Shown: positions 1 to 64,000 of the stretch, one piece after another | Layout of the letters: every line of letters starts with the position of its first letter | Numbering within the stretch: the first letter of the stretch is position 1 | Source of the DNA: a bacterium | Lineage (GTDB): Bacteria > Patescibacteriota > Patescibacteriia > UBA10025 | Reading direction: 5' to 3' | NCBI GenBank assembly: GCA_021815445.1 | Contig: JAKAGM010000002.1 | Span: forward strand, 307,720-371,719 | Length of the DNA: 64,000 bases | The notes under the pieces: generated by a model | The model's input: the letters and a program-made list of their open reading frames with translations, nothing else | Databases searched by the model: none | Told to the model about the DNA's origin: nothing | Made by a program: the position numbers and the translations under genes

Positions 1-141
1 TCCTGCGACGCAACCCCAGCGGGTATGGCCGGTCACTGTCAGCAATGGTAGAATAATCTTGAAACAATAGTACTGGGTAGGCTCCAGTCGAGGGCTTACT
101 CGTGCAGGATCAAAAAAGCCTTTATTACTAACTTTACTCTT

Positions 142-516
142 ATGCGTATCCGACAAGTGGTTATACTCTCAGTAGTCGCCGTAGCACTTCTAGTGCTTTC
201 TGGGTGCACCCCTTCAAATATGACGAATACGCCGGCGACAAACACAACATCAAACACAACATCCGGGTCATCTGTCTCAATTCAGAATCATTCATTCAGC
301 CCGAGCTCACTCACTGTTGCGAAAGGGACTGCTGTTACTTGGACGAATAACGACTCGACCAGCCACACGGTCACGGGGGACACGAGCGGTACCCAAAACA
401 GTTCGACTCTCGCACCAGGCGGGACATACAACTACACATTCAGCGCCGCCGGCACATATTCCTACCACTGTTCGTTCCACCCAGACATGACAGGCACTAT
501 CACAGTCACGCCATAG
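142..516 (+). CDS. Type-1 (blue) copper protein / cupredoxin, lipoprotein
   Basis: Lipobox LVLSGC in the signal peptide. C-terminal copper-site spacing YHCSFHPDM (Cys-x2-His-x2-Asp-Met) plus an upstream His, as in plastocyanin/azurin/pseudoazurin. Confidence 0.8.
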   Translation: MRIRQVVILSVVAVALLVLSGCTPSNMTNTPATNTTSNTTSGSSVSIQNHSFSPSSLTVAKGTAVTWTNNDSTSHTVTGDTSGTQNSSTLAPGGTYNYTFSAAGTYSYHCSFHPDMTGTITVTP

Positions 517-534
517 TTCCACAGGTATCAATGA

Positions 535-560
535 AACGGCCGATCTCTTCGGCCGTTTTT
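535..560 (+). terminator. Rho-independent terminator after the cupredoxin gene
   Basis: GC hairpin ACGGCCGA-tctc-TTCGGCCGT followed by TTTTT, directly after the stop codon at 514-516. Confidence 0.7.
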
Positions 561-642
561 GAATTCAATTGGATTTGAAATAAGGAGATGAATGAACAAA
601 ACCATTTCAAAACGATCCGGGACTTCTGTGTACTTTTCTGAT

Positions 643-671
643 TTGACGTAACTGGGTATATCAGGATATAA
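643..671 (+). promoter_or_regulatory. Sigma70-like promoter for the primase-like gene
   Basis: TTGACG, a 17-nt spacer, then ATATAA. AGGAGGG sits before the ATG at 741. Confidence 0.35.
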
Positions 672-740
672 CAACGTAATCGTCCTTTTACAAATTTATC
701 GTCTTTCCACGAGTCAAAACCGAATGCAGGAGGGTCAGTC

Positions 741-3464
741 ATGAATGGGAACGCCGAATTTCCAGGGGTAACTCTGGACGATATCAGGCGCGTCCCCAAT
801 CCGACTCCTGCGTTTTGGAGTTGGATGTGGGATGCGTTCGCTAACGGCCGGCTTGATATTGCCGTGCAAGCGGCACTCAGCGCCGGACAGGCAACGGGTG
901 TCGAAAGCGCCCTATCGTTTTTGCAGGAATTGGGGAGCCGCTGTCAGGGCGAACCTTCAGCCGTGCACGTCGCGGACATTCAAAGGAAGCGACATTCCTC
1001 TCGGCATACCAGTACGCTACAGAAGATGTTAGGGGCGCCTACCTGGGCGAAGGATCCGCAGCTTATCTTAGGAGCACGCGGTCACGCCGTAGCCTCAGCA
1101 CTTTTGCGAGGAGCATACGATTCACATCGTAGTTCTTCCAAACATTACAAAGGTCCAGCCGGACAGCTTTCGTTATTTCCTCCCTTTGTTGATGTACCAC
1201 CCGGCGGGCAAACCAGACTTTTTTCTGGACCAGCCAGTTATAGTGAGCCACGGAATCCTCAAGGCGTCCGTCGGGCATCGTACCCAGTATTGATTCACCG
1301 CATCGAAAAGCACTGGGACGTCATTCGTAGGCTTATCGAGAATGGTGATCTCAACGCTTGGCGGACACGCAAAGGTGTAGTCCACAGGCTTGAACAAGCA
1401 ATCGAACAGATTGTCGGTGATCCGATCAACAAGCTCTGGCGAGAAGGGTGGGATCCCAGCGGCAACCTCGTTGTCCTCACCATCTTAAGCTGGGCGGCGA
1501 TGATTATCTCCCGCGGTCTGCAACGAATTCCCCACGCACTTTTTACTGAGATTGGAGTTCTCGGACAGCAGCATGGTTTGGGCGGCGGACGGATTGACGC
1601 AATTGAAGTGACTAGTATCAACGGTAAAAATCCGACTCCGTACCAGCAGAGGCTGCTTGGGATTCTCAGCAAAGGGCATTATCGATCCACAGGCCATTTG
1701 ATGAGAGTGCTCCTGGGGAATTTCCGCAACCCGGAGATCGTCGTTATCGACTGGAAATTTTTAGTCGGTGACATGATGAGTCGCGGATCCCAGCCTGATT
1801 TGCGCGCTCTTTGCGCCTCGCCCTTGTCTCACCACGAGGACCAGATGAGACGGTATTTAACGCTTATCCAGCTTGACTACCATCTCACTATTCGTCACCC
1901 CGAGCTCTGGCAGACAAATGAATTCTCGTTGCACGGGGAGCTTCATTACATCTTTCCGCACTGCAAACCTGTCGTTCACAACGTATCCATGACGCCCCAG
2001 GAGCTCGAGCAGTGGTTTGCGAATTCTGTGGCGCTTCGATGGTCGGCTGTCCAACGCCGAGCAATAGTACGCGTGGTAGACAACTTCATTATGGGAACGC
2101 TCGTCGGATTGCTCAACGGCCGTCCGCGGAAAAGAAACGGTACCCTGCACAACGGTGAAGCCGGTGAGCAGATTGAGCTCATACCAGCAGAGCCGCGAGT
2201 AACAGCTGCAACCATCGTTGAGCGAACTCAGGATTCCCACAGGAGGTTTGTTGATGAACATCAGATCATAGAGATTGTCGAGGAAAGACCATCGGGACAG
2301 GTCATCGAAATGCGACTGGATCGTCTTATGGAATGCGTCAGCCAGGGGTCTGTCTCAACGTTCGGGTTCTCCGCAGCACGTGGCGGAAAAATCCAATGTC
2401 TCATGCCTGGTCATCGGGACTCCACTTTCTCCCTGCAGGTGTATCTCGCTGATTTCCGTCCGCATTTTCACTGTTTCGGATGCGGGGCACACGGAAAAAT
2501 TGCGAGTGAATCAATTTCTCGCGAGTTTGCCCTTGCGTTCATTGCGAATCACCAAACTGACGCGCGTACAATTCAGCCGGTGACCAGCTCCCGACTGCCG
2601 GTCATTCCTGAAGAGCACCACCGTATCATGTCGTGCGCGCAAAAACTGCTTTCAGGAAATTTCTGGAACAGTGAGGGAGAGAGATACCTTGTGCAGACCC
2701 GCAAACTTGATGTTCAGCTCGCGTTTGAAAAGGGCGCGGGCTACGCCGATAGTCGGTTCATTTGCGCTCTCCTGGAGGAAGGGCTGACAGTTGATGAGCT
2801 GATCGTCTACGGATTCGTCGGTATTTCGCGCTCGGTATCCAGCCGACACGGACTAGCGCCGCTTCTGTTTGATCGCGGTTTCAAGCTTAACGAGATCAAG
2901 CGCCCGCTCCCCGGTTCAACTTCTGGGAAACCTATCTGGGGGATGCCGTATTCAACCCTTAACAACCGCGTCACCTTTCCGTTGACGCTTGAGGGGAGGG
3001 TTACCAATATCTATGGCCGGGCGGCGTACCGATGCGATAGAAGATTCTCGCATAGGAAGCTCTCGACCGAAAAGACAAAAGTTCCCCAAGGCGGATTCCA
3101 CATGGAAGCGCTCGAGGGAGAGGAAGGCGAGGTCGTAATCTCCGAAGGTGCGATTGATGCACTATCGCTCATCGAGCTCGGATGGCCCCGATCGCTGGCG
3201 ATGATAGGCGTCAGTAATACTGCCATCATCCGCGTCATGGCGCGGTCGCAGCGGAATTTCGCTATAGCGTTAGATAACGACGATACGGGAAGGAGGGAGA
3301 CAGCGAAGCTTGTAGAGCGACTCCGGGGCTTCGGATGGAAAGGCCAATCGCGCGACTTCACGGGCGAGTTTGTCCGACAACATCATGATCGCCAGTTCAA
3401 GGATTACAATGATTGGCTTATTGCTACCCGACTGCCGGCACCCGACGATGATCCGCCCTTTTAA
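741..3464 (+). CDS. DnaG-type primase (CHC2 zinc finger + TOPRIM) with a ~500-aa N-terminal extension of unknown function
   Basis: Primase zinc-binding motif CLMPGHRDSTFSLQV...HFHCFGCGAHGKI. A TOPRIM follows: VVISEGAIDALSL...FAIALDNDDTGRRE. The N-terminal half has no motif I recognise, apart from a possible PD-(D/E)xK-like pair (GRIDAIEV ... VVIDWKF). Confidence 0.6.
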   Translation: MNGNAEFPGVTLDDIRRVPNPTPAFWSWMWDAFANGRLDIAVQAALSAGQATGVESALSFLQELGSRCQGEPSAVHVADIQRKRHSSRHTSTLQKMLGAPTWAKDPQLILGARGHAVASALLRGAYDSHRSSSKHYKGPAGQLSLFPPFVDVPPGGQTRLFSGPASYSEPRNPQGVRRASYPVLIHRIEKHWDVIRRLIENGDLNAWRTRKGVVHRLEQAIEQIVGDPINKLWREGWDPSGNLVVLTILSWAAMIISRGLQRIPHALFTEIGVLGQQHGLGGGRIDAIEVTSINGKNPTPYQQRLLGILSKGHYRSTGHLMRVLLGNFRNPEIVVIDWKFLVGDMMSRGSQPDLRALCASPLSHHEDQMRRYLTLIQLDYHLTIRHPELWQTNEFSLHGELHYIFPHCKPVVHNVSMTPQELEQWFANSVALRWSAVQRRAIVRVVDNFIMGTLVGLLNGRPRKRNGTLHNGEAGEQIELIPAEPRVTAATIVERTQDSHRRFVDEHQIIEIVEERPSGQVIEMRLDRLMECVSQGSVSTFGFSAARGGKIQCLMPGHRDSTFSLQVYLADFRPHFHCFGCGAHGKIASESISREFALAFIANHQTDARTIQPVTSSRLPVIPEEHHRIMSCAQKLLSGNFWNSEGERYLVQTRKLDVQLAFEKGAGYADSRFICALLEEGLTVDELIVYGFVGISRSVSSRHGLAPLLFDRGFKLNEIKRPLPGSTSGKPIWGMPYSTLNNRVTFPLTLEGRVTNIYGRAAYRCDRRFSHRKLSTEKTKVPQGGFHMEALEGEEGEVVISEGAIDALSLIELGWPRSLAMIGVSNTAIIRVMARSQRNFAIALDNDDTGRRETAKLVERLRGFGWKGQSRDFTGEFVRQHHDRQFKDYNDWLIATRLPAPDDDPPF

Positions 3465-3581
3465 GTCTCTGTATGCAGGACACCTACATTTTGGTGACCT
3501 GCTTTTTTATTCCTATCTGATTTATTCGTTTCAAAAATATTTTTTCTTACGTCACTCCCCCCGATTTATCCACCTCATAAT

Positions 3582-3620
3582 TTGACGTTTATTCTTTTGT
3601 GTACTACCCTGTGTAGTAGG
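3582..3620 (+). promoter_or_regulatory. Promoter with BlaI/CopY-type operator dyad (copy 1 of 3)
   Basis: TTGACG, a 17-nt spacer, then TACCCT. The -10 region is overlapped by the inverted repeat TACTAC-cctgt-GTAGTA. A 23-nt core, TGTACTACCCTGTGTAGTAGGCA, is identical to the site at 7783. Confidence 0.65.
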
Positions 3621-3651
3621 CAGGCGTTTCTTGCTTAATAACTGCTAAGAT

Positions 3652-4038
3652 ATGGGCAAAAAGTCGTTATCCACAACCGTAATTGTCGCATTTGTTCTTG
3701 CGTCTCTTTTGAGCCCTATTTTTCTCGCCTCATGCTCACTGGGCGCGGGGCACGATATAGTCATGAGGACTATCGGAATGAGTTGTTCGACAGAACTGCT
3801 CCGTCACCTCACTAAATTACAGGGGATATTTCTTGCATTTGCCATAAGCTTGGTACTGGCTATTCTCGCACCATATTTCGTACGTTCCGTAGATGATGAG
3901 AGTGAACTGACGCGTACACGACAAATATTTTTTTCTTTTCGGGCTTTTTCACACAACATGAAATTTTTTGACGCTCTTCGCCTAGCTTTTGCAGAGGGGG
4001 TCATCGGCGCAAAACGCTTCGACACACTGGCGGTCTAG
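3652..4038 (+). CDS. Hypothetical small membrane protein, first gene after operator 1
   Basis: ORF with two predicted hydrophobic helices. No recognisable motif. Confidence 0.4.
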   Translation: MGKKSLSTTVIVAFVLASLLSPIFLASCSLGAGHDIVMRTIGMSCSTELLRHLTKLQGIFLAFAISLVLAILAPYFVRSVDDESELTRTRQIFFSFRAFSHNMKFFDALRLAFAEGVIGAKRFDTLAV

Positions 4039-4169
4039 AACGGGTCCAAACAACCTCAACGGAGTATCGTCGAGTCAGGATCCGTTTTTTGGCATTCGAA
4101 GCGCTTTTAATGTATTTAAAAACTATGTCCAGACATTCACGTCAAAACAACTCATCTCATGTCATCGTA

Positions 4170-4772
4170 ATGAAAAAGAAACACTTCTATCTTTCGCTTG
4201 TTATGGTTATCGTCGCTGTCGGGATTTTAACCGCTGTCATTTCTTCGGGCAAAGGAAAGATAGGAAGCGTGGAGAGCTCCTCAGAAGTGTCGGGCAATAT
4301 ACAGTTTGAGAATGCAATCGGTAAGCGGGCGCCGGATTTTGAGCTTGAAAATACCAACGGCGCCAAGGTCAGTCTCAAACAGCTTCGGGGAAAGGCCATC
4401 GTCCTCTTCTTTAACGAAGGAAGCATGTGCTATCCGGCGTGTTGGAATCAGGTTAAAGAGCTCGCCGCCGACCAACGACTGAACAATGATCAGATTCAGG
4501 CTTACTCCATTGTCGACGAGTCAAAAGGCGCGTGGCAAAGCATCATGAAGAAGCAGCCGGAATATTCGACTGATAAAATGTTGTTTGATACCTCGCGGAA
4601 AGTATCTCTGGCGTATGATGTTCTTTCGCTTCCTTCCTCGATGCATAAAGGAGCATTTCCGGGACACACCTACATTGTGATAGATAAAGAGGGGATAATC
4701 CGCTACGTGCTTGACGATCCGAGCATGGCAATCCGCAACGACCAGATTCTGGCCGAGGCACAAAAGATCTAA
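4170..4772 (+). CDS. Membrane-anchored thioredoxin-like thiol:disulfide oxidoreductase (TlpA/ResA/redoxin family)
   Basis: Start MKKKHFYL, then an N-terminal TM. The motif FELENTNGAKVSLKQLRGKAIVLFFNEGSMCYPAC carries a CxxC-type redox pair in a thioredoxin fold. Confidence 0.75.
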   Translation: MKKKHFYLSLVMVIVAVGILTAVISSGKGKIGSVESSSEVSGNIQFENAIGKRAPDFELENTNGAKVSLKQLRGKAIVLFFNEGSMCYPACWNQVKELAADQRLNNDQIQAYSIVDESKGAWQSIMKKQPEYSTDKMLFDTSRKVSLAYDVLSLPSSMHKGAFPGHTYIVIDKEGIIRYVLDDPSMAIRNDQILAEAQKI

Positions 4773-4786
4773 CCCGTACTTCCCCT

Positions 4787-5683
4787 ATGGATCTTCTTAT
4801 CTCATCATCACTGATTACCGCATTTCTTGCCGGTGTTGCCGCGCTCTTCGCCCCCTGTTGCATTACCGTGCTCTTGCCCGCGTACCTCGCCTCGATATTC
4901 AAAGAAAAGCGCACGGTCTTTCTGATGACGTTTGTGTTTTTTCTCGGGCTGTTGACCATCTTCTTGCCGCTCGGGCTCGGATTCGCGGGTCTCGGGAAAT
5001 TTCTGACGCGAAACCATACGTGGGTCTTTATCGGGGGAAGCATTATTATGTTCGCGCTCGGAACCATGATATTGCTGGGCAAGCATATTTCCCTTCCTGT
5101 CCACCTGCCATCGACGAAGATTACCAATACCGGATCGGTGTATCTGCTCGGTATCTTTTCTGGAATAGCCACAGTATGTTGCGCGCCGGTGCTGGCAGGA
5201 ACACTTACCTTGTCTGTCCTGCCCGGGTCGGTGCTATGGGGAGGCGTATATGCGGTCGTGTATGTACTGGGCATGGTGATCCCGCTCTTCGTCATCGCCT
5301 TCTTCCTTGATGAAACACATGCAATAAAGAAATTGAAGATTTTCCGGGCTACGATGTCGTATTCCATCGGTGCGCGACAGGTGCATTTACGCATCGCCGA
5401 TCTTATTTCAGGTTTTACCTTCCTTCTTATGGGTGTCGTCACGGTGATTGTCGCGATAAAGAATCCTTCCGGCGGAATGGTCTTTTCGGGATCTGCTCTG
5501 CAGACAGCAGTCAATATCACAGCCTCGCAGATTACCGACGCGCTTTCACGCACCTCAGGCTCGGTTCCCGCATTCGCCTGGCTGATCGCCGTAGGCCTCA
5601 TTATTCTCGGTATTGTCGTCTATGCATGGAAAAGGTCGCATGATCCGTTAGCTGACAGCACGAAAGGAGGTGAAGAATTATGA
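4787..5683 (+). CDS. DsbD/CcdA-superfamily polytopic membrane protein with vicinal Cys-Cys motifs; a possible metal or thiol transporter
   Basis: FAPCCITVLLPAYL and TVCCAPVLAG occupy the two positions where CcdA has single Cys residues. Multi-TM protein. The stop overlaps the next start. Confidence 0.6.
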   Translation: MDLLISSSLITAFLAGVAALFAPCCITVLLPAYLASIFKEKRTVFLMTFVFFLGLLTIFLPLGLGFAGLGKFLTRNHTWVFIGGSIIMFALGTMILLGKHISLPVHLPSTKITNTGSVYLLGIFSGIATVCCAPVLAGTLTLSVLPGSVLWGGVYAVVYVLGMVIPLFVIAFFLDETHAIKKLKIFRATMSYSIGARQVHLRIADLISGFTFLLMGVVTVIVAIKNPSGGMVFSGSALQTAVNITASQITDALSRTSGSVPAFAWLIAVGLIILGIVVYAWKRSHDPLADSTKGGEEL

Positions 5684-6300
5684 AAGTGAAATACATTTTG
5701 AATGGAATTATATTCATCTATGCGTTCTTTTTTGTCGTCTTGAACGGGTTTCTGCTTGCCAGCACAGCCGTCATGGCGACCACCGCGATGGTGTCGCCAT
5801 CCCCAACAACTACGCAAACACAGCAGTCGCAAGGTCCCACGAATGCGCAGGTAGCTTCTGTCGTTGCCCAAGTTATCCCTGCGGGCATCCCGCCGGTGTA
5901 CGGATCGGAGCTCAATGTGAATTTCTCGAATCCTGTTGCGAGTCTGACTATCCTTGACGGCTATGACCGAGGCGCAAATAAAATTGATCTTCAGGGCGAT
6001 GCGCTCGCGCGATACATCAAGATAGCAATGAAAACGGCCTGTGAATTCTGTTGCGGAGCAAAAACGCTCGTGTTCAAAGATGGCAGTCCGGCATGCGGAT
6101 GCGCCCATTCAGCGGCAATGCGCGGCGTTGCCAAGTACTTGATCCAAAAACACGGCACTGAATTCACCGATGAGCAAATTCTGACTGAAGTGAATAAGTG
6201 GAAAGCGATATCGTTCCCCAAGCAGACGGTGGAGCGGGCGCTCGCGAGTGCCGGAGGGAGCAGCTCCGTAAATCTTCCCTCGCAAGTGGGCGGATGTTAA
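5680..6300 (+). CDS. Secreted Cys-rich protein ending in LPSQVGGC
   Basis: Signal peptide, a Thr/Gln-rich linker, then the cysteine cluster CEFCCGA...SPACGCAHS. The C-terminus is NLPSQVGGC. Confidence 0.5.
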   Translation: MKVKYILNGIIFIYAFFFVVLNGFLLASTAVMATTAMVSPSPTTTQTQQSQGPTNAQVASVVAQVIPAGIPPVYGSELNVNFSNPVASLTILDGYDRGANKIDLQGDALARYIKIAMKTACEFCCGAKTLVFKDGSPACGCAHSAAMRGVAKYLIQKHGTEFTDEQILTEVNKWKAISFPKQTVERALASAGGSSSVNLPSQVGGC

Positions 6301-6341
6301 CCGCCTCCAATATTCTAATATCCATAATCAATGAATAGCAT

Positions 6342-6641
6342 ATGAGCCAGATTTCCTCCCCGCACGGAGACGTGCTTCACAGACATGAGGATGCCCCGAA
6401 GGACAAGGTTGTTCAAATCCGCCTGAACCGGAGCACATTCATGAGCGGCATTTTACTTCTCTTTGCCATCGTGGTGACGGTGCAGTTCTTCCAGATCAAG
6501 GGCCTCAGGGCTCAGGTGACTAATTCCGGATCCGCACAGCAGCCGTCGGTGTCCGCCCCCGCCTCACAACAACCGGCTGCGCAACCGGCGCAGTCCTCGG
6601 GAGCGTTGCAAAACCTGCCAAGCCAGGTTGGAGGCTGTTAG
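6342..6641 (+). CDS. Small membrane-anchored Gln/Pro/Ala-rich protein ending in LPSQVGGC (alternative start 6441)
   Basis: The C-terminus QNLPSQVGGC is identical to the preceding protein's, with different codons. One TM helix (ILLLFAIVVTVQFF). Confidence 0.45.
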   Translation: MSQISSPHGDVLHRHEDAPKDKVVQIRLNRSTFMSGILLLFAIVVTVQFFQIKGLRAQVTNSGSAQQPSVSAPASQQPAAQPAQSSGALQNLPSQVGGC

Positions 6642-6645
6642 CCAT

Positions 6646-6885
6646 ATGAAGAGAGCCGAGCTAATCTTTTTTTCGCTCGTCGGACTCGTACTCCTAGTAG
6701 TGCTTGCCGCATCATTTGCCCCGCAGGCGCAGAAGTCGTTCCGCAATACCCCGGAAAACTATGCTCGCGCAAAGGCAGCGGAGGTCGCCGGCAACCCTTG
6801 TGCAACCCCGCCGGGGTACACTGATGCCCAATGGCGCCAGCATATGAGCCACCATCCGGATCAATATCCCGGCTGTCTGAAATAA
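6646..6885 (+). CDS. Small membrane-anchored His/Cys-containing protein
   Basis: TM anchor, then NPCATPPGYTDAQWRQHMSHHPDQYPGC. The two Cys and the His cluster suggest metal binding; that reading is inference. Confidence 0.4.
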   Translation: MKRAELIFFSLVGLVLLVVLAASFAPQAQKSFRNTPENYARAKAAEVAGNPCATPPGYTDAQWRQHMSHHPDQYPGCLK

Positions 6886-6889
6886 AGGT

Positions 6890-7630
6890 ATGAATCTCGT
6901 AGCCTTCCCATTTCTCTTCGGCATCCTCGCGTTCTTGTCACCCTGCATTATGCCCATGCTGCAGGTATATTTGTCCTTAGTTACCGGAACAACGATTTCC
7001 GAGCTAACGACAAAAGATCCGGATGCAGAGGTCCGCCGTAGAGTTTTGGGAAGGACTGCGTGCTTCATCCTGGGATTCAGTGTTGTATTCGTACTGGCCG
7101 GTATGTTTGCTGGTTCAGTAGGATCGTTCCTGAAGGAGAGATCGGTCGTGCTCAATTATATCGGGGGGTTGATCATCGTTCTGCTGGGCCTCAAGATGCT
7201 CGGAGTGTTCCAGATGAAATTTCTCAGCAATCTGCATCTAGAGCCGGAGCGATTTCCCTTGCTCAAGAAGGATACCATGGCTGGAGCATTCTTGGTCGGC
7301 CTCTTTTTCGCGGTAGCCTGTTCGCACTGTTTCGGACCGCTGTTGTACTCCACGCTTATCGTTGCTGCCAATACCCAGTCCGCAACCAGCGGACTCGTAG
7401 TGCTCTTGAGCTTCTCTGCAGGCTTGGCTGTTCCGTATTTTATCACTGCCGCAGCGCTGCCGAGCGTTCTCGGGATGCTTCGACGGTTCAGCGCTGCAAT
7501 TACCGTGATCATAAAGGCGAGCGGGGCGTTCCTGGTCATTTTCGGCGTATTGGTGTTCTTCAACCAGTTTCAAATTCTCGCAACGCTTCTGGGCAAGATT
7601 GTTCCATGGGGAAATATCCTTTCCCTATAA
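6890..7630 (+). CDS. ccdA: Cytochrome c-type biogenesis / thiol-disulfide electron transporter CcdA
   Basis: LSPCIMPMLQVY in TM1, then a second conserved Cys motif, CSHCFGPLL. Roughly six TM helices. Confidence 0.8.
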   Translation: MNLVAFPFLFGILAFLSPCIMPMLQVYLSLVTGTTISELTTKDPDAEVRRRVLGRTACFILGFSVVFVLAGMFAGSVGSFLKERSVVLNYIGGLIIVLLGLKMLGVFQMKFLSNLHLEPERFPLLKKDTMAGAFLVGLFFAVACSHCFGPLLYSTLIVAANTQSATSGLVVLLSFSAGLAVPYFITAAALPSVLGMLRRFSAAITVIIKASGAFLVIFGVLVFFNQFQILATLLGKIVPWGNILSL

Positions 7631-7762
7631 AGGTCGGTATGTCGCTACATATTAATCATTTACAATGACACCTATGAAAAAAATACCAGGCGGCGGAGGA
7701 TGCTGTTAGTTCTATTTGCAAAATAAATTCACAAGAGTAACTCTTAAAAAGCCAAGCATTAT

Positions 7763-7800
7763 TTGACGGCCGTTTTATTTTGTACTACCCTGTGTAGTAG
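7763..7800 (+). promoter_or_regulatory. Promoter with BlaI/CopY-type operator dyad (copy 2 of 3); autoregulatory site of the repressor operon
   Basis: TTGACG, a 17-nt spacer, TACCCT, and the dyad TACTAC-cctgt-GTAGTA. The 23-nt core TGTACTACCCTGTGTAGTAGGCA is identical to site 1. Confidence 0.7.
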
Positions 7801-7825
7801 GCACTTATCCACACACCAAAATCAT

Positions 7826-8209
7826 ATGGCCAAACCTTCATTTCACCTCCTTGGAGACCTTGAGAAGCAGATCATGGAAATTGTTTGGAAACAGGAGCAG
7901 GTTACCGTCAGAGGCGTTGTAGAAATACTCCATAAAAAGCGTGAGATTGCTTATACGACAGTCATGACAGTTATGAACCGGCTTTCCGAGAAAAAGCTGC
8001 TCACCCGAAAGGAAGACGGCGGCGCTTTTGCATATGTAGCCACCCAGAAACGGGAATTATTCATGAGTAGGGCATCCGAAAATGTTATTCGTGGGCTGTT
8101 ATCCGAGTGCGGAGAGGTGGCCATAGCCCAATTTGTTGAAGCACTCGAGGATGTTGATCCGGCGAAGTTAGCACTGCTTGAAAAAAAGATTAGGGAAAAA
8201 CGGTCATGA
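7826..8209 (+). CDS. BlaI/MecI/CopY-family winged-helix transcriptional repressor (no C-terminal Cys-rich metal-binding tail)
   Basis: N-terminal penicillinase-repressor fold (IMEIVWKQEQVTVRGVVEILHKKREIAYTTVMTVMNRLSEKKLLTRK). No CxCx4CxC tail. Confidence 0.8.
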   Translation: MAKPSFHLLGDLEKQIMEIVWKQEQVTVRGVVEILHKKREIAYTTVMTVMNRLSEKKLLTRKEDGGAFAYVATQKRELFMSRASENVIRGLLSECGEVAIAQFVEALEDVDPAKLALLEKKIREKRS

Positions 8210-9258
8210 ATAAGCGAGACAGATCTACATTTTGGTCGTTTGTCCTCTACAGCGCGAGCGGAATATTCGGTATTAGTGCCGCCGCGGTGCTTGGCGGTGC
8301 GCTCCTGCCTCATATATCTTCCTCAGTGGGAATTCTCCTCGCACGCGTGGTGCATACGTGCAGCCAATTACTTTCGACTGTTGCAGGGCGGGATATTTTC
8401 CTCAGCTCATTGAACGCGCTTATTCTGCTTTTCGTGGGAGCCTTTTTCCTGACAGGTGCTGGTCTTTTTTTCCATGCCTCGTGGAAGACTGGACGGTACG
8501 TCTCATCTTTGCGAAAAAAAATTTTTCACCTTTCGGATTCTCGAAAAAAGATGTTCAATACAATGTTTCCGTCACTTACCCTCGTCGGAGTGGATGATCA
8601 GCATCCCTTCGTAGTGAGCGCCGGTTTGTTCAAACCGAAAATATACGTCAGCGCCGGTTTGTTGACTCTCTTATCGGACGATGAGCTTGTAAGCGTTTTT
8701 AAACACGAGGAATACCATTGCAGAAATCGGGACACCGCACGTTTGTTTATCGTGCATTTTTTCAGAAAACTGTTTTGGTTCGTTCCCGGCATTTCAAAGT
8801 TTGCCGCACAGGTCCAGACACTTTTTGAAATATCAGCTGATGAGCACGCTATCCACGCACTTGGTGATGATACGGCACTCGGGAGTGCACTTGTAAAAGT
8901 ACTTCGCCACCCGTCTCATTCGGCGATACCGGAACTCATTCCGGCTTTTTCTTCGGTGAATGATCGCATTGGGCGGCTTCTAGACGCGTCCTACAAACCT
9001 TCGACACGTGCAGCCGTGGCGGTGCCGATTTTTGGGATACTATTCCTGCTTCTTTCGGTGTTCTTTGCCCGAGGCAGTTTCGCCGCACCCAATGTTGCTT
9101 TTGACGGTTTCGAATTGCATAAGATGTCCCAGTCAAGAATATGTCCACAAATTGTTCCCGAACTGCTCATGAGCGTTCCTCAGAACCGTGTCTGCGTCCA
9201 CCCGCAAAATAGTACGCAGGCGCCGTCATGCGGCGAAACACACCCTACAACTAACTAG
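8206..9258 (+). CDS. BlaR1/MecR1-like M56 integral-membrane metalloprotease (anti-repressor), lacking a penicillin-binding sensor domain
   Basis: Four TM helices. The motif HEEYH (HExxH) sits in FKHEEYHCRNRD. At 350 aa there is no room for the C-terminal BlaR sensor domain. Start overlaps the repressor gene stop. Confidence 0.75.
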   Translation: MNKRDRSTFWSFVLYSASGIFGISAAAVLGGALLPHISSSVGILLARVVHTCSQLLSTVAGRDIFLSSLNALILLFVGAFFLTGAGLFFHASWKTGRYVSSLRKKIFHLSDSRKKMFNTMFPSLTLVGVDDQHPFVVSAGLFKPKIYVSAGLLTLLSDDELVSVFKHEEYHCRNRDTARLFIVHFFRKLFWFVPGISKFAAQVQTLFEISADEHAIHALGDDTALGSALVKVLRHPSHSAIPELIPAFSSVNDRIGRLLDASYKPSTRAAVAVPIFGILFLLLSVFFARGSFAAPNVAFDGFELHKMSQSRICPQIVPELLMSVPQNRVCVHPQNSTQAPSCGETHPTTN

Positions 9259-9276
9259 AGAACATGCACTCATTAT

Positions 9277-10230
9277 ATGTCTGATACCATCACAAAAGAT
9301 ATTTGGATCCAGGGTATGCACTGTGACGCATGCGAAAAAACTATCCGCAAATCATTGGAACGCATAGGGGTAGGTGTTGAAGATATTCGTTATACTAATA
9401 ATCGTGTTGAATTACTCTATGATCCGCTGAGAGTGCCTTTCTCCCAAATTGAAGGTGCCGTCGCTGACGTCGGGTACCGCGTGCGAGAAACTCCTCCCGA
9501 GGAATCAGGTCCGCGGGAAACTTCAATTGAGCGCGCCAAAAGGGTTTTTCATTCTTTTCGAAATGACCCTGAAGCGTATCAACTGGAAAAACAAGTCATC
9601 AAAAGCACGCTCGGTACGTTGTTTATTGCGGCGGCATTAGAGTATCTCATCTATTTTATTTTCTTTTGGAACATTCAAGGATTTCTCCATACCTACGGCC
9701 AATATCTTGGGTACTTGATTGTCGGTGTCGTCGCAACAGGAGGAGCGGTAAGGCACTTACGGGCGTATCAGGGGGCCGTTTCATGCATGACAGGAATGAT
9801 GATTGGAATGACCATCGGGATGATTTCCGGCCTGCTTCTGGGGGCAGTTGTTGGCGCAACCAACGGCATGTTCGTTGGCTCTGTTTTCGGGATGGCTGTC
9901 GGTATGGCCGTCGGCGGCTGGGTAGGGGTGTGTTGTGGGATCATGGGACTCATGGAAGGCATGATGGCGGGGCTTATGGGCGGCACTATGGGCGCGATGA
10001 TCGGGGTGATGATGATTCCCGACAGACTCACGCTCTTTTTGCCGATATTCTTTGTCGCATGTCTTGCAATACTCGCAGGTCTTAGCTATATGGTGTACAA
10101 GGAGCACAAAGGCGCGCGAGACGAGGTAAAGTTGTATGGATTCTGGCCGTATACTTTTATCAATTTTGCATTCGTTCTTGCGGGAACCATCATCATCGTG
10201 TGGGGACCCAAGGCGGCATTTTTACGTTAA
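9277..10230 (+). CDS. HMA (CopZ-like) domain fused to a Met/Gly-rich polytopic membrane domain
   Basis: N-terminal GMHCDAC heavy-metal-associated motif. The membrane part is glycine-zipper/Met-rich (GMMIGMTIGMISG...GMAVGMAVGGWVGVCCGIMGLMEGMMAGLMGG) and includes a vicinal CC. Confidence 0.65.
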   Translation: MSDTITKDIWIQGMHCDACEKTIRKSLERIGVGVEDIRYTNNRVELLYDPLRVPFSQIEGAVADVGYRVRETPPEESGPRETSIERAKRVFHSFRNDPEAYQLEKQVIKSTLGTLFIAAALEYLIYFIFFWNIQGFLHTYGQYLGYLIVGVVATGGAVRHLRAYQGAVSCMTGMMIGMTIGMISGLLLGAVVGATNGMFVGSVFGMAVGMAVGGWVGVCCGIMGLMEGMMAGLMGGTMGAMIGVMMIPDRLTLFLPIFFVACLAILAGLSYMVYKEHKGARDEVKLYGFWPYTFINFAFVLAGTIIIVWGPKAAFLR

Positions 10231-10236
10231 CGAAAA

Positions 10237-10461
10237 ATGGATACTCTTACGCTTTCAATTTCGGGCATGCATTGCGCATCCTGCAGTAAACTGATCACTA
10301 TGGACCTGGAAGACATCGGCGTGACAGCCAGTATTGATCGCGACACCGGAAAGGGCAAAGTTACATTTGATCCTCAAAAAGTTTCGCAGGACCAAATACT
10401 CGATCAAATCAAAAAAAGCGGTTATCAGGCGTCAGTTATCACGGGTGGGACAGCACAATGA
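10237..10461 (+). CDS. copZ: Copper chaperone CopZ (single HMA domain)
   Basis: 74 aa with GMHCASC. Confidence 0.85.
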   Translation: MDTLTLSISGMHCASCSKLITMDLEDIGVTASIDRDTGKGKVTFDPQKVSQDQILDQIKKSGYQASVITGGTAQ

Positions 10462-11216
10462 ACGTCACTCAATTACCGCTTGCACTTTCTTTTGTCTTCG
10501 GTGTTCTTTCCATCATATCCCCCTGCGTGATAGTTTTGCTGCCCGCGTACTTGGCCACCATCACGGGGTTCAGCATCGAAGAGCTCACTTCAGCAGAACA
10601 CGAGAGCATTGTCCTTCGAAGGATACTTGGAAATGCGCTCGGGTTTATTCTCGGCTTCTTCCTGGTTTTTATCCCTCTAGGTGCGCTGATCGGTGTGGCG
10701 GCAACTGCGATAGGAAGCGCACGATCGGTTTTCGCGGTCGTCGCGGGCGTCATCGTCGTGCTCCTCGGGATGAATTTCCTGTATCCGCTCCCTTTTCTCA
10801 GGTGGATCAACACCGATGTCCGGATTCGCTGGAAACCTCGCGGCTATTCGTTCATCAGTAATATTTTCTTCGGCGCCGTATTCGCTTTTGTATGGACTCC
10901 CTGCGTTGGACCGTATCTCGTGGCTGTCACAGCTCTGGTCGGGTCGACGGGAGACATCGGCAAAGGCGTAGCGTACTTTTCTCTCTACGCACTCGGTCTG
11001 GCGATAAGCATGCTCGTATTTACTGTCTTTTACACCAAAGTGGCATTCGTGACGAATTTTCTCAAACAACACTCGCGGTCTATCCAAGTAATCAGCGGAA
11101 TTCTCCTTATCACCATCGGCATTCTCATGATATCCGACAAACTCTATCTTACCAACATTGCTATCAATAAATTCTTCGGCGGTTTCCAACCCGAATCGTG
11201 GTTTATTAATTCATAA
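10458..11216 (+). CDS. ccdA: CcdA-family thiol-disulfide transporter (second copy)
   Basis: ISPCVIVLLPAYL in TM1, with a second Cys motif TPCVGPYL. Confidence 0.8.
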   Translation: MNVTQLPLALSFVFGVLSIISPCVIVLLPAYLATITGFSIEELTSAEHESIVLRRILGNALGFILGFFLVFIPLGALIGVAATAIGSARSVFAVVAGVIVVLLGMNFLYPLPFLRWINTDVRIRWKPRGYSFISNIFFGAVFAFVWTPCVGPYLVAVTALVGSTGDIGKGVAYFSLYALGLAISMLVFTVFYTKVAFVTNFLKQHSRSIQVISGILLITIGILMISDKLYLTNIAINKFFGGFQPESWFINS

Positions 11217-11227
11217 TATACAGCACT

Positions 11228-11659
11228 ATGGCCTCACAAAAATCAGACAGTTCGCATTTTATCAGAAATATGATGATCGTCATGGGCATTGTCACTGCTC
11301 TCAGCGGTGCAGCTGCCTGGCGTCTCGGTTCACGGGCGACAATTACGCCGAGAACAAGTGACACCACGGTTGCCGACGATTTGTCCGGAAGCGCGCAAGA
11401 CGCTGTTTCTATCACCGTAGCGTCCTCAGGATATACTCCGGGGGAAATCACGGTACCTCAGGGCAAGAAAGTTCGCCTCAACCTTGTCACCAACGGCACG
11501 TACGGATGCATCCGCTCTTTTGTCATCCCGAAACTTGGGATTTCAAAAACTCTCCCGACAAGCGGCACGACAACCGTCGAGTTTACTCCGACGGAAAAGG
11601 GGACACTCGCGTTCCAGTGTTCCATGGGGATGTTCAGGGGAAATATTAAAGTCATATAA
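11228..11659 (+). CDS. Cupredoxin-like (Cupredoxin_1/EfeO-N-type) protein with N-terminal TM anchor
   Basis: C-terminal YGC...FQCSMGMFRGNIKV copper-site-like motif. Paralogous to the next gene. Confidence 0.6.
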   Translation: MASQKSDSSHFIRNMMIVMGIVTALSGAAAWRLGSRATITPRTSDTTVADDLSGSAQDAVSITVASSGYTPGEITVPQGKKVRLNLVTNGTYGCIRSFVIPKLGISKTLPTSGTTTVEFTPTEKGTLAFQCSMGMFRGNIKVI

Positions 11660-11665
11660 ATTTTC

Positions 11666-12037
11666 ATGGACCCGCGCCAACTGATTGGCATTGTTCTGAT
11701 CGCACTAGTCGTAGGGCTTTTTTTTCTGTGGCTGAGGTTCCAGCGGCGCCAAGAGCGCGCCTCAGAGAGCGGTGGTATCCAAGAGGTTACCATTCTCGTC
11801 AAGGGAGCGTACGATCCGAACGTGATTACCGCAAAGGCCGGCATACCCCTTCGTATCCATTTTAACCGGCAGGAAGATACTGACTGCTCCCGGTTTGTTA
11901 CCTTCGATACGCTCCATCTAAGAAAGAATTTAAAATCCTTTTCGACAACCGAAATCGAATTTACCCCAGAAAAAGCGGGCGAGTATCCTTTCGCATGCGA
12001 TATGGGCATGTATCAGGGAAAGTTGATCGTAAAATAG
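11666..12037 (+). CDS. Cupredoxin-like protein (tandem paralog)
   Basis: FACDMGMYQGKLIVK C-terminus with the same architecture. Single TM anchor. Confidence 0.6.
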   Translation: MDPRQLIGIVLIALVVGLFFLWLRFQRRQERASESGGIQEVTILVKGAYDPNVITAKAGIPLRIHFNRQEDTDCSRFVTFDTLHLRKNLKSFSTTEIEFTPEKAGEYPFACDMGMYQGKLIVK

Positions 12038-12046
12038 TAGAGACAT

Positions 12047-14341
12047 ATGGGACAGCAGACGACGACATTATCACTTCGGGGAATGCATTGCGCGAGTTGC
12101 GCGCAGTTGATTGAGCGCGGGCTCAAAAAGGTTCCGGGGGTGCAGCAAGCCAACGTAAATTACGGCACCGAACGAGCCCATGTAGTGTTCGACTCGGTGA
12201 CTGCCTCGGTTGATTCCTTGATTCGGGGCGTGGAGAATGTCGGGTATCATGCCAAGGAACTAAAAGAAGACCGTCAGTCGCGCCAGTCAGAAGACGACGA
12301 ACGTCGCCGGGAGATACAGAAAATCAAGACAAAATTTTTTATCAGTCTCGTCCTATCCCTCCCCGTGCTCGTGCTCAGTATGGGCATGAAGATTGTTCCC
12401 GCGATCGAAAATATACCGAATCGCGAATGGATCCAGTTTCTCTTTGCGACGCCCATTCAGTTTTGGGCCGGGTGGCAGTTCTATCGTGGATTCTGGGGGG
12501 CGCTGAAGGCCCGTACGGCGAATATGGACAGTCTCATCGCCCTCGGCACCTCCGCGGCGTATTTTTACTCCTTAGTCGTTATCCTCAAGCTTGTTGAGGG
12601 GGAAGTATACTTTGAAATAGGGAGCATTCTGATTGCATTCGTTCTCCTGGGCAAATGGCTCGAGGCGCGAGCCAAAGGCAAGACAGGAGAAGCCATCAAA
12701 AAGCTCATGGGCCTGGCGCCCACTACTGCGTTTGTTATTCGCGGCGAGAGGGAGCTGGAGATCCCGCTCGAACAGGTGGTCGTCGGGGATCATATCCGGG
12801 TGAAACCGGGGTCGAAGATTCCTGTTGACGGCATGGTTGAAGATGGCGTTTCGTCGGTTGATGAGTCAATGATAACCGGCGAAAGCATTCCAGTAGAAAA
12901 AAGCGCCGGAACGGCGGTGATCGGCGGAACTATCAATATCCACGGCTCATTCGTCTTCCAGGCGAAAAAGATTGGGAAAGAAACGTTACTTGCCGGAATT
13001 ATTAAGCTCGTTGAGGATGCTCAGGCGTCCAAGGCGCCCATTCAGCGTTTTGCCGACCGGGTATCGGCGTATTTTGTCCCTATAGTCATCGCGCTCGCGC
13101 TCATTACCTTTCTGTCATGGTATTTTATCGCGGCCCAGCCGTTTGTTTCCAGTTTACTCGCGTTTGTCGCCGTGCTAGTCATCGCCTGCCCCTGCGCGCT
13201 CGGTCTCGCCACTCCTACGGCAATTATTACTGGCACGGGACTGGGCGCGTCGCGGGGCATTCTCATCAAAGGCGGTGAAGCGCTTGAAGCAGCCAGAAAA
13301 ATCGACACGGTGGTTTTTGACAAGACGGGGACCCTGACGATAGGCAAGCCGCTGGTCACGGATATTGTCCAGCTTGAAGAAGGCCAGAAAGCGCTCACCT
13401 TTTTTATTCATCAGATGGCCGGCACGCATATTGAAGATATCCTGCTCCAGGTCGCCGCATCACTCGAGGCGCAATCGGAGCACTCGTTGGCTGAGGCCAT
13501 TGTCAAAGAGGCAAAAGTTCGAAAATTGCCGTTATTTGCCATACGGAATTTTTCCGCGCAGCCGGGCAGAGGAGTGTATGCTGAAATTGTTCCCGCAGAC
13601 GGCGTTACATCAACAGTCAATGTACTTCTAGGTAATAGGAAGATGATGGTCGAAGCGGGGATACCTCTAGGTTCCGCCGAATCCTTTATGCATGCACTTG
13701 AGGAACAGGGCAAGACAGTGATGGCGGTCGGCATACTCGGCCAGCAGGGATCTACGCATGTTGTTGCGGGGCTTATCGCCGTCTCTGATGTTCCAAAGCA
13801 GGATGCCAGAGAAGCGGTTCGCGCGCTCACAGAACGTGGAATTTCTGTCGCGATGATTACCGGCGACAACAGGAGGACCGGAGAGGCTATCGCGCGGCAG
13901 CTGGGCATCACCCGAGTTCTGGCCGAAGTATTGCCCCAGGACAAAGCCGACGAAGTAAAGAAACTTCAGGCAGAAGGGAAGAAAGTGGCTTTTGTCGGGG
14001 ATGGAGTCAATGATGCTCCGGCGCTTGCCTCGGCAGATCTCGGCATTGCCATCGGCTCGGGGACTGACGTTGCGCTCGAGGCCGGGCAGATTGTGCTGGT
14101 AAAAAACAATTTACTCGATGTCGTCAGAGCTATCCGACTTTCTCAGGCGACGTTTCGTAAAATTGTCCAAAATCTTTTTTGGGCCCTTATCTACAATGTC
14201 GCCGGCATACCCATCGCGGCAGGGGCATTGTACGGGGTGCTCGGATGGCAACTGAGACCCGAAATTGCCGGAGCGGCTATGGCTCTGTCCAGTGTCTCTG
14301 TTGTGACAAATTCTCTTCTTTTAAAGCGATTTCGAGCATAA
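12047..14341 (+). CDS. copA: Copper-translocating P1B-type ATPase CopA
   Basis: N-terminal HMA (GMHCASC), CPC motif ([11 protein letters not shown]), DKTGTLT phosphorylation site and the GDGVNDAP hinge. Confidence 0.95.
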
Positions 14342-14375
14342 ACTGTTCTTGAGAAAGCTTGTGTATAACTAATAC

Positions 14376-14412
14376 TTGACCTGCGTGAATATTCTACTAC
14401 AATAAGTAGTAG
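14376..14412 (+). promoter_or_regulatory. Promoter with BlaI/CopY-type operator dyad (copy 3 of 3), upstream of the DsbA-like genes
   Basis: TTGACC, a 16-nt spacer, then TACAAT. It is overlapped by CTACTAC-aataa-GTAGTAG, which has the same half-sites and 5-bp spacing as sites 1 and 2 but a different spacer sequence. Confidence 0.6.
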
Positions 14413-14426
14413 CTCTTTGAAAGATA

Positions 14427-15209
14427 TTGCGTCTAAAGGGCAAGTTACCTTCCTTATGGTATACTGGAATCATTATGGCTGGTATCCCACCACTAGAACC
14501 CGTAAAAAAGCCGTTGGTACTCCGATGGTGGTTTTTGATGACAGTTTTTTTGGCCGTAATAATAGCCGGTTCGTTTGGGATGTTAGTGTATGAAAATTAC
14601 CGCGCCCTCCAGAAAGGTGAGATAAGCATTGCAGGAGGTATCACGCGGGATCCGAACGCTACGGCGACAAATGTAGCGATTGCCAATGTGGTCACTGATG
14701 ACGACCCTTCTCTTGGTCCTAAAGATGCCAAGGTGGTCGTAGTCGAGTTTGCCGATTTTCAATGTCCGTATTGTCAGGAGGCATTTCCCATTATCAGGGA
14801 GCTTACGGTGAAGTACGCAGACAAGGTCCGGTTTATTTATCGTGATTTTCCCGTGGGCAGTGTGCACCCGGACGCCCAAAACGCGGCAATAGCAGCGTCG
14901 TGCGTAGCCAAGCAGGATCAGGTGAAGTTTTGGCTCTATCATGACAAACTTTACCTGAACCAGGAAGATTTAGGCCAGGACGCACTCTTAAGATACGCCC
15001 TGCAGGTAGGCGCAGACGAACAGAAGTTTCTCGCATGCATCAATGATTCGAGCGTTGCCCAGGAGGTTCAAAATGATTATCAGGACGGCATTATCGCCGG
15101 CGTGACGGGGACTCCGACATTCTTTATAGACGGCAGGCGGGTACCGGGGGTGATCCCTCTCGATATCTTCACAAAGGCGCTTGATTCCGAACTTTCCAAA
15201 CAACAATAA
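14427..15209 (+). CDS. Membrane-anchored DsbA-like thiol:disulfide oxidoreductase
   Basis: FADFQCPYCQEAFP CxxC motif in a DsbA fold. N-terminal TM. Alternative start at 14475. Confidence 0.75.
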   Translation: MRLKGKLPSLWYTGIIMAGIPPLEPVKKPLVLRWWFLMTVFLAVIIAGSFGMLVYENYRALQKGEISIAGGITRDPNATATNVAIANVVTDDDPSLGPKDAKVVVVEFADFQCPYCQEAFPIIRELTVKYADKVRFIYRDFPVGSVHPDAQNAAIAASCVAKQDQVKFWLYHDKLYLNQEDLGQDALLRYALQVGADEQKFLACINDSSVAQEVQNDYQDGIIAGVTGTPTFFIDGRRVPGVIPLDIFTKALDSELSKQQ

Positions 15210-15356
15210 ACCACAGACGTAAACAGTCGGTCACCCTACGCCAGTCCAATTCTTTCTTTGGTCGCTGACATGAGAAAGTGAAGCGGGTTGACTACTTTAC
15301 GCCTGCTGGTATACTAGGACGACTACCTCTAATTATTTTTTAAAAGTTTCGTTACT

Positions 15357-16136
15357 ATGGAGAAAGAACAAAAGATAACTCACCAATCAGAGGACGGTAT
15401 TTTCCAGGCGTCGCCAAAAGTGACGTTTTACTTGGGATTGCTGTCGGGTATCACGCTTGTCAGCGTCATCGGTTTCTTTTTAACCTTTTCGATGCTACGA
15501 AGCGGATCTGTCGTGACAAAGAACACAAACTCAGGAACCAATGGGACGGTCGCCGGTGCAGATACAAACACGAATACTGCTGCTGCTCCTGCAGCTGCCC
15601 CGACAGCACCCGTTGATATCAAACTCACCGCTGATGACCACGTGAAGGGTAATGCAAATGCCAAGGTAACTCTGGTAGAATATTCTGACTTCCAGTGCCC
15701 GTTTTGCGCTACAGTCAGACCAACATTGGATCAAGTTATGAAGGACTATGGGGATAAAGTAAAACTTGTGTATCGCAATTATCCTCTGACTTCACTGCAT
15801 CCGATGGCCCAAAAGGCGGCAGAAGCATCAGAGTGCGCATCTGAGCAAGGGAAATTCTGGGAGATGCACGATAAACTCTTCGACCAGAATACTGCGGGCA
15901 CGATGAGCGTGGATAACTTCAAGAAAGCTGCCGGAGAGTTAAAACTCAACCAGAGCCAGTTTGATACCTGTCTCGACACAGGAAAGTATGCGAGCAAGGT
16001 TACAGCCTCCGAGACCGAGGGGACTTCATTCGGCGTGCAAGGCACCCCGGCGACTTTCGTCAACGGCGTGCTTATTTCCGGTGCGGTGCCATATGCGCAG
16101 TTTAAGACTGCGATAGACAACGCATTGAGCTCCTGA
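15357..16136 (+). CDS. Membrane-anchored DsbA-like thiol:disulfide oxidoreductase (paralog)
   Basis: YSDFQCPFCATVRP. An Ala/Thr-rich linker follows the TM anchor. Confidence 0.75.
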   Translation: MEKEQKITHQSEDGIFQASPKVTFYLGLLSGITLVSVIGFFLTFSMLRSGSVVTKNTNSGTNGTVAGADTNTNTAAAPAAAPTAPVDIKLTADDHVKGNANAKVTLVEYSDFQCPFCATVRPTLDQVMKDYGDKVKLVYRNYPLTSLHPMAQKAAEASECASEQGKFWEMHDKLFDQNTAGTMSVDNFKKAAGELKLNQSQFDTCLDTGKYASKVTASETEGTSFGVQGTPATFVNGVLISGAVPYAQFKTAIDNALSS

Positions 16137-16148
16137 GACCACTTTAAG

Positions 16149-16979
16149 ATGATTTTTGGAAGCGCCCTACCGAATCCGATCGCGTTGTCGGTGGGCGCTT
16201 TTGGTATTCGGTGGTACGCGCTTATCATTGTAAGCGCTATAGTAGCCGGGTTTAGCATCACGCGAAGGATGGCGCGCCAACAAGGAATCCAGGATGAAAC
16301 TGTGTGGGATATTCTGCTCTTCACGATTCCCGCGGCAATTATTTTCGGCAGATTGGCTTTTGTGCTAAGTCACCTTCCTCTCTACTATACGTTTAAAGAT
16401 ACCCTAAAAATTTGGGAAGGCGGCATTTCGAGCCACGGAACTATATTGGGAGGTTTGCTGGTCATTGTACTCATCGCATGGAAGCGACGAATTTCGTTTT
16501 GGATGCTTATGGACATCATTGTTCCCGGCGCCGTGCTCGCACAAGCGATAGGGAGGTGGGGCAACTACATGAATCAAGAGGCATTCGGCCCGCCGACAAA
16601 CCTGCCGTGGGCTGTCCCTATCCAGCCCTCTCTGCGGCCGGATAGATACGCTAACTTCGATTACTTCCATCCCACCTGGCTCTATGAGTCGATCTGGAAT
16701 CTCGTCGTTTTTGTTGTCCTCCTGCTTTTGTTCAAAAGGGTTCGGCATAAACCCGGTGTCCTCGCGGCCATTTATTTCCTTTTGTATTATGCCGGGAGGT
16801 TCGTCCTAGAGTTTTTCCGACTTGATACCGTTTTTGTCGGTGCAGTACGGTTTACCACGTACCTCAGTATCGCTGTAATGATCGTCGCTGTAAGCGTATT
16901 GATTGCGCGTATGCGGAGAGCACCTCAAACATTTGAGGATATAGAGACTATTCAGACCAACAAGCAGGGCACCGCATAG
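16149..16979 (+). CDS. lgt: Prolipoprotein diacylglyceryl transferase Lgt
   Basis: Lgt signature GRWGNYMNQEAFGPPTNLPWAV in a polytopic membrane protein. Confidence 0.85.
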   Translation: MIFGSALPNPIALSVGAFGIRWYALIIVSAIVAGFSITRRMARQQGIQDETVWDILLFTIPAAIIFGRLAFVLSHLPLYYTFKDTLKIWEGGISSHGTILGGLLVIVLIAWKRRISFWMLMDIIVPGAVLAQAIGRWGNYMNQEAFGPPTNLPWAVPIQPSLRPDRYANFDYFHPTWLYESIWNLVVFVVLLLLFKRVRHKPGVLAAIYFLLYYAGRFVLEFFRLDTVFVGAVRFTTYLSIAVMIVAVSVLIARMRRAPQTFEDIETIQTNKQGTA

Positions 16980-17111
16980 GAGCTGTTGAAAAAATATTCC
17001 GCTGACGCTTGCAACTGGCCGGATCTGCACATCGGCACTTATTATTATCTCACCTAGCTCTGTGCGCCCTTGCCTTTTTCCTATGCATAGTGTATTCTCT
17101 GGCGGTACCGT

Positions 17112-17186
17112 CGCGGGGTAGAGCAGTAGCAGCTCGCCGGGCTCATAATCCGGAGGTCGTGGGTGCAAATCCCACCCCCGCAACCA
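17112..17186 (+). tRNA. tRNA-fMet (initiator, anticodon CAT), CCA encoded
   Basis: Cloverleaf with a C1·A72 mismatch and an A11:U24 pair, both initiator signatures. Anticodon loop CTCATAA. The 3' end is ...CCCCGCA-A-CCA. Confidence 0.75.
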
Positions 17187-17200
17187 ATTCGAAAAAATGC

Positions 17201-17274
17201 GGCAGGGTAGCTCAGCTGGTTAGAGCGTGGGACTCATAAGCCCAAGGTCGTGGGTTCGACCCCCACCCCTGCTA
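17201..17274 (+). tRNA. tRNA-Met elongator or tRNA-Ile2 (anticodon CAT), no encoded CCA
   Basis: Cloverleaf with a C11:G24 pair. T-arm GTGGGTTCGACCCCCAC. Anticodon loop contains CAT. Confidence 0.7.
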
Positions 17275-17298
17275 TAAGCTCCCTCACACAGTAATTGC

Positions 17299-17334
17299 CA
17301 GCCCCCTATCATAAAAATCATAAGGGCTGTTTTA
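17299..17334 (+). terminator. Hairpin + T-run after the tRNA pair (start of structured unit 1)
   Basis: CAGCCC, a 19-nt loop, GGGCTG, then TTTTAG. Confidence 0.5.
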
Positions 17335-17470
17335 GCATATTGGGGCCGAAGGGCAGAAGCGATCCTGAGTGGAACGAAGGAGAGCGCCGACGAATGCGAA
17401 CGAGTGCAGTATTCGGCGCTGCCCGGGACAGACCCCCACCCCTACTACCAACCACGTACGAAATAATTGC

Positions 17471-17505
17471 CAACCTTCTTTTTCAGCGCGCGAAGGTTGT
17501 TTTGG
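17471..17505 (+). terminator. Second hairpin + T-run (start of structured unit 2)
   Basis: CAACCTTC, a 13-nt loop, GAAGGTTG, then TTTTGG. The flanks resemble those of the first hairpin: TAATTGCCA(G/A)CC before it, GTTTTnGCAnATnGGGGnCGAAG after it. Confidence 0.5.
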
Positions 17506-17790
17506 CACATGGGGGTCGAAGCCGACCCGAACGCGCCGTAGGCGATGAAGTGAGGGCGGCAGGCTTCGGATGAGACCGAGGAATATCGCGATGAGGTCGA
17601 GGGAAAAGGATCCTCACCTCTGTTACAAACAATCCCTCTGTGAAATACCCCCCTGCTGTCTCAAGCATACGGAGGATGTTTTTGCATAAAAAAAGAAAAA
17701 GCGCTTTGTGATTGATTTCGTATACTACGAATTCACAAAGCGCTACAGTGCCAAACTACTGGTCGATGTGTGGAGCTGTTTGTTCATGGG

Positions 17791-18663
17791 TCAGAACCCA
17801 ATGGCGATAAGGATGACTCCAATGATACCGCCGAAAATGACAAGAAGCTCTTTCCGCGACATCGTACGGGCTTCGCCAAAGAACACCATGGCAGTGAACA
17901 CGGGAATGCACATTTCAGCAACCAGCTGTATCGGTTGTGCGACGGTGTTGGGCAACAGTTCGCGTATCCAATATGACATCATCAGCGATGTCCATATTCC
18001 CCCGGCGAGGAGAAACACCTTTGACCGTTGGACCAGCGTTAGCGGTGGCCCAGCCTCATGGGGCCCGATGAGCACAAAGCGCGTCAACAGGGCTCCGCAC
18101 CAGGCGCCGAAATACCACGCGACGACGTAGGTCGGCATACTCAGCCCTTGCAGCGAGAAATAGCGCATGGAGAAAATGGCAACTCCCCAGATCGTGCTGT
18201 AGCCGATCACCCAGCCGATGAGTCGGACGGGCGCCCCGTCTTTTTTCTGCTTGATCTTCGCAAAGACAATTGCGCTGACGAGGCACAGGATGACACCGGC
18301 AGCGAGCAGGGGGGTAAGTACGCGTAGTTCGCCTAGCAGAAGGTATCCGAGTGCCATGGCTAGTAGGTCATCGAGGTTGCTCATCACCGCTGTTCGCGCC
18401 ATCGAGATGTCGTACGCGCGCCAGTGGCAGTAACATGCAAACGCATTCGCCGCGCCGATGACTGCAACGACAAGTGTCGTCATGTTTATCGCGATCCGTC
18501 CGGCAATCACTGCTGTTGCTATAGCAAGTAAGGCCGCGAAGAAGTACTGCCACACGAGTTTCCGTGTGCGCGACCCTTCGACAGCCCCTATCCTCTTGAT
18601 GGCTATATGCACGAGGCCGTATTGGTACAGGACCGCCATACACACCAGAAGCTTCCAGTTCAT
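17791..18663 (-). CDS. EamA/DMT-family (drug/metabolite transporter) 10-TM membrane protein
   Basis: Ten hydrophobic segments in two 5-TM halves. No catalytic motif. Confidence 0.6.
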   Translation of the reverse strand: MNWKLLVCMAVLYQYGLVHIAIKRIGAVEGSRTRKLVWQYFFAALLAIATAVIAGRIAINMTTLVVAVIGAANAFACYCHWRAYDISMARTAVMSNLDDLLAMALGYLLLGELRVLTPLLAAGVILCLVSAIVFAKIKQKKDGAPVRLIGWVIGYSTIWGVAIFSMRYFSLQGLSMPTYVVAWYFGAWCGALLTRFVLIGPHEAGPPLTLVQRSKVFLLAGGIWTSLMMSYWIRELLPNTVAQPIQLVAEMCIPVFTAMVFFGEARTMSRKELLVIFGGIIGVILIAIGF

Positions 18664-18844
18664 GGCTATTCCTTCCTTTCAAGGTTCAATGTTATTTTCA
18701 GACAATGCTTCAGCACTGCTGAGATTTTTAACAACACCCAAAAACGAGTCCTTTATCTTAGACGATAATCTACAAATGTCAAACTGTGTGCCCGATTTGT
18801 GTATAACAAAATAATCCCGTTCATTACGACGTTGACAGCAATTG

Positions 18845-18882
18845 CCGAAGGTGGGAGTCGAACCCACAAGAGGTTGCTCTTA
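18845..18882 (-). pseudogene. Orphan 3' fragment of a class-II (long variable arm) tRNA
   Basis: Minus-strand reading ataAGAGcaacCTCTTgTGGGTTCGACTCCCACCTTCGGCA. This gives a variable-arm hairpin, a T-arm and a 7-nt acceptor 3' strand plus discriminator A. No matching 5' half is adjacent. Confidence 0.45.
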
Positions 18883-18962
18883 TGCGATTTTGCCATGAAC
18901 CAGAGCAGGGCTCGGTTCATGGCATCCTGAACCGGACTTCGTTCTGGTTCAGGGTGAGTCCT
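18883..18962 (-). repeat. Double-hairpin element, copy A (~80 nt)
   Basis: Identical to copy B at 19357-19436 except for 3 substitutions. On the minus strand it forms two hairpins, CCTGAACC-12nt-GGTTCAGG and GCCATGAACC-12nt-GGTTCATGGC. It ends in 8 nt of tRNA-Leu anticodon-stem sequence (AGGACTCA). Confidence 0.7.
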
Positions 18963-18984
18963 ATACGGTATCTTCCCCCATCTC

Positions 18985-19068
18985 TGCCGCGGGAGAGAAT
19001 CGAACTCTCATGATGTTGCCATCGCAGGATTTTGAGTCCTGTGCGTCTGCCAGTTCCGCCACCGCGGC
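18985..19068 (-). tRNA. tRNA-Leu (anticodon CAA), intact
   Basis: Acceptor GCCGCGG/CCGCGGC, anticodon loop CTCAAAA, long variable arm GATGgcaaCATC, T-arm GAGAGTTCGATTCTCTC. The flanks are complementary: a 10-nt leader CCCCATCTCT pairs with the trailer AGAGATGGGG. Confidence 0.85.
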
Positions 19069-19086
19069 AGAGATGGGGCAAGCGCT

Positions 19087-19350
19087 TTACAAGTACTTTT
19101 GGAGGGTCTCACGGAGTACTAGTCGTAAAGTTTTCTTTCCTTTCGTTGTTTTAAAATACTGCTCCCGACGCCATGCGTCAGCTCTATGGGAAAATGCCTC
19201 GTAGAAAATTAGCCTCACCGGTCGTCGATTCTTAGTAGAATCTACTTTACCATCTTTATGCTCTTTTAGTCTACGTTCAAGTTTATCAGTAAATCCAATG
19301 TAAAACTTTCCATCTTTAAGACTCAAGAGAATATAGACATAATATGTCAT
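19087..19350 (-). CDS. GIY-YIG nuclease-domain protein (YhbQ/UPF0213 type, 87 aa)
   Basis: YVYILLSLKDGKFYIGFTDKLERRLKEHKDG ... RRPVRLIFYEAFSHRADAWRREQYFK matches the GIY-YIG fold with the conserved Arg and Glu. Confidence 0.8.
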   Translation of the reverse strand: MTYYVYILLSLKDGKFYIGFTDKLERRLKEHKDGKVDSTKNRRPVRLIFYEAFSHRADAWRREQYFKTTKGKKTLRLVLRETLQKYL

Positions 19351-19356
19351 AGGTGT

Positions 19357-19436
19357 TGCGATTTTGCCATGAACCAGAGCAGGGCTCGATTCATGGCACC
19401 CTGAACCGAACTTCGTTCTGGTTCAGGGTGAGTCCT
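19357..19436 (-). repeat. Double-hairpin element, copy B (~80 nt)
   Basis: 97% identical to copy A. One substitution converts a stem G-C pair to a G-U pair. It abuts the duplicated tRNA-Leu 5' half. Confidence 0.7.
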
Positions 19437-19465
19437 GTGCGTCTGCCAGTTCCGCCACCGCGGCA
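19429..19465 (-). pseudogene. Duplicated 5' half of tRNA-Leu(CAA) (nt -1 to 35), fused to element copy B
   Basis: 37 nt identical to 19033-19069. It ends inside the anticodon (..GGACTCA) and then continues into the hairpin element. Confidence 0.7.
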
Positions 19466-19556
19466 TAAGAATACACCGCATTGTAACGAGTTTACTTTTG
19501 TTTGTCAAAGCTCCTTTTTTTCGCTATACTGTGCGTACATTTTCTTTTGACAACGT

Positions 19557-20321
19557 ATGCCACGGATCATTTCAGTCGTGAATCAAAAAGGGGGAGTGGG
19601 AAAGACGACAACCTCTGTTAATCTTGCCAGCTACCTCGCATCATTCGGGGAGTCAGTCCTGCTCGTCGACATCGATCCTCAGGGGAATGCATCATCGGGT
19701 ATGGGAGTAGATGTGCGATCGATTACTCACGGAGTGTATGAAGTATTAATCGGTATCGCCTCGCTCCCGGATGTCTTGCACCATGCGTCCGTCGGGGGTC
19801 TTCATATTGCTCCGGCGACACTCAATCTTGCAGGTGCCAATGTGGAGCTTGTCAATTTGCCCCAGCGGGAGTATCGCCTGCATGATGCGTTAAAAGGCAA
19901 GATTGACAGCTACAATTATGTCATCATCGACTGTCCGCCTTCACTCGGACTTCTCACTATTAACGGCATCGTGGCTTCAGACGAAGTGCTGATTCCTGTT
20001 CAAACAGAATATTACGCGTTGGAAGGGTTAAGCCAGCTTTTGAACACGATAAAGCTCATTCAAGACAATCTCAAGCCCGATCTTAAGATCCTCGGCGCCG
20101 TGATGACTATGTACGACAGCACATATAGGCTTACGGAGGCTGTGTTCCGTGAAATGTATCAGTTTTTTCCTCAAAAAGTTTTTCGCACAGTGATCCCCCG
20201 GAATGTCCGCTTAGCAGAAGCGCCGAGCCACGGCAAAACAATTCTCCAATATGATCCTCGATCTCCCGGCGCGCGGGCGTATCGCCGCCTGGCGAAGGAG
20301 ATACATCATTCAGCCAAATAA
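19557..20321 (+). CDS. parA: ParA/Soj chromosome-partitioning ATPase
   Basis: Deviant Walker A NQKGGVGKTTTSVNLA. Confidence 0.9.
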   Translation: MPRIISVVNQKGGVGKTTTSVNLASYLASFGESVLLVDIDPQGNASSGMGVDVRSITHGVYEVLIGIASLPDVLHHASVGGLHIAPATLNLAGANVELVNLPQREYRLHDALKGKIDSYNYVIIDCPPSLGLLTINGIVASDEVLIPVQTEYYALEGLSQLLNTIKLIQDNLKPDLKILGAVMTMYDSTYRLTEAVFREMYQFFPQKVFRTVIPRNVRLAEAPSHGKTILQYDPRSPGARAYRRLAKEIHHSAK

Positions 20322-20329
20322 TTCTCACT

Positions 20330-21202
20330 ATGGACAACCACTATGCAGGATTGGGCAGGGGCCTCGACTCGCTGATCCCAAAAAAAAGAAACGGCGCCGT
20401 AGATCTCGGTATCCGGGAACAGATTCTCGGACCGCAGGAACGTCTCTACAGCATCGATCCGCTCATGATCGATGTCAATCCGCACCAGCCGAGAAAAAGT
20501 TTCGACCACGGAAGTTTAGAAGAGCTTGTAAACTCAATCAAGGAATACGGCATCTTGCAGCCCCTGATTGCAGGCAAGAAAGGCAAGCGCTATGAACTCA
20601 TCTCCGGCGAGCGCCGTCTTCGCGCGGCGAAAATTCTTGAGCTAGACACGGTACCCGTTATAGTTCGCGATGCCTCAGAACAGGAGAAGCTGGCCCTTGC
20701 GCTCATAGAAAACGTTCAGCGAAAAGATTTGAATCCCATCGAACGTGCGTGGGGGTATGCCAGGTTAATTGAAGAATTCAGCCTCACGCAGGAGCAGGCC
20801 GCAAAAAAAGTCGGCCAATCACGAGCAAGCCTCACGAACACGCTCAGAATGCTGAAGCTGCCAGATGAGATACAAAAGTCGCTTATCGACAATTCGCTGA
20901 CTGAGGGACATGCGAAAGTTCTCCTCGGCGTTCAGGACCAACAGGAACAGAAAAAGTTATTTCTTAAAATGCTGAAAGAACAGCTCTCAGTACGGGCTGC
21001 AGAACACTATGTCCGTATTGCGCGCCCGTCCAAGCGAAAAACCCCGGCGCACAATCCCGAACTGGAGGAGCTCAAAGAAAGATTGCAGCGAGCGCTCGGC
21101 ACTAAAGTTGATGTGGTCAAGAGAGGAAAACAGGGTGTCATCCACATTTATTTCTACTCTGACGGAGAGCTTAAGGAAATTCTGGGCCGCATAGGCTCAT
21201 AA
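20330..21202 (+). CDS. parB: ParB/Spo0J partition protein
   Basis: ParB box GERRLRAAK and an HTH. Immediately downstream of parA. Confidence 0.9.
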   Translation: MDNHYAGLGRGLDSLIPKKRNGAVDLGIREQILGPQERLYSIDPLMIDVNPHQPRKSFDHGSLEELVNSIKEYGILQPLIAGKKGKRYELISGERRLRAAKILELDTVPVIVRDASEQEKLALALIENVQRKDLNPIERAWGYARLIEEFSLTQEQAAKKVGQSRASLTNTLRMLKLPDEIQKSLIDNSLTEGHAKVLLGVQDQQEQKKLFLKMLKEQLSVRAAEHYVRIARPSKRKTPAHNPELEELKERLQRALGTKVDVVKRGKQGVIHIYFYSDGELKEILGRIGS

Positions 21203-21207
21203 ATGGC

Positions 21208-23508
21208 ATGAGACTTTTTAGAAGGTTTGCTAAAGAACACACTGCGCTACCGACCATTATCCGATGGTGCCTCCTGGCGCTGGTTGTCGCTACGCCGTTG
21301 ATTGTTTATCCGATGGCTCCGGATGCCTTTGAGCTCACCAAATGGCTTGTTTTTGGCATAATCACAGGATGTGTGTTCCTCCTCTGGATAATTGATACTT
21401 TTGTACTCTATCGCAGGGAGGTGCATTGGACTCTCGTCCACACCTTTATTTCAGCATTTACCGTCGTGGCAGTTGCTGCGGCCCTATTTTCCGTATCAGG
21501 GATACGGAGTATGATCGGACCTGAAGGTTCAGTGAGCGGCACCGTTCCCTCGATACTTATGTTTTCGATTTTTTCATTCCTGCTTGTCCAAATGTTCACC
21601 ACACTCAGGGACCTGCGCATCTTGATTTTAGTATTTTTATCCGGCGCGGGTGTTGCCCTACTTTTCTCCTTCCTTCAATATTGGGAAGTTTTTCTCCTGC
21701 CGTGGGCGGGGGCCCGGACAGAAAGTTTCACCACTCTCGCATTGTCGCCGCTCACGACGGTTATCTTTTTTGCATCAACAGTTATCCTGGGTTTATGTAT
21801 TGTATTTTTTTCAAAAAAGCGATGGGAAAAGATTACGATAGGATCGGGTGTCGGGCTCGCGCTGTTGCTCCTCGCGCTCTATGACAAAAAGATAGGATGG
21901 ATCGCTTTGGGGGTGGCTCTTTTTGCGGTAATGATCCTTTTTGCTTTTCGACCAAAGGTACTGCAGTCTCGCCGGGCAGTCATTCTCATGCTCTGCCTCG
22001 CTTTTTCGATCGGAATGCTCTTTATCCCGGTTACCCGCTGGACGAACAAGGTGATCCCCGACGATACGATCCTCCATCAGGGGAGCGGATGGAATGTCAT
22101 GCTTTCCGTGATGCGACAGCGCCCGGTACTTGGTACGGGCCCCCAAACATTCCTTGATGCCTTTCAGCGGTTCCGTCCGGCCGAGTACAATCAGTCTGCC
22201 CAGTGGCAGCTGAGATTCATTAAATCGAGCAACCAGTGGTTTGAGATTGCGACGACGATGGGTATCCTCGGTTTCGCGGCATTTCTCGGGATTCTCGTGA
22301 CCTTGGTCGATCCTTTTTTACGAAGAACGCTTTTAGCGAAAAAGATTGATGACGTCTATCTTATAGCGCTTTTTTCCGTCGGCGCGCTTATGGTTATGAT
22401 TTTCTCAAGCTTTATTTTGCCGTGGAATTTTATCCTTAATTTTCTCTGGTGGTTTTTTCTTGCCGTCGCACTGCGGGGGTTCATGCTCATCGTTCCCGAC
22501 AGAGTACGGCAGTGGTCTCCCAAGTCATTTCCATACCACCGCGTTCTGGGTATCAGTGCGATTATTATTGCCGTCGCCGCATATTGCAGCTTTATTTTTT
22601 TCGGAGTGAGAATATGGAACGGCGAGCGTCTCCGTTCCCGCTCAAATCTTTCGTCCGTGAATACCGTTGCGGATGCGCAAAAAGAGCTTGCCCTCCTCGA
22701 GAAAAGCTCACGCTGGAATCCTTACTCTACGTTCCCCCAGCTGCTCACCGCTCAGGCTTCAGCTCTCACTGCGGGGTATGAGGCGGCAAACAGCAAGGGA
22801 AGTCTTTCGCCTGACACTGAAACGCTCATAGCCAAGAGCCGGGATCTCGTCAATCGAGCTATAACACGCGATCCAAACAATGTCCTGACATATGAGAATG
22901 CAGTGATCGTCTACCGCGCTTTAGCTCCTATTGTGGCAGATGCTCCCCGCCAGATTACGGTCCTTCTCGAACAGGCAGTCGAACGCGACAGTTCAAATCC
23001 CGCTGTCTACAACGATCTCGGTGAGGCGTATCTTGTCGAGGCCCAGTTCGCCTCAAACGGCACAATTCAGCCGCTTATCGATAAAGCTAAGCGGGCGCTG
23101 GCAACGGCTTCCAGCTTAAAACCGAATTTTATCGACCCTTTGCTTTATATTGCGCTGGCCGAAGACCTGTCCGGTGATACTGCCGCCGCCGAAAAACGTC
23201 TCATCAGCCTCCACAGTCAAAGTCCCGCGACGACGGGCATTACACTTACCCTCGCAGACCTATATGAGCGTCACGGCGAGGATGATAAAGCTATCCCGCT
23301 TTACCAGGACGTCATAACCGTCGCTCCCGGCATTCTCTCGCCGTATTCAAAGCTTGAAGCCATTTACGAGAAAAAGAAAGAATACGCAAAGGCACTCGAT
23401 GTGTACCAAAAGCTTGCCGTACTCCGTTCAGGAGATGCGAGCGTTCAGCAAAAAATAAACGAGCTGTCAAAACTTATCGAAGCGCAAAAAACTCCCGCGA
23501 AGAACTAG
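21208..23508 (+). CDS. O-antigen ligase/polymerase-like polytopic membrane protein with C-terminal TPR repeats
   Basis: About 12 TM segments in the N-terminal 480 aa. The C-terminal 280 aa has TPR-like periodicity. Confidence 0.55.
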   Translation: MRLFRRFAKEHTALPTIIRWCLLALVVATPLIVYPMAPDAFELTKWLVFGIITGCVFLLWIIDTFVLYRREVHWTLVHTFISAFTVVAVAAALFSVSGIRSMIGPEGSVSGTVPSILMFSIFSFLLVQMFTTLRDLRILILVFLSGAGVALLFSFLQYWEVFLLPWAGARTESFTTLALSPLTTVIFFASTVILGLCIVFFSKKRWEKITIGSGVGLALLLLALYDKKIGWIALGVALFAVMILFAFRPKVLQSRRAVILMLCLAFSIGMLFIPVTRWTNKVIPDDTILHQGSGWNVMLSVMRQRPVLGTGPQTFLDAFQRFRPAEYNQSAQWQLRFIKSSNQWFEIATTMGILGFAAFLGILVTLVDPFLRRTLLAKKIDDVYLIALFSVGALMVMIFSSFILPWNFILNFLWWFFLAVALRGFMLIVPDRVRQWSPKSFPYHRVLGISAIIIAVAAYCSFIFFGVRIWNGERLRSRSNLSSVNTVADAQKELALLEKSSRWNPYSTFPQLLTAQASALTAGYEAANSKGSLSPDTETLIAKSRDLVNRAITRDPNNVLTYENAVIVYRALAPIVADAPRQITVLLEQAVERDSSNPAVYNDLGEAYLVEAQFASNGTIQPLIDKAKRALATASSLKPNFIDPLLYIALAEDLSGDTAAAEKRLISLHSQSPATTGITLTLADLYERHGEDDKAIPLYQDVITVAPGILSPYSKLEAIYEKKKEYAKALDVYQKLAVLRSGDASVQQKINELSKLIEAQKTPAKN

Positions 23509-23527
23509 CGGAAAGAGTGAAGTGATA

Positions 23528-24970
23528 TTAGCTATTTTTATAGAGCCATGTAGCTATGGCTTCCTGGGCGCGGTGTGTTTTGACGAATGCGAGCCAATCG
23601 TGCGACGGTCCTTTGCGTTTCTTGTCGGAAATAACCTCGACCATATCGCCGTTCTGAAGCGTTGTGCTTAGCCGGGACATTTTTTCATTTATCCTGGCCG
23701 CTGTCATATGATTTCCCAAATCAGAATGAATTTCGTAGGCGAAGTCCACGGGAGTTGAATTCTCAGGGAGATCGATGACATCTCCCTTCGGCGTGAAGAC
23801 GAAAATACGGTTTTTAAAAATATCCACCTTCAATCCCTTAATATAGACGTCATTATCCGCAACACTCTTCTGCCACTTCGCGAGCTCGCTGATCCATTCG
23901 AGCCGCCGCGTGACTGTCGATCCTTTTGCCGGCTTTCCGCTCTCCACATAATTCCAGTGGGCCGCGATGCCGAATTCAGCTGCCTCGTGCATCTGGGGAT
24001 CCCGAATTTGGACTTCGACTATTTTTTTGTCCAGGCAAAAGATGTCGGTATGGAGTGATTTATAACCGTTGGGCTTCGGCTGGGCAATGTAGTCTTTAAT
24101 CCTCCCTTTGAGGGGCGTCCATCTCCCGTGGATAACGCCAAGCGCAGTGTAACATGAGGGTATGTCGGGGACGATAATGCGGACGGCGACCAGGTCATGG
24201 ATCCGGGTGATGTCGTTGTTATATTCCCTGAGCTTCTTGAAGAGGCTGTAAAATCGCTTCGCGCGTCCATGGATATTCACCACGGTCACATGAGCGTCTT
24301 CGAGAGCTTTTTTTATCTGGGGGATGATTTTTTTTACGTACTTTTGCTGGTCTTCAAAACTTTCCTTGACCATTTTCCTCAGCTCATTGTATTCGCGCTC
24401 CATCGCCACGGGAAAAGCAAGATCTTCCAGCTGTCCGCGGACTTCTCCCATCCCGAGCCTGTTAGCTATGGGCGCGTATATTTCCAATGTCTCGCGGGCT
24501 ATGCGGGTCCGTTTTGTCTTATCGAATACATGGAGCGTCTTGACGTTATCCAGGCGGTCAGCGAGTTTTATGAGAATGACGCGGACGTCAGATGACATCG
24601 CGATGAAGAGTTTGCGCAATGACTCGGCATACCTCTCGCGGCCCTGGTATTCGAGTTTTCCCAACTTCGTGACACCTTCGACGAGAAAATACACTTCCTT
24701 CCCGAATTTTTCCTTTATTTCAGAGTCGTATTCCTGCGGTTTTTCTTCCAGCGTGTCGTGAAGGATGCACGCCACTATCGCGTCCGCGTCAAGCTTCCAT
24801 TCAGCTAGAGTGAGCGCAGAACGGAGAGGATGTTCGACGTAGTCTTCACCCGTAAGCCGCTTGGTATTGCGATGGGCGCGTTCCGCAAACTCAACAGCCT
24901 GCTCAACTCTGAGCATCTCTTTGCGGCCGACGGCGCTTTCTATGTCTTTAAAAAATTCCAGACGATCCAT
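23528..24970 (-). CDS. Short RelA/SpoT-family (p)ppGpp synthetase/hydrolase (HD + synthetase + TGS, no ACT)
   Basis: HD motif ILHDTLEE. Synthetase region GRAKRFYSLFKK...RIIVPD. A TGS-like C-terminus. Confidence 0.85.
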   Translation of the reverse strand: MDRLEFFKDIESAVGRKEMLRVEQAVEFAERAHRNTKRLTGEDYVEHPLRSALTLAEWKLDADAIVACILHDTLEEKPQEYDSEIKEKFGKEVYFLVEGVTKLGKLEYQGRERYAESLRKLFIAMSSDVRVILIKLADRLDNVKTLHVFDKTKRTRIARETLEIYAPIANRLGMGEVRGQLEDLAFPVAMEREYNELRKMVKESFEDQQKYVKKIIPQIKKALEDAHVTVVNIHGRAKRFYSLFKKLREYNNDITRIHDLVAVRIIVPDIPSCYTALGVIHGRWTPLKGRIKDYIAQPKPNGYKSLHTDIFCLDKKIVEVQIRDPQMHEAAEFGIAAHWNYVESGKPAKGSTVTRRLEWISELAKWQKSVADNDVYIKGLKVDIFKNRIFVFTPKGDVIDLPENSTPVDFAYEIHSDLGNHMTAARINEKMSRLSTTLQNGDMVEVISDKKRKGPSHDWLAFVKTHRAQEAIATWLYKNS

Positions 24971-25183
24971 AGGTGCTTTCTATTGTACCGCAGTTTATTT
25001 TTCTCCACAATCAGCATATTCGGGAGTAGTTCATATTCTTTATTACAGTGAGAATCAAGCGCTCCAGTGACGAATTGATTTTTTATTAGACGTGGTATAT
25101 AATCGATAACACTCACGGAAACGGCCGGACCAAAAGAAGGGAATGTTATTCAAACTTTTTTCACCATTTATAAGCTATCGTGT

Positions 25184-26119
25184 ATGAAAAATTTCGATGT
25201 ACTCATTGTCGGCGGCGGAGCGGCGGGATTGTCCGCAGGAATGTACGCGGGCAGGTATTTAGTGTCCGCGGCTGTTATCAGAGGGCCAGAACCGGGAGGG
25301 GAGACTGCGACAGCGTGGACAATTGAGAATTATCCGGGAATCCTCTCGATAGACGGGTTGGAGTTGGTCCAAAATATGGAGAAGCATGCTGTAGCGGCGG
25401 GAGCCCAGATGTTTGACGGAACGGTCAGCGCCATTGAGAAAAAGGGAGACTGTTTCATCTCGACAGTCGGTGAGGAACAGTTCTCATCGAAAACTATTAT
25501 CCTTGCCGTCGGATCATCACGGAGGAAGCTCGGTCTGCCCAACGAGGATAACCTCAGAGGAAAGGGCGTCTCATACTGCGCGACATGTGATGCGCCTCTC
25601 TATAAAGGAAAAATAGTGGCCATTGCCGGAGGAGGCGACTCATCGGTGAAAGGGGCCAATCTGGTTTCGCGTTACGCAACCAAGGTCTACCTTATCGTTC
25701 GCGGCAAAGAGCTGAGAGGCGAACCGGCAAATCTGAAGCAGTTGAAAGAGAAAAAAAATGTAGAAGTGCTCTACGATACCGCTGTACAAGAGATCGTCGG
25801 GACAAAGATCATAGAGAAGATTGTTCTCTCGCGTCCCGTCAACGGTTCACAAGACCTGCAGATCGGGGGTTTGTTCGTCGAGGTAGGCGCCCAACCCCGG
25901 ACTGAGCTTTCTAAAATGTTGGGAGTCGATTTGGATGAAAAAGGATATATCAAGGTAAACAAACTCATGCATACGAATATTACGGGCGTGTACGGAGCGG
26001 GAGATATTACTGATGGAGCGGGAGATTTTCGACAGGATGTGACTGCAGCAGCGCAGGGCGCCATGGCTGCAACGTCGGCGTATAAGTACATAGGAGCGCA
26101 TCCGGAGTTAGCGTGTTAG
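25184..26119 (+). CDS. trxB: Thioredoxin reductase TrxB
   Basis: FAD motif VLIVGGGAAG, redox CATCDAP and NADPH motif GGGDSS. Confidence 0.9.
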   Translation: MKNFDVLIVGGGAAGLSAGMYAGRYLVSAAVIRGPEPGGETATAWTIENYPGILSIDGLELVQNMEKHAVAAGAQMFDGTVSAIEKKGDCFISTVGEEQFSSKTIILAVGSSRRKLGLPNEDNLRGKGVSYCATCDAPLYKGKIVAIAGGGDSSVKGANLVSRYATKVYLIVRGKELRGEPANLKQLKEKKNVEVLYDTAVQEIVGTKIIEKIVLSRPVNGSQDLQIGGLFVEVGAQPRTELSKMLGVDLDEKGYIKVNKLMHTNITGVYGAGDITDGAGDFRQDVTAAAQGAMAATSAYKYIGAHPELAC

Positions 26120-26497
26120 TAAATTAAGGGCAAAACAAGTTATCCCGCAGTAACATCCGATATCCGGTATATCCACGGGATCCTTCGTCGTCCGCGCTAG
26201 GAGATACGGGCTCCTCAGGATGGAGAGTAAAAGCAAGACAGCAAGAAAGAAACCCCTAATAAAGAGAGGGCGTTGCTTTTGTATTGACGCCTATGCATGA
26301 TATGTTAGACTTCTTTTATCCTTTTTGCTCATTTCATTTCTGTAGCGAGATAAGTCAACGTACAGTTTCTGCTGCTTGTATGCCATAAAGCGGCGCGAAA
26401 GTCATTCAACAATGGCGACATCATGGAGGATTGTCGCAATGACCTGAGGGAATTGTGAGTTTGTTGTTAACCACCCACCTGTTCACTTGGAGGGTTT

Positions 26498-27286
26498 ATG
26501 AAGTCGATCAAATGGCTCGCTTACCTTGCCATTTTGCTCGTTCTCACCAGCGCGACGTGGTTCACGGTGAACACCGCGATGGCAACGACCGGCAATGACA
26601 AGGTGAAGAGGGAGGCGACGACCACGCATTCGCCTCCAATTCTGGTTGTTGTTGAAGTACAGCTGTGTACCCCCACTTCCAGTCCGGCGAGAGAAAAGAG
26701 CGCCATTGAAGTAACGGGCACGGCGAATACCGACTTGGTTGAAGTGCAAATGTACGCCTCAACGGTGGCATCAGATAAGGCCAACTATGAGGGGAGCGCG
26801 GAATTGACCGACGGTATCGAGATCTGGCTCACGGTGAGCTCCAATTCCGATCCGGCCGGCGACAAGATAATCTGGCAGAATTCCGTGTGCACGACCAATG
26901 GTGGCAGTCCGCCCACAGCGATCTGTTGGACGGCTTGCCGCGAGACCGACCAGCAGGCGATCACGTTCCACATCCCGATCGCACTGGTTTACGTAGAAGC
27001 GCTCACCGGGTCCACTAACACCTGGATGAGCGCAGATTACCTGACGACCGAGGAATCGATCGACGTGGCTATACTGCCGACGGAAAAGGTATGGTGTCCG
27101 AACATTGGATATGACGCAGACCTTTCTGCCTCTGTGGTGGCCACCATGACCGACGCTACGCCCTGTCCGCGAATCGAGGAGGTATGGCAGCCCAACATCG
27201 GTTTTCAGCAAGGTGGTCCGGCAGTATGTGGTGATGGTGACAGTTTCCTCAGTGCCCTGAGCGACTATCCCAACCCGTTCGCATGA
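26498..27286 (+). CDS. Hypothetical secreted Cys-containing protein
   Basis: Signal peptide and about 10 Cys. No recognised domain. Confidence 0.4.
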   Translation: MKSIKWLAYLAILLVLTSATWFTVNTAMATTGNDKVKREATTTHSPPILVVVEVQLCTPTSSPAREKSAIEVTGTANTDLVEVQMYASTVASDKANYEGSAELTDGIEIWLTVSSNSDPAGDKIIWQNSVCTTNGGSPPTAICWTACRETDQQAITFHIPIALVYVEALTGSTNTWMSADYLTTEESIDVAILPTEKVWCPNIGYDADLSASVVATMTDATPCPRIEEVWQPNIGFQQGGPAVCGDGDSFLSALSDYPNPFA

Positions 27287-27342
27287 ACCGATTCCGGCGG
27301 CTACCATAGCTGCGATGTACATCTCGCTAATGTCTGTTCGTC

Positions 27343-27377
27343 CCTCCCGCGCGCATGCGTTGCGGGAGGTTTTTTTA
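27343..27377 (+). terminator. Rho-independent terminator
   Basis: CCTCCCGC-gcgcatgcgtt-GCGGGAGG followed by TTTTTTT. Confidence 0.6.
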
Positions 27378-27574
27378 GACAGAAAGGAGGGCAAACCCGC
27401 TTCGTCCTCGCGAAGCGAGGCGAGCTGATCAGTCTGCCCTCCGGGGTTGTTACCACTTTTTTCATATTCAAAGAAATTGACAACACTAGTTTGATAAGAT
27501 AGGCTATTATAATTCGCTCATTAGACAATCAACCGCTGTAATCTGACACCGCGTTTCAAAGGAGGAGGTACGTC

Positions 27575-28348
27575 ATGTTGTTCAGAGTAGCATTACCAAA
27601 AAAGTTGAAACCCTGGCTGGGAAATCTCATCGGTATCGGCTTGGTCGTTCTCATCGGAACAGTCATCGTGGTAGCGGTCATTATCTCGGAGGGCACCTAT
27701 CGGTTTGACCCGCAGTTTCGGAAAGTTCTGCTTCCGGTGGCCGTGACGGTGATCCTGGCTATGATGGTGTTCACATTTGGTTTCCCCAGCATGTATCGGG
27801 AGGGTGTATTTGACTATCATGGATCATCCAAATGGATCAAGCGATTACTGAAATGGTTGCCTCATGTCGTCCTGCGCGTGGTCTTTCTGGGTGTGGCCGC
27901 GGGATTCCTATGCCCATTCATCAGAACATCGCCTGAGGCGCGCTGGTTAAGCCACGAGAGGCTGGTGATGTACCCGCAGGGCCACCCGGAGCTGGCGCAA
28001 GAGGTTTGCGGACCTGTTTGGTTCAATCCATTTCAAACCGTTTTTGAAGGGTATCCCGACAGGATGCCGGTAGATGTAGACGGCATTACGGTTATCTGCG
28101 CAGACGGAAGGTCTGCTGCTCTGCAAACTCCTGTTCTACAATTGAACAGGGATTATGGCAGTGCCGCCAGTTACTATCGGGAGATTCGCGGTGACGTTCT
28201 CGCTGTCGCCGGAAAAATCAAGGCCAGCCGGCCGGGGATCTCACCGGAAGAACTGATTGTCCAGCTGGAGGAGCAGCTCCCTGTTTTTATACCGAATATG
28301 CGATTCAGAGTTGATCTGAAGTCGTCGTGTGGCGGCAACACAGCTTGA
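27575..28348 (+). CDS. Hypothetical membrane protein
   Basis: Three or four TM segments. No motif. Confidence 0.4.
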   Translation: MLFRVALPKKLKPWLGNLIGIGLVVLIGTVIVVAVIISEGTYRFDPQFRKVLLPVAVTVILAMMVFTFGFPSMYREGVFDYHGSSKWIKRLLKWLPHVVLRVVFLGVAAGFLCPFIRTSPEARWLSHERLVMYPQGHPELAQEVCGPVWFNPFQTVFEGYPDRMPVDVDGITVICADGRSAALQTPVLQLNRDYGSAASYYREIRGDVLAVAGKIKASRPGISPEELIVQLEEQLPVFIPNMRFRVDLKSSCGGNTA

Positions 28349-28477
28349 TCGTTCTATTCTTGAATCTTTGTTCACCCCATCCGTCCTTGGGCGGGTGTTT
28401 TTTTAACTTGACGAATATTCTCAAAGCGGTAAGATAATTGCAACGACAAAAACAAACTCGCTTATGGAGGGAGGCAG

Positions 28478-28828
28478 ATGATGTGTCTACGGCATATTCG
28501 TCTGCGGTACATTCTTGGCGTGTGGATACTGGCATGTCTCGTGATAAGCTTCGATCTCAATGTCGCGTGCCATCAACATCCGCAGGAGATTTCGCACCTG
28601 ATTCCGATATCACTCATCACCCCCGCGGTCTACAGGACCTGGGAGTGGCGGAGTTCCAGGCCGAGTCTGTTCGAAGCAGTTGAGCTGCAACAGTATCCGC
28701 TGGTCCCAATTTGCCCGCCAGACGCCCTGTCAGTCTGGATGGTCCCCACCCTTTCGAGCGAAAAGGGCGGGATTTTTTATACTGATGCGCTCTTGACATG
28801 TATTTTGCCTTATGATAACGTGCTCTGA
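28478..28828 (+). CDS. Hypothetical protein (doubtful 3' end)
   Basis: The ORF runs through a terminator-like hairpin and a promoter-like motif at 28748-28821. Confidence 0.25.
   Translation: MMCLRHIRLRYILGVWILACLVISFDLNVACHQHPQEISHLIPISLITPAVYRTWEWRSSRPSLFEAVELQQYPLVPICPPDALSVWMVPTLSSEKGGIFYTDALLTCILPYDNVL
28793..28821 (+). promoter_or_regulatory. TTGACA-N12-TATGATAACGT promoter-like motif (copy 1 of 2)
   Basis: The same 11-mer with the same spacing recurs at 37032-37060. It is preceded by the hairpin CCCTTTCG/CGAAAGGG plus a T-run. Confidence 0.4.
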
Positions 28829-28967
28829 AATTGCCGTTCTTTGACCTATCATTTTGAATAAGTAGTCTTGAGGCGCTTTCCTTGAAAATTCCTAGCTGTC
28901 TCATTGTGAGACTGTCGCAGAACCGACCTACTTTACCAGGAGGAGAGGTAGGCTCAATATTTGCGCG

Positions 28968-29558
28968 ATGAAGCAGGACGATAGGGGAAAGCATGGTCAT
29001 CAACACCGAACCCCCGAAGGAGGTCCGATGAAGAAGCGTGTACTTGCATTCTTTGCCATGATCACCGTGATGTTCTTCGTGTTCATCACGATGCCAGTCA
29101 CGACTACGGCTTACACCGACAAGCCTGTCCCGACGGTCGCTCACTCAACGTCACCGCCGGCCACGTCCTCCATTCTGTCCCCGGACATCAATTGCCCGCT
29201 GGTTTCCATATCGATCTCGACGTTCTCGGCCATCGACCGTGCCGGCCCGCCGACAGTCTGTTCAACGTATTACTCTTATGCACTCGAGTCGGCCACCAAC
29301 TACAACGTATGCCATCGATACTCTGAGGAGACCCTGACGACCACTGACACGAGCGTCCACTGGTTCGCCAACATCGGTTATACCAAGCAATCGGACCCGG
29401 TGTCGGCCTCATCGAGTGTGACTTCGGTCATCTGGCGCCCCGGCAACGACATGCGGGACAGGCCTGCGGCCATCGCATTTGCGGTGGCCCGTGGTACACT
29501 CGATTATATTGAGTCCCAGATCGCGACCAGCGTCCCGGTCCCGAACAAGACCTCCTGA
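28968..29558 (+). CDS. Hypothetical secreted protein (probable start 29028, MKKRVLAFF)
   Basis: Signal-anchor and a Ser/Thr-rich region. No motif. Confidence 0.4.
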   Translation: MKQDDRGKHGHQHRTPEGGPMKKRVLAFFAMITVMFFVFITMPVTTTAYTDKPVPTVAHSTSPPATSSILSPDINCPLVSISISTFSAIDRAGPPTVCSTYYSYALESATNYNVCHRYSEETLTTTDTSVHWFANIGYTKQSDPVSASSSVTSVIWRPGNDMRDRPAAIAFAVARGTLDYIESQIATSVPVPNKTS

Positions 29559-29651
29559 TCCGGCAACACCGTGAAATCATCTTGAGCGCGCGGACAAACG
29601 TCCGATAAGCAAGGCGAGGATCGGACAAACTCGTCGCCTCAATGATGATCC

Positions 29652-29688
29652 CCCCGACTGTGCATTCTTGCAGTCGGGGTATTTTTTT
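29652..29688 (+). terminator. Rho-independent terminator
   Basis: CCCCGACTG-11nt-CAGTCGGGG followed by TATTTTTTT. Confidence 0.6.
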
Positions 29689-29991
29689 ACCAATCATTAT
29701 AACCGACCCGGTTAGCGGGGTGTGTACATTTTGCTCTCCTCCGGAGGGGCTTCACTTTTCTTTGCTCGTCCAAAGAAAAGTGGAGAGAAAAGAAAGGACG
29801 TCGCGGCGCAAACTCGGCCGTGTGGTTTATCTCTATGTTTATCGCCGGCCTCAGGCAGTGCGCCGCGCGAAGGGAAAAAGTTTCTCTGGCATTCTTTGCA
29901 AACCAGCCGTTTTCAAAGGGGCAAGACGAAAACCGCCAGCGTAAGCTTGAGGTTCACTTCCAAAGATACGAGATTGAATATTGCATGTATC

Positions 29992-32199
29992 TTACGCGGC
30001 GACTTTTTCCAGTTTATGCGGATTGTGGTTGGGACAGGTTTTGTCGCTGCACCGCTCGGGGATGGTCTTGGTGCCCTCCATCATCAGTGCGCCGCAGATT
30101 CTACCGCCTTCGCGGACATGCTCGCAGAGGCGGCCCGTCGGTTTCGCTTTAATAGCGTTCTTGCATTTAGGATAGTTCGAACAGCTGTAAAAAATACCGA
30201 ATCGCCCCCGTCGCTCAATCATCTCGCCGGTCTTGCATACGGGGCAGGTAACGCCAGAAGAGTTGGTATTATTTTCACTTCGTTTGATATATTTGCATTT
30301 CGGGTAGTTGCTGCAGGAAATGAAGAGACCGAAACGCCCCTCGCGCTCCACGAGCTTGCCGTCGGCGCAGTCGGGGCATTTTTCTCCAGTCTCTTTCGGT
30401 CCCGCAAGCTCCTTACCGTCGATGGTCCGGGCGCCATTACAGGCCGGGAAACGCGAACAGCTCAAGAATTTTCCCGTCCGGCCGAGCTTGATAATCATCG
30501 GAGATCCGCAGACAGGGCAGACAATGTGCTTTTCAGCGTCGCCGAGGTTGGTAATCTTCGCTATGCTTTCCTTTGCCTTCACGTCCTGGGTAAAAGGCCC
30601 GTAGAAGTCCTTAAGTGTTTGCACGTATTTCCGCTTTCCGTTGGCGATCTCATCAAGCTCGTTTTCCATTTCGGCGGTAAATGAATCGCTGATATATTTC
30701 GCGAAGTTCTGCTCGAGGAACCCGCTGACCACCTCACCGGTGTCGCTGGGGATAAGCGCTCGCCCTTCTTTGCGCACGTAGCCCCGCGTGACTATCGTAT
30801 TAATTATAGAAGCATACGTCGAAGGGCGCCCGATGCCCCGCTTCTCGAGCTCTTTGACCAGGCCCGCCTCGGTGTACCGCGGAGGAGGTTGCGTCTGCTT
30901 CTCGAGCGAATAAATCTTTTCGAGCGTCAGCGGATCGTTTTCTTTCACTTTGGGCAGGTCAACTTCATTATTCCGGGCAGAAGGGTCGGCCAGGAGCCAT
31001 CCGGGAGAAAGAATATGTGTGCCGATGACGGCAAAGTTCGGGATTTCCGCACCCTGTATATTTGCGATAATCTTGGTCTTTAAGAGTTTGGCGTCCACCA
31101 TCTGTGAAGCCAGCGTACGCTGTCTGATGAGTTCATAGAGCTTCTTTTGGTCATCGGTGCTGCCGGCAGTCTTTTGAGCCGCATCGGTAGGCCGGATCGC
31201 CTCATGAGCTTCCTGAGCGTTCTTGCTCGTAGTTTTATAGATGCGCTCCTTGAGCAGGTCGGGGCCAAAGTCGCGGGCAATAACTTCCTTCATGTGCGCA
31301 AGGGCTTCAAGACTGAGGTTGGTGCTGTCTGTCCGCATGTAGGTGATGTGTCCCGCTTCATAGAGCCGCTGTGCTGTCCGCATTGTCCGCGAGGGCGCGA
31401 AGCCGTACCGCGAACTTGCCGTCTGCTGCAGCGTCGAAGTGGTAAACGGCGGGCGGGGAGTGCGGAGCTGCTCTGTCGCTTTGACCTCCACCACTCGCCA
31501 AGGATGCTGTTTTCCGGCCTTCAGGATCTTTTCCACTGTGGCTATGTCCTGCGGCTCTTCAGAGCAGGTGAGGGCAATCTTGTCGCCCTGGGCTGTCTGT
31601 ACCTCCGCAGTCAGCACCCAAAAAGTTTTGGCGACAAAAGCGCGTATCTCGCGTTCTTTTTCCACAAGGATTCGCAGCGCCGGGGATTGCACCCGCCCGG
31701 CAGAGAGGCCGTAGCGTACCTTTTTCCAAATGAGACCGCTGAGATCGTAGCCAACCAGCCTGTCGAGCACGCGGCGGGCTTCCTGAGCGGCGCGGAGGCT
31801 TTGGTCGATTTCGCGTGGATGCTGGATGGCCTCGTCGATTGCAGATTTTGTAATTTCGTGAAACACGACCCGTTTTATCTTTTTCTGGTCGCCGTCAATG
31901 AGCTCGGCAATGTGCCATGCAATCGCTTCGCCTTCGCGGTCGGGATCGGTGGCCAGCAATATTTCGTCAGCTTTTTCTGCGAGTTTCCGCAATTCATTGA
32001 CTATGTCCTCCTTGTCATGCGGTACCTCGTAGTAGGGGACAAATCCCGCTTTGATATCAATGGCCTTTTTATTGCTCTTTGGGAGATCACGAACATGCCC
32101 TACGCTCGCTTTGACGGTGTACGGGGATTTTGAGCCCAAGAACTTTGTAATGGTTTTTGCCTTTGTCGGCGATTCGACGATGACCAGGCTTTTCTTCAT
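29992..32199 (-). CDS. topA: DNA topoisomerase I with C-terminal zinc ribbons
   Basis: An N-terminal TOPRIM with EGEAIAWH. The C-terminus has several CxxC...CxxC zinc ribbons. Confidence 0.9.
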   Translation of the reverse strand: MKKSLVIVESPTKAKTITKFLGSKSPYTVKASVGHVRDLPKSNKKAIDIKAGFVPYYEVPHDKEDIVNELRKLAEKADEILLATDPDREGEAIAWHIAELIDGDQKKIKRVVFHEITKSAIDEAIQHPREIDQSLRAAQEARRVLDRLVGYDLSGLIWKKVRYGLSAGRVQSPALRILVEKEREIRAFVAKTFWVLTAEVQTAQGDKIALTCSEEPQDIATVEKILKAGKQHPWRVVEVKATEQLRTPRPPFTTSTLQQTASSRYGFAPSRTMRTAQRLYEAGHITYMRTDSTNLSLEALAHMKEVIARDFGPDLLKERIYKTTSKNAQEAHEAIRPTDAAQKTAGSTDDQKKLYELIRQRTLASQMVDAKLLKTKIIANIQGAEIPNFAVIGTHILSPGWLLADPSARNNEVDLPKVKENDPLTLEKIYSLEKQTQPPPRYTEAGLVKELEKRGIGRPSTYASIINTIVTRGYVRKEGRALIPSDTGEVVSGFLEQNFAKYISDSFTAEMENELDEIANGKRKYVQTLKDFYGPFTQDVKAKESIAKITNLGDAEKHIVCPVCGSPMIIKLGRTGKFLSCSRFPACNGARTIDGKELAGPKETGEKCPDCADGKLVEREGRFGLFISCSNYPKCKYIKRSENNTNSSGVTCPVCKTGEMIERRGRFGIFYSCSNYPKCKNAIKAKPTGRLCEHVREGGRICGALMMEGTKTIPERCSDKTCPNHNPHKLEKVAA

Positions 32200-32203
32200 A
32201 GTA

Positions 32204-33388
32204 TTATGATAGTCGGACGTAGTGCATGCCTCCGATGTCTCTCACGAAGCCCTGCACCTCAAGCGTCATGAGGGTGGAATTAACTACACTGGTTTGCAGT
32301 TTACTCACTTTTACCAATTCGTCAATGTGGCGCGGCTCTCTCGTAATCAGGTTGAGAATAACGGACTCTTCATCAGAGAGCGACGGATGTGATTGATTGT
32401 CGATGATATGAGAAATGTTGTCAACTTGGGCCGGCGGTTTGTAACTGCCGAGATTCAACGCTTCAACAACATCGTCAGCCGAGGTTACCGGTCTCGCGCC
32501 CATTTTGATGAGTTGGTTCGCCCCTTCTGACGCGGCTCGGAATATGTCGCCGGGCACGGCAAATACTTCACGATTGTATTCGAGTGCGGCTTTAGCCGTG
32601 ATCAGGGAGCCCGAATCCATCCCTCCTTCTATGACGAGCGTTCCGAGCGACAGACCCGCGATGATGCGGTTTCGAATGGGAAAGTGGTGCTTTTGGGCGT
32701 ACATTCCCAAAGGAAACTCCGACAAGAGCGTTCCGCCTGATTTCACAATTGCTTCAGAAAGCCCATAGTTTGTCCGCGGGTATATCTGGTCGAGCCCCGA
32801 GCCGAGCACGGCGACGGTAGTTCCCCGTTGATCCAGTGTCGTCTGGTGCGCAATGCTGTCGATACCTAGGGCGAGCCCGGAAACGATTGCAAATCCCCGT
32901 GAAACAAGTTCGGCAGTCAGGCGACGTGCCACTTCAACTCCGTAGTGTGAGGCCTTTCGCGTGCCAACTACCGCTAATGAAGGACGCCCGACGGGCAGTG
33001 TGCCGCGCATGTACAGAAGCGCGGGCGCGTCGGGGATCTCTTTTAAAAGCGGCGGATAGTCCTGGTCGCCCGGAATCAGCGCGGTGTACCCGGCTTTTCG
33101 TATGCGTTCGAGCTCAGTGTGCGGATCGATGTGTTGGCGTTGAATAATAATCGCCTGAACTGTCTTCGGCATGAGGCCGGCCAAGATAAATTCCTGTTCC
33201 TGGGCACTCCATGCCTTTCCCAAGGCGCCAAAGTGTCCTTTCAGGCGTCCGATTTGCCGCGGTCCGAGAGTAGGAATTCGGGAAAACGCAACCCAATACG
33301 CAAGGTCATCAGTTGACCTTGCGAGATTATCAGAGTAGGGTGGTGTATGAGTTGGTTTTGACATTGTGTTCTTTATCAAGGAGGTCAA
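32204..33388 (-). CDS. dprA: DNA-processing protein DprA/Smf
   Basis: Rossmann-like DprA core LVIEGGMDSGSLITAKAALEYNREVFAVPG. Confidence 0.85.
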   Translation of the reverse strand: MTSLIKNTMSKPTHTPPYSDNLARSTDDLAYWVAFSRIPTLGPRQIGRLKGHFGALGKAWSAQEQEFILAGLMPKTVQAIIIQRQHIDPHTELERIRKAGYTALIPGDQDYPPLLKEIPDAPALLYMRGTLPVGRPSLAVVGTRKASHYGVEVARRLTAELVSRGFAIVSGLALGIDSIAHQTTLDQRGTTVAVLGSGLDQIYPRTNYGLSEAIVKSGGTLLSEFPLGMYAQKHHFPIRNRIIAGLSLGTLVIEGGMDSGSLITAKAALEYNREVFAVPGDIFRAASEGANQLIKMGARPVTSADDVVEALNLGSYKPPAQVDNISHIIDNQSHPSLSDEESVILNLITREPRHIDELVKVSKLQTSVVNSTLMTLEVQGFVRDIGGMHYVRLS

Positions 33389-33677
33389 CGCCTTGGTTCA
33401 TTGGCTTACTAAACGGGAGCTTGTTGAGCAGATATTTGCGTTGGCACAGTGCAGCGAGGAAACAAAATCCCTCACCCGTTCAGGCATAGGCCTGCTCGGG
33501 GCAGAACAGCTGTATGCCCGCTATCTTCATTGCCAGCGAGGCGCTCACATCGGTTTGCGAGATGAGTTTCTCAGCTGGTTAGCACAGGAAGTCCGCTCTG
33601 CCCAAGCGCTGCAGGCTCAAGCCAGATGCCGCAAAAAAGCTCGACAATAGTTGTCTCTATGGCTGCACACTGCGAAT

Positions 33678-36600
33678 CTAGTATTCTTTCGCAGTTTTTT
33701 CTTTTTGCTCTTCCGGGGAATCCTGATTGTCTATCTGCCAGATTTTCATTACATGCTTCAGCTCATCAAGCCAATCCTCGCCGAGATATTCGAGGTCGAT
33801 CTTAACCTGATTTTGAGTGAACTGCCAGTGGGCATTTCGCGCCAAAAGTTCACCGAGCTTTTTGGGATCGAGATGATGGGCAAAGCTCACCAGTATCCGT
33901 CGACGCTTGTTTCCCGCATCTCCGAGGAGCGTCACCGTATCGATAGTTGTTGCGTCTGTTTTTTGGGCGAGCAATTTTATCTCGAGGACGTCAAAGAGAT
34001 TTTGGAGCGGTACGGGTGGCTTTTGGCGGTACGTAACACGTTTCTTGAATGCATGGAGCTCTTCAGGTTTGCTGATATTGGCGAGCTTCTGATAGACGAT
34101 AAGCCGTTCGCTTTCCGCAGGGATATAGGACTTTGGAATGCCGATCTCTACCGGCAGATCTATTGTAACATCGCGGACGGTTTCGACTTTGCCCGTTTTC
34201 AGCTCCTGGACGGCCTGTGCGAGCAGTCTGGTGTACATAGCCAGGCCTATGGCAGATACCTTCCCGTGCTGTTCTTTCCCGAGGATATTACCTGTGCCGC
34301 GGATCTCGAGGTCGCGCAAGGCGAGCTGGAATCCGCTCCCGAGTTCTTTTGCCTCCAGGAGGGCTTGGAGCCTTTGTTTGGCCGTCCCGGTCAATTTCTT
34401 CCTGTCGTAGAGAAAGTACGCGTACGCCTGGCGGAATCCTCTGCCTATCCTGCCCCTGAGCTGGTAGAGCTGGGCCAGCCCAAACTTCGTCGCCTGTTCG
34501 ACTATCAGGGTATTCACGTTGGGCAGGTCGAGGCCGTTCTCGATGATCGTCGAACAGACGAGAATATTCGTCTTGGCGGTATCAAAGTCGCGCATGGCCT
34601 GCGCCAGATGTTTCTCCGAAAGTTTGCCGTGCGCTATTCCGATTTTTGCTTCAGGGACGAGTTTTGAGAGCTCTTGTGCGGCGAATTCGATGGTTTCGAC
34701 ATTGTTGTATAGGTAATACACCTGTCCCTTGCGGGAAAGCTCGGCACGTATCGCTTTGACGACCAGATTCGTGTCCTGGCGCTCAATGACCGTCTCAATG
34801 GGGAGTCGCCCTTCCGGAGGCGTTTCAATGATGCTGACATCGCGGATCCCGGAGAGCGCTATGTTCAGCGTCCTCGGAATGGGCGTGGCTGTCAGGGTGA
34901 GGACGGGCGCTTCGGTGCGGAGCGTCTTGAGTTTTTCCTTATGCTGGACTCCGAAACGCTGCTCCTCGTCTATGATGATAAGCCCGAGATTTTTAAACCT
35001 GATATCAGGCGACAGAAGTCTGTGGGTGCCTATAACGATATCGACATCGCCGGTGGCCAGTCCTTGAATAGTCTTTTGTTCTTCACTGTCGCTGGCAAAA
35101 CGCGAGAGGATGGCAATTTTAACGGGGAACTGCTTGAGCCGCTCAGAAAAAGTGTCATAGTGCTGCTGGGTCAGGATTGTGGTAGGCGAGAGCAAAGCCA
35201 CCTGGCGCTTGTTCATGACGGCTTTAAACGCTGCGCGAATCGCGACTTCAGTCTTCCCGAAACCCACATCTCCGCAGATGAGCCTGTCCATCGGCCGTTC
35301 CTTAGAGAGGTCGCTGTCAACGTCCGCGATTGCGCGGAGCTGGTCGGGAGTCTCCTCAAAGGCGAAAGATTGCTCCAGGCTGAATTCCTCCTTGGTCTTT
35401 TGGCTGAACGGTTTGGCATTGCTCGCATTTCTCCTCGCGTAGAGTTTTAAAAGGTCGTGGGCGAGTAGCTTGGCTTCCTCCTTGATTTTCCTGGTAATCT
35501 GGTACCATTGGCCGCCCGAGAGTCTGTGGAGCTTCGGATGCGCCAGTCCGATGTATTTATTAATTTTCTCGGCAGTCTCAATCGGCACATAGAGTTTGTC
35601 TCCTTCGGCGTATTCGAGCACAAAATATTCTTTTGCAATGCCCTCCACGACGTTTCTCGTCATGCCCTTAAACCGTGCAACGCCGTGATCAATATGGACG
35701 ACATAATCGCCCGGGCGGATCTCAGTAATGAAGGCCGTTTCAACTCTTTTGGACATGGCGTAATCAGTATCTGTGTATCCGAATATTTCCACATCAGATA
35801 GCAGCAGCAGCTTGTCTTTTTCGTTAATAAACCCGTTGAAAGAAGCGGGCGGCTCATCAAGCCAGATGATGTCCGGGGAAAGTTTTTTTGCCCTTAGAAG
35901 GCGTTCGAGATCGGCGCGTTTTTTCGTGGCAATGGCAATCCTCATTCCTTCACCGAGAAACTTTTTCATGTCGTCAGTAAAAGTATTGAGACGGTTGTGA
36001 TACAGCGGCGCGCGCCTGTAATGAAGTTGGATGCTCCGCTGCGGGGTTCGGAACGTTTCCAAGACGATACGCTTGAATTGCTTCAACGGTTCGTCTATTT
36101 TTTCCCAATCCGCCACGCGCTCCGCGAGATCGTCAGGTGACTCAAGAATGACAAGAGGCGAGCCGGCTCTCGAGAGGTATGCCCAGAGATTAGCCCTGTG
36201 GCTCGCATGCAGCTTCACCGGGATAAGTCGGATGCTGGTGAGCAGTTCCTTCCTTTTTTTCGTTATCTGGTCAAAAGGCGTTATCGAGATGATCTTCTGG
36301 TCATCACACTCGATGCGCAGGGGCATTTGCCCGCCCTGGGGAAAAATATCGACTATTCCGCCTCGCCGCGCAAACGAGCCGGGCTGGTCGGCCGTGCTGT
36401 TCCAGCTGTAGCCCCGCTTCGCGCATTCCTGGGCGATATCCGACGGGGATATCTTTTGACCTGATTCAAATCGGAGAAGGGATGCGGCAAGCTCGTCAGG
36501 GTGGGGAAGCGGAAGGAGGGTGTACTCGGCGGCAGAAACAAAAATAAACGGCTTGCCATCCTCAAAAACTATCAGCTGGTCGGGAGTCAGGTCTTCCGAC

Positions 36601-36860
36601 CCCTGGATGACTGTTGCTTTCGGATTCCAGTATTTCAGGAGGTTCGCGATGAGCTCTTCCTCTTTATCGTTTGCCGTAAGCCAAAAAAGACTGCCTGTTT
36701 TTTCCGGGAGCGGTAGAGATGAAATAAGAAATGTCTGCGCTGAACGGCTTTGGGCTCCGCTGACAAAAATTTCCTGCTCTTTCTCAAGGTGGCGAAGGAG
36801 ACGGGAAATTGCGGAAGGAACCCCAAATCCGTCGAGCGGATGGGAACCGGTTTTTTCCAC
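33678..36860 (-). CDS. mfd: Transcription-repair coupling factor Mfd
   Basis: Superfamily-2 helicase motifs GDVGFGKTEVA and LIIIDEEQRFGV, a UvrB-homology N-terminus and a TRCF C-terminus. Confidence 0.9.
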   Translation of the reverse strand: MEKTGSHPLDGFGVPSAISRLLRHLEKEQEIFVSGAQSRSAQTFLISSLPLPEKTGSLFWLTANDKEEELIANLLKYWNPKATVIQGSEDLTPDQLIVFEDGKPFIFVSAAEYTLLPLPHPDELAASLLRFESGQKISPSDIAQECAKRGYSWNSTADQPGSFARRGGIVDIFPQGGQMPLRIECDDQKIISITPFDQITKKRKELLTSIRLIPVKLHASHRANLWAYLSRAGSPLVILESPDDLAERVADWEKIDEPLKQFKRIVLETFRTPQRSIQLHYRRAPLYHNRLNTFTDDMKKFLGEGMRIAIATKKRADLERLLRAKKLSPDIIWLDEPPASFNGFINEKDKLLLLSDVEIFGYTDTDYAMSKRVETAFITEIRPGDYVVHIDHGVARFKGMTRNVVEGIAKEYFVLEYAEGDKLYVPIETAEKINKYIGLAHPKLHRLSGGQWYQITRKIKEEAKLLAHDLLKLYARRNASNAKPFSQKTKEEFSLEQSFAFEETPDQLRAIADVDSDLSKERPMDRLICGDVGFGKTEVAIRAAFKAVMNKRQVALLSPTTILTQQHYDTFSERLKQFPVKIAILSRFASDSEEQKTIQGLATGDVDIVIGTHRLLSPDIRFKNLGLIIIDEEQRFGVQHKEKLKTLRTEAPVLTLTATPIPRTLNIALSGIRDVSIIETPPEGRLPIETVIERQDTNLVVKAIRAELSRKGQVYYLYNNVETIEFAAQELSKLVPEAKIGIAHGKLSEKHLAQAMRDFDTAKTNILVCSTIIENGLDLPNVNTLIVEQATKFGLAQLYQLRGRIGRGFRQAYAYFLYDRKKLTGTAKQRLQALLEAKELGSGFQLALRDLEIRGTGNILGKEQHGKVSAIGLAMYTRLLAQAVQELKTGKVETVRDVTIDLPVEIGIPKSYIPAESERLIVYQKLANISKPEELHAFKKRVTYRQKPPVPLQNLFDVLEIKLLAQKTDATTIDTVTLLGDAGNKRRRILVSFAHHLDPKKLGELLARNAHWQFTQNQVKIDLEYLGEDWLDELKHVMKIWQIDNQDSPEEQKEKTAKEY

Positions 36861-37031
36861 AGAGGGAAGCTTTAACGGTATTTTAATTATCTATGCATCA
36901 TATTAGCGCACCTGGGAGCTTTTGGCAAGCCCCTATTGTGTTGTGTAGTAAAGTTCCTAAAACCCGCCGTTGCCACGTTTGATGTGCGCTGCGCTTCGAG
37001 GCTTTTGCTACGAATTTTCACGCACAGGGTC

Positions 37032-37060
37032 TTGACAGATTTTTTTCCCTATGATAACGT
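37032..37060 (+). promoter_or_regulatory. TTGACA-N12-TATGATAACGT promoter-like motif (copy 2 of 2)
   Basis: Identical 11-mer and spacing to 28793-28821. It lies about 265 nt upstream of the orphan gene at 37326. Confidence 0.4.
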
Positions 37061-37325
37061 TGCGTATCCCAGAAAATTGACAATCCATATCTCTTCAGGA
37101 CGCTGCTCGCAAGTCGAGCGAATACAGACAACCCCTCCTACGTCTGTGAGTAGCTCTTAAAGTTAAGGTGCTGCAGGTTTTCCTGCAATGCCTTATACTT
37201 GTGAGTGGCGTCGTGGATGGATCGGAGGTCAAAAGGCGGTTGGATAGTAGAATACTAGTGTTCAGCCGTCTTTTCAATACAAATAAACAACGTTCTGGTT
37301 GATAACTCAATAGGGAGGGAGGCAC

Positions 37326-37793
37326 ATGAGTACCGGTCAAGGACTCAATTTGGAAGCTGTTCTTCAGCGGGCAGTAACGGACCTTGATTGCATGATCATT
37401 CTCATCAGGGAACCGAGTCGACAGCACGAGCTCACCGGTGAGGTTCGGGCCGCCCGGGACAGATTTCCCGGCGACAACGCAGGTTTCGCCATCACCGTGC
37501 TTACTGAGGTAATGAACACCCTCCGTGAGCTTCATGGGTGCCATCACGTCGACGGCAAAGGGATTCTGCCCCGCCCTATCGAAGCGCTTGCCATCCTGGA
37601 TCTACTGAAGGAGCAGCTTGAAGTCATCCAGGAGGTTATGGGCGGCAAAACGCCCAGCTGCATCACCAGCCTGGTTGTCGAGATGTACGGTCGCCAGGCG
37701 GTTACCGATCCGGTCGGGGCCGTGTACAATGCTCTTGGCAACGCGGTGCAGATGCTGCAAACCAACGTGCAGGCCCATGCCAACATGCGGTAG
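37326..37793 (+). CDS. Hypothetical cytoplasmic protein (155 aa)
   Basis: ORF with a GGGAGGG ribosome-binding site. A strong terminator follows. Confidence 0.35.
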   Translation: MSTGQGLNLEAVLQRAVTDLDCMIILIREPSRQHELTGEVRAARDRFPGDNAGFAITVLTEVMNTLRELHGCHHVDGKGILPRPIEALAILDLLKEQLEVIQEVMGGKTPSCITSLVVEMYGRQAVTDPVGAVYNALGNAVQMLQTNVQAHANMR

Positions 37794-37816
37794 CGAGTTC
37801 CCCCTACTCGCATCCA

Positions 37817-37857
37817 CTCCAGTCAGGCTTTTATAGATGGCTGGAGTTCTTTTTTTG
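37817..37857 (+). terminator. Rho-independent terminator
   Basis: CTCCAG, an 18-nt loop, CTGGAG, then TTCTTTTTTT. Confidence 0.6.
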
Positions 37858-38427
37858 ATTTCCCCAAATACTCATCGCCTTTTCCGGGGATGTTTGAATT
37901 GCTTGCACGATAAGTCCGGCGATGGCGGGAATAAGCGACAAAAGCGTATGCTCGTCATCGCGTGAAAAAGCGGATAAAACAAACCGGTCAGTATCCTGTT
38001 TCTTCTGTTTATCTGTCCGGGAGTCAATGCCTATTCGGAAACGAAGCGCGTCCTTTGTCCCAAGCACTTGGATAATATGCTCAACCCCCCGATGTCCCGC
38101 CGATGACCGTCCCCGCTGGATTTTTACCTTGCCGAATGCCAGGTCAATGTCGTCGTGGACTATCCAGACATCCTCGGGAGCTGTCTTATACATATTGCTC
38201 ACAGCGGCTACTGCATCTCCCGAGAGGTTCATGAATGTTGCCGGTTTAATGACAACAACTTTTTCACGGCCGATGCGTCCCTCAGCGACCTCCGCGCGGA
38301 GTTTTGACTTTTTTGCCCATTTGGCATCAAAGTTCGCGACGAGCGCCTCGACAATCCGAAACCCGAGGTTGTGCCTCGTGTTTCTGTACTGAGCGCCCGG
38401 ATTGCCAAGACCTACAATTAATTTCAT
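37831..38427 (-). CDS. pth: Peptidyl-tRNA hydrolase
   Basis: MKLIVGLGNPGAQYRNTRHNLGF. Confidence 0.9.
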   Translation of the reverse strand: MKLIVGLGNPGAQYRNTRHNLGFRIVEALVANFDAKWAKKSKLRAEVAEGRIGREKVVVIKPATFMNLSGDAVAAVSNMYKTAPEDVWIVHDDIDLAFGKVKIQRGRSSAGHRGVEHIIQVLGTKDALRFRIGIDSRTDKQKKQDTDRFVLSAFSRDDEHTLLSLIPAIAGLIVQAIQTSPEKAMSIWGNQKKNSSHL

Positions 38428-39770
38428 GGTCGTACTTCTCTTGCTGTTACCAGTTTAAAGCTGATGGGAATTCCCGTAAAATCAAACTCTTTCCGCATCC
38501 TGCCCTCTATATACCGCAGGTATGCGTGAGCCACGGCGCCCGGTTCGTTGACGAGCATTTGGAAGCGGGGAGGATCCACGTGGTACTGGGTGAGTGAGGA
38601 AATATACGGACGCTTCTTGCCCAGCCGCTGTCCCGGCGGATGCCTGGTGATTAACTTCAGCAGGAAATGCTGAAGGTCATTTTGCGGAATCTCGCGGAGC
38701 TGGAGCCGGCGGATATCCTGCGCGAGCGGAAAAAGATCCACAATCCTTTGCCTGTTCAGTGCGGAGGTGAAAATAATGGGCGCCCACGGGATCATAGGAA
38801 GGGCGCGGCGGTAGTATTCGGTATATTTCTTGAGGGTTTGATGCGTCTTATCTTGGATAAGGTCCCATTTATTCGCCAGTATGATAATTCCTTTCTTCGC
38901 TTTTACAGCGAGGTTGATGACGTGTAAATCGTGCATGGTGAGCGTTTGGGTGACGTCGGTGACTACCACGGCTATATGAACCGATTCGATAGCATGCCTG
39001 CTCATCAGAACCGTGGTGCGCTCCAGGGCATCCGATATTTTCCTCTCTTTTCTGAGACCGGCCGTATCAACAAAGGTATAGTCGCGCTCTTTCCAGTTTA
39101 TCGTCACGTCCCGCGGTTCCCTGGTCGTGTGCGGAGTAGAGGACACGATATATCGCTCTTCCCCGACTAACGCATTCATGATGGTTGATTTTCCCGTATT
39201 CGTCTTTCCTATCAGCGCGAGGCGGATGGGGGCCTCTTCGGCCATCGCCCTTCCTTTAGGCGCGCCGCAACGTTTCGCTATTGCGTCTAACAGATCACCG
39301 ACACCGGCGCCCGTCATCGCCGAGATGAGGAATATATGTTTAAAGCCGAGCCTGTAAATCTCAGTCGCAGGGGAGAGCAGGTCTCTCGGGCTGTCCAGTT
39401 TATTCACCACCACAAAAACTTTAGCGGAGATTTTACGCAGGCTTCGGGCCAAAACGAGATCGTCATCGGTGACGCCGACGCTTCCGTCGATCATGCAGCA
39501 TACCAGGTCGGCATCGGCGACCATGGCCAGTGACTGTTTTTGGACAGAGGTATTCACGCTGTTGGTCGTTTTTTGTACCAGGCCCCCGGTATCGACGAGG
39601 AGGAAATGGGTCCGTTGCCATTCCACGTCCGCCTGGTTCATATCACGCGTCGTTCCGGGTACTTCTGAAACCAAAGCCTGCTTTTTTTCAAGAATGGCGT
39701 TAAAAAGAGTTGACTTGCCAACGTTAGTACGCCCGACGAGCGCGACGACGGGAAGCTTTGGTGGGGCCAT
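38424..39770 (-). CDS. der: Ribosome-biogenesis GTPase Der/EngA (tandem GTPase domains + KH-like C-terminus)
   Basis: Two G1 motifs, GRTNVGKS and GKTNTGKS. Confidence 0.9.
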   Translation of the reverse strand: MAPPKLPVVALVGRTNVGKSTLFNAILEKKQALVSEVPGTTRDMNQADVEWQRTHFLLVDTGGLVQKTTNSVNTSVQKQSLAMVADADLVCCMIDGSVGVTDDDLVLARSLRKISAKVFVVVNKLDSPRDLLSPATEIYRLGFKHIFLISAMTGAGVGDLLDAIAKRCGAPKGRAMAEEAPIRLALIGKTNTGKSTIMNALVGEERYIVSSTPHTTREPRDVTINWKERDYTFVDTAGLRKERKISDALERTTVLMSRHAIESVHIAVVVTDVTQTLTMHDLHVINLAVKAKKGIIILANKWDLIQDKTHQTLKKYTEYYRRALPMIPWAPIIFTSALNRQRIVDLFPLAQDIRRLQLREIPQNDLQHFLLKLITRHPPGQRLGKKRPYISSLTQYHVDPPRFQMLVNEPGAVAHAYLRYIEGRMRKEFDFTGIPISFKLVTAREVRP

Positions 39771-39785
39771 AGGGGTGTCCTGATG

Positions 39786-41276
39786 CTATATATTTTTTGT
39801 GAGTCGGGACGCCTGATCAGCCCCTAAGACTACGAGAAAATCAGGGGATACCGCGGAATTTGCAACGTTTTTGAGCGCATTTGCGTTCAACGTTCCATTT
39901 TGTATCTTTACCGGAACGGCGTTCCCGACTATTTGCGTATTAAAGAAATTCTTGAGGCGATCGAGAGAATTCGGTTTAGTCCCGCCGGTGAAGTCGTAGA
40001 TGACTGTCTGAGTAAAATCGCGGCGGGCGGCATTCTTTACATTTATGACATCAAATGATTCTGCGCCAAGCTCCTGTGAAATCTGCGCGGCAAGACCGGC
40101 GACTTGAGAACCGTTTTGAAGTTCTATGCGCGGACGCTCTTTTGCTATGAGATTCTCCATAAAGATATTCTTTGCGAGTAGCTTCACCGCGTCAAAGTTG
40201 CCGCTCTTCGGTAAAAGGATATACGCGCCGTCTTGGGTAGTCGCTGACTTAAGGAGATTATCGGGCGAATCATCAAGCACTTTGGTAATCATGGAATCCG
40301 TCTGCAGACTGCCGGCCATTTTTGCTAATCTCAGTATTTCCCATAACTGGAGGTTAGTCCTGTTGTGCTGGCCGATATCATCGAGTGCGGTAATGATGCT
40401 CTTGGGGGTTGTCAGCGTTGCAAGCGAAAGTCCTTGGTCCTTCACTGCCAGCAGGACTTTTTGCTGCCGTTTGGAGCGGGCGAAATCCGAGCCTTCGCCA
40501 TTGGTGCCGTGGCGGGAACGCACGTATTTGAGTGCCGTTGCGCCATCCATTTTCTGAAGCCCTTTTTGGAAACGGACCGTCTGGTATCCGTACTGTTCTG
40601 TAGGGTAGGAGTAGTCGGCAAAGCTCGTGTCGACATTTACCCAGATGCCGCCGAGATCATCAATGACCTTTTTAAAACCCGTGAAATCTATGCGGGCGAA
40701 GTAGTTGATGGGCTGTCCCGTCACGTCCGATACAACCCGGCTGAGGAGCGTTTCTCCCCCTCCCGGGTACTGGTCACTATGCCCGAAGGCCATGGCGTTG
40801 TTAATCTTTCTGGCGCCGTATCCGGGAATGTCGACATAGAGGTCTCGGGGAATCGAAAGCATGGCTACTTCGCGTGTCGAGGGCTTGATGCTGACCATAA
40901 TAATGGTGTCAGCCAAGTATGCCCCGTCATGTCCTTCGCCGCCTATCCCTATAAGGAGGATATTGATACGATCGGCTGATTCGCCGTCAAGCTGTTTGTC
41001 CGGGCTGGATATCAACCGCTTAAGCTGGTCGAAGAAAACGACCTTCTCGCCTGTTTGAGTGTTCGTGCTGTTTACCGAAAGTATTACCTTGGCCGTTATT
41101 CCAAGAGCGAAGCCGACGAGGACCATTCCCAATAAAACAAAAAGCCATCCGAGCTTCCTGGTTTTTATCCGCTTCATTTCGGGCTGTTTGATTACCTCGT
41201 CCTTTTTCGTTTGTTCCTTTGGCGTTTCTTCCATAGCGCATTGAGTATAGTGGACAGTATAGGAATTTTTAGACAA
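39786..41276 (-). CDS. LytR-CpsA-Psr (LCP) family cell-envelope phosphotransferase
   Basis: N-terminal TM. LCP core INILLIGIGGEGHDGAYLADTIIMVSIKP...LSIPRDLYVDIPGYG. Confidence 0.8.
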   Translation of the reverse strand: MSKNSYTVHYTQCAMEETPKEQTKKDEVIKQPEMKRIKTRKLGWLFVLLGMVLVGFALGITAKVILSVNSTNTQTGEKVVFFDQLKRLISSPDKQLDGESADRINILLIGIGGEGHDGAYLADTIIMVSIKPSTREVAMLSIPRDLYVDIPGYGARKINNAMAFGHSDQYPGGGETLLSRVVSDVTGQPINYFARIDFTGFKKVIDDLGGIWVNVDTSFADYSYPTEQYGYQTVRFQKGLQKMDGATALKYVRSRHGTNGEGSDFARSKRQQKVLLAVKDQGLSLATLTTPKSIITALDDIGQHNRTNLQLWEILRLAKMAGSLQTDSMITKVLDDSPDNLLKSATTQDGAYILLPKSGNFDAVKLLAKNIFMENLIAKERPRIELQNGSQVAGLAAQISQELGAESFDVINVKNAARRDFTQTVIYDFTGGTKPNSLDRLKNFFNTQIVGNAVPVKIQNGTLNANALKNVANSAVSPDFLVVLGADQASRLTKNI

Positions 41277-41353
41277 TTCGTCAATTCTTCGACATACATT
41301 TCATATCTAAGTCACATCTGGGGCACAATCTGCCATTGGTAAGTCGGGAATAG

Positions 41354-41382
41354 TGGACAAATACCGACTTTTCGTGTATACT
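41354..41382 (+). promoter_or_regulatory. Sigma70-like promoter of the giant gene
   Basis: TGGACA, a 17-nt spacer, then TATACT. Confidence 0.4.
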
Positions 41383-41456
41383 ATGAATGTTAAAAATTGG
41401 TAAGTGAGACCGTTTTTTTCTCTGTATAAAGCCAAAAGTTCATTTGGGAAAAAACA

Positions 41457-44400
41457 TTGCGTTTCATCTCTCTAGGACAATTTAAGGAAAAAATCAAGCG
41501 AAACAAAAGGTTTGATTTTCGCTCTCTTCCGAAACTCCTCAGTCTCGAACAAGTGAGCGAGATTCTTGGCGTCCATCAAAATACCCTCCGCAACTGGGAC
41601 AACATCGGCAAGCTGAAATCTGTCAGGATTGGAAAGCGCCATGACAGGAAGTACGAACGTGATCGGATCGAGAAACTTTTCCTCGACATGCGCGCCTCAC
41701 AAGCAGGGGCAAAGAGAGACGCCCAGAAAAACGGAAAGAAACATAGGCGAGGCGCGGAGCGCAGGAATGAAGGCCCGCTTCTCGGCTTTTGGCTGATAGG
41801 GAATGTCCGTTCAGTGATCATCTATGGCCTTCTCGGATTGGTGGTTTTCTTTTTTTCTGTCCAGAACATGTCGCTTGGCAAGATACTCTTTGCCAGAGCG
41901 GAGAATGATGCGCTAGTAACCATGCGGCTACAGTCGGCAGATTGTTCCGGATGGCTCAATCCAGAAAAAGCAAGGTTTATCGACGCACTCGCGAAGACTC
42001 CGCTCGATGAATTCCTTGAGACCAATTCCGCGGTGTACTCAAATCAATTTGCTTTCCGCAGTGCAGGCCCCCCCGCGCTTAATGAAGTGCCCGGCCAGCC
42101 CGTGCAGCCCGAGAATACAGCGGCAAACACCAGCGCCGCACCGGTAAATGATGCGGCGGCTCCTCCCGCCAACACTGCTCCCGCACCCGTTCCATCCGCC
42201 GATCCTGCCCCGGCTTCTTCTGACCAGACGGCTCAGGTCAATCCGCAATTAATATGCCAGGGATATACGTTCGACCAGCCGGTCCCTGACGGTTCTCGCT
42301 TAGAAAAAGCGACCCTCGTAGTCTCGTTCGCGGCTGACACCTTTGCAAACAACGAAGACGTCGTTGATTTTTCTTACTCGTTCAACGGCAAGGACTGGAA
42401 GAAGCTCAGTTCTTTTGCCCTGCTCCAGGATATGAGCAATGCGACAAATGACGGCTACTTGTCCTATCCCATCGAAGTAAGCTCCTTCGATGATATTAAA
42501 AACCTCTCTGTCCGCGTCGACTACAACGCCTTTCCCGCGACTCAAGGTTCGAGAGCTTTTTTCGACGGCGCGGCGCTTGATGTCCTCATCCGCAAGCCCC
42601 CCCCTCCGAAGCTCGCGAATGAACTTACGCAAAGCACGACAATCGTAAAAGCCGACGTTGCCCCTTCAGAGGATCCGACGCTTGACGTCACAGTCGAAAA
42701 AAAATCAACCCTCGACTTCCTCGGGGTCGGTCCCACCACGCGCGACGTCCAGTCTGTGACAATCACCGATCCCGGCGGCAATACTAAGACAGTGAATCTT
42801 GATATCCAGGATAAGCAGGTAGGAAAGAATACCGTGGCTCAATATGTTATCCCAAAAGAAGATCTCTCCAGGCCTGGTCTCTATAAGGTGAGCATGCAGG
42901 TAGAACAGGACGGGTATATCCAAGAGGTTTCAAAAGAATTCAGCTGGGGAGTCATCGCAGTCAACGTGAGGTCCTCGGTCATCGAACCGGATACGTACAC
43001 CGAAGTCGGAATGTCGGTCCTCGATGACTTTGGGCACGCGCAGTGCGCCGCTTTCATCGAGGTGACGGTGCGCCATCCGGGAAATTTTGTGGAAAAATTC
43101 TCCACAACTGATAAAACAGTGGTAAAAAATCCCACCTGCAAGGACCAAAGTGTAACAAATGAGCCGGATTATTCGGCATTTTTTACCACAACGACAGTGG
43201 GGAAATATACCGTCGACGTTACGGCTACAACAGAGAAGGGGACGCACACCATTTCCGATTCTTTTGAAGTGAGAAGCAATCCGCAGTTTACCATCGAAAG
43301 GACTGAGTTTCCTACGCGCATTTTCCCTTTTGTGGATTACCCGGTCAAATTCACCGTCACCTCTCAGCAGGATTTCACGGGGGTCTTTATGGAAAAAGTC
43401 CCTGTCGGTTTCCAGATTTACGATATCACTCAGCGCGGGGCGGAGCTTGGCGGAAGTAACGACCCGCAGTATAAAGTCATCACCTGGCCGGTCGCTCTCA
43501 CCGCGGGGAAGCCGTACACGCTCGGGTACACGTTCAATCCCCCCGACCAGGTGCCTTTTCTGTATAAACTCGGGCCGGCAAATATCGGTAATTTTACGGA
43601 AGCCCGCCAGTGGCAGATTGCGTCTGATGCGGCATGCTCGTCCGCAGGATCCGGTGCCTGGACCACGACAGCCACCTGGTCTGGGTGCAGGGTAGGCGGA
43701 CCCATTGCCGGCGATACCGTACAGATTAATTCCGGGCACATGATTACGATTTCAAACAGTACCGCGGTAGCTGCAGCAAGTGTCACCATTATCACGAATA
43801 ACAGCGCCACGGTGAACGGTCTTACGTTCGGAAACTCGGGTTCTTCATTGGCTATTACTGGCGCCATTACCATCCCTGCGGCCACGGCGTCGGGCGGATC
43901 GCTCGTTGCCGTAGATGCCGGAAGCATTACCACTACAAGCGGGACCAGTTCAGTGTCCATATCAGGCGCAGCGGCGCTGACCAGTATTTTTAGAATTAGT
44001 ACAGGGTCTGTTACTTTGACTGGTGGCGTTACATTTGGTGGCACGCAATCGAATGCGCAGCTCACATTCACAGGCGCCGGTTCACTGACTATCGGGGCCG
44101 GCATGGGTACCGGAGGTACGTTTACCAAGAGCACGAGCACGGTCACCTTCAACGGCACCGGAGCGCAGAATATTACCGGGTATAACTACAACAACCTGGT
44201 GGTCAATAACGCCGGCTTGACGCTCACAACGGTTCAGGATGGCGCTAATACATTCACGGTGGGCGGCACCACGACAATTACTGCCGGCACGCTGACCATG
44301 GGAAACTTCGCGCACACCTTTACCGGCGCGACCTCGGTTACAGGAACCCTGAACACAAGTGGCGGCACTACGGGTAATCGGACATTTACCGGGGCAGTAA

Positions 44401-47400
44401 CGGTTAATAGTTCCGGTACGTGGGATTTATCCGGGCAAAATCCGGCGACAATTTTCGCAAACGGCATAACGGTCAGCACCGGGGCGACGTCATTCAATAA
44501 CGGCACCGGAACGGTAGCTTTTAACACAAATAACCAGGCGCTTGCGGGTTCCGTAGGTATGACTTTTGGCGGGACTGCGACTATAGCCAGCGGTGTTACA
44601 TTGACGAATAACAACACGGGCACGGTTAATTTCAGCGCGGCTACTAATTGCCTTACCGGCGCCAGCGCAACCTTATCGATTTTTACGACCGGGACCAATT
44701 CAACCACCCAATGCGCCAGCGCTCTTCTGGGTGCAGGCGGATCCAGCACCGGCTTGTTAAATCCTAGCGGTACCGGGAGCACAGTTGAGTACAACGGGGG
44801 CAGCCAGACGGTAAAAGCGCATAATAGTACGAATAATTATGTCAATATTAAGTTAAGCGGCTCAGGCACCAAGACGCTCACGACTACCGATGTTACGTAT
44901 ACCGGTAACTTCGATATTACCTGCTCGTCGGCCTGCTCGACTGCTCTTGTGGTCGCCAACACCGCTATCCAGGGTACCCTGACAGTCGGTGCAAACGCGA
45001 CCTTCACCGCCGGCGCATTCGCTCTCACGGTAACCGGGACCACCAATGTGCAAAATACCGGCGTTTTATCGATAACATCGGCCACCGGCACCAAGGCGTT
45101 TAACGGCGACGTCACAATCGACAACGGCGGGAGGTGGAGTGTCGCTATATCGGTCAACTTTACATTGCCGGGCAATTTGACAAACAACGGCACATTCACT
45201 CCCAGCACCGGCACCTATACGCTGTCAGGCGCAGGAAAAGCAATCTCCGGCACTTTTGCCAGCCCCTTTACCACCGTCACCCTCACCGGCGGCGGCGCTC
45301 AGAATAATGCGGGGACTTTTACAACGGCAACGCTGAATGTGAATGCCGCGTTTGCCAATACGGGAACGATTACTGTCACCTCGGCTTTGGCCGGGACAAA
45401 TACATTGACTAACAGCACGAATGGAAATTTGAATATTAATGTGGCGGCGGCGAGTTATACGCTCACCGGCCTTGCGGCAAGCGCCTCGGGTAATACAGTT
45501 TCATGGGGATTTGCCGGCGCGCAGACCGTCACTCCGTCGATTAGCTACTACAACCTTACTCTGGCCGGCAGTGGCGCCAAGACACTGACCAACGTAACTA
45601 CGGTTAGCAACAATCTCACTATGGCAGGTACAGCAACTGCCACTATTGTTACGGCCACCATGGCTATCGGCGGAGATTTGGTAGTGGGCGGAGGGACAAC
45701 TATCACTATCGGCGCCACTACGACTATCGGCGGCGGTGATATTACGACTTCCGGCACTTCGGCTACAGTGGGCACTTCAGGCACGCCGACAGTGACCATT
45801 TCCGGCACAGGGAGTCTCGGCGGCGGCACATCACCGGGCCTGACTTTTTACGACCTGACCATTTCTGGTACGCAGACTATCAACGACCCTTATGCCATGA
45901 CCATCAATCACACACTGACGGTCAACGGCACGCTTAACGGCACGGGAAGTCCCGCAACGCTGGGCAGTATCGTCGGTACGGGCACTATTACGATGGCCAG
46001 CCCGTCGGCGTGGCTCGTGTATCCAACTGCCTCAATTAATTTCGGCACCACTTCCGGCTCTACGGCATGGACATTCTATAGCATGACAGTGAGCGCCGTC
46101 CTTGCAAGCGCCGATGTCACTCTTACTACGCAGGCAGGCACCGGTGATATTACCTTTAATGGCACTTTGCAATTGTCCAGTTTTGGCGACTCGTTTTATA
46201 CCAATTTAAATGCCGGCGGCAGAAATTGGATTATGTCGGCTACGAATAATGCAAAGCCCTTTGAGCTCGATGTCGGCGGCGCCGGTGTCCTGATAGCCAG
46301 TACTTCTACGTTCCAATTTACGGGCAATAATGCCTCCGGCAATGTAACCCTGCAAAATGCCACATATAATAATCTGACTTTGGGCGGGGCATCCGCCGAA
46401 ACTTTTGACACTGAGGCCTCGCTGACGGTTTCCGGCACGCTGAACGTTGCCGCGAACGGCACTTTGGCCATCGGCAGTACGCACACCGTGACGCACAGCG
46501 GCGCCACATTGACCCTAGCCGGAATCATCTCCGGCGCCGGACGGCTGGCGTATCAGAGTGCCACGGCATTTCCTACTACGGGGACCATTTCATCGATCGT
46601 GCGATTCGATGCGACGAATAATGATCAAACAATGTCAGCCCGCACATACGGCGGCAACGTCGAGATTTACAACGTCAGCAGTTCATTTACGCGGGCCGTC
46701 ACCATGACCGCGACTGCTACCCAGGTGATCAGCGGCTCCCTAAGCATCAATGCCGCTGGAACTGCCGGGATCACCCTCGATGCATCGGTAAACAACCCGA
46801 CGGTCACTGTCGGGGGGAGTATCTCTTCAACAGCGGGCGGAGGGGGGCTTCAAGTGCTTTACGCAGGTACCGGCTCGTGGACTGTCGGCGCGAACTTCGA
46901 TATGACCAATATCCAGCTGACCGTAGGTACGGGAAACACGATTATAATGTCCGGTACGGGGACCTTTACTTCCGGTGGGTATAACATGCAAAATCTTACG
47001 CTCTCCGGAACTATTACACTTGCAAATGCCGCCCATACGGTATACGGCAACCTCGATATGACGGGGGGGACCATTACCGCCGGGACGTCAACAATGTATA
47101 TGAGAGGGACGGCAAATTTGGTTGGCGGCAACCAGAGTCTCTATAATCTGACCGCAAATGGTAACGCCAATACGCTGACCGTTACCTCCAATGTTACAGT
47201 GACGAATGTGTTGACTATCGGCTCGGTGGGGGACAACAACAACGATACGATGTCCATAAATGGCGGTATCAGCGTGACTTCCGGCACATCGGGTACCGTC
47301 ACGCTCTCGGGAAGCGGGACTGATACCATCTCCGGCGCGGGAACATTGGTAATGCAAAACTCCAACCTGAATACTCTCGGCGTTCTCTCTTCGAAGGTGA

Positions 47401-50400
47401 GATTCGATGCGACCAGCGGCGACATCAACATGCCTGCCCGCACGTACGGCGGCGCCGTAGAGATTTATAACAATCATGCAACCACTGCCCGCGTCGTCAC
47501 CATGCTCGCAACCGCCACGCAGACTCTTTCCGGCGATCTGACGGTCATCGCGGCCAACGGCGGTGACATCACTCTTGCCGGAGCTACATATAATCCTACC
47601 GTCAGCATTACAGGCAGTGTTGCATTTACCAAGAGCAGTACCGGAACGCCTATTATTACCACGGGCACTGGTACGTGGACAGTGGGCACAACGCTTGATT
47701 TGACCAACGGTACGTTTACCGCTGCGGCAACCAATACCGTGCTCATGGGCGGCACCGGCAATCTGATCGGAGCCGGCCAAACATTAATTAACCTCACGAT
47801 TGACGGAAACGGCAACACCGTTACCATAACTACTTCGGATATATCCGTCAGCGGGACGCTCACTATCGGCGGAGCGGCAGACGGTAATAACGATACGCTG
47901 TCGATAGGCTCGGGCAGGCTTGTCACCTCCACGTCCGCAGGCACTGTTACGCTTATTGGCAGCGGCACTGACACCATTTCCGGTACGGGGACTCTTGTCG
48001 TAAAAAACAATAATTTAGGCACGGCTGGGACACTCTCTGCTCCCGTCAGATTCGATGCGACAGCGGCAGATCTGACTATGCCCGCACGGACGTATGGGGG
48101 TGATGTGACAATTTACACATTTAAAGTTGTTGTCGATCGTACGGTTACTATGTCAGCAGGGACATATATCATCTCAGGAAACTTGGACATGAATCCTAAT
48201 AATCCTCAGGGAGGTGTGCGGGCATTAACGCTGGATGCCGCAACAAATGATCCCGCAGTAAATGTCACCGGAAACGTTACAAATTCAGAAACAGGGGTTC
48301 TGGGGTACTCGATTATATTAGCTGGAGCAGGTACATGGACGATTACGGGGTATGCAAATTTTCAAAGTCAATGGGGAACAGGAACTGATTTTTTAACCGA
48401 AACAAACAGCACGCTTGTGATGAACGGGACCTCAAAAACGCTGTACCCGGGCAACAACTTGACTCTGTATAATTTTACTAGCGGGGGCACAATCGCTGCC
48501 TCAGGCATGACTGTAAGTAATACTCTGTTGATATCTTCTGGTACATTAACTATGGATATGACTCTCTTGACCGTGGGGAACAACTTTACTAATAATGGCG
48601 CCTATACGGCTAGCTCAGGCACTGTAAATATGACCGGTACCAGCGGCTCCATAGGCGGATCGGCCTCCACGACATTTTATAACCTTTTGATTAATGGGAC
48701 GAATATCACAACTACGGTGAATACGAGCGCAACGGTAAGCGCTACGCTTACCGTCGGCGCCGCCGGCGACGGTAACAACGACGAGCTCTCTATCGCGAGC
48801 GGCAAGACGCTAACGTCCGCGACTACGGGCACCGTGACGCTCATCGGAAGCGGAACGGACTCAATCACGGGCTTAGGCACGTTAGTCGTGAGAAATTCGA
48901 ATTTAGAAGCCACCAATGGCACTATTTCCGCCAACGTCCAATTCAACGCATCGAGCGGGAGTATTAACATGCCTGCGCGGTCATACGGCGGAAATGTGGA
49001 AATATACAGCTCCGGAATATTGCCGCGCACGGTTACTATTGCATCATCCGGGACAGTCAACATCACCGGAAATCTTACCGTTACTGACGCCGGAACCGGT
49101 GTGTCATTGTCCGGGATGAACAATCCCACTGTGAATATCACCGGCAGCATAAATCCGTGTAATCCAGCCACCGACGCATTTATTACGACCGGAACCGGCG
49201 TATGGACGGTCTCTGCCGGCGCGGACTTTACTCTGTGCTCGCTTACTGCGACAAGCGGCAATACCCTCGTGATGAATGGCGCCGGCACGCTGAGAACCTC
49301 TGTAAATACCCTGCAAAATCTGACGCTCTCCGGTACAATAACCCTCGCCAATGAGGTAGAGACCATCGCAGGCAATCTCGACATGACCGGCGGAACGATT
49401 ACTCCCGGCACATCCACCATAGTAATGACCGGGACTAAAGATCTGATTGGTGGAAGCCAGACTCTTAATAATCTCACCATTAACGGAGTCAACACTACAG
49501 TCACAGCAAAGACTTCGAATCTCAGCGTCTCCGGCACCCTGACGATTGGCGGCGCAGCTGACGGCGATAACGACACATTCACGATCAACAGCGGTATCGC
49601 GGTAACCTCGGGAACTGCAGGTACCGTAACGCTCGTCGGCAGTGGCACCGACTCAATCACCGGTGCGGGAACACTCACTGTTCAAAATTCCAACCTTGGC
49701 ACAGGCGGGGTATTGTCCCCGATAGTACGGTTCGATGCCACAAACGGGGATATCGCAACGATGCCTGCGCGCACATACGGCGGGTTAGTGGAAATTTACA
49801 ACGGCCACGCCAGCACGGCGCGCACAGTGACCATGAGCGCTCTAGCCACCCAGACTCTCTCGGGAAACTTAAGCGTCATTGCAAATAGCGGAGGCAACAT
49901 CACGCTTATCGGCGCTCTAAACAATCCGACAGTCAACATCACCGGCGGCGTTTCGTTCGCCAAAAATAGCACGGGCACTATCACCGTCACTTCGGGCACG
50001 GGCACATGGAGCGTCGGCGGAGCAGTGAACTTTACCAACGGCACCTACACGGCGGCAACTGGTAATGTATTGGCGATGAGCGGCTCTGTCAATCTGATCG
50101 GGAACGGCCAAAGTCTCTATGACCTGAACGTGAACGGGACGACCAATACTGTCACGGCGACGACATCGGACGTCAGCATCGCTGGAACGCTCACGGTGGG
50201 ATCGGGCAACATATTGTCGATTGCATCCGGCCGCACGGTAACATATTCCGGGAGCGGGAATGTCGCCGGTACAGGTACTATCAGCGGCGCCGGAACCATT
50301 ACCTTTACTGATACATCCGGCGGTCCGGGGACGGCACTTACTACCCTGAGCGCTGTCTCGCGCTATGACGCGACAAACGGCAATATCGCCTCCACGACAT

Positions 50401-52559
50401 TGGATGCGAGGACGTACGGAGCAAGAGTTGAGATCTACAGCAATAGCACGACGGCGCGCACAGCTACCTTCGCGACTGGCACATATACGCTCTCCGGCGC
50501 ATCGTCACATCTCTACGTCATTGCCGACGGAGCATCTCCGGGTGATGTCACGCTTATCGGCGCCACGAATAATCCCACGGTAACTATAGGCGGAGATCTT
50601 GATTTCACCGGTGTGGGTACGGCAAGTGAAGCGATCACTTCGGGCACGGGGATATGGACGGCGTCAGGCAATGTGAATTTCACTGACGGCACGTACACGG
50701 CCACGGCGGGCAATACCCTCGTGATGAACGGCACATCAAAGACGCTTACCAGCGCATCACAGACGCTCTATAATGTCACGCTCTCAGGTTCCATCACCCT
50801 CGCAAATGCTACGCACACCATAGCGGGCAACCTTGACATGACCGGCGGCACAATTACCGCGGGAACGTCCACAGTGACGATGACCGGCACGTCGAATACC
50901 CTGAAGGGCGGCGGGAACACGCTGGCAAGTCTCACTATTGACCCTCCATCTGCGGGCACGATTACGCTCTCGACGTCAACGCTTGGCGCGGGAAATGTAT
51001 CGGTAGGCACGAATGGCATACTTGCCGGAACGGTTGATGTTACAGTGACGGGCAATGTTACCGGCGGCGGCGCTATCACTCTCACCGGCGGCACCTTCAA
51101 ACAGCTGGTGAATGCCACAAAGACATTTGGCACCGATGTCGCGTCTGCCAACGACTGGACATTCTATAATCTTTCTTTTGAGGCTGCGAGTACGACAAAG
51201 ACTATTACCTTTAACGGCACGGGAACAGGAAAAATTATCGCTACCAACGATTTAGCGACGGTCTTTAACACGGGATCTGTCGTTGTCGACGACGCAACGA
51301 ATGACCGTATCCTCCAGGTGAATGGGAACGTCAGCATTGTATCAAATACCGAGTTAAAAGCTCCCCCGGCAGCAGCTTTCTCTGTGGCCGGCAATTGGAC
51401 AAACGCGGGTACTTTTACCCCCGGGACCGGAACGGTCACATTCAATGCAACCACCGGAACAAAAACAATTGATACAAGTGCGGCCGCGGCGGGGAATTTC
51501 GGAAATGTTGTGCTGAACGATGGGGTAGGAAACGCGACGTTCCAAATTGCCAATGGGCCGATTACCGTGAATAACAATCTCACGATTACCCATGGGACGC
51601 TTGATACCGGCGCCGCGGGAAACTATGGGATCACTATCGGAGGTAATTGGACCAACAACGGAGTTTTTACGGCAAATAGCGGTCTCGTCACAGCAAATGG
51701 TACCAGCCAGCAGACATTTTCCGGGACGATGACGGGCAGTTCAAAGTTCAACAATCTGACCATTACCAATGTTTCCGGGACTGATCCCGATACCTCACCC
51801 TCGGTGATATTCGGTTCGAGTGCGCAGACCGGGGGCACGTTCACGGCAGCCACGGCCAACACGAAGCTCAGGTTCCTCGCAGGCGGCACCTTCACTTTCC
51901 AGAATATCAGCTTCAACGGCCAGGCAACGGGCACAAGAGTGTCGCTCCGCTCCTCCACATACGGGAGCGTGTGGAATATCAATGTCGCCGGCACGCGGAG
52001 CGTGTCGAATACCAATGTTGAAGATTCCGACGCCTGCGGGCAGGCGCCCGACATCGACGCATCAGATGGGACGAACGTCGATAAAGGCAACAACCATTGC
52101 TGGGATATCAACAGGATATCAGTGTCGCTCTCGGCCAATACAATCAACTTAGGCACCCTGAGCACGAGCACGGTGTCGCAGGGCTCCATGATTTCTACTG
52201 TGACGACAAATGCGCCCGACGGGTATGTCAGCGTTATTTACGATACCCAGGACTTCTCGACGGTAGGAGGGGGGACTATTGCGGATGCCGGCGGTTCTAT
52301 TACTAACGGCACCGCGGGGTACGGAGTATCGAGCTCCATGGCGAGCCAAACGGTTGCCCAGACGACGGGAGCATGTTCATCAGGCGCAGGGACCTTTAAT
52401 GCAACGAGCCTCACCGCGACTCCGCAGACATTCGCGTCGAGTGCCAGCGCTGTTACAGGCCAAGCGACGACGCTCTGTTTCCTGGCGACCCCGAGCGGCA
52501 CCACCGAAGCCGGCGGATACTCTGATACGGCGACTCTGGTGACCACAGGGAGGTTCTAG
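41457..52559 (+). CDS. Giant (3700 aa) membrane-anchored surface protein: N-terminal excisionase/MerR-type HTH, one TM, a Thr/Gly/Asn-rich beta-helix-like repeat region, and a conserved C-terminal domain ending LVTTGRF
   Basis: A continuous ORF whose track start is a TTG codon. The HTH_17-like segment is LSLEQVSEILGVHQNTLRNWDNIGKLKSVRIGKRHDRKY. A basic stretch then precedes the TM helix LLGFWLIGNVRSVIIYGLLGLVVFFF. At least six ~270-aa repeats carry the motif ARTYGG(N/A/D)VEIY. Confidence 0.7.
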   Translation: MRFISLGQFKEKIKRNKRFDFRSLPKLLSLEQVSEILGVHQNTLRNWDNIGKLKSVRIGKRHDRKYERDRIEKLFLDMRASQAGAKRDAQKNGKKHRRGAERRNEGPLLGFWLIGNVRSVIIYGLLGLVVFFFSVQNMSLGKILFARAENDALVTMRLQSADCSGWLNPEKARFIDALAKTPLDEFLETNSAVYSNQFAFRSAGPPALNEVPGQPVQPENTAANTSAAPVNDAAAPPANTAPAPVPSADPAPASSDQTAQVNPQLICQGYTFDQPVPDGSRLEKATLVVSFAADTFANNEDVVDFSYSFNGKDWKKLSSFALLQDMSNATNDGYLSYPIEVSSFDDIKNLSVRVDYNAFPATQGSRAFFDGAALDVLIRKPPPPKLANELTQSTTIVKADVAPSEDPTLDVTVEKKSTLDFLGVGPTTRDVQSVTITDPGGNTKTVNLDIQDKQVGKNTVAQYVIPKEDLSRPGLYKVSMQVEQDGYIQEVSKEFSWGVIAVNVRSSVIEPDTYTEVGMSVLDDFGHAQCAAFIEVTVRHPGNFVEKFSTTDKTVVKNPTCKDQSVTNEPDYSAFFTTTTVGKYTVDVTATTEKGTHTISDSFEVRSNPQFTIERTEFPTRIFPFVDYPVKFTVTSQQDFTGVFMEKVPVGFQIYDITQRGAELGGSNDPQYKVITWPVALTAGKPYTLGYTFNPPDQVPFLYKLGPANIGNFTEARQWQIASDAACSSAGSGAWTTTATWSGCRVGGPIAGDTVQINSGHMITISNSTAVAAASVTIITNNSATVNGLTFGNSGSSLAITGAITIPAATASGGSLVAVDAGSITTTSGTSSVSISGAAALTSIFRISTGSVTLTGGVTFGGTQSNAQLTFTGAGSLTIGAGMGTGGTFTKSTSTVTFNGTGAQNITGYNYNNLVVNNAGLTLTTVQDGANTFTVGGTTTITAGTLTMGNFAHTFTGATSVTGTLNTSGGTTGNRTFTGAVTVNSSGTWDLSGQNPATIFANGITVSTGATSFNNGTGTVAFNTNNQALAGSVGMTFGGTATIASGVTLTNNNTGTVNFSAATNCLTGASATLSIFTTGTNSTTQCASALLGAGGSSTGLLNPSGTGSTVEYNGGSQTVKAHNSTNNYVNIKLSGSGTKTLTTTDVTYTGNFDITCSSACSTALVVANTAIQGTLTVGANATFTAGAFALTVTGTTNVQNTGVLSITSATGTKAFNGDVTIDNGGRWSVAISVNFTLPGNLTNNGTFTPSTGTYTLSGAGKAISGTFASPFTTVTLTGGGAQNNAGTFTTATLNVNAAFANTGTITVTSALAGTNTLTNSTNGNLNINVAAASYTLTGLAASASGNTVSWGFAGAQTVTPSISYYNLTLAGSGAKTLTNVTTVSNNLTMAGTATATIVTATMAIGGDLVVGGGTTITIGATTTIGGGDITTSGTSATVGTSGTPTVTISGTGSLGGGTSPGLTFYDLTISGTQTINDPYAMTINHTLTVNGTLNGTGSPATLGSIVGTGTITMASPSAWLVYPTASINFGTTSGSTAWTFYSMTVSAVLASADVTLTTQAGTGDITFNGTLQLSSFGDSFYTNLNAGGRNWIMSATNNAKPFELDVGGAGVLIASTSTFQFTGNNASGNVTLQNATYNNLTLGGASAETFDTEASLTVSGTLNVAANGTLAIGSTHTVTHSGATLTLAGIISGAGRLAYQSATAFPTTGTISSIVRFDATNNDQTMSARTYGGNVEIYNVSSSFTRAVTMTATATQVISGSLSINAAGTAGITLDASVNNPTVTVGGSISSTAGGGGLQVLYAGTGSWTVGANFDMTNIQLTVGTGNTIIMSGTGTFTSGGYNMQNLTLSGTITLANAAHTVYGNLDMTGGTITAGTSTMYMRGTANLVGGNQSLYNLTANGNANTLTVTSNVTVTNVLTIGSVGDNNNDTMSINGGISVTSGTSGTVTLSGSGTDTISGAGTLVMQNSNLNTLGVLSSKVRFDATSGDINMPARTYGGAVEIYNNHATTARVVTMLATATQTLSGDLTVIAANGGDITLAGATYNPTVSITGSVAFTKSSTGTPIITTGTGTWTVGTTLDLTNGTFTAAATNTVLMGGTGNLIGAGQTLINLTIDGNGNTVTITTSDISVSGTLTIGGAADGNNDTLSIGSGRLVTSTSAGTVTLIGSGTDTISGTGTLVVKNNNLGTAGTLSAPVRFDATAADLTMPARTYGGDVTIYTFKVVVDRTVTMSAGTYIISGNLDMNPNNPQGGVRALTLDAATNDPAVNVTGNVTNSETGVLGYSIILAGAGTWTITGYANFQSQWGTGTDFLTETNSTLVMNGTSKTLYPGNNLTLYNFTSGGTIAASGMTVSNTLLISSGTLTMDMTLLTVGNNFTNNGAYTASSGTVNMTGTSGSIGGSASTTFYNLLINGTNITTTVNTSATVSATLTVGAAGDGNNDELSIASGKTLTSATTGTVTLIGSGTDSITGLGTLVVRNSNLEATNGTISANVQFNASSGSINMPARSYGGNVEIYSSGILPRTVTIASSGTVNITGNLTVTDAGTGVSLSGMNNPTVNITGSINPCNPATDAFITTGTGVWTVSAGADFTLCSLTATSGNTLVMNGAGTLRTSVNTLQNLTLSGTITLANEVETIAGNLDMTGGTITPGTSTIVMTGTKDLIGGSQTLNNLTINGVNTTVTAKTSNLSVSGTLTIGGAADGDNDTFTINSGIAVTSGTAGTVTLVGSGTDSITGAGTLTVQNSNLGTGGVLSPIVRFDATNGDIATMPARTYGGLVEIYNGHASTARTVTMSALATQTLSGNLSVIANSGGNITLIGALNNPTVNITGGVSFAKNSTGTITVTSGTGTWSVGGAVNFTNGTYTAATGNVLAMSGSVNLIGNGQSLYDLNVNGTTNTVTATTSDVSIAGTLTVGSGNILSIASGRTVTYSGSGNVAGTGTISGAGTITFTDTSGGPGTALTTLSAVSRYDATNGNIASTTLDARTYGARVEIYSNSTTARTATFATGTYTLSGASSHLYVIADGASPGDVTLIGATNNPTVTIGGDLDFTGVGTASEAITSGTGIWTASGNVNFTDGTYTATAGNTLVMNGTSKTLTSASQTLYNVTLSGSITLANATHTIAGNLDMTGGTITAGTSTVTMTGTSNTLKGGGNTLASLTIDPPSAGTITLSTSTLGAGNVSVGTNGILAGTVDVTVTGNVTGGGAITLTGGTFKQLVNATKTFGTDVASANDWTFYNLSFEAASTTKTITFNGTGTGKIIATNDLATVFNTGSVVVDDATNDRILQVNGNVSIVSNTELKAPPAAAFSVAGNWTNAGTFTPGTGTVTFNATTGTKTIDTSAAAAGNFGNVVLNDGVGNATFQIANGPITVNNNLTITHGTLDTGAAGNYGITIGGNWTNNGVFTANSGLVTANGTSQQTFSGTMTGSSKFNNLTITNVSGTDPDTSPSVIFGSSAQTGGTFTAATANTKLRFLAGGTFTFQNISFNGQATGTRVSLRSSTYGSVWNINVAGTRSVSNTNVEDSDACGQAPDIDASDGTNVDKGNNHCWDINRISVSLSANTINLGTLSTSTVSQGSMISTVTTNAPDGYVSVIYDTQDFSTVGGGTIADAGGSITNGTAGYGVSSSMASQTVAQTTGACSSGAGTFNATSLTATPQTFASSASAVTGQATTLCFLATPSGTTEAGGYSDTATLVTTGRF
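46600..50500 (+). repeat. Tandem ~640-890-nt coding repeats inside the giant gene
   Basis: The ARTYGGxVEIY-containing units recur at about 46631, 47444, 48083, 48975, 49762 and 50407. Confidence 0.6.
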
Positions 52560-52841
52560 AATCTTGAAGCAAAAACAGGTTTTCTGCAAAATCTAGGCAA
52601 CAAGAGCCTTCTCCGCAGAGGCGGATCCGCTTCCGGTGGAAAAGGTCTTTGTTATTGCCAGGGAATCCTGCCCGCCCCGCTTTGCGGAGCGAGGCGGGGG
52701 AATCAAGTCCATGGTTGATAGACACTCAAGAGCAAAGTATTTGACAAGAAACGATAAGTGTGCTATGCTGTAGCCAAGTGAAATGACAGTTTGAGTTTTT
52801 TCTGAAAACAAATTCTTAAAATCACCCAAAAATAAGATTGT

Positions 52842-53933
52842 ATGAGTCGAGTCTGCTCATATCCTCAATCAAAGTCCGCACATAAATACGTGAACCTGTT
52901 TTTGGTCATCCTTTACGTGGCAGTTTTTGCTTTTCTCGTGCCATTGCAGCCCGCCTCTGCCGCCACTCTCTCTACCTCCCGTGATTATCTGAACCGTGAA
53001 ATAGCCGACCTTGCCAGCGGTCTCCAGCACGAAGTCTTTCTCACCACCGTCGGCGCAGTCAGCGGCGGAGCCGGTATCAACAAAGTCATCCTCGTCTTCC
53101 CTGATGCAGACGACGGCAAATGGTGCCGCACCGCAGGCACTGACCTTGTCGCGACAGGCATTGCCAATCCTTCCGGCGGCGCCACGGAAACCGCCACAAT
53201 CCTTCCCGGCACCCTGACAGCCGCCTGTACCCAGGGAGCGGGGGCTTCAAGCTATGACACAATTACCGTCTCGGGCGTTAACAATCTTTCGGCGACTACC
53301 AAGTACGGCGTCCGCATCGCCCAGGCAGGATCTCCGGTAGGCCTGCTTGGCACCGCAACAGCCGCAGCCAACAATATCCAGGTGACGGTCAAGACGAACA
53401 ACGGCACCTCGGACATTGATACCGGAACCGTCGCCCTTTCACTCATCACCAACGACCAGGTGTCAGTCACGGCAACCGTGACTCCGACCCTGACCGTCGT
53501 CTTGAGCGCCAATACCGTCGCTCTCGGCACGCTTGCCACAGGAACGGTGACCCAGGGCTCTATCACCAGCACCGTGACCACCAATGCTAGCGGGGGCTAT
53601 GTCTCGCAGGTGAAGTACAACAATACGCTGACGTCGTTGGCGTCTGACACCATTGCCGACGCCGGCGGCACCATCACCAACGGCACCGCGGGATTCGGGG
53701 CTTCAACTTCGGCAACCAGCCAAGGCATTGCCACCATCACCACAGCCTGTTCGTCAGGTGCCGGAACCTTTAATGCATCATCCCTGACCACGGCCTTCCA
53801 GACCTTTGCCTCTGCAGCGGCGGCCGTCAGCAGTGATGCCACCACCCTTTGCTTCCTTGCCACGATCAGCGGCACCACTCCCGCCGGGTCTTACTCGAGC
53901 ACGAGCACGCTGGTGACGACAGGGAGGTTCTAA
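52842..53933 (+). CDS. Secreted Thr/Ala/Gly-rich protein sharing the giant protein's C-terminal domain (paralog A)
   Basis: Signal peptide cleaved near ASA-ATLS. The C-terminal ~150 aa aligns with the giant protein's C-terminus (conserved C...C pair, LATxSGTT, ends STLVTTGRF). Confidence 0.6.
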   Translation: MSRVCSYPQSKSAHKYVNLFLVILYVAVFAFLVPLQPASAATLSTSRDYLNREIADLASGLQHEVFLTTVGAVSGGAGINKVILVFPDADDGKWCRTAGTDLVATGIANPSGGATETATILPGTLTAACTQGAGASSYDTITVSGVNNLSATTKYGVRIAQAGSPVGLLGTATAAANNIQVTVKTNNGTSDIDTGTVALSLITNDQVSVTATVTPTLTVVLSANTVALGTLATGTVTQGSITSTVTTNASGGYVSQVKYNNTLTSLASDTIADAGGTITNGTAGFGASTSATSQGIATITTACSSGAGTFNASSLTTAFQTFASAAAAVSSDATTLCFLATISGTTPAGSYSSTSTLVTTGRF

Positions 53934-53936
53934 GAC
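52946..53936 (+). repeat. Tandem duplication, unit 1 (~991 bp, apparently 100% identical to unit 2)
   Basis: The sequence from GCAGCCCGCCTCTGCC through TTCTAAGACT recurs at an offset of 1189 bp. Both strands translate identically in the two units. Confidence 0.8.
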
Positions 53937-54027
53937 TTAATAAGAATAATTCTCGCTTAAAGCTGGTTGACCCTTCTCTGTTTGCTTGATACCATCATAT
54001 GCATAGGGGAAACACAAAAGTTACATT

Positions 54028-55122
54028 ATGATACACAAAAGAAAATTACTGCTCATGAGTAAAATGTTTCGGCGCGTTAGTTGTGCGTTCTCAACCATTG
54101 CAGTTCTTGTAGCGGTCATTTTAAATTTAACTATGCAGCCCGCCTCTGCCGCCACTCTCTCTACCTCCCGTGATTATCTGAACCGTGAAATAGCCGACCT
54201 TGCCAGCGGTCTCCAGCACGAAGTCTTTCTCACCACCGTCGGCGCAGTCAGCGGCGGAGCCGGTATCAACAAAGTCATCCTCGTCTTCCCTGATGCAGAC
54301 GACGGCAAATGGTGCCGCACCGCAGGCACTGACCTTGTCGCGACAGGCATTGCCAATCCTTCCGGCGGCGCCACGGAAACCGCCACAATCCTTCCCGGCA
54401 CCCTGACAGCCGCCTGTACCCAGGGAGCGGGGGCTTCAAGCTATGACACAATTACCGTCTCGGGCGTTAACAATCTTTCGGCGACTACCAAGTACGGCGT
54501 CCGCATCGCCCAGGCAGGATCTCCGGTAGGCCTGCTTGGCACCGCAACAGCCGCAGCCAACAATATCCAGGTGACGGTCAAGACGAACAACGGCACCTCG
54601 GACATTGATACCGGAACCGTCGCCCTTTCACTCATCACCAACGACCAGGTGTCAGTCACGGCAACCGTGACTCCGACCCTGACCGTCGTCTTGAGCGCCA
54701 ATACCGTCGCTCTCGGCACGCTTGCCACAGGAACGGTGACCCAGGGCTCTATCACCAGCACCGTGACCACCAATGCTAGCGGGGGCTATGTCTCGCAGGT
54801 GAAGTACAACAATACGCTGACGTCGTTGGCGTCTGACACCATTGCCGACGCCGGCGGCACCATCACCAACGGCACCGCGGGATTCGGGGCTTCAACTTCG
54901 GCAACCAGCCAAGGCATTGCCACCATCACCACAGCCTGTTCGTCAGGTGCCGGAACCTTTAATGCATCATCCCTGACCACGGCCTTCCAGACCTTTGCCT
55001 CTGCAGCGGCGGCCGTCAGCAGTGATGCCACCACCCTTTGCTTCCTTGCCACGATCAGCGGCACCACTCCCGCCGGGTCTTACTCGAGCACGAGCACGCT
55101 GGTGACGACAGGGAGGTTCTAA
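54028..55122 (+). CDS. Secreted Thr/Ala/Gly-rich protein (paralog B), identical to A after the signal peptide
   Basis: A different N-terminal signal peptide (MIHKRK.../MSKMFRR...), then mature sequence identical to paralog A. Confidence 0.6.
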   Translation: MIHKRKLLLMSKMFRRVSCAFSTIAVLVAVILNLTMQPASAATLSTSRDYLNREIADLASGLQHEVFLTTVGAVSGGAGINKVILVFPDADDGKWCRTAGTDLVATGIANPSGGATETATILPGTLTAACTQGAGASSYDTITVSGVNNLSATTKYGVRIAQAGSPVGLLGTATAAANNIQVTVKTNNGTSDIDTGTVALSLITNDQVSVTATVTPTLTVVLSANTVALGTLATGTVTQGSITSTVTTNASGGYVSQVKYNNTLTSLASDTIADAGGTITNGTAGFGASTSATSQGIATITTACSSGAGTFNASSLTTAFQTFASAAAAVSSDATTLCFLATISGTTPAGSYSSTSTLVTTGRF

Positions 55123-55125
55123 GAC
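54135..55125 (+). repeat. Tandem duplication, unit 2
   Basis: See unit 1. Confidence 0.8.
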
Positions 55126-55159
55126 TATATCTTTGGATGTGATCATAAGGAGGAACTCT

Positions 55160-56263
55160 ATGATATTCAAAAATAAATTAGCCGCGATCCTGTTTTTCAG
55201 TATTATCGCCGGACTAGTCGTTATTCCGCACGCAAGCCATGCCTTGACGCTGATTCCTCCGTCTCTTGAGTTCCAAGCCACTCCGGGTCAGACGTACCAG
55301 ACGACTGTCAAAGTATTTAACGAAGAGGAAAAAGATATCCAGGTATATACCGAGGTCGCCAATTTCGGTCCCCAGGGCGAGTCAGGCGTTCCCGCGTTTG
55401 ATTTTACCCAGCAAAGCACTGATTTAAGCGCATGGATTACGGTAGATAAGGGACCGTTTGCGATCAAGCCCGGGGAACGGATAGAGATTCCCATCAAAGT
55501 GAATCCGCCAAAAAACGCGGAGCCCGGCGGCCATTATTCCGCGATTTTCTTTTCACAAAATGCTCCCACTGATTCCGCGGGGACTCAGGTCGGGATTGCG
55601 TCAAAAATCGGCGTCCTTCTCCTCGTCAAAATCTCAGGTGACGTCAAAGAAGAGGGAAGTATAAAGGAATTCTCAGTGAGTGCGACAAAGATGCTGACTC
55701 GGTTGCCCGTCGATTTTAACGTACGTTTTGAAAATACTGGAAATGTCCATCTTCGTCCTACCGGGGCCATTACCATCAGCAATATGTTCGGACACGTCGT
55801 AGACACCGTGCAGATCAACCAGCAAAAAGGCGCCACGCTGCCCAAGTCGATCAGAAAGTATGACGCCCTCTGGGAACGGGCGCAGGTGAAGGCGACCACA
55901 GGAAACGGCTGGAGTAAGTTTTGGTCCGAATACAGAAATGAGCGCCTGAACTTCGGAATTGGGAAATACAAAGCTGCTCTCAGCATGGTCGCAGGGACTA
56001 ACGACGGTATCCGTGACACAAAGACCTTAAGTTTCTGGATTGTACCGTGGCACGTCCTGTTGATTTACGGGGTTGCGCTTGTTATTATCTTGCTCGCCCT
56101 GTGGCACCTGATTAAGCAATACAACAAGTGGTTGATCAACAAAGCCCTCAAATCACGGGCAAGCGTCCCGGGTGATAGCGATAAACAAAAAGAGAAAGCT
56201 GTCGTCAAGAATGAAAGCGGCAAGAGTGCCGGAGATAAGAATCAGCGGGATAAGGGCAAGTAA
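55160..56263 (+). CDS. Cell-surface protein with N-terminal signal, beta-rich ectodomain, C-terminal TM anchor and charged tail (DUF916-like architecture)
   Basis: AAGGAGG ribosome-binding site 6 nt before the ATG. The signal peptide IIAGLVVIPHASHA, the C-terminal TM WIVPWHVLLIYGVALVIILLALW and a Lys/Asp-rich tail are all present. Confidence 0.55.
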   Translation: MIFKNKLAAILFFSIIAGLVVIPHASHALTLIPPSLEFQATPGQTYQTTVKVFNEEEKDIQVYTEVANFGPQGESGVPAFDFTQQSTDLSAWITVDKGPFAIKPGERIEIPIKVNPPKNAEPGGHYSAIFFSQNAPTDSAGTQVGIASKIGVLLLVKISGDVKEEGSIKEFSVSATKMLTRLPVDFNVRFENTGNVHLRPTGAITISNMFGHVVDTVQINQQKGATLPKSIRKYDALWERAQVKATTGNGWSKFWSEYRNERLNFGIGKYKAALSMVAGTNDGIRDTKTLSFWIVPWHVLLIYGVALVIILLALWHLIKQYNKWLINKALKSRASVPGDSDKQKEKAVVKNESGKSAGDKNQRDKGK

Positions 56264-56292
56264 ATTATTTTATACCGTTCAATGACGCCGAT

Positions 56293-57156
56293 ATGACGAC
56301 ACTGCGCGCATTGTGTCGCTGTTTGCGATACATTATTGCCGGAGTCCTCGTTGCGGCGATGGTTATACCCTCGCAAGTTTTTGCGCTTGATATTAATGTC
56401 ACCGCGGAAGTGCCCGTACCGGTACCGCCGGAGATTATCGATGCAACCGTAATATTCAGCGGCTTTTCATATCCGAATTCCGCAATGCGGATACTCAAGG
56501 ACGGTACGCAAGTTGTAACAGGCGCTGCTGACGCCCAAGGCCGGTACACTATCACGGTCACGACAGCGCCGGGCGCATATACGTTCGGCGTCATTGGCAA
56601 AGATATTCGCGGGAGAGACGGAGCAGTCACCAACTTCTCCCTCGCTCTCACCAGTGGGGCGACAGTGACTATTAGCGATGTCTTTTTGGCGCCGACTATC
56701 GCGACGAACGCCACAAGCGTTACCGCGGGCGAGACTGTCGCTTTTTCAGGGTTTACCGTGCCGCAAAGCACCGTTACCCTTACGGTAAATTCGTTTCAGG
56801 AAAAGATATACACGGCTACCTCGAATAGCGCCGGAGAGTGGCTGATCAACGTTGCCACGAGTACGTTTGAAGCCGGTACGCACACCGCATCAGCGAAATC
56901 GACAACGGGGACATTGGCATCGGAAATTTCCGGCATCGTCAGCTTTATCGTAAAAGGCGCCCAGCCCCCGAACAAATGCGACGGTAAGGTTTCCGGTGAC
57001 ATTAATTGTGACGGAAAGGTAGACCTTATTGATTTCAGCATCATGCTGTATTATTGGAATGTGACCCATCCGGCGAATGCCCGGGTAGACATCAATGCTG
57101 ATGGCGTCGTGGATGAGGCAGATTTCAGTATTTTACTCTTTTATTGGACAGGGTAG
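56293..57156 (+). CDS. Secreted Ig-like-domain protein with C-terminal type-I dockerin
   Basis: Two 22-residue Ca-binding dockerin repeats, DINCDGKVDLIDFSIMLYYW and DINADGVVDEADFSILLFYW. Confidence 0.65.
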   Translation: MTTLRALCRCLRYIIAGVLVAAMVIPSQVFALDINVTAEVPVPVPPEIIDATVIFSGFSYPNSAMRILKDGTQVVTGAADAQGRYTITVTTAPGAYTFGVIGKDIRGRDGAVTNFSLALTSGATVTISDVFLAPTIATNATSVTAGETVAFSGFTVPQSTVTLTVNSFQEKIYTATSNSAGEWLINVATSTFEAGTHTASAKSTTGTLASEISGIVSFIVKGAQPPNKCDGKVSGDINCDGKVDLIDFSIMLYYWNVTHPANARVDINADGVVDEADFSILLFYWTG

Positions 57157-57163
57157 TCATCGT

Positions 57164-58306
57164 ATGCGAAAAGTTCAATCAGTGAAATATTTGATTGCCG
57201 GTGCGCTCGTTGTGGCGGGTTTATTCGGTATTCGCAGTGCTGCGCATGCCGCATTACTCTTTACCTACCCGCAGGAATACCAGGCGGTGGCGAATGACAC
57301 GCTTGTCGTCGATATTAGGCTGGACAGCAAGCTGGATCCCGTGAATGTGGTGAAAGGGACGTTGCTGTATCCCACTGACCTTCTCGCCGTGGAGGACGTT
57401 TCATACCGCGGATCATTCCTGACGCTGTGGATCCAGCAGCCCACCGTTGACGCAAAGGCGGGAACCGTCACATTCCTGGGGGGCGTTCCTCATGGCAGCT
57501 ACGTAGCCGGTGGACGCGTTATGACCGTTACTTTCCGTGCGTTGTCCCAGGGTACTGCGAAGCTTGTTTTTGACCAGGGGTTGTCGAGCGTTCTCCTGAA
57601 TGACGGCAAGGGAACCAAGGCCCCGCTCCAGACACAGCAGGGGACCTATTATATCGTGGATGCTTTAACAAGCATCGTCCGAATAGACTCATCGACCCAT
57701 CCGGACGAAAATACGTGGTATCCCTTTAACCTGCTTAAAGTTCATTGGGATCCAAAACCCGGCGCTTCCTATAGTTATGTGCTGAGCAAGGATCCTTTTG
57801 AAACCCCTGATGATCTCGCAGATTCGGCCATCGGTGATGTACAGTTTACCGATCTCGATGACGGGGCATATTACTTTACCCTCAAGGAGCTTATCCCGGG
57901 TCATGCCTGGAGCGTCGTAGGCAGGCGGAGAGCGCTTATCGACAGGATAGGCCCGACAGGTTTGGAGTATAAGATCGGCAGCGATCCCACCGCGTATGGA
58001 GGGAAAACATTTTTAGCATTCACAGCGTCAGATGCGGCGTCGGGCATCGATCACTTTGATGTAGTCGAAGGAAATACGGTGACATCACCGGCTACAAGTC
58101 CGTACATTCTCGCAGATCAGACCCGCCACAAGGGGATTATCCTCCGGGTATATGATAAGGCGGGTAATATGACCGAGGCCACGGTTTCCCAATCTTCTCC
58201 GATTACCTCCTCAACAGCGACATTCATAGTCGTTGGCGCCGGTATTGTTCTAGGTGCTATTGTAGTAATATGGATTCGCACGCGAAAGCGCAAAAAAGAA
58301 CAATAA
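57164..58306 (+). CDS. Surface protein with N-terminal cohesin-like domain, a conserved STHPDxNxWY domain and a C-terminal TM anchor
   Basis: Signal peptide, a ~140-aa beta-sandwich-like region that is paralogous to the N-terminus of the next gene, then the C-terminal TM FIVVGAGIVLGAIVVIWI followed by RTRKRKK. Confidence 0.55.
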   Translation: MRKVQSVKYLIAGALVVAGLFGIRSAAHAALLFTYPQEYQAVANDTLVVDIRLDSKLDPVNVVKGTLLYPTDLLAVEDVSYRGSFLTLWIQQPTVDAKAGTVTFLGGVPHGSYVAGGRVMTVTFRALSQGTAKLVFDQGLSSVLLNDGKGTKAPLQTQQGTYYIVDALTSIVRIDSSTHPDENTWYPFNLLKVHWDPKPGASYSYVLSKDPFETPDDLADSAIGDVQFTDLDDGAYYFTLKELIPGHAWSVVGRRRALIDRIGPTGLEYKIGSDPTAYGGKTFLAFTASDAASGIDHFDVVEGNTVTSPATSPYILADQTRHKGIILRVYDKAGNMTEATVSQSSPITSSTATFIVVGAGIVLGAIVVIWIRTRKRKKEQ

Positions 58307-60699
58307 GCCGGGGACACTTTGCACGAAAGATTTTTATCTTTCTTGCCGCCATCCTTGCCTCGGGCGGTATGTTTTTTGTTTTGCGTCCTGTGCCGGCTTC
58401 TGCCGCCACGTTCAGCCTGGTCCCGTCGAGCGGGACTATTACTATCGGGCAACAGACGGATATCACGCTGACTCTAGGCAGTCCGGGGCAGGCGATTAAT
58501 GCGGCCGAAGCGGTAATAACATTTCCCAGCACCTACCTTGCGGTAGATAGCGTCACCAAAGGCGCGCTCTTCAACCATTGGCCGGTAGGTCCTGTTTTCT
58601 CGAACGCACCGGGTACTGTCACGTTCGCAGGCGGCCTGCCATCCCCGGGATTCTCCGGTGACTCAGGAACGGTGTTCGCCGTCGCTTTTCGCGGAGTGTC
58701 CCCGGGTGCCGGCGTACAGGTATGCATCACAGCTGCGCGGATACTCGCAAACGACGGGAACGGCACGGACGTACTTCAGCCTCCTGATTGCGCGGTTTAT
58801 GACGTCGTGGCTGGGAAGGTTCCCCCTGCTCCACAGGTAACCTCCTCGACTCACCCCGACCAGAATGCATGGTATCCGCTTTCCAGTCCCGCAATATCGT
58901 GGACTATAGGCGAGGGCGTACTTGATTTTAGCTACGTGCTTGACCGCACATCGGGCACCCAGCCTGACGAACAGGGAGAAGGAATAGGCACGGCGAAAAC
59001 CTACACCGGTCTTGACGACGGAATATGGTATTTTCACGTACGCGCAAAAAATATATTCGGGTGGGGAGCTACGGGGCATTTTACCCTGAGGATAGATACT
59101 GTCGCTCCGCTTCCTTTTGCCATCAATCTCCTCGATGGGCAAAACACAGAATCGCATACTCCGCGGATCAGCTTTGAAACGACCGACGCCACTTCTGGCG
59201 TCCAGTACTATGAGATCATGCTCAATGGAGGTCCGGCGGTAACCTTGCCCGTCGGATCGACTCTCCCATACACATTTTCACAGCTCCAAAACGGAGAATA
59301 TACGGTTATCGCGACGGCCGTGGATTACTCGGGAAATCGTACAACGGCGTCGACGCTCTTTACCGTAGTTTCTCCGACACTTTTGAACCGCATAGACCAG
59401 ATCATCAATATTACAAAGGAGCAGATTGCGAAAATCCTGCCCGCACCCGTGATATCCACTATCACAAATGTCACAAAGGACATCGCTAAAACGATCGAAA
59501 CCCTGCGCTCGAACACTGAAGTAACGAATGTTTTTAAGGATATCGTCCAGCCGACCACGAGCACCGCAGCCATCATCGCAACTGTCGGCGTCGCGACATC
59601 AACGGCGACAGTCGAATTGACCAACATTTTTTACTTGCTCTTCCGTTTCGGGTATTTCTGGCTGCTGCCTATCTCGTTCGGCAAAAAACGAAAGCCGTGG
59701 GGCGTCGTCTTTGACAGCTCGACAGGCCGGCCTATCAAAGGAGTGATGGTCAGAATCTTTGCGAAAGAATTCAACAAGCTCAAAGAAACCCAGATTACCG
59801 ATGATCAGGGAAGGTTCGGCTTCCTGGTGGATATCGGAGAATACTATGTGACGGTGTCGCGTCCCGGATATTTTTTTCCTTCCCGCCTCATCCTTACCCC
59901 CGTTATCAGCCGTTTCGAAAACATTTACCGCGGGGAAGTTTTTTCTATCAAAGAGCGGATTGAATCCGCTATTTCAATCAATGTTCCCATCGATCCCGAC
60001 GACCAGCATGTTTCGCGCCTCCGCCTCAACTGGCTGCGGGTCATTAATCTCTTGGGTGTTATTCTCGACAAAATGAATGCTCCGCTGTTGATCGGCGGCA
60101 CGCTCTTGAGCTGGGCGACGCTGATCATGCAACCGCGGCTTGGGAACTATCTCGTGCTTGCGCTGTATGGATTCCTCATCTTGGTAAAATTTTACCTCGC
60201 GAAAAGGGTCCAGCGGTCATGGGGAATCGTCAGAGACGCCGTGACGGACAAGCCCGTCGAACTCGCCGTCGTGCGCATCCATAATATTGCATCCGGTGCC
60301 GTGGCTGCCACCAAGATTACCAACGGCGAAGGCAAATTTTCCGCCCTTGTCATGCCCGGTCAGTATTACCTCATGGTAATAAAGGCCGGCTATCAGGCGT
60401 ACCAAAGCAAGACCGTGAACATCGTCAAGCAGCGCGGTTTGATCACCACGGAAGTGCGGTTGAGGCCTATTGAAAAAAAACAACCGCAAATTTCATCTAT
60501 GCCCCACTTAGGCGAACCTCCAGCGGTACAACCGCGCACAACCGATGAGCAAGAAGCCATAGCAGAACATGGCCCCGGTTTCACTGATGCTTCTTCTGGC
60601 GAGAAACAACTGCCGCATTCCATGCCGCCCAAGAGTGACGATCTTCTCTCAGGAGAAGAAGGAGATTCTACCCCAGGCAATCCTCAAAAAAAATTGTAA
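58270..60699 (+). CDS. Cohesin-like + STHPDxNxWY domain protein with a multi-TM region and two carboxypeptidase-regulatory-like (CarbopepD_reg) domains. The start is uncertain: the first 33 codons (58270-58368) overlap the preceding gene, and the hydrophobic signal-like segment precedes Met34.
   Basis: The N-terminal domain is paralogous to the 57164 gene. The CarbopepD_reg-like segments are WGVVFDSSTGRPIKGVMVRI...TDDQGRFGF...GEYYVTVSRPGYF and WGIVRDAVTDKPVELAVVRI...GEGKF...GQYYLMVIKAGYQ. Confidence 0.55.
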   Translation: MDSHAKAQKRTISRGHFARKIFIFLAAILASGGMFFVLRPVPASAATFSLVPSSGTITIGQQTDITLTLGSPGQAINAAEAVITFPSTYLAVDSVTKGALFNHWPVGPVFSNAPGTVTFAGGLPSPGFSGDSGTVFAVAFRGVSPGAGVQVCITAARILANDGNGTDVLQPPDCAVYDVVAGKVPPAPQVTSSTHPDQNAWYPLSSPAISWTIGEGVLDFSYVLDRTSGTQPDEQGEGIGTAKTYTGLDDGIWYFHVRAKNIFGWGATGHFTLRIDTVAPLPFAINLLDGQNTESHTPRISFETTDATSGVQYYEIMLNGGPAVTLPVGSTLPYTFSQLQNGEYTVIATAVDYSGNRTTASTLFTVVSPTLLNRIDQIINITKEQIAKILPAPVISTITNVTKDIAKTIETLRSNTEVTNVFKDIVQPTTSTAAIIATVGVATSTATVELTNIFYLLFRFGYFWLLPISFGKKRKPWGVVFDSSTGRPIKGVMVRIFAKEFNKLKETQITDDQGRFGFLVDIGEYYVTVSRPGYFFPSRLILTPVISRFENIYRGEVFSIKERIESAISINVPIDPDDQHVSRLRLNWLRVINLLGVILDKMNAPLLIGGTLLSWATLIMQPRLGNYLVLALYGFLILVKFYLAKRVQRSWGIVRDAVTDKPVELAVVRIHNIASGAVAATKITNGEGKFSALVMPGQYYLMVIKAGYQAYQSKTVNIVKQRGLITTEVRLRPIEKKQPQISSMPHLGEPPAVQPRTTDEQEAIAEHGPGFTDASSGEKQLPHSMPPKSDDLLSGEEGDSTPGNPQKKL

Positions 60700-60708
60700 A
60701 CTAACACT

Positions 60709-61416
60709 ATGCGTGCTGCGATTGTTATTCCAACATATAACGAAAAAGAGAATATTATCCCGCTCCTGCGGTCTATTCTATCTCAAAAGGTGGCTGCCGC
60801 CTTGGAGATTATAGTGGTCGATGACAACTCCCCCGACGGTACCGGTTTACTCATTGATGAGGAAAGCAAGCTTCATCAAGAAATTTCGTGTATCCATCGC
60901 AAGGGAAAACTCGGCTTGGGGAGCGCATACCGCGAGGGATTCCGCACGGCCTTATCGCGAGGCGCAGATGCAATTGTCGGCATGGACGCGGATTTTTCAC
61001 ACTCCCCAAAATATCTGCCTGCGCTACTTGCCGGCACCGCTCACGCGGACCTTGTCATCGGATCACGGTACATCAAGGGCGGCGGCCAAAAAGGATGCTC
61101 GCTCGGACGGAGGATTCTGAGCAGGGGGGCTAATGCGCTGGCACGGCTCCTCCTCGCGCTTCCGACGCGGGATGCTACTTCAGGATTTCGGTGCTACACG
61201 CGGGCAGTTTTTGACCGCATAGATCTTTCGACAGTCAGATCAGACGGATACTCATTCCTGGTAGAAATGGTGGTCAGATGCCGCCGCGCCGGACTGACGA
61301 TAAGGGAGGTGCCGATTATTTTCGAAAATCGAACCCGCGGGGCTTCCAAAATATCCCGCAGGGAAGTGTGGCACGGGATGATGACGATTCTACACCTTCT
61401 ATTTCGGAGGTTCTGA
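60709..61416 (+). CDS. GT2 polyprenol-phosphate glycosyltransferase (Dpm1-like)
   Basis: IVIPTYNEKENI...IIVVDDNSPDGT...GSRYIKGG. Confidence 0.85.
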   Translation: MRAAIVIPTYNEKENIIPLLRSILSQKVAAALEIIVVDDNSPDGTGLLIDEESKLHQEISCIHRKGKLGLGSAYREGFRTALSRGADAIVGMDADFSHSPKYLPALLAGTAHADLVIGSRYIKGGGQKGCSLGRRILSRGANALARLLLALPTRDATSGFRCYTRAVFDRIDLSTVRSDGYSFLVEMVVRCRRAGLTIREVPIIFENRTRGASKISRREVWHGMMTILHLLFRRF

Positions 61417-61980
61417 TGTATCGTTCGCTTTTCCGGTCTGAGTAAAGCGCACTTTCAAAACATACAATACAGTAGCTATCCACAGCCCCCCGCATATATA
61501 ACCTGCCAAGACGTCACTCATCCAATGCACTCCCAGGTACACGCGGTCGTAGCCAACTAGCAAAATATATATCGTGCCTGCAAGATACAGTAGCCAATGT
61601 CTGCCCTTGTGAACATGCGGGAGGATACAATACAGCAAGGTAAAAACTAAAAGTACCGCACCAAGAGCATGCCCGCTCGGAAAGCTTGGGCTGGTGATGC
61701 GCTCCAAGACATTGACGACATAAGCCGTCGGTCTGGGCCGGCCGATCAGAAATTTTGCCAGCGGTATGATTGCGTTCCCGGAAAAGAAAATAATAATACA
61801 CACCGCCGTATTCTTTTTTCCCTGAAATATGAGATACGCAATGACGGGTACCGCCAGGACGAGGTAGAGTTCCGGTGCGCTGATGATGCCAAAAAATTTC
61901 ATTGCCGCAGTCAGCCAGGCCGGCTGGGCCGACTGGATAAAATGGGATACTGAAATGTCTATTGGCCACGGGACGCTCAT
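61399..61980 (-). CDS. PAP2-family membrane phosphatase
   Basis: KxxxxxxRP (GRPRPTAY), PSGH (SFPSGHALG) and SRxxxxxHxxxD-like (DRVYLGVHWMSDV) motifs. Confidence 0.8.
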   Translation of the reverse strand: MSVPWPIDISVSHFIQSAQPAWLTAAMKFFGIISAPELYLVLAVPVIAYLIFQGKKNTAVCIIIFFSGNAIIPLAKFLIGRPRPTAYVVNVLERITSPSFPSGHALGAVLLVFTLLYCILPHVHKGRHWLLYLAGTIYILLVGYDRVYLGVHWMSDVLAGYICGGLWIATVLYVLKVRFTQTGKANDTSEPPK

Positions 61981-62212
61981 GTGCGTATATCTAAATAGTA
62001 CATTAACTTCGTTCGTACTGCGAGCCGGTAAAAAATCGAATATCGCAAAACTACCGGTTAAGCGAAAAAACCGTCAATCTCACCCCCCTCATTTGGCAGT
62101 CTCAGCGGTCGATCTCCTGAGGCTTGATTTCCTGTGATTTTGTGCTATACTATTGCTAATTCTCGTGTATTTTCAGTGTTTTTTACATGCAGAGGATGGG
62201 TAATCTGGACAG

Positions 62213-62289
62213 GGGTGATTAGCTCAGCTGGTTAGAGCGCGGCGTTCACATCGCCGAGGTCCCTGGTTCAAATCCAGGATCACCCACCA
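62213..62289 (+). tRNA. tRNA-Val (anticodon CAC), CCA encoded
   Basis: Acceptor GGGTGAT/ATCACCC, anticodon loop TTCACAT, T-arm CCTGGTTCAAATCCAGG. The 3' end is ACCA. Confidence 0.8.
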
Positions 62290-62302
62290 CCAGGGAGCTT
62301 AA

Positions 62303-62938
62303 TTGACTACTTCTAGTGTTCACCAAAATATGATCAAACTTTTTCAGAAATCTCAGAAAAAACCCCATGAAGAGCGATCGACCTCGGCAGGCGGGTTTAT
62401 CTTCGAAATAGGAAAGACTATCGTCATCGCGATTGCCCTGGTATTGGTGATCAGATTTTTCCTTATCCAGCCTTTTTACGTCAAGGGAGCATCCATGGAA
62501 CCTAACTTTCATGACCACGAATATCTCGTGATTGATGAAATCAGCTACCGCCTGCACCAGCCTGAACGCGGCGATGTCATTGTTATCCGGTATCCTCGCG
62601 ACCCGTCGCAATTTTTTATTAAACGCCTGATCGGTCTGCCGGGAGAGACCATAGAAATCCACAGGGATGAAGTGGTCATCACCACTGCAGGGTCCCAAAC
62701 GATAGTACTCAGTGAACCGTACCTTGCGCCGGACACTCCGACAACCGGCGAAATACGCCTGACGCTTGCCAGCGATGAATACTTCGTCCTCGGAGATAAT
62801 CGAACGGCGAGTCTCGACTCCCGGTCATTCGGCGCTGTTAAAAAAAGTTACGTGGTCGGACGGACATGGATTCGCGTGTGGCCCTTTGACCGTTTTCGGA
62901 TTTTTAAGAATATAAACTACCCGACGTCGGCGCCCTAG
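62303..62938 (+). CDS. lepB: Signal peptidase I
   Basis: S26 boxes GASMEPNF and GDNRTASLDSRSFG. Confidence 0.85.
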   Translation: MTTSSVHQNMIKLFQKSQKKPHEERSTSAGGFIFEIGKTIVIAIALVLVIRFFLIQPFYVKGASMEPNFHDHEYLVIDEISYRLHQPERGDVIVIRYPRDPSQFFIKRLIGLPGETIEIHRDEVVITTAGSQTIVLSEPYLAPDTPTTGEIRLTLASDEYFVLGDNRTASLDSRSFGAVKKSYVVGRTWIRVWPFDRFRIFKNINYPTSAP

Positions 62939-62962
62939 CGCACCCGTCAGGAAGCTTTTTTC

Positions 62963-64000
62963 ATGTCAGAGAAATCTAAAGACAAACTTCCGCGTCTGCT
63001 GCGGGGGATGAAAGATATCCTTCCGCAAGATCAGTCCCAATGGGACCATCTGAGGCAGAAGGTGAAAGCGTTTGCGACAAGTTACGGTTTTTCGCGTATT
63101 GACACGCCCGTACTCGAACAGACGAGTCTTTTTGTGCGGTCGGTGGGAAAGGGGACCGATATAGTGGAAAAGGAGATGTTTTCTTTTGTGGACCAGGGAA
63201 ATGAACAGGTGACGCTCCGTCCTGAAGCGACCGCAAGTATTGCACGGGCGTTTATCGAGCATGGCTTTGTCAATCAGCCGAAACCGGTCAAGCTTTTCTG
63301 GATGGGGCCGCTTTTTCGGCATGACCGTCCCCAAGCCGGCAGGCAACGGCAATTCTGGCAATTTGACTTCGAATCACTCGGAGAAGCGCATCCGGTGGTT
63401 GACGCTGAACTGATCCTTGTCGCGTATACGATTGTTCGGGAGCTGGGGCTGGAGCCCGTGGTCCAGATCAACAGCATCGGAGACGCGCAGGACAGAGAAA
63501 GGTACAAAAAAGCCCTCGTAGAGTATTTTCGTCCCCGCCGCAACCAGCTTTCTGATGAGATAAAAAAACGCCTTCAGCGCAACCCCTTGAGAGTGCTTGA
63601 CGCCAAGGAGGAAGAAGTGCGGATCCTCGTCCAAGACGCCCCGCAGATTGTTGATTTCCTCTCTGAGGAAGCCAATAAACATTTTGTGAAAGTGTTGGAG
63701 CACCTCGACGAGCTTGATATTCCGTATGTTCTGAACCCGCGGCTGGTTCGCGGGTTGGATTATTATAACAGGACAGTCTTCGAGATTTGGCCGACAGGCG
63801 ATGATACCGGGCAGCTGGCTCTCGGGGGCGGCGGACGGTACGACGGACTGGTAGAATCTCTCGGCGGCCAGCCGACGCCTGCTGCCGGTTTCGCGATCGG
63901 CATCGAGCGGCTTCTTATGAAAATGCGCGAAGCAAATGTCCCGATCCCGCAGCCTGAAACTCCGAGAATATTTATCGCCCAGCTCGGCGAGGCGTCAAGG
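62963..64000 (+). CDS. hisS: Histidyl-tRNA synthetase (5' partial; continues beyond the window)
   Basis: Class-II motif 1 region EKEMFSFVDQGNEQVTLRPEATASIARAF and motif 2 FRHDRPQAGRQRQFWQFDFE. This ORF is absent from the supplied track because no stop codon falls inside the window. Confidence 0.85.
   Translation, partial: MSEKSKDKLPRLLRGMKDILPQDQSQWDHLRQKVKAFATSYGFSRIDTPVLEQTSLFVRSVGKGTDIVEKEMFSFVDQGNEQVTLRPEATASIARAFIEHGFVNQPKPVKLFWMGPLFRHDRPQAGRQRQFWQFDFESLGEAHPVVDAELILVAYTIVRELGLEPVVQINSIGDAQDRERYKKALVEYFRPRRNQLSDEIKKRLQRNPLRVLDAKEEEVRILVQDAPQIVDFLSEEANKHFVKVLEHLDELDIPYVLNPRLVRGLDYYNRTVFEIWPTGDDTGQLALGGGGRYDGLVESLGGQPTPAAGFAIGIERLLMKMREANVPIPQPETPRIFIAQLGEASR

Follow-up and report, generated by a model that had tools for sequence, protein, structure and literature searches.

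The window, i.e., the whole 64-kb stretch of DNA that was analyzed, contains two adjacent forward-strand reading frames, ORF A and ORF B, which represent two protein families designated here A and B. ORF A (5680..6300) encodes 206 amino acids and ends in SSSVNLPSQVGGC-TAA, while ORF B (6342..6641) encodes 99 amino acids and ends in GALQNLPSQVGGC-TAG. Both lie in a copper/thiol-redox gene island, all genes of which occupy the forward strand. Upstream are (i) a membrane-anchored AhpC/TSA-redoxin-like protein with a CYPAC motif (4170..4772, from its annotated start; Pfam AhpC-TSA, 2.7e-18) and (ii) a DsbD_TM/CcdA-like membrane protein with the vicinal Cys pairs APCC and VCCAP (4787..5683; Pfam DsbD_TM, 5.6e-07), the gene of which overlaps the start of ORF A by 4 nt. 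Downstream, an anchored protein of 79 residues (6646..6885) carries a C...PPGYT..W..HMxHHPDQY..C domain and is referred to as the HHPDQY protein. By inspection of the sequence, the GGAGG formed by the Gly-Gly codons of ORF B also sits 9–10 nt 5′ of the ATG of this gene. Directly after the A-B-HHPDQY genes lies a second CcdA/DsbD_TM-like membrane protein (6890..7630; Pfam DsbD_TM, 3.4e-18).

The remainder of the island comprises a BlaI/CopY-type repressor (7826-8209; Pfam Penicillinase_R, 7.2e-29; NCBIfam CopY_TcrY, 4.1e-16, which is under the cut-off of that model), an M56 BlaR1-like membrane protease (8206-9258; Pfam Peptidase_M56, 1.2e-13), an HMA-domain protein with Gly/Met-rich transmembrane (TM) segments and a VCC motif (9277..10230; Pfam HMA, 1.5e-07), a third DsbD_TM protein (10458-11216), two anchored Cupredoxin_1 proteins with CxMxM (11228-12037), a CopA-type heavy-metal P-type ATPase with an HMA domain (12047-14341), and two DsbA-like proteins (14427-16136). 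Across positions 3400-10400, predicted promoters and terminators were no more numerous than in shuffled sequences, and the base composition across the island shows no anomaly.

ORFs A and B share their C-terminus. The original prediction noted a common octapeptide; the identity holds and extends one residue further, to the nine residues NLPSQVGGC, encoded at 6271..6297 in ORF A and at 6612..6638 in ORF B. The two stretches differ at 8 of 27 bases (AATCTTCCCTCGCAAGTGGGCGGATGT versus AACCTGCCAAGCCAGGTTGGAGGCTGT), so the tail is indeed written in different codons and is not a DNA repeat. No other reading frame in the window has an NLPSQVGGC-type ending. A chance coincidence was rejected: hand arithmetic puts nine identical C-terminal residues at about 0.06^9, or roughly 1e-11 per pair, which is negligible even when all ORF pairs are counted. 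Reassignment or readthrough of the stop codons was also rejected because the stops are TAA and TAG, placed directly after the tail Cys, and the tail is likewise terminal in all homologs.

The tail is confined to these two families in the data searched. In 1.89 Mb of related loci it ends 115 A proteins, 140 B-like proteins, and no member of a third family. A pattern scan of metagenome DNA, limited to the LPxQVGGC variant, found at least 31 A and at least 48 B-like sequences, the other matches listed being chance ones. A search for further ORFs ending in QVGGC, the check proposed for the original prediction, finds none outside A and B in the window or the related DNA, and nothing besides them but chance matches among the metagenome matches listed. 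This confinement marks the tail as a system-specific element rather than a general sorting signal. Its LP is replaced by SG or GG in many members. Literature searches on the tail strings and on copper or CcdA systems of CPR bacteria and DPANN archaea found no description of either family.

Family A proteins begin with a membrane anchor that has an N-x-x-[Q]-type motif. A low-complexity linker connects it to a Cys/His-rich domain, from which a short second linker leads to the tail. The domain follows the pattern C121-E-F-C124-C125 ... C139-G-C141-A-H143 (CxxCC...CxCxH), and C121, C124, C125, C139, C141, and H143 are invariant across 112 aligned sequences, as are G204, G205, and C206 of the tail. 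The domain has no match in Pfam, NCBIfam, or the PDB. A relative of family A is encoded in 497 GTDB species representatives, which belong to the CPR bacteria and the DPANN archaea. GGC is the C-terminus of all 120 closest homologs, with the longer ending [QM]VGGC in 114, and among 136 more distant representatives 101 end in GGC and 17 in G-x-C (VGSC, VGDC, VGAC, QGEC). At least the terminal Cys is therefore kept in 118 of these 136, most of the others being fragments or frameshifts, and a lipoprotein paralog ends in IGSC. The proposal that the tail is conserved at the protein level is accordingly upheld, and orthologs, from which its absence would have spoken against that proposal, carry it. 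Larger proteins fused to the A domain add one FKBP and otherwise no informative Pfam domain.

The AlphaFold2 (AF2) model of A (pLDDT 91.9) consists of a TM helix and a helical domain with a Cys knuckle. With its helix at residues 2-35, it predicts A to be anchored at the N-terminus, in place of the secreted protein initially described. Residues 191-206, which include the tail, are modeled as ordered (pLDDT 88-89), and in a homolog with a linker 30 residues longer the last 17 residues still reach pLDDT 84, while the values for the N-terminal linker do not exceed 55. The models thus predict a tail that is packed rather than free. Gln and Met alternate at tail position -5, a swap that looks like steric fit into a pocket rather than exchange of a metal ligand. 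Mutual information between tail positions -5 and -7 and the columns of the A domain is dominated by phylogeny and not interpretable.

Family B proteins have a predicted cytoplasmic N-terminus, one TM helix (ending VQFFQIKGL in the window), a Gln/Pro/Ser/Ala-rich linker, and the tail, the terminal Cys being the only one in the window protein. A word-indexed homolog search with ORF B matched only itself, and its relatives were located by synteny to A. Counting as B any small single-pass protein with the same tail, 78 of 80 fetched A loci have a B partner on the strand of A, nearly always just downstream (median gap 29 nt). The occurrence of one tail on A and on so conserved a neighbor implies a common role for both tails. 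The possibility that ORF B is not expressed, raised against the original prediction, is countered by a dN/dS of 0.15 against the ortholog in locus L082 and by the annotation of ORF B as a gene in the source assembly; on these grounds, it is a real gene under purifying selection.

The bodies of A and B, initially described as unrelated, are not wholly so, as they have the membrane-anchor motif in common. This motif, [NQ]xx[QE][LIMV] following a hydrophobic stretch, occurs in 64% of B proteins, 31% of A proteins, and only 2 of 3624 other neighboring ORFs, and hhalign aligns the two anchors with a probability of 81%. With the anchor motif and the tail of A, B is effectively A without the globular domain. 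The cytoplasmic N-termini of both proteins are often His-rich or contain CC, and the linkers of B carry Met/His motifs (YEQMMxRMHPDQ, NEKMNYEMHG) in 16 loci.

The variable tail positions co-vary between the A and B proteins of one genome, with 3.24 of 5 identical versus 1.91 ± 0.10 after shuffling, and the rare tails MAGGC, QQGGC, and QIGGC are present in both partners of the same genome. Gene conversion may lie behind part of this co-variation. The tail DNA of A and B is nearly identical in L033 (30/30), L064 (28/30), and L067, and the codons of identical tail residues agree in 53% of cases versus 38% in a between-genome control. In most genomes, the window included, the tail codons of the two genes differ.

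The A-B module resides mostly in copper/thiol-redox gene islands. Of 80 loci, 55 have a DsbD_TM-like gene no more than 5 kb from A, in many cases as the next gene after A-B(-HHPDQY), and some of the other 25 loci are truncated. A cluster of P-type ATPase/HMA proteins recurs in 38 loci, and CcdA-like proteins are fused to a domain that resembles DUF411 weakly, below the threshold; some A-B loci (e.g., L054 and L074) have no obvious metal genes within 5 kb. The HHPDQY protein is a recurrent third component: 32 of 80 loci encode a BLASTP homolog downstream of A, dN/dS is 0.11, and a Pfam search gave no match. Its counts come from BLAST and regular expressions, as an iterative HMM drifted into family A via a natural fusion: in L053 and P0157, the HHPDQY domain is fused N-terminally to an A domain that lacks the tail, yet B is present in that locus. 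An M56 gene is located no farther than 5 kb from A in 30 of 80 loci and a BlaI-type repressor gene in 31, and the two are adjacent in the loci mapped in detail, which is the usual BlaR1/BlaI regulatory arrangement. The BlaI/M56 genes of the window (7826..9258) are probably the regulatory pair of the island.

The best explanation for these observations is that A and B form a two-protein envelope module of CPR bacteria and DPANN archaea, the working part of which would be the tail [LV]P-x-[QM]-V-G-G-C-COOH. We tentatively propose that this tail acts as a flexible thiol arm at the C-terminus. It would dock on the domain of A, in cis from A itself and in trans from B, and would bind a soft metal, probably copper, or relay it. 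Both proteins would be anchored N-in with their tails outside the cell. The tail of A would fold back on its own Cys/His-rich domain (five Cys and one His), where the terminal Cys would complete or visit a metal/thiol site, while the tail of B, on a tether of 17-60 residues near the membrane, would occupy the same site in trans. Co-assembly of A and B via their shared polar anchor may bring several thiol tails together. A soft metal, most likely copper, would be captured by the thiolate together with the backbone amides of Gly-Gly and/or the Cys and His residues of A, and would then pass among B, A, and neighboring membrane proteins. To stay reduced, the thiols would rely on the CcdA-like proteins and the redoxin, and BlaI/M56 would render the module inducible.

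Among the fates first suggested for the tail, a terminal metal ligand is the most plausible. The Met/His linker motifs, the His-rich N-termini, and the HMA, cupredoxin, and ATPase neighbors point to a metal, and the co-variation of the tails within genomes is best read, with some reserve, as favoring a common pocket on A. One thiol by itself would bind Cu(I) weakly and would need help from A or from oligomerization, and Cu(II)-thiolate chelates are prone to redox reactions. A more specific form of the proposal, possible but doubtful, is a natural C-terminal thiolate "metal hook", with A as a receptor whose new-fold domain binds the GGC peptide and the tail-only B, tethered to the membrane, plugging in in trans. 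This would be a two-component principle, common to Bacteria and Archaea, that had gone unrecognized. On the surface of these ultra-small, host-dependent cells, such a hook would capture copper or a different soft metal and pass it on.

The metal-binding arm has to be weighed against three other accounts of the tail. In the foremost of them, the terminal Cys of A and B carries no metal but pairs transiently, as a mixed disulfide, with C125 or another Cys of A, with its counterpart on the partner, or with substrates, while the thin Gly-Gly-Cys end reaches a CcdA/DsbD-like reductase or a redoxin for re-reduction, much as the C-terminal redox tails of other enzymes shuttle electrons. The three DsbD_TM proteins, the redoxin, and the two DsbA-like proteins of the window island fit such a relay, as do the frequency of DsbD_TM-like genes near A and the thioredoxin-repeat proteins that follow B in 27 loci. 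The six invariant Cys of A, which include a CxxC and, with the tail Cys among them, are even in number, are likewise in keeping with it, and exactly one Cys is present in 70 of 86 B proteins, as is typical of a mixed-disulfide carrier. Nevertheless, A has no thioredoxin fold, DsbD_TM genes are not universal near A-B, and the same His/Met motifs, N-termini, and neighbors named above favor a metal. A thiol-disulfide relay is rather unlikely. It and metal binding are not mutually exclusive, because the latter requires reduced thiols. Descent alone offers a different account, in which B is a domain-deleted duplicate of A whose tail is kept by gene conversion and only the tail of A functions, as a cis ligand. 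The composition of B (anchor, linker, and tail of A) and the near-identical tail DNA of the three loci given above are what such a relic would leave behind. The retention of B, found in 78 of 80 loci that span two domains of life, its dN/dS, its occasional duplication, its own conserved Met/His motifs, and the differing tail codons of most genomes (even the 53% codon agreement being set against a control of 38%) describe a persistence unlike that of a relic, and this account is highly improbable.

The last account holds that the tail is a tag for processing, sorting, or attachment, with an enzyme, such as the M56 protease or another membrane protein of the island, cleaving it or linking its Cys to lipid, cell wall, or S-layer. 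A strict, short C-terminal peptide on two otherwise different proteins does resemble a sorting signal, and Cys-bearing, uncharacterized membrane proteins, e.g., the "MLACCAHH" family, recur nearby (34-36 loci). However, processing by the neighboring M56 protease, as originally suggested, is not borne out, since M56 lies near A in only the 30 of 80 loci counted above and is adjacent to BlaI where mapped. Lipidation or covalent attachment, also suggested, gains no support: neither a hydrophobic segment nor basic residues follow the motif, its carriers are two families that always occur as a pair rather than diverse cargo, and the conserved neighbors include no sortase, exosortase, archaeosortase, or rhombosortase-like family. 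Among the conserved neighbor clusters within ±10 kb, several of whose membrane proteins are uncharacterized, no dedicated processing enzyme was recognized. Moreover, the same tail occurs in Bacteria and in Archaea, whose envelopes differ, A and B are both predicted to be anchored already at the N-terminus, and the tail of A is packed in the AF2 model. A tag of this kind is improbable.

Much of microbial diversity belongs to CPR bacteria and DPANN archaea, the majority of whose envelope proteins lack an assigned function. Families A and B are two new protein families without relatives in Pfam, NCBIfam, or the PDB, and they combine an invariant C-terminal motif with a shared membrane-anchor motif in copper/thiol-redox islands. 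The module is conserved and experimentally tractable by way of two small soluble ectodomains and synthetic peptides. Should the GGC end prove to be a thiolate chelator or a trans-docking arm, it would represent a new extracytoplasmic way of handling soft metals or reducing equivalents, provide a sequence tag for finding the system, and offer a short peptide of possible use as a genetically encoded metal-binding tag.

Several known systems resemble parts of this module. Like the signals of LPXTG/sortase, PEP-CTERM, PGF-CTERM, and GlyGly-CTERM systems, the tail is a short conserved C-terminal motif on envelope proteins; its "LPxQ" superficially recalls LPXTG and its "GG" recalls GlyGly-CTERM. 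Unlike these signals, it is followed by no TM helix or basic tail, is confined to two cargo families in the DNA searched, and has no recognized cognate enzyme among the conserved neighbors within ±10 kb. An LPXTG sortase signal was specifically rejected, as LP is not conserved and no TM segment trails it. The Gly-Gly of ubiquitin-like, ThiS, and MoaD proteins, a cytoplasmic class with a β-grasp fold, was rejected because the A model has no such fold and no E1-like or JAMM genes are nearby, and a CaaX motif because the Cys is the last residue and not at position -4. As for a thioredoxin-type partner of DsbD/CcdA, the genetic linkage is present, as such genes flank A-B in the window; A has a CxxC(C) but a helical model and no thioredoxin-family match, and B is domainless. 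HMA domains (ferredoxin-like, GMxCxxC) are confined to neighboring genes, with no Pfam match in A or B. In cop operons, small, N-terminally anchored, Cys-containing chaperones of the CupA/CopZ type lie beside a CopY-type repressor and a Cu-ATPase (PMC5646241). The window counterparts of these chaperones are the cupredoxin genes at 11228-12037; A and B, by contrast, have neither cupredoxin nor HMA folds, are predicted to face outward, and are defined by their C-terminal tail.

Further parallels concern cysteines at the C-terminus. Mammalian thioredoxin reductase has a Gly-Cys-Sec-Gly tail. In MerA, Hg(II) is handed from C-terminal cysteines to buried active-site cysteines (PMC4500099), a transfer that resembles the way the tail is proposed to dock on the Cys cluster of A. 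MerA is a cytoplasmic flavoenzyme with a pair of tail Cys, whereas A and B have a single tail Cys, are predicted to be extracytoplasmic, include a separate tail-only protein, and show no homology to it. SoxY is extracytoplasmic. Its substrate is carried by the Cys within a C-terminal GGCGG sequence, and a flexible peptide brings this Gly-flanked residue to the active sites of partner proteins (PMC6067878; PMC5336275). The A/B tail, unlike that of SoxY, stops at the Cys (GGC-COOH), and the arm resides on two different proteins, one of which (B) is domainless. A and B have no SoxY/SoxZ homology by Pfam or NCBIfam, the A model is helical, and no sox genes are nearby. To our knowledge, there is no natural system with the layout of a C-terminal x-Gly-Gly-Cys chelator. 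When engineered onto protein C-termini, x-Gly-Gly-Cys chelates metal in an SN3 mode, through the Cys thiol and the three preceding backbone amides, as shown, artificially, for oxotechnetium (PMC9653920). The A and B tails present this same free C-terminal layout, and SN3 chelation would explain both the invariant Gly-Gly and the terminal position of the tail. Read as a metal hook, the tail would be the mirror image of the N-terminal ATCUN and Ni-hook motifs.

The C-terminal peptide common to ORFs A and B is a system-specific, co-evolving Gly-Gly-Cys ending carried by two co-anchored proteins in metal/thiol islands. ORF A (5680..6300, forward strand, 206 aa) and ORF B (6342..6641, forward strand, 99 aa) both terminate in NLPSQVGGC followed by a stop codon, and this ending is limited to these two ORFs across all reading frames of the window. 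As the original prediction stated, the identical C-termini are written in different codons: the tail DNA differs at 8 of 27 nt, so the identity of the nine residues is held at the protein level and the tail is not a DNA repeat. A chance origin is excluded, the probability of nine identical terminal residues being, by our own arithmetic, ~1e-11 per pair. In the contig that matches the window, DAIENG010000002.1 (assembly GCA_027341205.1), both ORF B and the small ORF after it carry gene calls. The Gly-Gly codons of the ORF B tail (gtt GGA GGc tgt tag; 6622-6648) form a Shine-Dalgarno-like GGAGG 9-10 nt 5′ of the ATG of the next gene (6646); no obvious Shine-Dalgarno sequence precedes the ORF B start (6342), and AAGGAGGTG lies upstream of ORF A.

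Family A, the N-terminally anchored proteins with a Cys/His-rich domain, spans CPR bacteria (including Falkow-, Kerfeld- and Buchananbacteria) and DPANN archaea (including Diapherotrites, Aenigmarchaeota, and Micrarchaeia). A word-indexed search returned 195 relatives, which, where named at all, are hypothetical proteins and none of which carries a Pfam domain. With each GTDB species represented by a single genome, scanning gave 497 loci encoding a relative; 1.84 billion cluster representatives, searched exhaustively with a profile, contained 320 matches at E <= 0.001. Lack of the tail in orthologs would have counted against the original prediction; all 120 relatives listed, of the 195, end in GGC, 114 of them in [QM]VGGC. 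In a 112-sequence alignment, C121, C124, and C125 (CEFCCG), C139, C141, and H143 (ACGCAHS), and G204, G205, and C206 are invariant, together with a few structural residues. Among 136 newly retrieved representatives, 101 end in GGC, 17 have a substitution at one Gly but retain the Cys at the end (VGSC, VGDC, VGAC, QGEC), and the remaining 18 are mostly fragments or frameshifted reads; a lipoprotein-type paralogue ends in IGSC. By these counts, the terminal Cys is the most conserved feature, and the two glycines come next.

Other ORFs with such endings, which the original prediction proposed to seek in relatives, are essentially A and B-like. In 1.89 Mb from 202 loci, the ending [QM][VIAQT]GGC occurs on 264 ORFs, of which 115 are A and 140 B-like. 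Two truncated B and one divergent A account for three of the remaining nine, and the last six are chance hits, GC-rich and out of frame, that entered the set via a metagenome pattern scan. Scanning metagenomes for LPxQVGGC-stop gave, among the matches listed, at least 31 A, at least 48 B-like, and at least 6 truncated ORFs, most of the latter with A/B-like tails, all other listed matches being chance. At five variable tail positions, A and B agree at 3.24 within a genome versus 1.91 +/- 0.10 between genomes, and rare changes at the near-invariant Val occur in both partners (MAGGC in locus L027, QQGGC in L028, QIGGC in L067). Identical A/B residues use the same codon in 53% of cases versus 38% in the between-genome control, and in a few loci the tail DNA resembles recent gene conversion. 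Overall, the two tails are kept alike mostly by protein-level selection.

Shared-word searches detected no relatives of ORF B; by position, 78 of 80 fetched loci hold a small same-strand ORF with an A-type tail near A. Family B proteins are 50-225 aa long (median 89), their genes lie -130 to +600 nt from the stop of A in 75 loci (median intergenic gap 29 nt), and eight loci have two. At the closest relative locus, L082, A is 67% identical to that of the window, and the 111-aa B orthologue is 58% identical to ORF B, with a dN/dS of 0.15 at saturated dS, comparable to neighbouring genes. Conserved position, orthologue, and dN/dS establish ORF B as a real gene under selection, counter to the possibility, raised in the original prediction, that its match with A is coincidental.

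Family B proteins run from a predicted cytoplasmic N-terminus through a single TM helix and a low-complexity linker to the tail, whose terminal Cys is the sole Cys in 70 of 86 proteins; the linker bears Met/His motifs in 16 loci (YEQMMxRMHPDQ or NEKMNYEMHGTIP). The N-terminal extensions predicted to be cytoplasmic contain at least three His in 38/173 A and 7/44 B proteins, and Cys pairs in 10/173 A and 7/44 B proteins, a hint that metal may be bound at the cytoplasmic face as well. The original prediction was right about the identical C-termini; the bodies that it called unrelated share a membrane anchor, marked by a polar motif at the outer end of the TM helix (phi-F-N-Q-x-Q-[IL]-x-x-L in A, phi-phi-Q-x-phi-[QE]-L-x-x-L in B). 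The anchors align in profile-profile comparison with a probability of 81%, and the anchor regular expression matches 64% of B, 31% of A, and 2 of 3624 other neighbourhood ORFs. Judged by sequence, B is in effect A minus its globular domain, and the polar residues, with leucines beyond them at i, i+3, and i+7, suggest helix-helix association. The last TM helix (7540-7600) of the CcdA-like protein CcdA2 (6890-7630) ends in FFNQFQIL, resembling this motif; L082 keeps the ending, but DsbD_TM proteins across the 80 loci do not generally have it.

In the AlphaFold2 model of A, which is confident (112 sequences, mean pLDDT 91.9), a helical domain that carries the Cys motifs on short beta-knuckles is joined to a long N-terminal helix by a disordered linker (pLDDT 55-65, <50 at residues 41-44). 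The last 16 residues reach a pLDDT of 88-89 without secondary structure, and a homologue with a 30-residue longer C-terminal region retains 84 across its last 17 residues; the tail is thus modelled as packed on the domain, not free. Foldseek comparison of the model with the PDB gave no match below E = 0.98, a profile search of PDB sequences with A found nothing, and neither Pfam nor NCBIfam matches A, B, or the HHPDQY protein.

The same-strand island around A-B (~4.1 to 16.1 kb) encodes, in order, (i) a CYPAC-motif redoxin and a DsbD_TM protein bearing vicinal Cys pairs, (ii) A, B, and the 79-aa HHPDQY protein, (iii) a CcdA-like protein, (iv) a BlaI/CopY-type repressor and an M56 protease, (v) an HMA protein with a Gly/Met-rich TM region, (vi) a third DsbD_TM protein and two anchored, CxMxM-bearing Cupredoxin_1 proteins, and (vii) a P-type ATPase with an HMA domain, followed by two DsbA-like proteins. 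Counted over the 80 loci, neighbours no more than 5 kb from A include DsbD_TM-like proteins (55), P-type ATPase/HMA clusters (38), BlaI (31), M56 (30), TM-wHTH regulators (DUF7343; 30), thioredoxin-repeat proteins (27), and DsbA (15). This gene content reads as a setting for copper (soft-metal) and thiol-redox homeostasis in the envelope, which as such is of a known type. Around a minority of A-B pairs, no metal genes are recognised.

Several neighbours are distinctive in themselves. The first DsbD_TM-like protein (4787-5683) has TM vicinal Cys pairs (APCCITV, TVCCAPV) rather than the usual single Cys, and a homologue (L021 11783-13357) bears a fused C-terminal redoxin domain. The HHPDQY protein (6646-6885, starting at ATG 6646 rather than TTG 6628) represents a recurrent unannotated family with a C..PPGYT..W..H[ML]xHHPDQY..C domain, found downstream of A in at least 32 of 80 loci; HHPDQY-A fusions (L053 9737-10417; P0157) lack the VGGC tail, and L053 still holds a B gene. 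Many CcdA-like neighbours have an N-terminal CGHC-motif domain with a weak, sub-threshold DUF411 match (E 0.0037). The protein at 9277-10230 fuses an HMA domain, its only family assignment, to Gly/Met-rich TM segments with a VCC motif (GVCCGIMGLMEGMM); homologues lie near A in 25-29 of 80 loci. Four further uncharacterised families, with members at L035 12612-13226, L047 10926-11384, L003 6837-7421, and L043 12355-12573, recur near A-B and match nothing in Pfam or NCBIfam: a TM protein with MLACCAHHVSD (within 5 kb of A in 34-36 of 80 loci), a TM protein with GGYxVCHNxCL, a cytoplasmic protein with DLSTEEDLSLAIMNLVSLEEHFFF ending in CC, and a small HxxMMSAH...CH protein. The two N-terminally anchored Cupredoxin_1 proteins (C...CxMxM; FQCSMGMFRG, FACDMGMYQG) lie directly 5′ of the ATPase gene (11228-14341), an order resembling the CupA/CopA arrangement, here in a CPR-type genome; with the CopY-type repressor, the set is like the pneumococcal copY-cupA-copA operon (PMC5646241). 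Directly 5′ of the island, a 907-aa Toprim-domain (primase-like) protein (741-3464) might point to a mobile or replicative element, but base composition over the island shows no anomaly. Some A-B MAGs are titled "uncultured Gammaproteobacteria" (L010, L014, L050, L063, L071, L076); the grouping of their A/B sequences with the CPR types suggests that these bins are mislabelled.

We tentatively propose, at somewhat less than even confidence, that the tails are extracytoplasmic thiol arms that dock on the A domain to bind and relay a soft metal, probably copper. The A tail would dock in cis on its own Cys/His domain, and the B tail could use that site in trans or converge with the A tail in a hetero-oligomer; CcdA-like proteins and the redoxin would hold the thiols reduced, and BlaI/M56 would supply induction. 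By analogy, soft-metal chemistry of the tail is plausible: an engineered C-terminal x-Gly-Gly-Cys is an SN3 chelator, formed from the thiol and preceding amide nitrogens (PMC9653920), and such chelation would explain the invariant glycines and the terminal position; the cysteine arms of MerA and SoxY, described below, are natural parallels. Two points speak against metal relay: the Q/M alternation in the tail seems a matter of steric fit, and metal genes do not accompany every A-B pair.

A thiol-disulfide relay, with the tail as an arm served by CcdA and redoxin, fits most of the data and does not preclude metal binding; as the explanation of the tail we consider it unlikely. It is quite improbable that the tail is a sorting, processing, or attachment signal, given that no TM segment trails it, only two cargo families carry it in the loci and metagenomes scanned, no cognate enzyme is recognised among the conserved neighbours within +/-10 kb, and the same tail occurs in both Bacteria and Archaea. 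M56 and BlaI, moreover, lie near A in under half of the loci, and processing by the neighbouring M56 protease, a candidate of the original prediction, is not supported by its presence at 30 of 80. Less probable still is that B is a relic of paralogy, since B is retained and under purifying selection.

Pfam, NCBIfam, the PDB, and the literature that could be searched yielded no account of the A and B families or their tail. As a principle, the terminal cysteine arm is already known: in SoxY, the Cys of a C-terminal GGCGG arm bears the substrates (PMC5336275, PMC6067878), and in MerA, Hg(II) is handed from C-terminal cysteines to active-site cysteines (PMC4500099). That A/B embodies a distinct new principle, with the tail as a naturally occurring thiolate metal hook at the C-terminus that docks in trans, is rather doubtful. 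What is new beside SoxY and MerA is a receptor-plus-tail protein, A, paired with a tail-only protein, B, with anchor and tail in common, across Bacteria and Archaea.

Follow-up and report, generated by a model that had tools for sequence, protein, structure and literature searches.

The locus described here probably encodes a proteolytic switch of the PetR/PetP kind, through which an uncultured, ultra-small bacterium of the Patescibacteria (CPR) would control copper efflux together with extracytoplasmic disulfide maintenance. It comprises a BlaI-family repressor and an M56 membrane zinc protease, encoded as a pair at the head of an operon whose last gene is copA. Most likely the switch stands in for CopY, CsoR or CueR at copper efflux, with outward-facing cysteines of the protease doing the sensing.

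In the scenario that we propose, a repressor dimer would bind three TACTAC-N5-GTAGTA operators, each lying over the -10 box of a TTGAC-type promoter, and would silence its own operon (blaI, M56, HMA membrane protein, copZ, ccdA, two cupredoxins, copA), an upstream redoxin/ccdA operon and dsbA. The M56 protease would be the receiver of the signal: once copper stress sets in, or thiols outside the cytoplasm are damaged through copper, it would cut the repressor near Q102-F103, taking off the dimerisation helix and derepressing the cluster. In place of a penicillin-binding domain, sensing would fall to a small outward-facing module with two parts, a C-terminal tail of 60 residues that bears cysteines and the H50/C52 tip of the hairpin between TM1 and TM2; this tip would sit where BlaR1 has its EL1 signalling loop and PetP its Met53/Met58 loop. 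More tentatively, with a likelihood that we place somewhat short of even, regulated proteolysis, and not an allosteric repressor that binds the metal, may be how Patescibacteria control copper efflux; an undescribed outer cysteine module of M56, a C(x)C(xxH) loop plus a tail with three to four cysteines, may respond to extracellular Cu(I) or to thiol damage that copper causes there. This module may cooperate with an uncharacterised CcmH-like CGCxH family common to CPR bacteria and DPANN archaea.

The repressor and protease genes

The features of the cluster are listed in the table, with positions counted within the window, by which we mean the whole 64-kb stretch of DNA that was analysed. The stop codon of the repressor gene and the start codon of the M56 gene share the sequence ATGA (8206-8209, 4 nt), confirming an overlap that had been pointed out earlier, and an independent gene call on the MAG GCA_027341205.1 gave identical coordinates. 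The gene for the HMA membrane protein belongs to the same operon.

Table. Genes, predicted promoters and operators of the copper/disulfide cluster
Feature	Position	Strand	Remarks
Promoter and operator 1	3582-3619	+	-35 TTGACG 3582-3587, 15 nt, operator GTACTACCCTGTGTAGTAG 3601-3619; upstream of operon 3652-7630
Predicted target operon 1	3652-7630	+	Pfam matches
Small membrane protein	3652-4038	+	target operon 1
AhpC/TSA-redoxin	4089-4772	+	target operon 1
CcdA-like	4787-5683	+	target operon 1
Cys-rich CcmH-like protein	5680-6300	+	target operon 1
Two further genes	6342-6641, 6628-6885	+	target operon 1
CcdA	6890-7630	+	target operon 1
Promoter and operator 2	7763-7800	+	-35 TTGACG 7763-7768, 15 nt, operator GTACTACCCTGTGTAGTAG 7782-7800
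Perfect DnaA-box 9-mer	7805-7813	+	TTATCCACA; between operator 2 and blaI start codon
BlaI-family winged-helix repressor	7826-8209	+	127 aa; PF03965; no metal-binding tail
M56 membrane zinc protease	8206-9258	+	350 aa; PF05569; HEEYH = H167-H171
HMA-domain protein fused to Met/Gly-rich membrane domain	9277-10230	+	317 aa; PF00403 at residues 9-67
CopZ-like copper chaperone	10237-10461	+	74 aa; HMA E 1.8e-10
CcdA/DsbD-type membrane thiol-reductant transporter	10458-11216	+	DsbD_TM PF02683
Cupredoxin-like proteins (n=2)	11228-11659, 11666-12037	+	Cupredoxin_1 E 3.5e-17, 4.1e-22
CopA, Cu(I)-type P1B ATPase	12047-14341	+	TIGR01511 ATPase-IB1_Cu, 601 bits vs cutoff 397
Promoter and operator 3	14376-14412	+	-35 TTGACC 14376-14381; perfect 19-nt palindrome CTACTACAATAAGTAGTAG 14394-14412
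DsbA-like	14427-15209	+	predicted target; Thioredoxin_4/DSBA profiles
DsbA-like, second	15357-16136	+	predicted target; Thioredoxin_4/DSBA profiles
Lgt	16149-16979	+	predicted target; LGT profile

The assignment of the first gene to the BlaI type, made in an earlier note on this DNA, held up well: residues 9-123 match Penicillinase_R (E 4.5e-29, 101.6 bits, cutoff 22.6), and the best solved relative is BlaI of M. tuberculosis (2g9w, E 2.5e-12). In BlaI and MecI the cleavage site lies in the C-terminal dimerisation domain, at N101-F102. The MecI stretch LVLNFVE aligns with AIAQ102F103VE of the repressor, and the predicted cleavage region would thus read G-E-V-A-I-A-Q102-F103-V-E. Across 26 orthologues the pattern G[ED]VAVAQF[IV]D is kept, AQF included, and the stretch aligned to the N-F site of MecI is the best-conserved part of the C-terminal half of the repressor.

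The identification of the second gene as a BlaR1-type M56 protease was likewise borne out. Its Peptidase_M56 match (E 1.2e-13, 51.4 bits, cutoff 31) is accompanied by the HExxH and ExxxD gluzincin motifs and the stabilising Arg, all in the cytoplasmic domain that membrane helices flank on either side, and on closer alignment the catalytic set (H167, E168, H171, E208, D212 and R254) proved complete and invariant across 49 homologues. An AlphaFold2 model (pLDDT 83, pTM 0.80) had the S. aureus BlaR1 cryo-EM structures 8exs, 8exp and 8exr as its top matches in Foldseek (E 4.5e-5, prob 1.0). A description of the protein as having four transmembrane segments has to be revised: hydropathy indicates three (12-30, 59-77, 269-287), and the model has helices at 3-49, 56-104 and 269-291. 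Nor does the protein stop right after the protease domain, as had been thought; helix 269-291 follows it, and behind this helix comes a tail of 59-63 aa with invariant C313, C330 and C342, kept in all close homologues. Judging from the model, the layout would be TM1 (~12-32), an outward helical hairpin with H50-T-C52 at its tip, TM2 (~65-89), the cytoplasmic protease (90-265), TM3 (269-291) and an outward tail (292-350), the tail being modelled at low confidence (pLDDT 52-62). In the model, helix 56-104 runs straight from the C52 loop into the protease domain, and in BlaR1 helix alpha3 ties EL1 to the protease in like manner (PMC9834060).

A penicillin-binding sensor is absent from the protein, in line with the earlier claim. 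Profile searches of the M56 protein for a transpeptidase or PBP domain (PF00905 or related) gave no match, and its score on the blaR1_generic profile, 37.9 bits, is far below the cutoff of 400 and comes from positions 172-314 of 585 only. To call it sensor-less would nevertheless be misleading, as the conserved cysteine-bearing outward module is an obvious candidate for the sensor. Among 173 short M56 proteins nearly all have a loop cysteine, and 59 combine two loop with four tail cysteines.

Operators and the predicted regulon

The exact sequence TACTAC-N5-GTAGTA occurs three times in the 64 kb, each time in a promoter gap of this single cluster, and with up to three mismatches (<=3) the scan gave nine matches, a number reached by 0 of 100 shuffles. 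Operator 2 is a perfect inverted repeat (TACTAC at 7783-7788, GTAGTA at 7794-7799) situated 26 nt before the blaI ATG, with a -10-like TACCCT inside it. Operator 1 is its exact 19-nt duplicate, and operator 3 encloses the -10 box TACAAT (10/12 positions in the promoter scan). Of 51 operator sites, 24 have TTGAC at a distance of exactly 15 nt on the upstream side and 27 have it at 14-16 nt, so that the -10 box falls within the operator. As a palindrome overlapping the promoter of its own gene, operator 2 is predicted to be an autoregulatory site for repressor binding.

Operators also occupy corresponding positions elsewhere. Two loci (L001 and L002) with proteins 44-70% identical to those of the window have them at the matching two places, before blaI and before dsbA, and most loci of the CxC family have the one before blaI. 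Among metagenome loci, gathered with an alignment of 11 close sequences, ~27 more have a first operator before blaI and a second behind the M56 gene, directly before a gene for a cupredoxin, CopA, DsbA or a protein of the 5680-6300 type; the related CPR loci with an operator at corresponding positions number ~30 in total. In 16 related loci the second operator is followed directly by a homologue of 5680-6300. In three soil loci (L033, L077 and L081) related TACGAC...GTCGTA palindromes lie upstream of blaI. In related loci, 17 target promoters have the DnaA-box 9-mer as well, at a constant distance of 35-37 nt ahead of the operator. A literature search for BlaI or copper regulation in CPR found nothing relevant, and an Rfam scan for regulatory RNA near the cluster returned tRNAs only. 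In a test for a mobile island, no similarity was seen between a primase-like gene at 741-3464 and a large ORF upstream of the L001 cluster.

Taken at face value, the three operators define a predicted regulon of ~13 kb with copA, copZ, the cupredoxins, three ccdA, dsbA and the redoxin. Membership of the second dsbA and of lgt is uncertain because the promoter scan shows a separate promoter-like site at 15288-15315. The linkage with copper and disulfide genes that had drawn attention to the pair is real and recurs in other loci: each of the three window-clade loci has blaI and M56 in a common operon with copZ and copA. Copper genes were present at 12 of 20 loci where the M56 protein belonged to the related Cys-rich groups and at 5 of 20 where it was another short M56 protein, a contrast that is only marginally significant (Fisher p = 0.054). 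From this neighbourhood, the signal would be copper or thiol stress. In the wider Cys-rich family, CopA is found within 10 kb (<=10 kb) in only about half of the loci, and the gene that most regularly comes first among the targets is not copA but one for a CcmH-like thiol protein; a thiol/disulfide signal therefore fits equally well.

Relation to known BlaI/M56 systems

A copper-responsive switch of the BlaR style had been regarded as uncharacterised, a view that has to be given up: PetR/PetP (Slr0240/Slr0241) of Synechocystis sp. PCC 6803, in which degradation of PetR needs both PetP and copper, has the same architecture (bioRxiv 10.1101/2020.07.31.226407). [quoted passage not shown] PetP is a membrane protease of the M56/M48 type that has no beta-lactam domain at its C-terminus, and the start codon of its gene overlaps the stop codon of the regulator. 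The operators of both systems are inverted repeats with a 5-nt spacer, and both proteases appear to present candidate soft-metal ligands in an outward loop just before the helix into the protease. The differences are equally clear. PetRP governs the switch between plastocyanin and cytochrome c6 (4 genes; petE/petJ), whereas the window pair is linked to copper efflux and Dsb genes; its half-sites are GAC-N5-GTC as opposed to TACTAC-N5-GTAGTA; its loop has Met53 and Met58 where the window protein has H50 and C52 but no Met pair, the loops being equated by the residue numbers quoted for PetP; and the last predicted membrane helix of PetP ends at 278, while the window M56 has a 60-aa tail with three cysteines behind its last helix. 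PetRP has been described from cyanobacteria only and the window pair comes from CPR. What is new here is the TACTAC-N5-GTAGTA operator at three promoters together with its regulon; a copper switch made of BlaI and an M56 protein without a penicillin-binding sensor is already known from PetRP.

BlaI/BlaR1 and MecI/MecR1 of S. aureus share with the window the combination of a Penicillinase_R repressor and an M56 protease with HExxH and ExxxD, an N-F cleavage region that aligns with Q102-F103, and, for BlaR1, an outward loop that feeds a transmembrane helix into the protease. BlaR1 and MecR1 have four membrane helices, compared with three clear ones in the window protein, and a C-terminal extracellular transpeptidase-like sensor (class D beta-lactamase fold) that the latter lacks; their repressors recognise TACA/TGTA half-sites rather than TACTAC and control a beta-lactamase or PBP2a gene, neither of which is found in the window regulon. 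BlaI with an M56 protein lacking the beta-lactam domain is also seen in Rv1846c/Rv1845c of M. tuberculosis, BlaIR of M. abscessus, CenIR of C. difficile and PvmSR of P. aeruginosa. The signals of these atypical pairs are unknown, and their descriptions name neither a link to copper genes nor a cysteine-rich outward module. M56 proteins without such a sensor had been taken to be rare; they are in fact the commonest architecture, a transpeptidase domain being present in ~6% of roughly 15,000 M56 proteins (PMC13492132).

If true, our reading would assign a concrete, testable signal to one branch of this very large BlaIR-like group with unknown inducers (PMC13492132), and PetRP-type switching, a single tested case, would reach from copper-sparing to copper detoxification. 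The conserved layout of operator and promoter offers a rare usable handle on transcriptional regulation in CPR, and with the operator as a guide the full regulon could be predicted in uncultured CPR/DPANN lineages. CPR bacteria cannot be grown alone. Control of copper efflux is known through three types of direct Cu(I)-binding regulator, CueR, CsoR and CopY, and a proteolytic BlaI/M56 switch over copA would be a mechanistically distinct fourth route.

The nature of the signal and competing explanations

The alternative that survives best keeps both architecture and regulon but takes extracytoplasmic thiol/disulfide stress as the signal, the outward cysteines of M56 forming a redox switch and copper acting indirectly through wrong disulfides. 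We consider it rather unlikely, though it has substance: genes for DsbA, CcdA and redoxins are abundant in the predicted regulon, and the cysteines of M56 are lost in pairs, as would be expected of disulfide partners. Cys3 and Cys4 are jointly absent in 11 sequences, and the window clade has lost one loop cysteine together with tail Cys2. The tail cysteines could also simply form structural disulfides. However, CxC and CGCxxH motifs are equally typical of soft-metal ligands, the window-clade pair is predicted from gene order to be co-transcribed with copZ, cupredoxins and copA, and PetRP, the sole tested sensor-less relative with a known signal, answers to copper.

An improbable variant of the copper switch places the sensor in the cytoplasm, either in the HMA membrane protein or in Cys172, with a relay to M56 and a structural role for the outward cysteines. 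It draws on the fact that the HMA-membrane gene occupies the same place behind M56 in all three window-clade loci and is better conserved than its neighbour (60-70% identity, M56 ~45%), and that HE[EHS][YH]HC, with Cys172 directly behind the zinc ligand H171, is invariant in this clade; moreover, CopA exports cytoplasmic Cu(I), for which a cytoplasmic sensor would be sensible. Yet the larger Cys-rich family has Leu in place of C172 and no HMA-membrane gene while showing the same operator and regulon logic, and no BlaR-type system with an HMA partner is known.

That the repressor itself senses metal as CopY does, leaving M56 as a housekeeping or quality-control protease without a signalling role, seems very unlikely. 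The repressor and CopY share the winged-helix family, repression of a copA/copZ operon and autoregulation, the latter two predicted here for the window by comparison with CopY, CopR and TcrY of Firmicutes; CopY_TcrY (TIGR02698) is the best NCBIfam match of the repressor (E 2.7e-16), and M56/M48 proteins are akin to the HtpX quality-control proteases. The match, however, reaches 60 bits, far under the cutoff of 121.95, and neither the CxCx4CxC or CxC motif of CopY/TcrY was found in the repressor nor their cop box, TACANNTGTA, in the 64-kb window (0 matches), which rules out membership of the CopY group. The repressor has a single Cys (C95) and two His, and no Cys or His is conserved among the 26 orthologues, several of which have none. 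It is therefore not itself a thiolate copper sensor; the earlier argument that it could not sense Cu in the CopY manner is sustained, and the conserved metal-binding site that might have spoken against it did not emerge. The adjacency of blaI and M56 in ~80 loci, the 4-nt coding overlap in the window and the conserved cleavage-site region speak against a bystander protease as well. With CopY itself, it is the replacement of Zn by Cu(I) that frees the repressor and proteolysis plays no part; nor does CopY come with an M56 partner gene (PMC11672702).

Finally, a degenerate beta-lactam or cell-wall BlaR system, its sensor lost, split off or missed through an assembly frameshift, is hardly credible despite the family name and the BlaR1 structural matches, given that close homologues from independent assemblies share the same end point (344-350 aa) and tail, that profile searches of the regulon found no beta-lactamase or PBP gene, and that a transpeptidase domain is in any case the exception among M56 proteins (PMC13492132). 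A hidden or split sensor, downstream or in another frame, is excluded by these equal lengths and by the gene for the HMA protein, which begins only 18 nt past M56. Genes of this kind that are labelled 'beta-lactamase regulating' or BlaR1-like are at risk of being miscounted as antibiotic-resistance determinants.

Repressor and protease of the pair

The BlaI/M56 pair (see the table) is real, functional-looking and conserved, and the earlier note, which had described a repressor and a sensor-less, BlaR1-like protease in a copper operon, was largely correct in its overall description. Among solved structures, M. tuberculosis BlaI (2g9w, E 2.5e-12) is closest to the repressor, ahead of MecI and BlaI. 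The repressor contains just one cysteine (C95) and two histidines, without a CxC motif, and scores 60 bits against the CopY_TcrY model (cutoff 121.95), which bears out the claim that it is without the cysteine tail of CopY; no Cys or His is conserved among 26 repressor orthologues, five of which have neither residue. The repressor, judged by its sequence, does not act as the metal sensor. In the C-terminal part, the segment best conserved among the 26 orthologues, G-[ED]-V-A-V-A-Q-F-[IV]-D, aligns with L-V-L-N-F-V-E of MecI, the stretch that holds the known N-F cleavage site, an alignment consistent with inactivation through cleavage.

The two genes overlap in an ATGA, formed by the protease ATG and the repressor TGA. 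All catalytic residues are present on closer alignment: H167, E168, H171, E208, D212 and R254 are invariant in 49 M56 sequences, and since BlaR1 is described as having the same gluzincin motifs, HExxH and ExxxD, along with a stabilising arginine (PMC9834060; bioRxiv 10.64898/2026.08.03.742534), their pattern marks the protein as a catalytically complete, BlaR1-like protease. The top six PDB matches of its AlphaFold2 model (pLDDT 83, pTM 0.80) are S. aureus BlaR1 cryo-EM structures (E 4.5e-5 to 9e-4, probability 1.0). No transpeptidase-like domain was found in the protease, blaR1_generic being matched solely at positions 172-314 of 585, in agreement with the proposed absence of a penicillin-binding sensor domain. 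Contrary to the further proposals that the protein has four membrane segments and stops right after the protease domain, hydropathy gives three segments, and beyond the domain lie a membrane helix (269-291) and a tail of 59-63 residues, the tail being kept in the close homologues, which are all 344-350 aa long and all retain C313, C330, C342 and the motif V-P-[EQ]-L-L-M-S. In the AlphaFold2 model, the long helices 3-49 and 56-104 form a hairpin with the tip H50-T-C52. Since the N-terminus (MNKRDR) is basic and the region past residue 90 strongly so, the positive-inside rule would place the N-terminus and protease domain in the cytoplasm, and hence the hairpin tip and C-terminal tail outward.

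Genes and sites of the pair, its surroundings and related loci
Feature	Position	Strand	Remarks
BlaI-family repressor	7826-8209	+	127 aa; Penicillinase_R PF03965, E 4.5e-29
Peptidase_M56 protein	8206-9258	+	350 aa
HMA membrane protein	9277-10230	+	N-terminal HMA (CxxC) domain, the sole part with a family match
Operator	7783-7799		perfect inverted repeat TACTAC-N5-GTAGTA, just upstream of repressor gene
Operator	3601-3619		19-mer identical to the blaI-upstream one
Operator	14394-14412		perfect 19-nt palindrome of the same type
DnaA box	7805-7813 and 3667-3675		just downstream of two operators, unlike related loci
DnaA box, metagenome loci	L004:11060, L005:9005, L017:6478, others		after M56 stop codon in L004 and L005
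Small GGC-ending protein	6342-6641	+	99 aa
Cys-rich CcmH-like protein	5680-6300		
Blue-copper protein	142-516	+	secreted, plastocyanin/azurin-type, PF00127, C-x2-H-x4-M site
Primase-like protein	741-3464	+	907 aa, Toprim and CHC2 zinc-finger
Two adjacent tRNA-Met genes	17112-17274	+	
Single long ORF	41457-52559	+	3,700 aa

Operators, predicted regulon and recurrence

Each of the three operators, the only matches that the window has when up to 2 mismatches are allowed, lies in the gap ahead of a same-strand gene run, and from these promoter gaps a regulon of three units is predicted (3652-7630; 7826-14341; 14427 onward). TTGAC stands 14-15 nt upstream of each operator, so that the operator takes in the -10 hexamer (TACAAT or TACCCT), the standard repressor layout. 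The window belongs to a metagenome-assembled genome (GCA_027341205.1, contig DAIENG010000002.1). The genes, whose closest relatives are found in Patescibacteria/Parcubacteria MAGs, encode on the same strand 3' of the protease an HMA-domain membrane protein, CopZ, CcdA, two cupredoxin-like proteins and a Cu-type P1B ATPase, and further 3', again on the same strand, two DsbA-like proteins and Lgt; the genes 5' of blaI encode a redoxin, two further CcdA-like proteins and three small proteins that have no assigned family.

Two related loci (L001 and L002) show the same gene order, with proteins 44-70% identical and the operator upstream of blaI and of dsbA. A metagenome scan with CxC-type relatives yielded 80 loci. 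In L003-L030, blaI is followed by M56 and then by a protein of the CcmH-like (5680-6300) type, cupredoxin, CopA, DsbA, CcdA or redoxin, and in almost all of these loci an operator stands before blaI and another immediately 3' of M56, ahead of the next gene. The promoter-operator consensus is TTGACA-N15-TACTACAnTnTGTAGTA, and exact operator matches number 31 in ~0.89 Mb, against ~0.05-0.2 expected by chance by our own arithmetic from motif length. When loci were required to have at least 6 kb of flanking sequence, copper genes were present in 12 of the 20 that belong to the L001/L002-type and CxC-type groups, and in 5 of the 20 whose M56 protein is of another short type (Fisher p = 0.054).

Three soil-metagenome loci with a HERYH-type short M56 and GC-rich flanks (L033, L077, L081) have TACGAC-N3-6-GTCGTA upstream of blaI, suggesting TAC[TG]AC half-sites common to a wide branch of BlaI repressors. 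In 17 target promoters of related loci, the BlaI-type operator is preceded at a constant 35-37 nt by a perfect DnaA-box 9-mer (TGTGGATAA / TTATCCACA), which puts the 9-mer ~8-10 nt upstream of the -35 box; exact boxes number 32 in 431 kb versus ~3 expected, 19 of them within 70 nt of an operator. Either a second regulator or DnaA might bind at the 9-mer.

Predicted outward cysteine module and proposed mode of activation

An exhaustive profile search with the protease gave four close representatives, after which the score fell from 452 to 144 bits; more distant matches numbered 33,118, the best 150 of which are without exception short (183-389 aa). In 71 of 155 proteins examined, the loop that corresponds to the hairpin tip holds a C-x-C, mostly as CGCxxH, and all but one of these (70/71) also have a 45-65-residue tail, usually with exactly four cysteines. 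Across 173 aligned sequences, one loop cysteine is found in nearly all and the full set of six in 59, tail Cys3 and Cys4 are jointly missing in 11, and the window clade is without one loop Cys and tail Cys2. Such pairwise loss suggests partner residues, as disulfides or co-ligands. The C52 loop directly precedes the helix crossing the membrane into the protease domain, at the position of EL1 of BlaR1, which contacts the sensor domain and passes the signal via helix alpha3 (PMC9834060), and, by residue number, of the PetP loop whose Met53 and Met58 are proposed copper ligands. The description as sensor-less holds for a beta-lactam-type domain, but overlooks this conserved, outward, cysteine-bearing candidate module.

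Beyond the observed gene identities, catalytic residues, operators and synteny, we infer repressor binding and cleavage, a signal and a sensor in the following scheme: the repressor would keep three promoters shut until copper, or its thiol damage outside the cytoplasm, acts on the cysteine module of loop and tail and alters its state; helix 56-104 would relay the change to the protease, and cleavage of the repressor by the protease near Q102-F103 would then allow the cluster to be expressed. As a whole, such copper- or thiol-triggered proteolytic derepression is the most likely mode of action.

The same architecture is seen in PetR/PetP of Synechocystis, where PetR degradation was shown experimentally to depend on copper and PetP (bioRxiv 10.1101/2020.07.31.226407), so that the label of an uncharacterised signalling variant fits only in part. 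The systems differ in regulon (petE/petJ for PetRP, efflux and disulfide maintenance here), operator half-sites, candidate ligands (Met in PetP, Cys/His in the window protease) and the 60-residue tail, a feature of the latter. A transpeptidase domain is present in ~6% of roughly 15,000 M56 proteins, sensor-less being the commonest architecture (PMC13492132), and signals are unknown for other atypical BlaI/M56 pairs, in M. tuberculosis, M. abscessus, C. difficile and P. aeruginosa (PMC13492132; bioRxiv 10.64898/2026.08.03.742534). Our literature search found no published BlaI/M56-copA link, cysteine module or such systems in CPR bacteria. The pair is best filed with PetRP and the atypical BlaIR systems rather than given a category of its own. 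To what was known, this analysis contributes the operator and its predicted regulon, the finding that the arrangement recurs in CPR loci, and the outward module with its cysteines; through this module the question of the protease activator becomes directly testable.

Neighbouring genes

The cluster is flanked by the primase-like gene on one side and the tRNA-Met genes on the other; it may or may not have arisen as a mobile island, as its GC content does not stand out and the primase-like gene shows no relationship to the large ORF that lies upstream of the L001 cluster. The gene for the blue-copper protein falls a short way outside the predicted regulon, and no operator with up to 2 mismatches is near it. 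The window also holds a single very long ORF. In the HMA membrane protein, the membrane domain fused to HMA is very rich in Met and Gly (e.g. GMMIGMTIGMISG...GLMEGMMAGLMGGTMGAMIGVMM); the protein's counterparts in L001 and L002 are 60-70% identical and occupy the same place after M56, and its possible roles are copper handling in the membrane or partnership with the protease. The small 99-aa protein shares its final eight residues, LPSQVGGC-stop, with the CcmH-like protein, these being the only ORFs of at least 50 aa in the window that end in GGC, and the shared end may represent a C-terminal cysteine tag, metal ligand or sorting signal.

Follow-up and report, generated by a model that had tools for sequence, protein, structure and literature searches.

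Only a few prokaryotic membrane families are known that move or hand over Cu(I), namely the P1B ATPases, the RND/Cus systems, CopD/YcnJ and the CcoA-type MFS proteins. In Ctr1/SLC31, Met thioethers serve conduction and selectivity, GxxxG motifs serve packing and a cytosolic Cys/His motif leads to an HMA chaperone, Ctr1 being an importer in which three identical subunits of three TM helices each assemble and two rings of Met are formed. CusA, together with CusF, transfers Cu(I)/Ag(I) stepwise along Met pairs and clusters, with acidic TM residues for proton coupling, and MerT, with three TM helices, has no Met ladder. A gene arrangement close to the one dealt with here is the copY-cupA-copA string of Streptococcus pneumoniae (CupA, PDB 4F2E/2MRY), and according to a review CupA is restricted to a few streptococci (PMC7558416). 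Since this protein is reported to hand copper over to the N-terminal metal-binding domain of CopA (PMC7558416), we infer that pneumococcal CupA acts at the cytoplasmic face. Long glycine zippers are known from calcyanin, which combines a CoBaHMA domain with three long GlyZip motifs of ca. 12 units per 50-aa motif, each with a central turn, and whose GlyZip2 matched PdsO (PMC8890360); the definition of the glycine zipper as GxxxGxxxG is that of Kim et al. (2005), as quoted in the same report.

A predicted copper locus in the window

In the window, that is, the whole 64,000-nucleotide stretch of DNA that was analysed, the gene at 9277..10230 (forward strand, as are all the genes described below) encodes an HMA domain joined to a seven-TM membrane protein rich in Met, Gly and Cys, which will be referred to as X. 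Upstream in the same gene string, a BlaI/CopY-family repressor of 127 aa (7826..8209; Penicillinase_R, Pfam 100.9 bits) ends in ...LEKKIREKRS, a C-terminus with no Cys in which the CxCxxxxCxC site of CopY is absent, and no copy of the CopY operator TACAnnTGTA is present within the window. This repressor is BlaI-like rather than CopY proper. It is followed by a BlaR1-like M56/M48 membrane metalloprotease identified with Pfam (8206..9258), with an HEEYH motif, a C-terminal tail carrying Cys and His and no penicillin-binding sensor domain, whose gene stops 18 nt before X.

Downstream of X are found a stand-alone CopZ of 74 aa (10237..10461; Pfam HMA 41.5 bits), a CcdA/DsbD_TM thiol-disulfide membrane protein (10458..11216; Pfam PF02683), of which there are three copies near X, two CupA-like cupredoxins, and CopA, a Cu(I)-type P1B ATPase with an N-terminal HMA domain (12047..14341; Pfam E1-E2_ATPase, Hydrolase and HMA). 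The signature of the P1B-1 Cu(I) ATPases consists of CPC in TM4, YN in TM5, MxxSS in TM6 and DKTGT, and the translation of this CopA contains CPC, YN, MxxSS and FDKTGT. The first cupredoxin (11228..11659; Pfam Cupredoxin_1 62.8 bits) carries the CxMxM site as FQCSMGM and has an N-terminal anchor with outside-like flanks; for the equivalent anchors of two CPR loci, L006 and L007, three K/R were counted in the N-flank and one in the C-flank. The second one (11666..12037) is similar to S. pneumoniae CupA (2mry/4f2e; phmmer E=1.6e-17), its DTDC and CDMGM aligning with the PSPC and CGMNM of CupA, that is, with the Cys ... CxMxM ligands, and the flanks of its anchor are inside-like, with RFQRRQER after the TM helix. 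The placement of X given in the original prediction, between the M56/BlaR1-like protease (8206-9258) and CopZ (10237-10461), with CopA (12047-14341) further on, was thus borne out; copZ and ccdA stand between X and the cupredoxins.

Integrity of gene X and extent of its family

The reading frame of X was found exactly as it had been predicted (317 aa, ATG start), with an HMA domain and then seven predicted TM helices, and it is practically certain that X is a real gene of a real family. It could be imagined that a frameshift or an assembly error had joined a copZ gene to a membrane gene, the more so as an arrangement of copZ followed by a TM-only gene exists naturally. The frameshift check around the linker that had been called for nevertheless indicated one intact gene: run SRR13240876, in its independent assembly by Logan, and MAG GCA_027341205.1 both encode an identical 317-aa protein, the HMA-fused form is present in 41 of 78 species loci, and 120 homologues align with X from end to end, including the linker, with E104, at the start of TM1, conserved in 97% of them. 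Moreover, the window carries its own separate copZ downstream of X. The probability of such an artefact is therefore negligible.

The fusion had been presented as novel, a view that did not hold, because X belongs to a populated family and is not peculiar to one genome. A homologue search rendered 626 X homologues; the family falls into 696 clusters when grouped at 50% identity and is represented in 318 GTDB species, the best-matching 80 of which include 77 DPANN archaea and 3 CPR bacteria. The HMA-fused forms and the split forms, made of copZ and a membrane-only protein, are roughly equal in frequency. The protein, of ca. 220 aa in its membrane-only form, is small, and its structure is predicted with high confidence. 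Relatives of X bear generic names in the databases, such as 'HMA domain-containing protein', 'cation transporter' or 'CopZ', and a full-text search of the literature did not find a description of the family, which is conserved but uncharacterised in ultra-small archaea and bacteria.

The HMA domain and the membrane domain of X

The N-terminal domain (aa 9-67, 9301..9477) is a ferredoxin-like metallochaperone domain, predicted to be cytoplasmic, that matches Pfam PF00403 with 32.1 bits against a cut-off of 24.8. Direct reading locates its metal-binding loop GMHCDAC, with C16 and C19, at aa 13-19 (9313..9333), as predicted; the loop conforms to MxCxxC and the domain is a canonical HMA. In the AF2 model it adopts a beta-alpha-beta-beta-alpha-beta order (strands 5-12, 33-38, 43-48 and 68-70, helices 17-29 and 55-64), and its Foldseek matches, with target TM-scores of 0.75-0.86, are CopZ (6ff2), the N-domains of Bacillus subtilis CopA and MerP. 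The Cys pair is kept in all HMA-bearing homologues (109 and 110 of ca. 110). A short helix (aa 83-96, 9523..9564; AF2 secondary structure) lies in the K/R-rich linker before TM1, a segment with a mean of 4.6 K+R across the family.

The membrane domain (aa 102-309, 9580..10203) is predicted by AF2 to have seven TM helices (102-129, 136-163, 170-196, 198-220, 222-245, 251-277 and 289-309) with the N-terminus in and the C-terminus out. The model of the whole protein has a pLDDT of 94.4 and a pTM of 0.85, and the monomer models reach a pLDDT of 94-95, one of them having a pLDDT of 95 and a pTM of 0.90. Across the family there are 10.2 K+R on the predicted cytoplasmic side versus 1.7 outside, which would place the HMA domain inside and the C-terminus outside. 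In 88 of 120 sequences a K or an R stands directly ahead of C219-C220, a vicinal pair read as TGT TGT (9931..9936) in the predicted TM4/TM5 turn, and this likewise marks the cytoplasmic side.

Composition, periodicity and conservation delimit within this domain a core of Met, Gly and Cys (aa 170-247, TM3-TM5, 9784..10017) that includes C170, T195-N196 and E227. Its 78 residues contain 17 Met (21.8%) and 21 Gly (26.9%), whereas Met averages 1.7% in the long ORFs of the window, and no other stretch of 78 aa in the open frames of at least 200 aa of the window is as rich in Met, the 99.9th percentile being 13 Met. Both strings quoted in the original prediction lie here, GMMIGMTIGM at aa 173-182 and MEGMMAGLMGGTMGAMIGVMM at aa 226-246. 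The high density of Met and Gly announced in it was thus found, but not over ca. 230 aa: it is confined to ca. 78 aa and three helices, and the four TM helices around them have an ordinary composition. Gly occurs at every fourth residue 13 consecutive times, from 173 and 177 to 221 (173 + 4n, n = 0-12), with further Gly at 224, 228, 232 and 236, so that at least three consecutive (G/A/S)xxxG units fall within a TM segment, as in a transmembrane glycine zipper, and the zipper Gly are invariant or almost so in the homologue alignment. The models place the zipper in consecutive, hairpinned helices of one chain, and an oligomeric glycine-zipper channel, as had been envisaged, is therefore not needed: as modelled, the zipper packs three helices of a single chain.

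Conservation was assessed on 120 sequences with an overall identity of 35-69%. Nine Met (174, 175, 178, 182, 223, 234, 238, 241 and 245) are identical in all 120, C170 is conserved in 88%, C219 in 87%, C220 in 95%, E227 in 96% and N196 in 99%, and the values for H160 and D249 fall within the range of 87-99%. The mean frequency of the top residue is 0.79 in TM3 and 0.85 in TM5, versus 0.40-0.55 in TM1, TM2, TM6 and TM7. In a sub-branch, as seen in P0210 and P0212, both C170 and E227 are replaced by His, which are substitutions of the ligand type. The Gly and Met registers of TM3 and TM5 differ, and no claim of an internal duplication is made for this reason.

Homology searches with the membrane part alone, as proposed originally, assigned it to no domain family in Pfam-A (E≤10) or NCBIfam (E≤1, PdsO included), and a profile search of the PDB sequences found no relative (best E=0.2). 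With Foldseek, neither the model of the whole protein nor that of the TM part alone matched a fold in the PDB (best TM-score 0.28, E≥0.3). Membership in the DsbD_TM/CcdA group found no support in the sequence, as X has no match to PF02683 or PF13386 even at E≤10, although its neighbours do match.

Conserved neighbourhood and natural fusions

The surroundings of X were compared in 78 species-level loci. A CupA-type cupredoxin is present in 75 of them, directly downstream of X in 57 and directly upstream in 6, and the core of a Cu(I) P1B ATPase (CopA) in 74. An HMA domain is fused to X in 41 loci and a separate HMA ORF abuts its start in 38. In these split forms copZ lies directly against the beginning of the membrane gene or runs into it, in agreement with the suggestion that X is fed by its own chaperone domain. 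The motif C...CxMxM is found in 90 of the 95 cupredoxins neighbouring X. With regard to the 83 anchors of these proteins, 49 are positive in the N-flank, 15 in the C-flank and 19 are ties, and three of the cupredoxins have lipobox-like signals; judging from these sequence features, most cupredoxins associated with the family look extracytoplasmic.

Natural fusions of the Rosetta-stone type, with a C-terminal cupredoxin, are provided by P0155, which retains the N-terminal CxxC, by P0226, by P0248, in which a SurA_N domain, normally extracytoplasmic, lies between TM7 and the cupredoxin, and by one protein in L037. A different fusion, P0219, consists of HMA, TM1-6 of X, HisKA_3 and HATPase_c, that is, a histidine kinase takes the place of TM7, which would leave the kinase in the cytoplasm; its gene has copZ on one side and the gene of a response regulator on the other. 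An M56/BlaI pair was found near X in no more than 2-3 of 83 loci, namely those of CPR bacteria and L052, and archaeal loci have unrelated HTH regulators. Among the called genes of the four loci inspected, the sole occurrence of Pyr_redox_2 is a weak match on a Rieske/FAD protein that is truncated where L001 and L002 begin upstream. The connection with copper that had been predicted is thus sustained by the synteny of CopZ, a CupA-type cupredoxin and the Cu(I) P1B ATPase over ca. 80 species, as well as by the cupredoxin fusions.

Possible function of X

X is probably a so far undescribed copper-handling membrane component, whose link to copper is strong, and we consider it very likely that it binds Cu(I)/Ag(I) as a partner of CopZ, CupA and CopA. 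In our main reading, to which a probability of about 0.5 can be given, the family handles Cu(I), and possibly Ag, by a relay mechanism, as part of a gene module whose other constant members are CopZ, a CupA-type cupredoxin and the Cu(I) P1B ATPase and which is found in DPANN archaea and in some CPR bacteria. That X acts as a trans-membrane relay to a cupredoxin located outside is a proposition that could nearly as well hold as fail. The identity of the metal, the crossing of the membrane by the ion and its direction (outward, in parallel to CopA or assisting it) are what we infer, and X would, in such a case, have a channel or transport activity. A main role as a copper sink, which had also been suggested, is unlikely, because one protein can hold few ions and the conserved residues span the membrane and reach its outer face.

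The relay would start with an exchange of ligands through which Cu(I) passes from the cytoplasmic HMA domain (from the separate CopZ where the form is split) to a cluster facing the cytoplasm that may be formed by C170 at the start of TM3, C219-C220 in the TM4/TM5 turn and H160 at the end of TM2. The ion would then step along the thioethers of the invariant Met of TM3, TM4 and TM5, for which helix boundaries, depth register and conservation suggest the following rungs, from the cytoplasmic end: M171/M223, M174-175/M226-E227, M178/M230, M182/M210/M234, M206/M238, M241 and M198/M245. It would arrive at T195-N196 and D249, at the outer face, and would finally be passed on to the CupA-like cupredoxin, which is anchored in the membrane and mostly looks extracytoplasmic. 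The zipper, with Gly at every fourth residue, would permit a packing of TM3-TM5 tight enough for a side-chain relay, and E227, E104 or D249 may give counter-charge or proton coupling. More tentatively, X could represent a new class of prokaryotic Cu(I)/Ag(I) translocators that do not depend on ATP, a 'methionine-ladder wire' made of one chain, with a Cys3/His cluster as its gate on the cytoplasmic side, that would lead from the HMA domain inside to the CupA-type cupredoxin outside. The module would also have come to serve as the transmembrane input domain of a histidine kinase sensing copper, and DPANN archaea and CPR bacteria would have exchanged it.

Several points speak against a relay. A passive outward flow of a cation opposes the membrane potential, X has no energy-coupling module, and the export of Cu(I) is already carried out by CopA. 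In the window X is not adjacent to the cupredoxins, copZ and ccdA lying between them, one of the two cupredoxins looks cytoplasmic, like pneumococcal CupA, and the 15 C-flank-positive anchors and the 19 ties do not fit a cupredoxin outside. The kinase fusion shows, in addition, that binding and sensing alone can suffice as the function of the domain. In an unlikely but serious alternative, no ion passes through X at all, and X is a membrane chaperone or scaffold with Cu(I) sites on its cytoplasmic face and inside the bilayer, which docks on CopA and keeps the cupredoxin close so that the pump is fed or organised, as an accessory of the 'effluxosome' type. Its role would be comparable to that of the PacL proteins of mycobacterial P-ATPases or to that of the membrane tether of CupA. 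The presence of CopA in 74 of 78 loci, the lack of an energy-coupling domain and the use of X as a binding or sensing module in P0219 are consistent with this, as are the reports that CupA needs membrane tethering and that partner-specific contacts matter (PMC7558416) and that accessory membrane proteins of P-ATPases exist (PMC13460109). On the other hand, seven helices, near-invariant residues at both faces (N196 and D249 outside, the Cys cluster inside) and Met at all depths exceed the needs of an anchor, and the tightest linkage and the fusions concern the cupredoxin across the membrane from the HMA domain rather than CopA. The opposite direction of flow, in which an outside cupredoxin would capture and possibly reduce copper and X would conduct Cu(I) inwards to the Cys cluster and HMA/CopZ, has the merit of requiring no energy source and of following the logic of Ctr1, with its Met filter, GxxxG packing and cytosolic Cys/His motif leading to an HMA chaperone; besides, CupA reduces Cu(II) in vitro (PMC7558416). 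Such an importer is quite improbable, since in almost every locus X shares its operon with the exporter CopA and with regulators of the repressor type, and co-induction of an importer with an efflux pump would be counter-productive, and since X has seven TM helices, versus three in Ctr, and no match to the Ctr family (Pfam, E≤10).

A role as copper sensor, with the Met/Cys core as a transmembrane input domain that in this locus would act through the BlaR1-like protease on the BlaI-like repressor, is suggested by the kinase fusion flanked by copZ and a response regulator, by the start of X only 18 nt past the protease gene and by the repressor itself, which, lacking the Cys motif of CopY, needs another sensor of copper. 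The kinase fusion is, however, the single one seen, the M56/BlaI pair is confined to 2-3 of 83 loci, archaeal loci have HTH regulators unrelated to it, and the constant partners of X are the cupredoxin and CopA, so that sensing is very improbable as the function of the family. Transport of mercury or another soft metal in the manner of MerT/MerF appears to be the least credible of these proposals, with hardly any chance of being correct. A vicinal Cys pair in the TM region together with an HMA domain does recall MerT plus MerP and the MerTP fusions, and the HMA region of X scores 33.4 bits against the NCBIfam MerTP model, but this weak score is far under the 180-bit cut-off and comes from the HMA part only, the TM part has no match to a Mer family (Pfam E≤10, NCBIfam E≤1), and no MerA- or MerR-type annotation is found among the called genes of the four loci inspected. 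The neighbours are instead specific for Cu(I), namely CupA with C...CxMxM and an ATPase with CPC, YN and MxxSS.

Returning to the relay, X is a compact and very conserved domain that is tied by synteny and fusion to an HMA chaperone, a CupA cupredoxin and CopA. If X relays Cu(I) across the membrane, it would embody a new principle of soft-metal transport, in which thioethers form a ladder within a bundle of helices packed by a glycine zipper. In that case, ideas on how two large radiations of prokaryotes, ultra-small and for the most part uncultured, detoxify copper would have to be revised, and CupA-like proteins would be far commoner than reported. Should X work as a methionine-ladder wire, CupA-type cupredoxins, deemed streptococcal and cytoplasmic, might, as a more speculative corollary, turn out to be widespread extracytoplasmic copper acceptors.

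Comparison with known systems

Compared to Ctr1, X is a predicted 7-TM monomer with Met at about seven depths that is encoded in efflux operons, and it has no match to Pfam Ctr (E≤10). CusA, a 12-TM trimer of the RND type, has large domains in the periplasm; X shows no homology to it, is far smaller and has a Cys cluster at its entry. In MerT/MerP and MerTP, as would be the case in X, a Cys pair of a membrane protein receives a soft metal from an HMA domain, and both systems occur in fused and split versions, whereas the membrane part of X has no sequence relationship to Mer families (Pfam E≤10, NCBIfam E≤1) and the context of X is cop, not mer. X has no match to Pfam DUF1490 (E≤10), and PacL is a single-TM protein of different composition. 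Like X, PacL is a small membrane protein encoded beside a P1B ATPase, and it is reported to aid metal efflux in the 'effluxosomes' of mycobacterial P-ATPases (PMC13460109).

Calcyanin, which is set beside X by description, shares with it an N-terminal domain of the HMA superfamily and long Gly-x3 zippers, that of X having 13 units over a TM3-turn-TM4 hairpin. The CoBaHMA domain has no CxxC and has conserved basic residues, whereas the HMA of X has a canonical CxxC, and the zipper of calcyanin, a protein of Ca carbonate biomineralisation, is not Met-rich and has a Gly-Pro centre (PMC8890360). On the same descriptive basis, X has a single long zipper hairpin, with a T-N-G turn and not G-P.

The pneumococcal system shares with the locus in the window a repressor of the BlaI/CopY family, an anchored CupA homologue and a Cu(I) P1B ATPase in one string, but has neither X nor CopZ, and the N-domain of its CopA is a cupredoxin in place of the HMA found in the window. 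The repressor in the window differs from CopY in the absence of the Cys motif and in its pairing with an M56 protease. As for the cupredoxin, pneumococcal CupA is taken as cytoplasmic, whereas those of the X family are mostly extracytoplasmic-looking, and a CupA-type cupredoxin, described from a few streptococci (PMC7558416), is the standard neighbour of X in DPANN and CPR.

A conserved family of HMA-membrane proteins

The open reading frame at 9277-10230 (+) encodes, by translation of the window, a protein of 317 aa, here called X, whose residues 9-67 are recognised by Pfam as a canonical HMA domain (32.1 bits against a cut-off of 24.8) with the metal loop GMHCDAC at aa 13-19; this domain belongs to PF00403 as an ordinary member. 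The ORF and the Met/Gly-rich strings cited in the original prediction were both found, and that observation is confirmed. Of the 78 residues from 170 to 247, 17 are Met and 21 are Gly; this is the highest Met content of any stretch of equal length in the window, in whose long ORFs Met makes up 1.7%, and Gly recurs at every fourth residue 13 consecutive times, from 173 to 221. The bias is real, as predicted, but a membrane part built throughout from such repeats was not borne out, since it is confined to three of seven TM helices and the four flanking ones are of ordinary composition.

An identical protein is encoded in contig DAIENG010000002.1 of the MAG GCA_027341205.1 and, independently, in an assembly of run SRR13240876, and a search of 5.8 billion proteins rendered 626 homologues. 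Almost all of the first ca. 120 run the full length (295-330 aa, with 35-69% identity) and keep the HMA plus membrane architecture. The concern that two genes had been merged by a frameshift can thus be dismissed, because the same protein was independently assembled and its homologues are widespread and conserved in architecture; we give such an artefact practically no weight. Nor is the fusion novel in the sense of being new to this genome: the fused form is present in 41 of the 78 species-level loci, and in 38 the membrane gene begins right at the end of a small stand-alone HMA gene, the stop and start codons often overlapping in the archaeal loci inspected. Some natural membrane-only versions (220-250 aa) occur among the homologues, and a membrane-only profile rendered 696 clusters at 50% identity among 1.84 billion representatives, 433 of them with E<=1e-10. 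Genomes of 318 GTDB species contain relatives. DPANN archaea (Woese-, Pace-, Nano-, Aenigm- and Micrarchaeota) account for 77 of the best-matching 80 GTDB loci and CPR bacteria for only three, including that of Parcubacteria GW2011_GWA2_48_9, whose protein is 75% identical and whose gene order is that of the window. The databases give only generic names ("HMA domain-containing protein", "cation transporter", "CopZ"), and full-text literature searches found no published description of the family.

Predicted structure and conserved residues

The membrane part alone, for which the original prediction had proposed a homology search, matched no Pfam-A model at a threshold as loose as E<=10, no NCBIfam model at E<=1, no PDB sequence and, with Foldseek, no PDB fold (best TM-score 0.28); it belongs to none of the families tested. 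AlphaFold2 models based on a 120-sequence alignment had high confidence for the full-length protein (pLDDT 94.4, pTM 0.85) and for the membrane part alone (pLDDT 95.4, pTM 0.90). They place a beta-alpha-beta-beta-alpha-beta HMA fold at the N-terminus, then a short helix spanning aa 83-96, and TM1 to TM7 at aa 102-129, 136-163, 170-196, 198-220, 222-245, 251-277 and 289-309. In the model TM3, TM4 and TM5 are connected by one-residue turns, so that the glycine zipper serves to pack three successive helices within the same chain, and an oligomeric glycine-zipper pore would not be required. In the 120 sequences K+R averages 10.2 on the predicted cytoplasmic segments versus 1.7 opposite, and the HMA domain is therefore predicted to lie inside and the C-terminus outside.

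Conservation in the same 120 sequences is focused on TM3 and TM5 (mean top-residue frequency 0.79 and 0.85), and is lower in TM1, 2, 6 and 7 (0.40-0.55) and in the HMA domain (0.42). M174, M175, M178, M182, M223, M234, M238, M241 and M245 are identical in all 120, and M171, M226 and M230 are at least 97% conserved, as are E104 (97%), N196 and D249 (both 99%), followed by T195 (96%), E227 (96%, otherwise Gln), C220 (95%), H160 (92%), C170 (88%) and C219 (87%). Given where the modelled helices begin and end, C170, C219-C220 and H160 are at the cytoplasmic face, and T195-N196 and D249 at the outer face. Reading the sequence against the same helix limits, the Met residues of TM3, TM4 and TM5 fall into a predicted depth register of 171/223; 174-175/226-227; 178/230; 182/210/234; 206/238; 241; 198/245.

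In a divergent sub-branch (P0210 and P0212, from the membrane-only profile search) His replaces both C170 and E227, each time one ligand for another. These two proteins lack the HMA domain; their tails, N-terminal as well as C-terminal, are long and rich in Cys, His and Met, one C-terminus being ...MACGAGMKCGAMMKNSDK, and they may have a different arrangement for metal entry or exit.

Genomic context and natural fusions

In the window, X is part of a string of genes, all on the + strand, assigned with Pfam to a BlaI-like repressor (7826-8209), an M56/BlaR1-like protease (8206-9258), CopZ (10237-10461, following X), a CcdA/DsbD_TM protein (10458-11216), two Cupredoxin_1 proteins (11228-11659 and 11666-12037) and CopA (12047-14341). 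The translated ATPase has the motifs CPC, YN, MxxSS and DKTGT, the signature of Cu(I) pumps. The second cupredoxin is clearly homologous to Streptococcus pneumoniae CupA (2mry/4f2e, E=1.6e-17), and its Cys and CxMxM line up with the copper ligands of CupA; CxMxM is likewise present in the first. Judged from charge only, the first looks oriented to the outside and the second, with RFQRRQER after its TM helix, to the inside, as pneumococcal CupA; the same tandem pair also occurs in the CPR loci L006 and L007.

The protease (8206-9258, +), of the M56/M48 type with an HEEYH motif, has only 350 aa and no penicillin-binding sensor domain, and its C-terminal tail contains Cys, His and Met (CPQIVPELLMSVPQNRVCVHPQNSTQAPSCGETHPTTN). 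The repressor lacks a CopY-type Cys motif, and no TACAnnTGTA box was found within the window. Together they may form a protease-based copper-sensing switch over the operon.

Extracytoplasmic thiol-redox genes surround the cop genes (ca. 4170-7630, 10458-11216 and 14427-16136, +), comprising an AhpC/TSA-Redoxin protein, three DsbD_TM/CcdA-like proteins (4787-5683, 6890-7630 and 10458-11216) and two DsbA/Thioredoxin_4 proteins (14427-15209 and 15357-16136). The set resembles the logic of Scs, "suppressor of copper sensitivity", and would fit with keeping the Cys ligands of outside cupredoxins reduced. Two neighbouring ORFs without Pfam assignment, 5680-6300 and 6342-6641 (+; 206 and 99 aa), end in the same NLPSQVGGC, absent elsewhere from the six-frame translation of the window, perhaps a sorting or processing signal common to both C-termini, or else a metal site; the longer ORF additionally contains a block rich in Cys (CEFCCGAKTLVFKDGSPACGCAHSAAMRG). 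At 41457-52559 (+) lies a giant ORF of 3700 aa.

At archaeal loci the order is copZ, X, cupredoxin, (HTH regulator), P1B ATPase. Of the 78 species-level loci, 75 have a cupredoxin (directly after X in 57, directly before in six) and 74 a CopA core, on the same strand and within 4 kb downstream in 59; CxMxM was found in 90 of 95 neighbouring cupredoxins. The anchors of stand-alone cupredoxins are positive on the N-flank in 49 cases versus 15, with 19 ties, and three have lipobox-like signals, which points to an outside location of most of them.

Fusions were also found. A Cupredoxin_1 domain directly follows TM7 in P0155, P0226, P0248 and one protein of locus L037; P0155, whose gene lies upstream of one for a P1B ATPase, retains an N-terminal CxxC within a strongly basic tail, and in P0248 TM7 and the cupredoxin are separated by a SurA_N-like domain, of the kind typical for extracytoplasmic chaperones. 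The single example P0219 has the structure HMA-X(TM1-6)-HisKA_3-HATPase_c and is encoded between copZ and a response-regulator gene (L086; JGI metagenome 3300009285, 2.1-kb contig, gene 301-1800). Its loss of TM7 would leave the kinase in the cytoplasm, in agreement with an N-in, 7-TM, C-out topology, and it is a candidate for a new type of copper-sensing two-component system.

Proposed function

The partners of X are all Cu(I) proteins, its conservation falls on ligands for soft metals (Cys, Met, His) together with a few carboxylates, and on either side of the membrane neighbouring genes and fusions supply a donor or acceptor of Cu(I). The original interpretation is supported in part: the copper connection that it put forward is strong, by synteny as well as by fusions, and the channel or sink is a putative role. 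The best-supported reading is a Cu(I)-binding membrane relay, possibly also for Ag(I); the analysis shows the architecture, the conservation, the synteny, the fusions and a predicted topology, and from these we infer metal identity, translocation, direction and coupling. The HMA domain or CopZ would bring the ion to the cytoplasmic Cys3/His cluster, from which it would travel along the Met ladder of TM3, TM4 and TM5 to the outer N196/D249 site and be received by a CupA-like cupredoxin, the relay working beside CopA in detoxification. We estimate at about 0.35 the probability that X belongs to a new class of Cu(I) translocators.

Against such a relay, Cu(I) export is already carried out by CopA, no energy source for outward cation movement is evident, and binding alone may suffice as a function, as the kinase fusion P0219 illustrates. 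X could instead be a non-translocating chaperone or scaffold for CopA, a less likely alternative. A sensor coupled to the BlaR1-like protease is decidedly improbable, the M56/BlaI pair being found beside X only in CPR loci (including L006 and L007) and one other. Import in the manner of Ctr proteins is unlikely and a Mer-like transporter hardly probable.

In function X resembles several systems, to none of which it was found to belong: in MerT/MerP an HMA domain passes metal to a membrane Cys pair; Ctr1 has a Met filter, GxxxG packing and cytosolic Cys/His transfer to an HMA chaperone; and CusA has a Met relay. The likeness to calcyanin, in which an HMA-like domain is joined to very long glycine zippers (PMC8890360), is architectural. 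What is new here is the membrane component, so far undescribed and with a fold that has no PDB match, of an otherwise familiar kind of cop system. CupA has been considered limited to a few streptococci (PMC7558416). In DPANN archaea its homologues accompany X almost universally, and in DPANN and CPR cop loci they are standard; the operon of the window is a variant form of the copY-cupA-copA system of pneumococcus.
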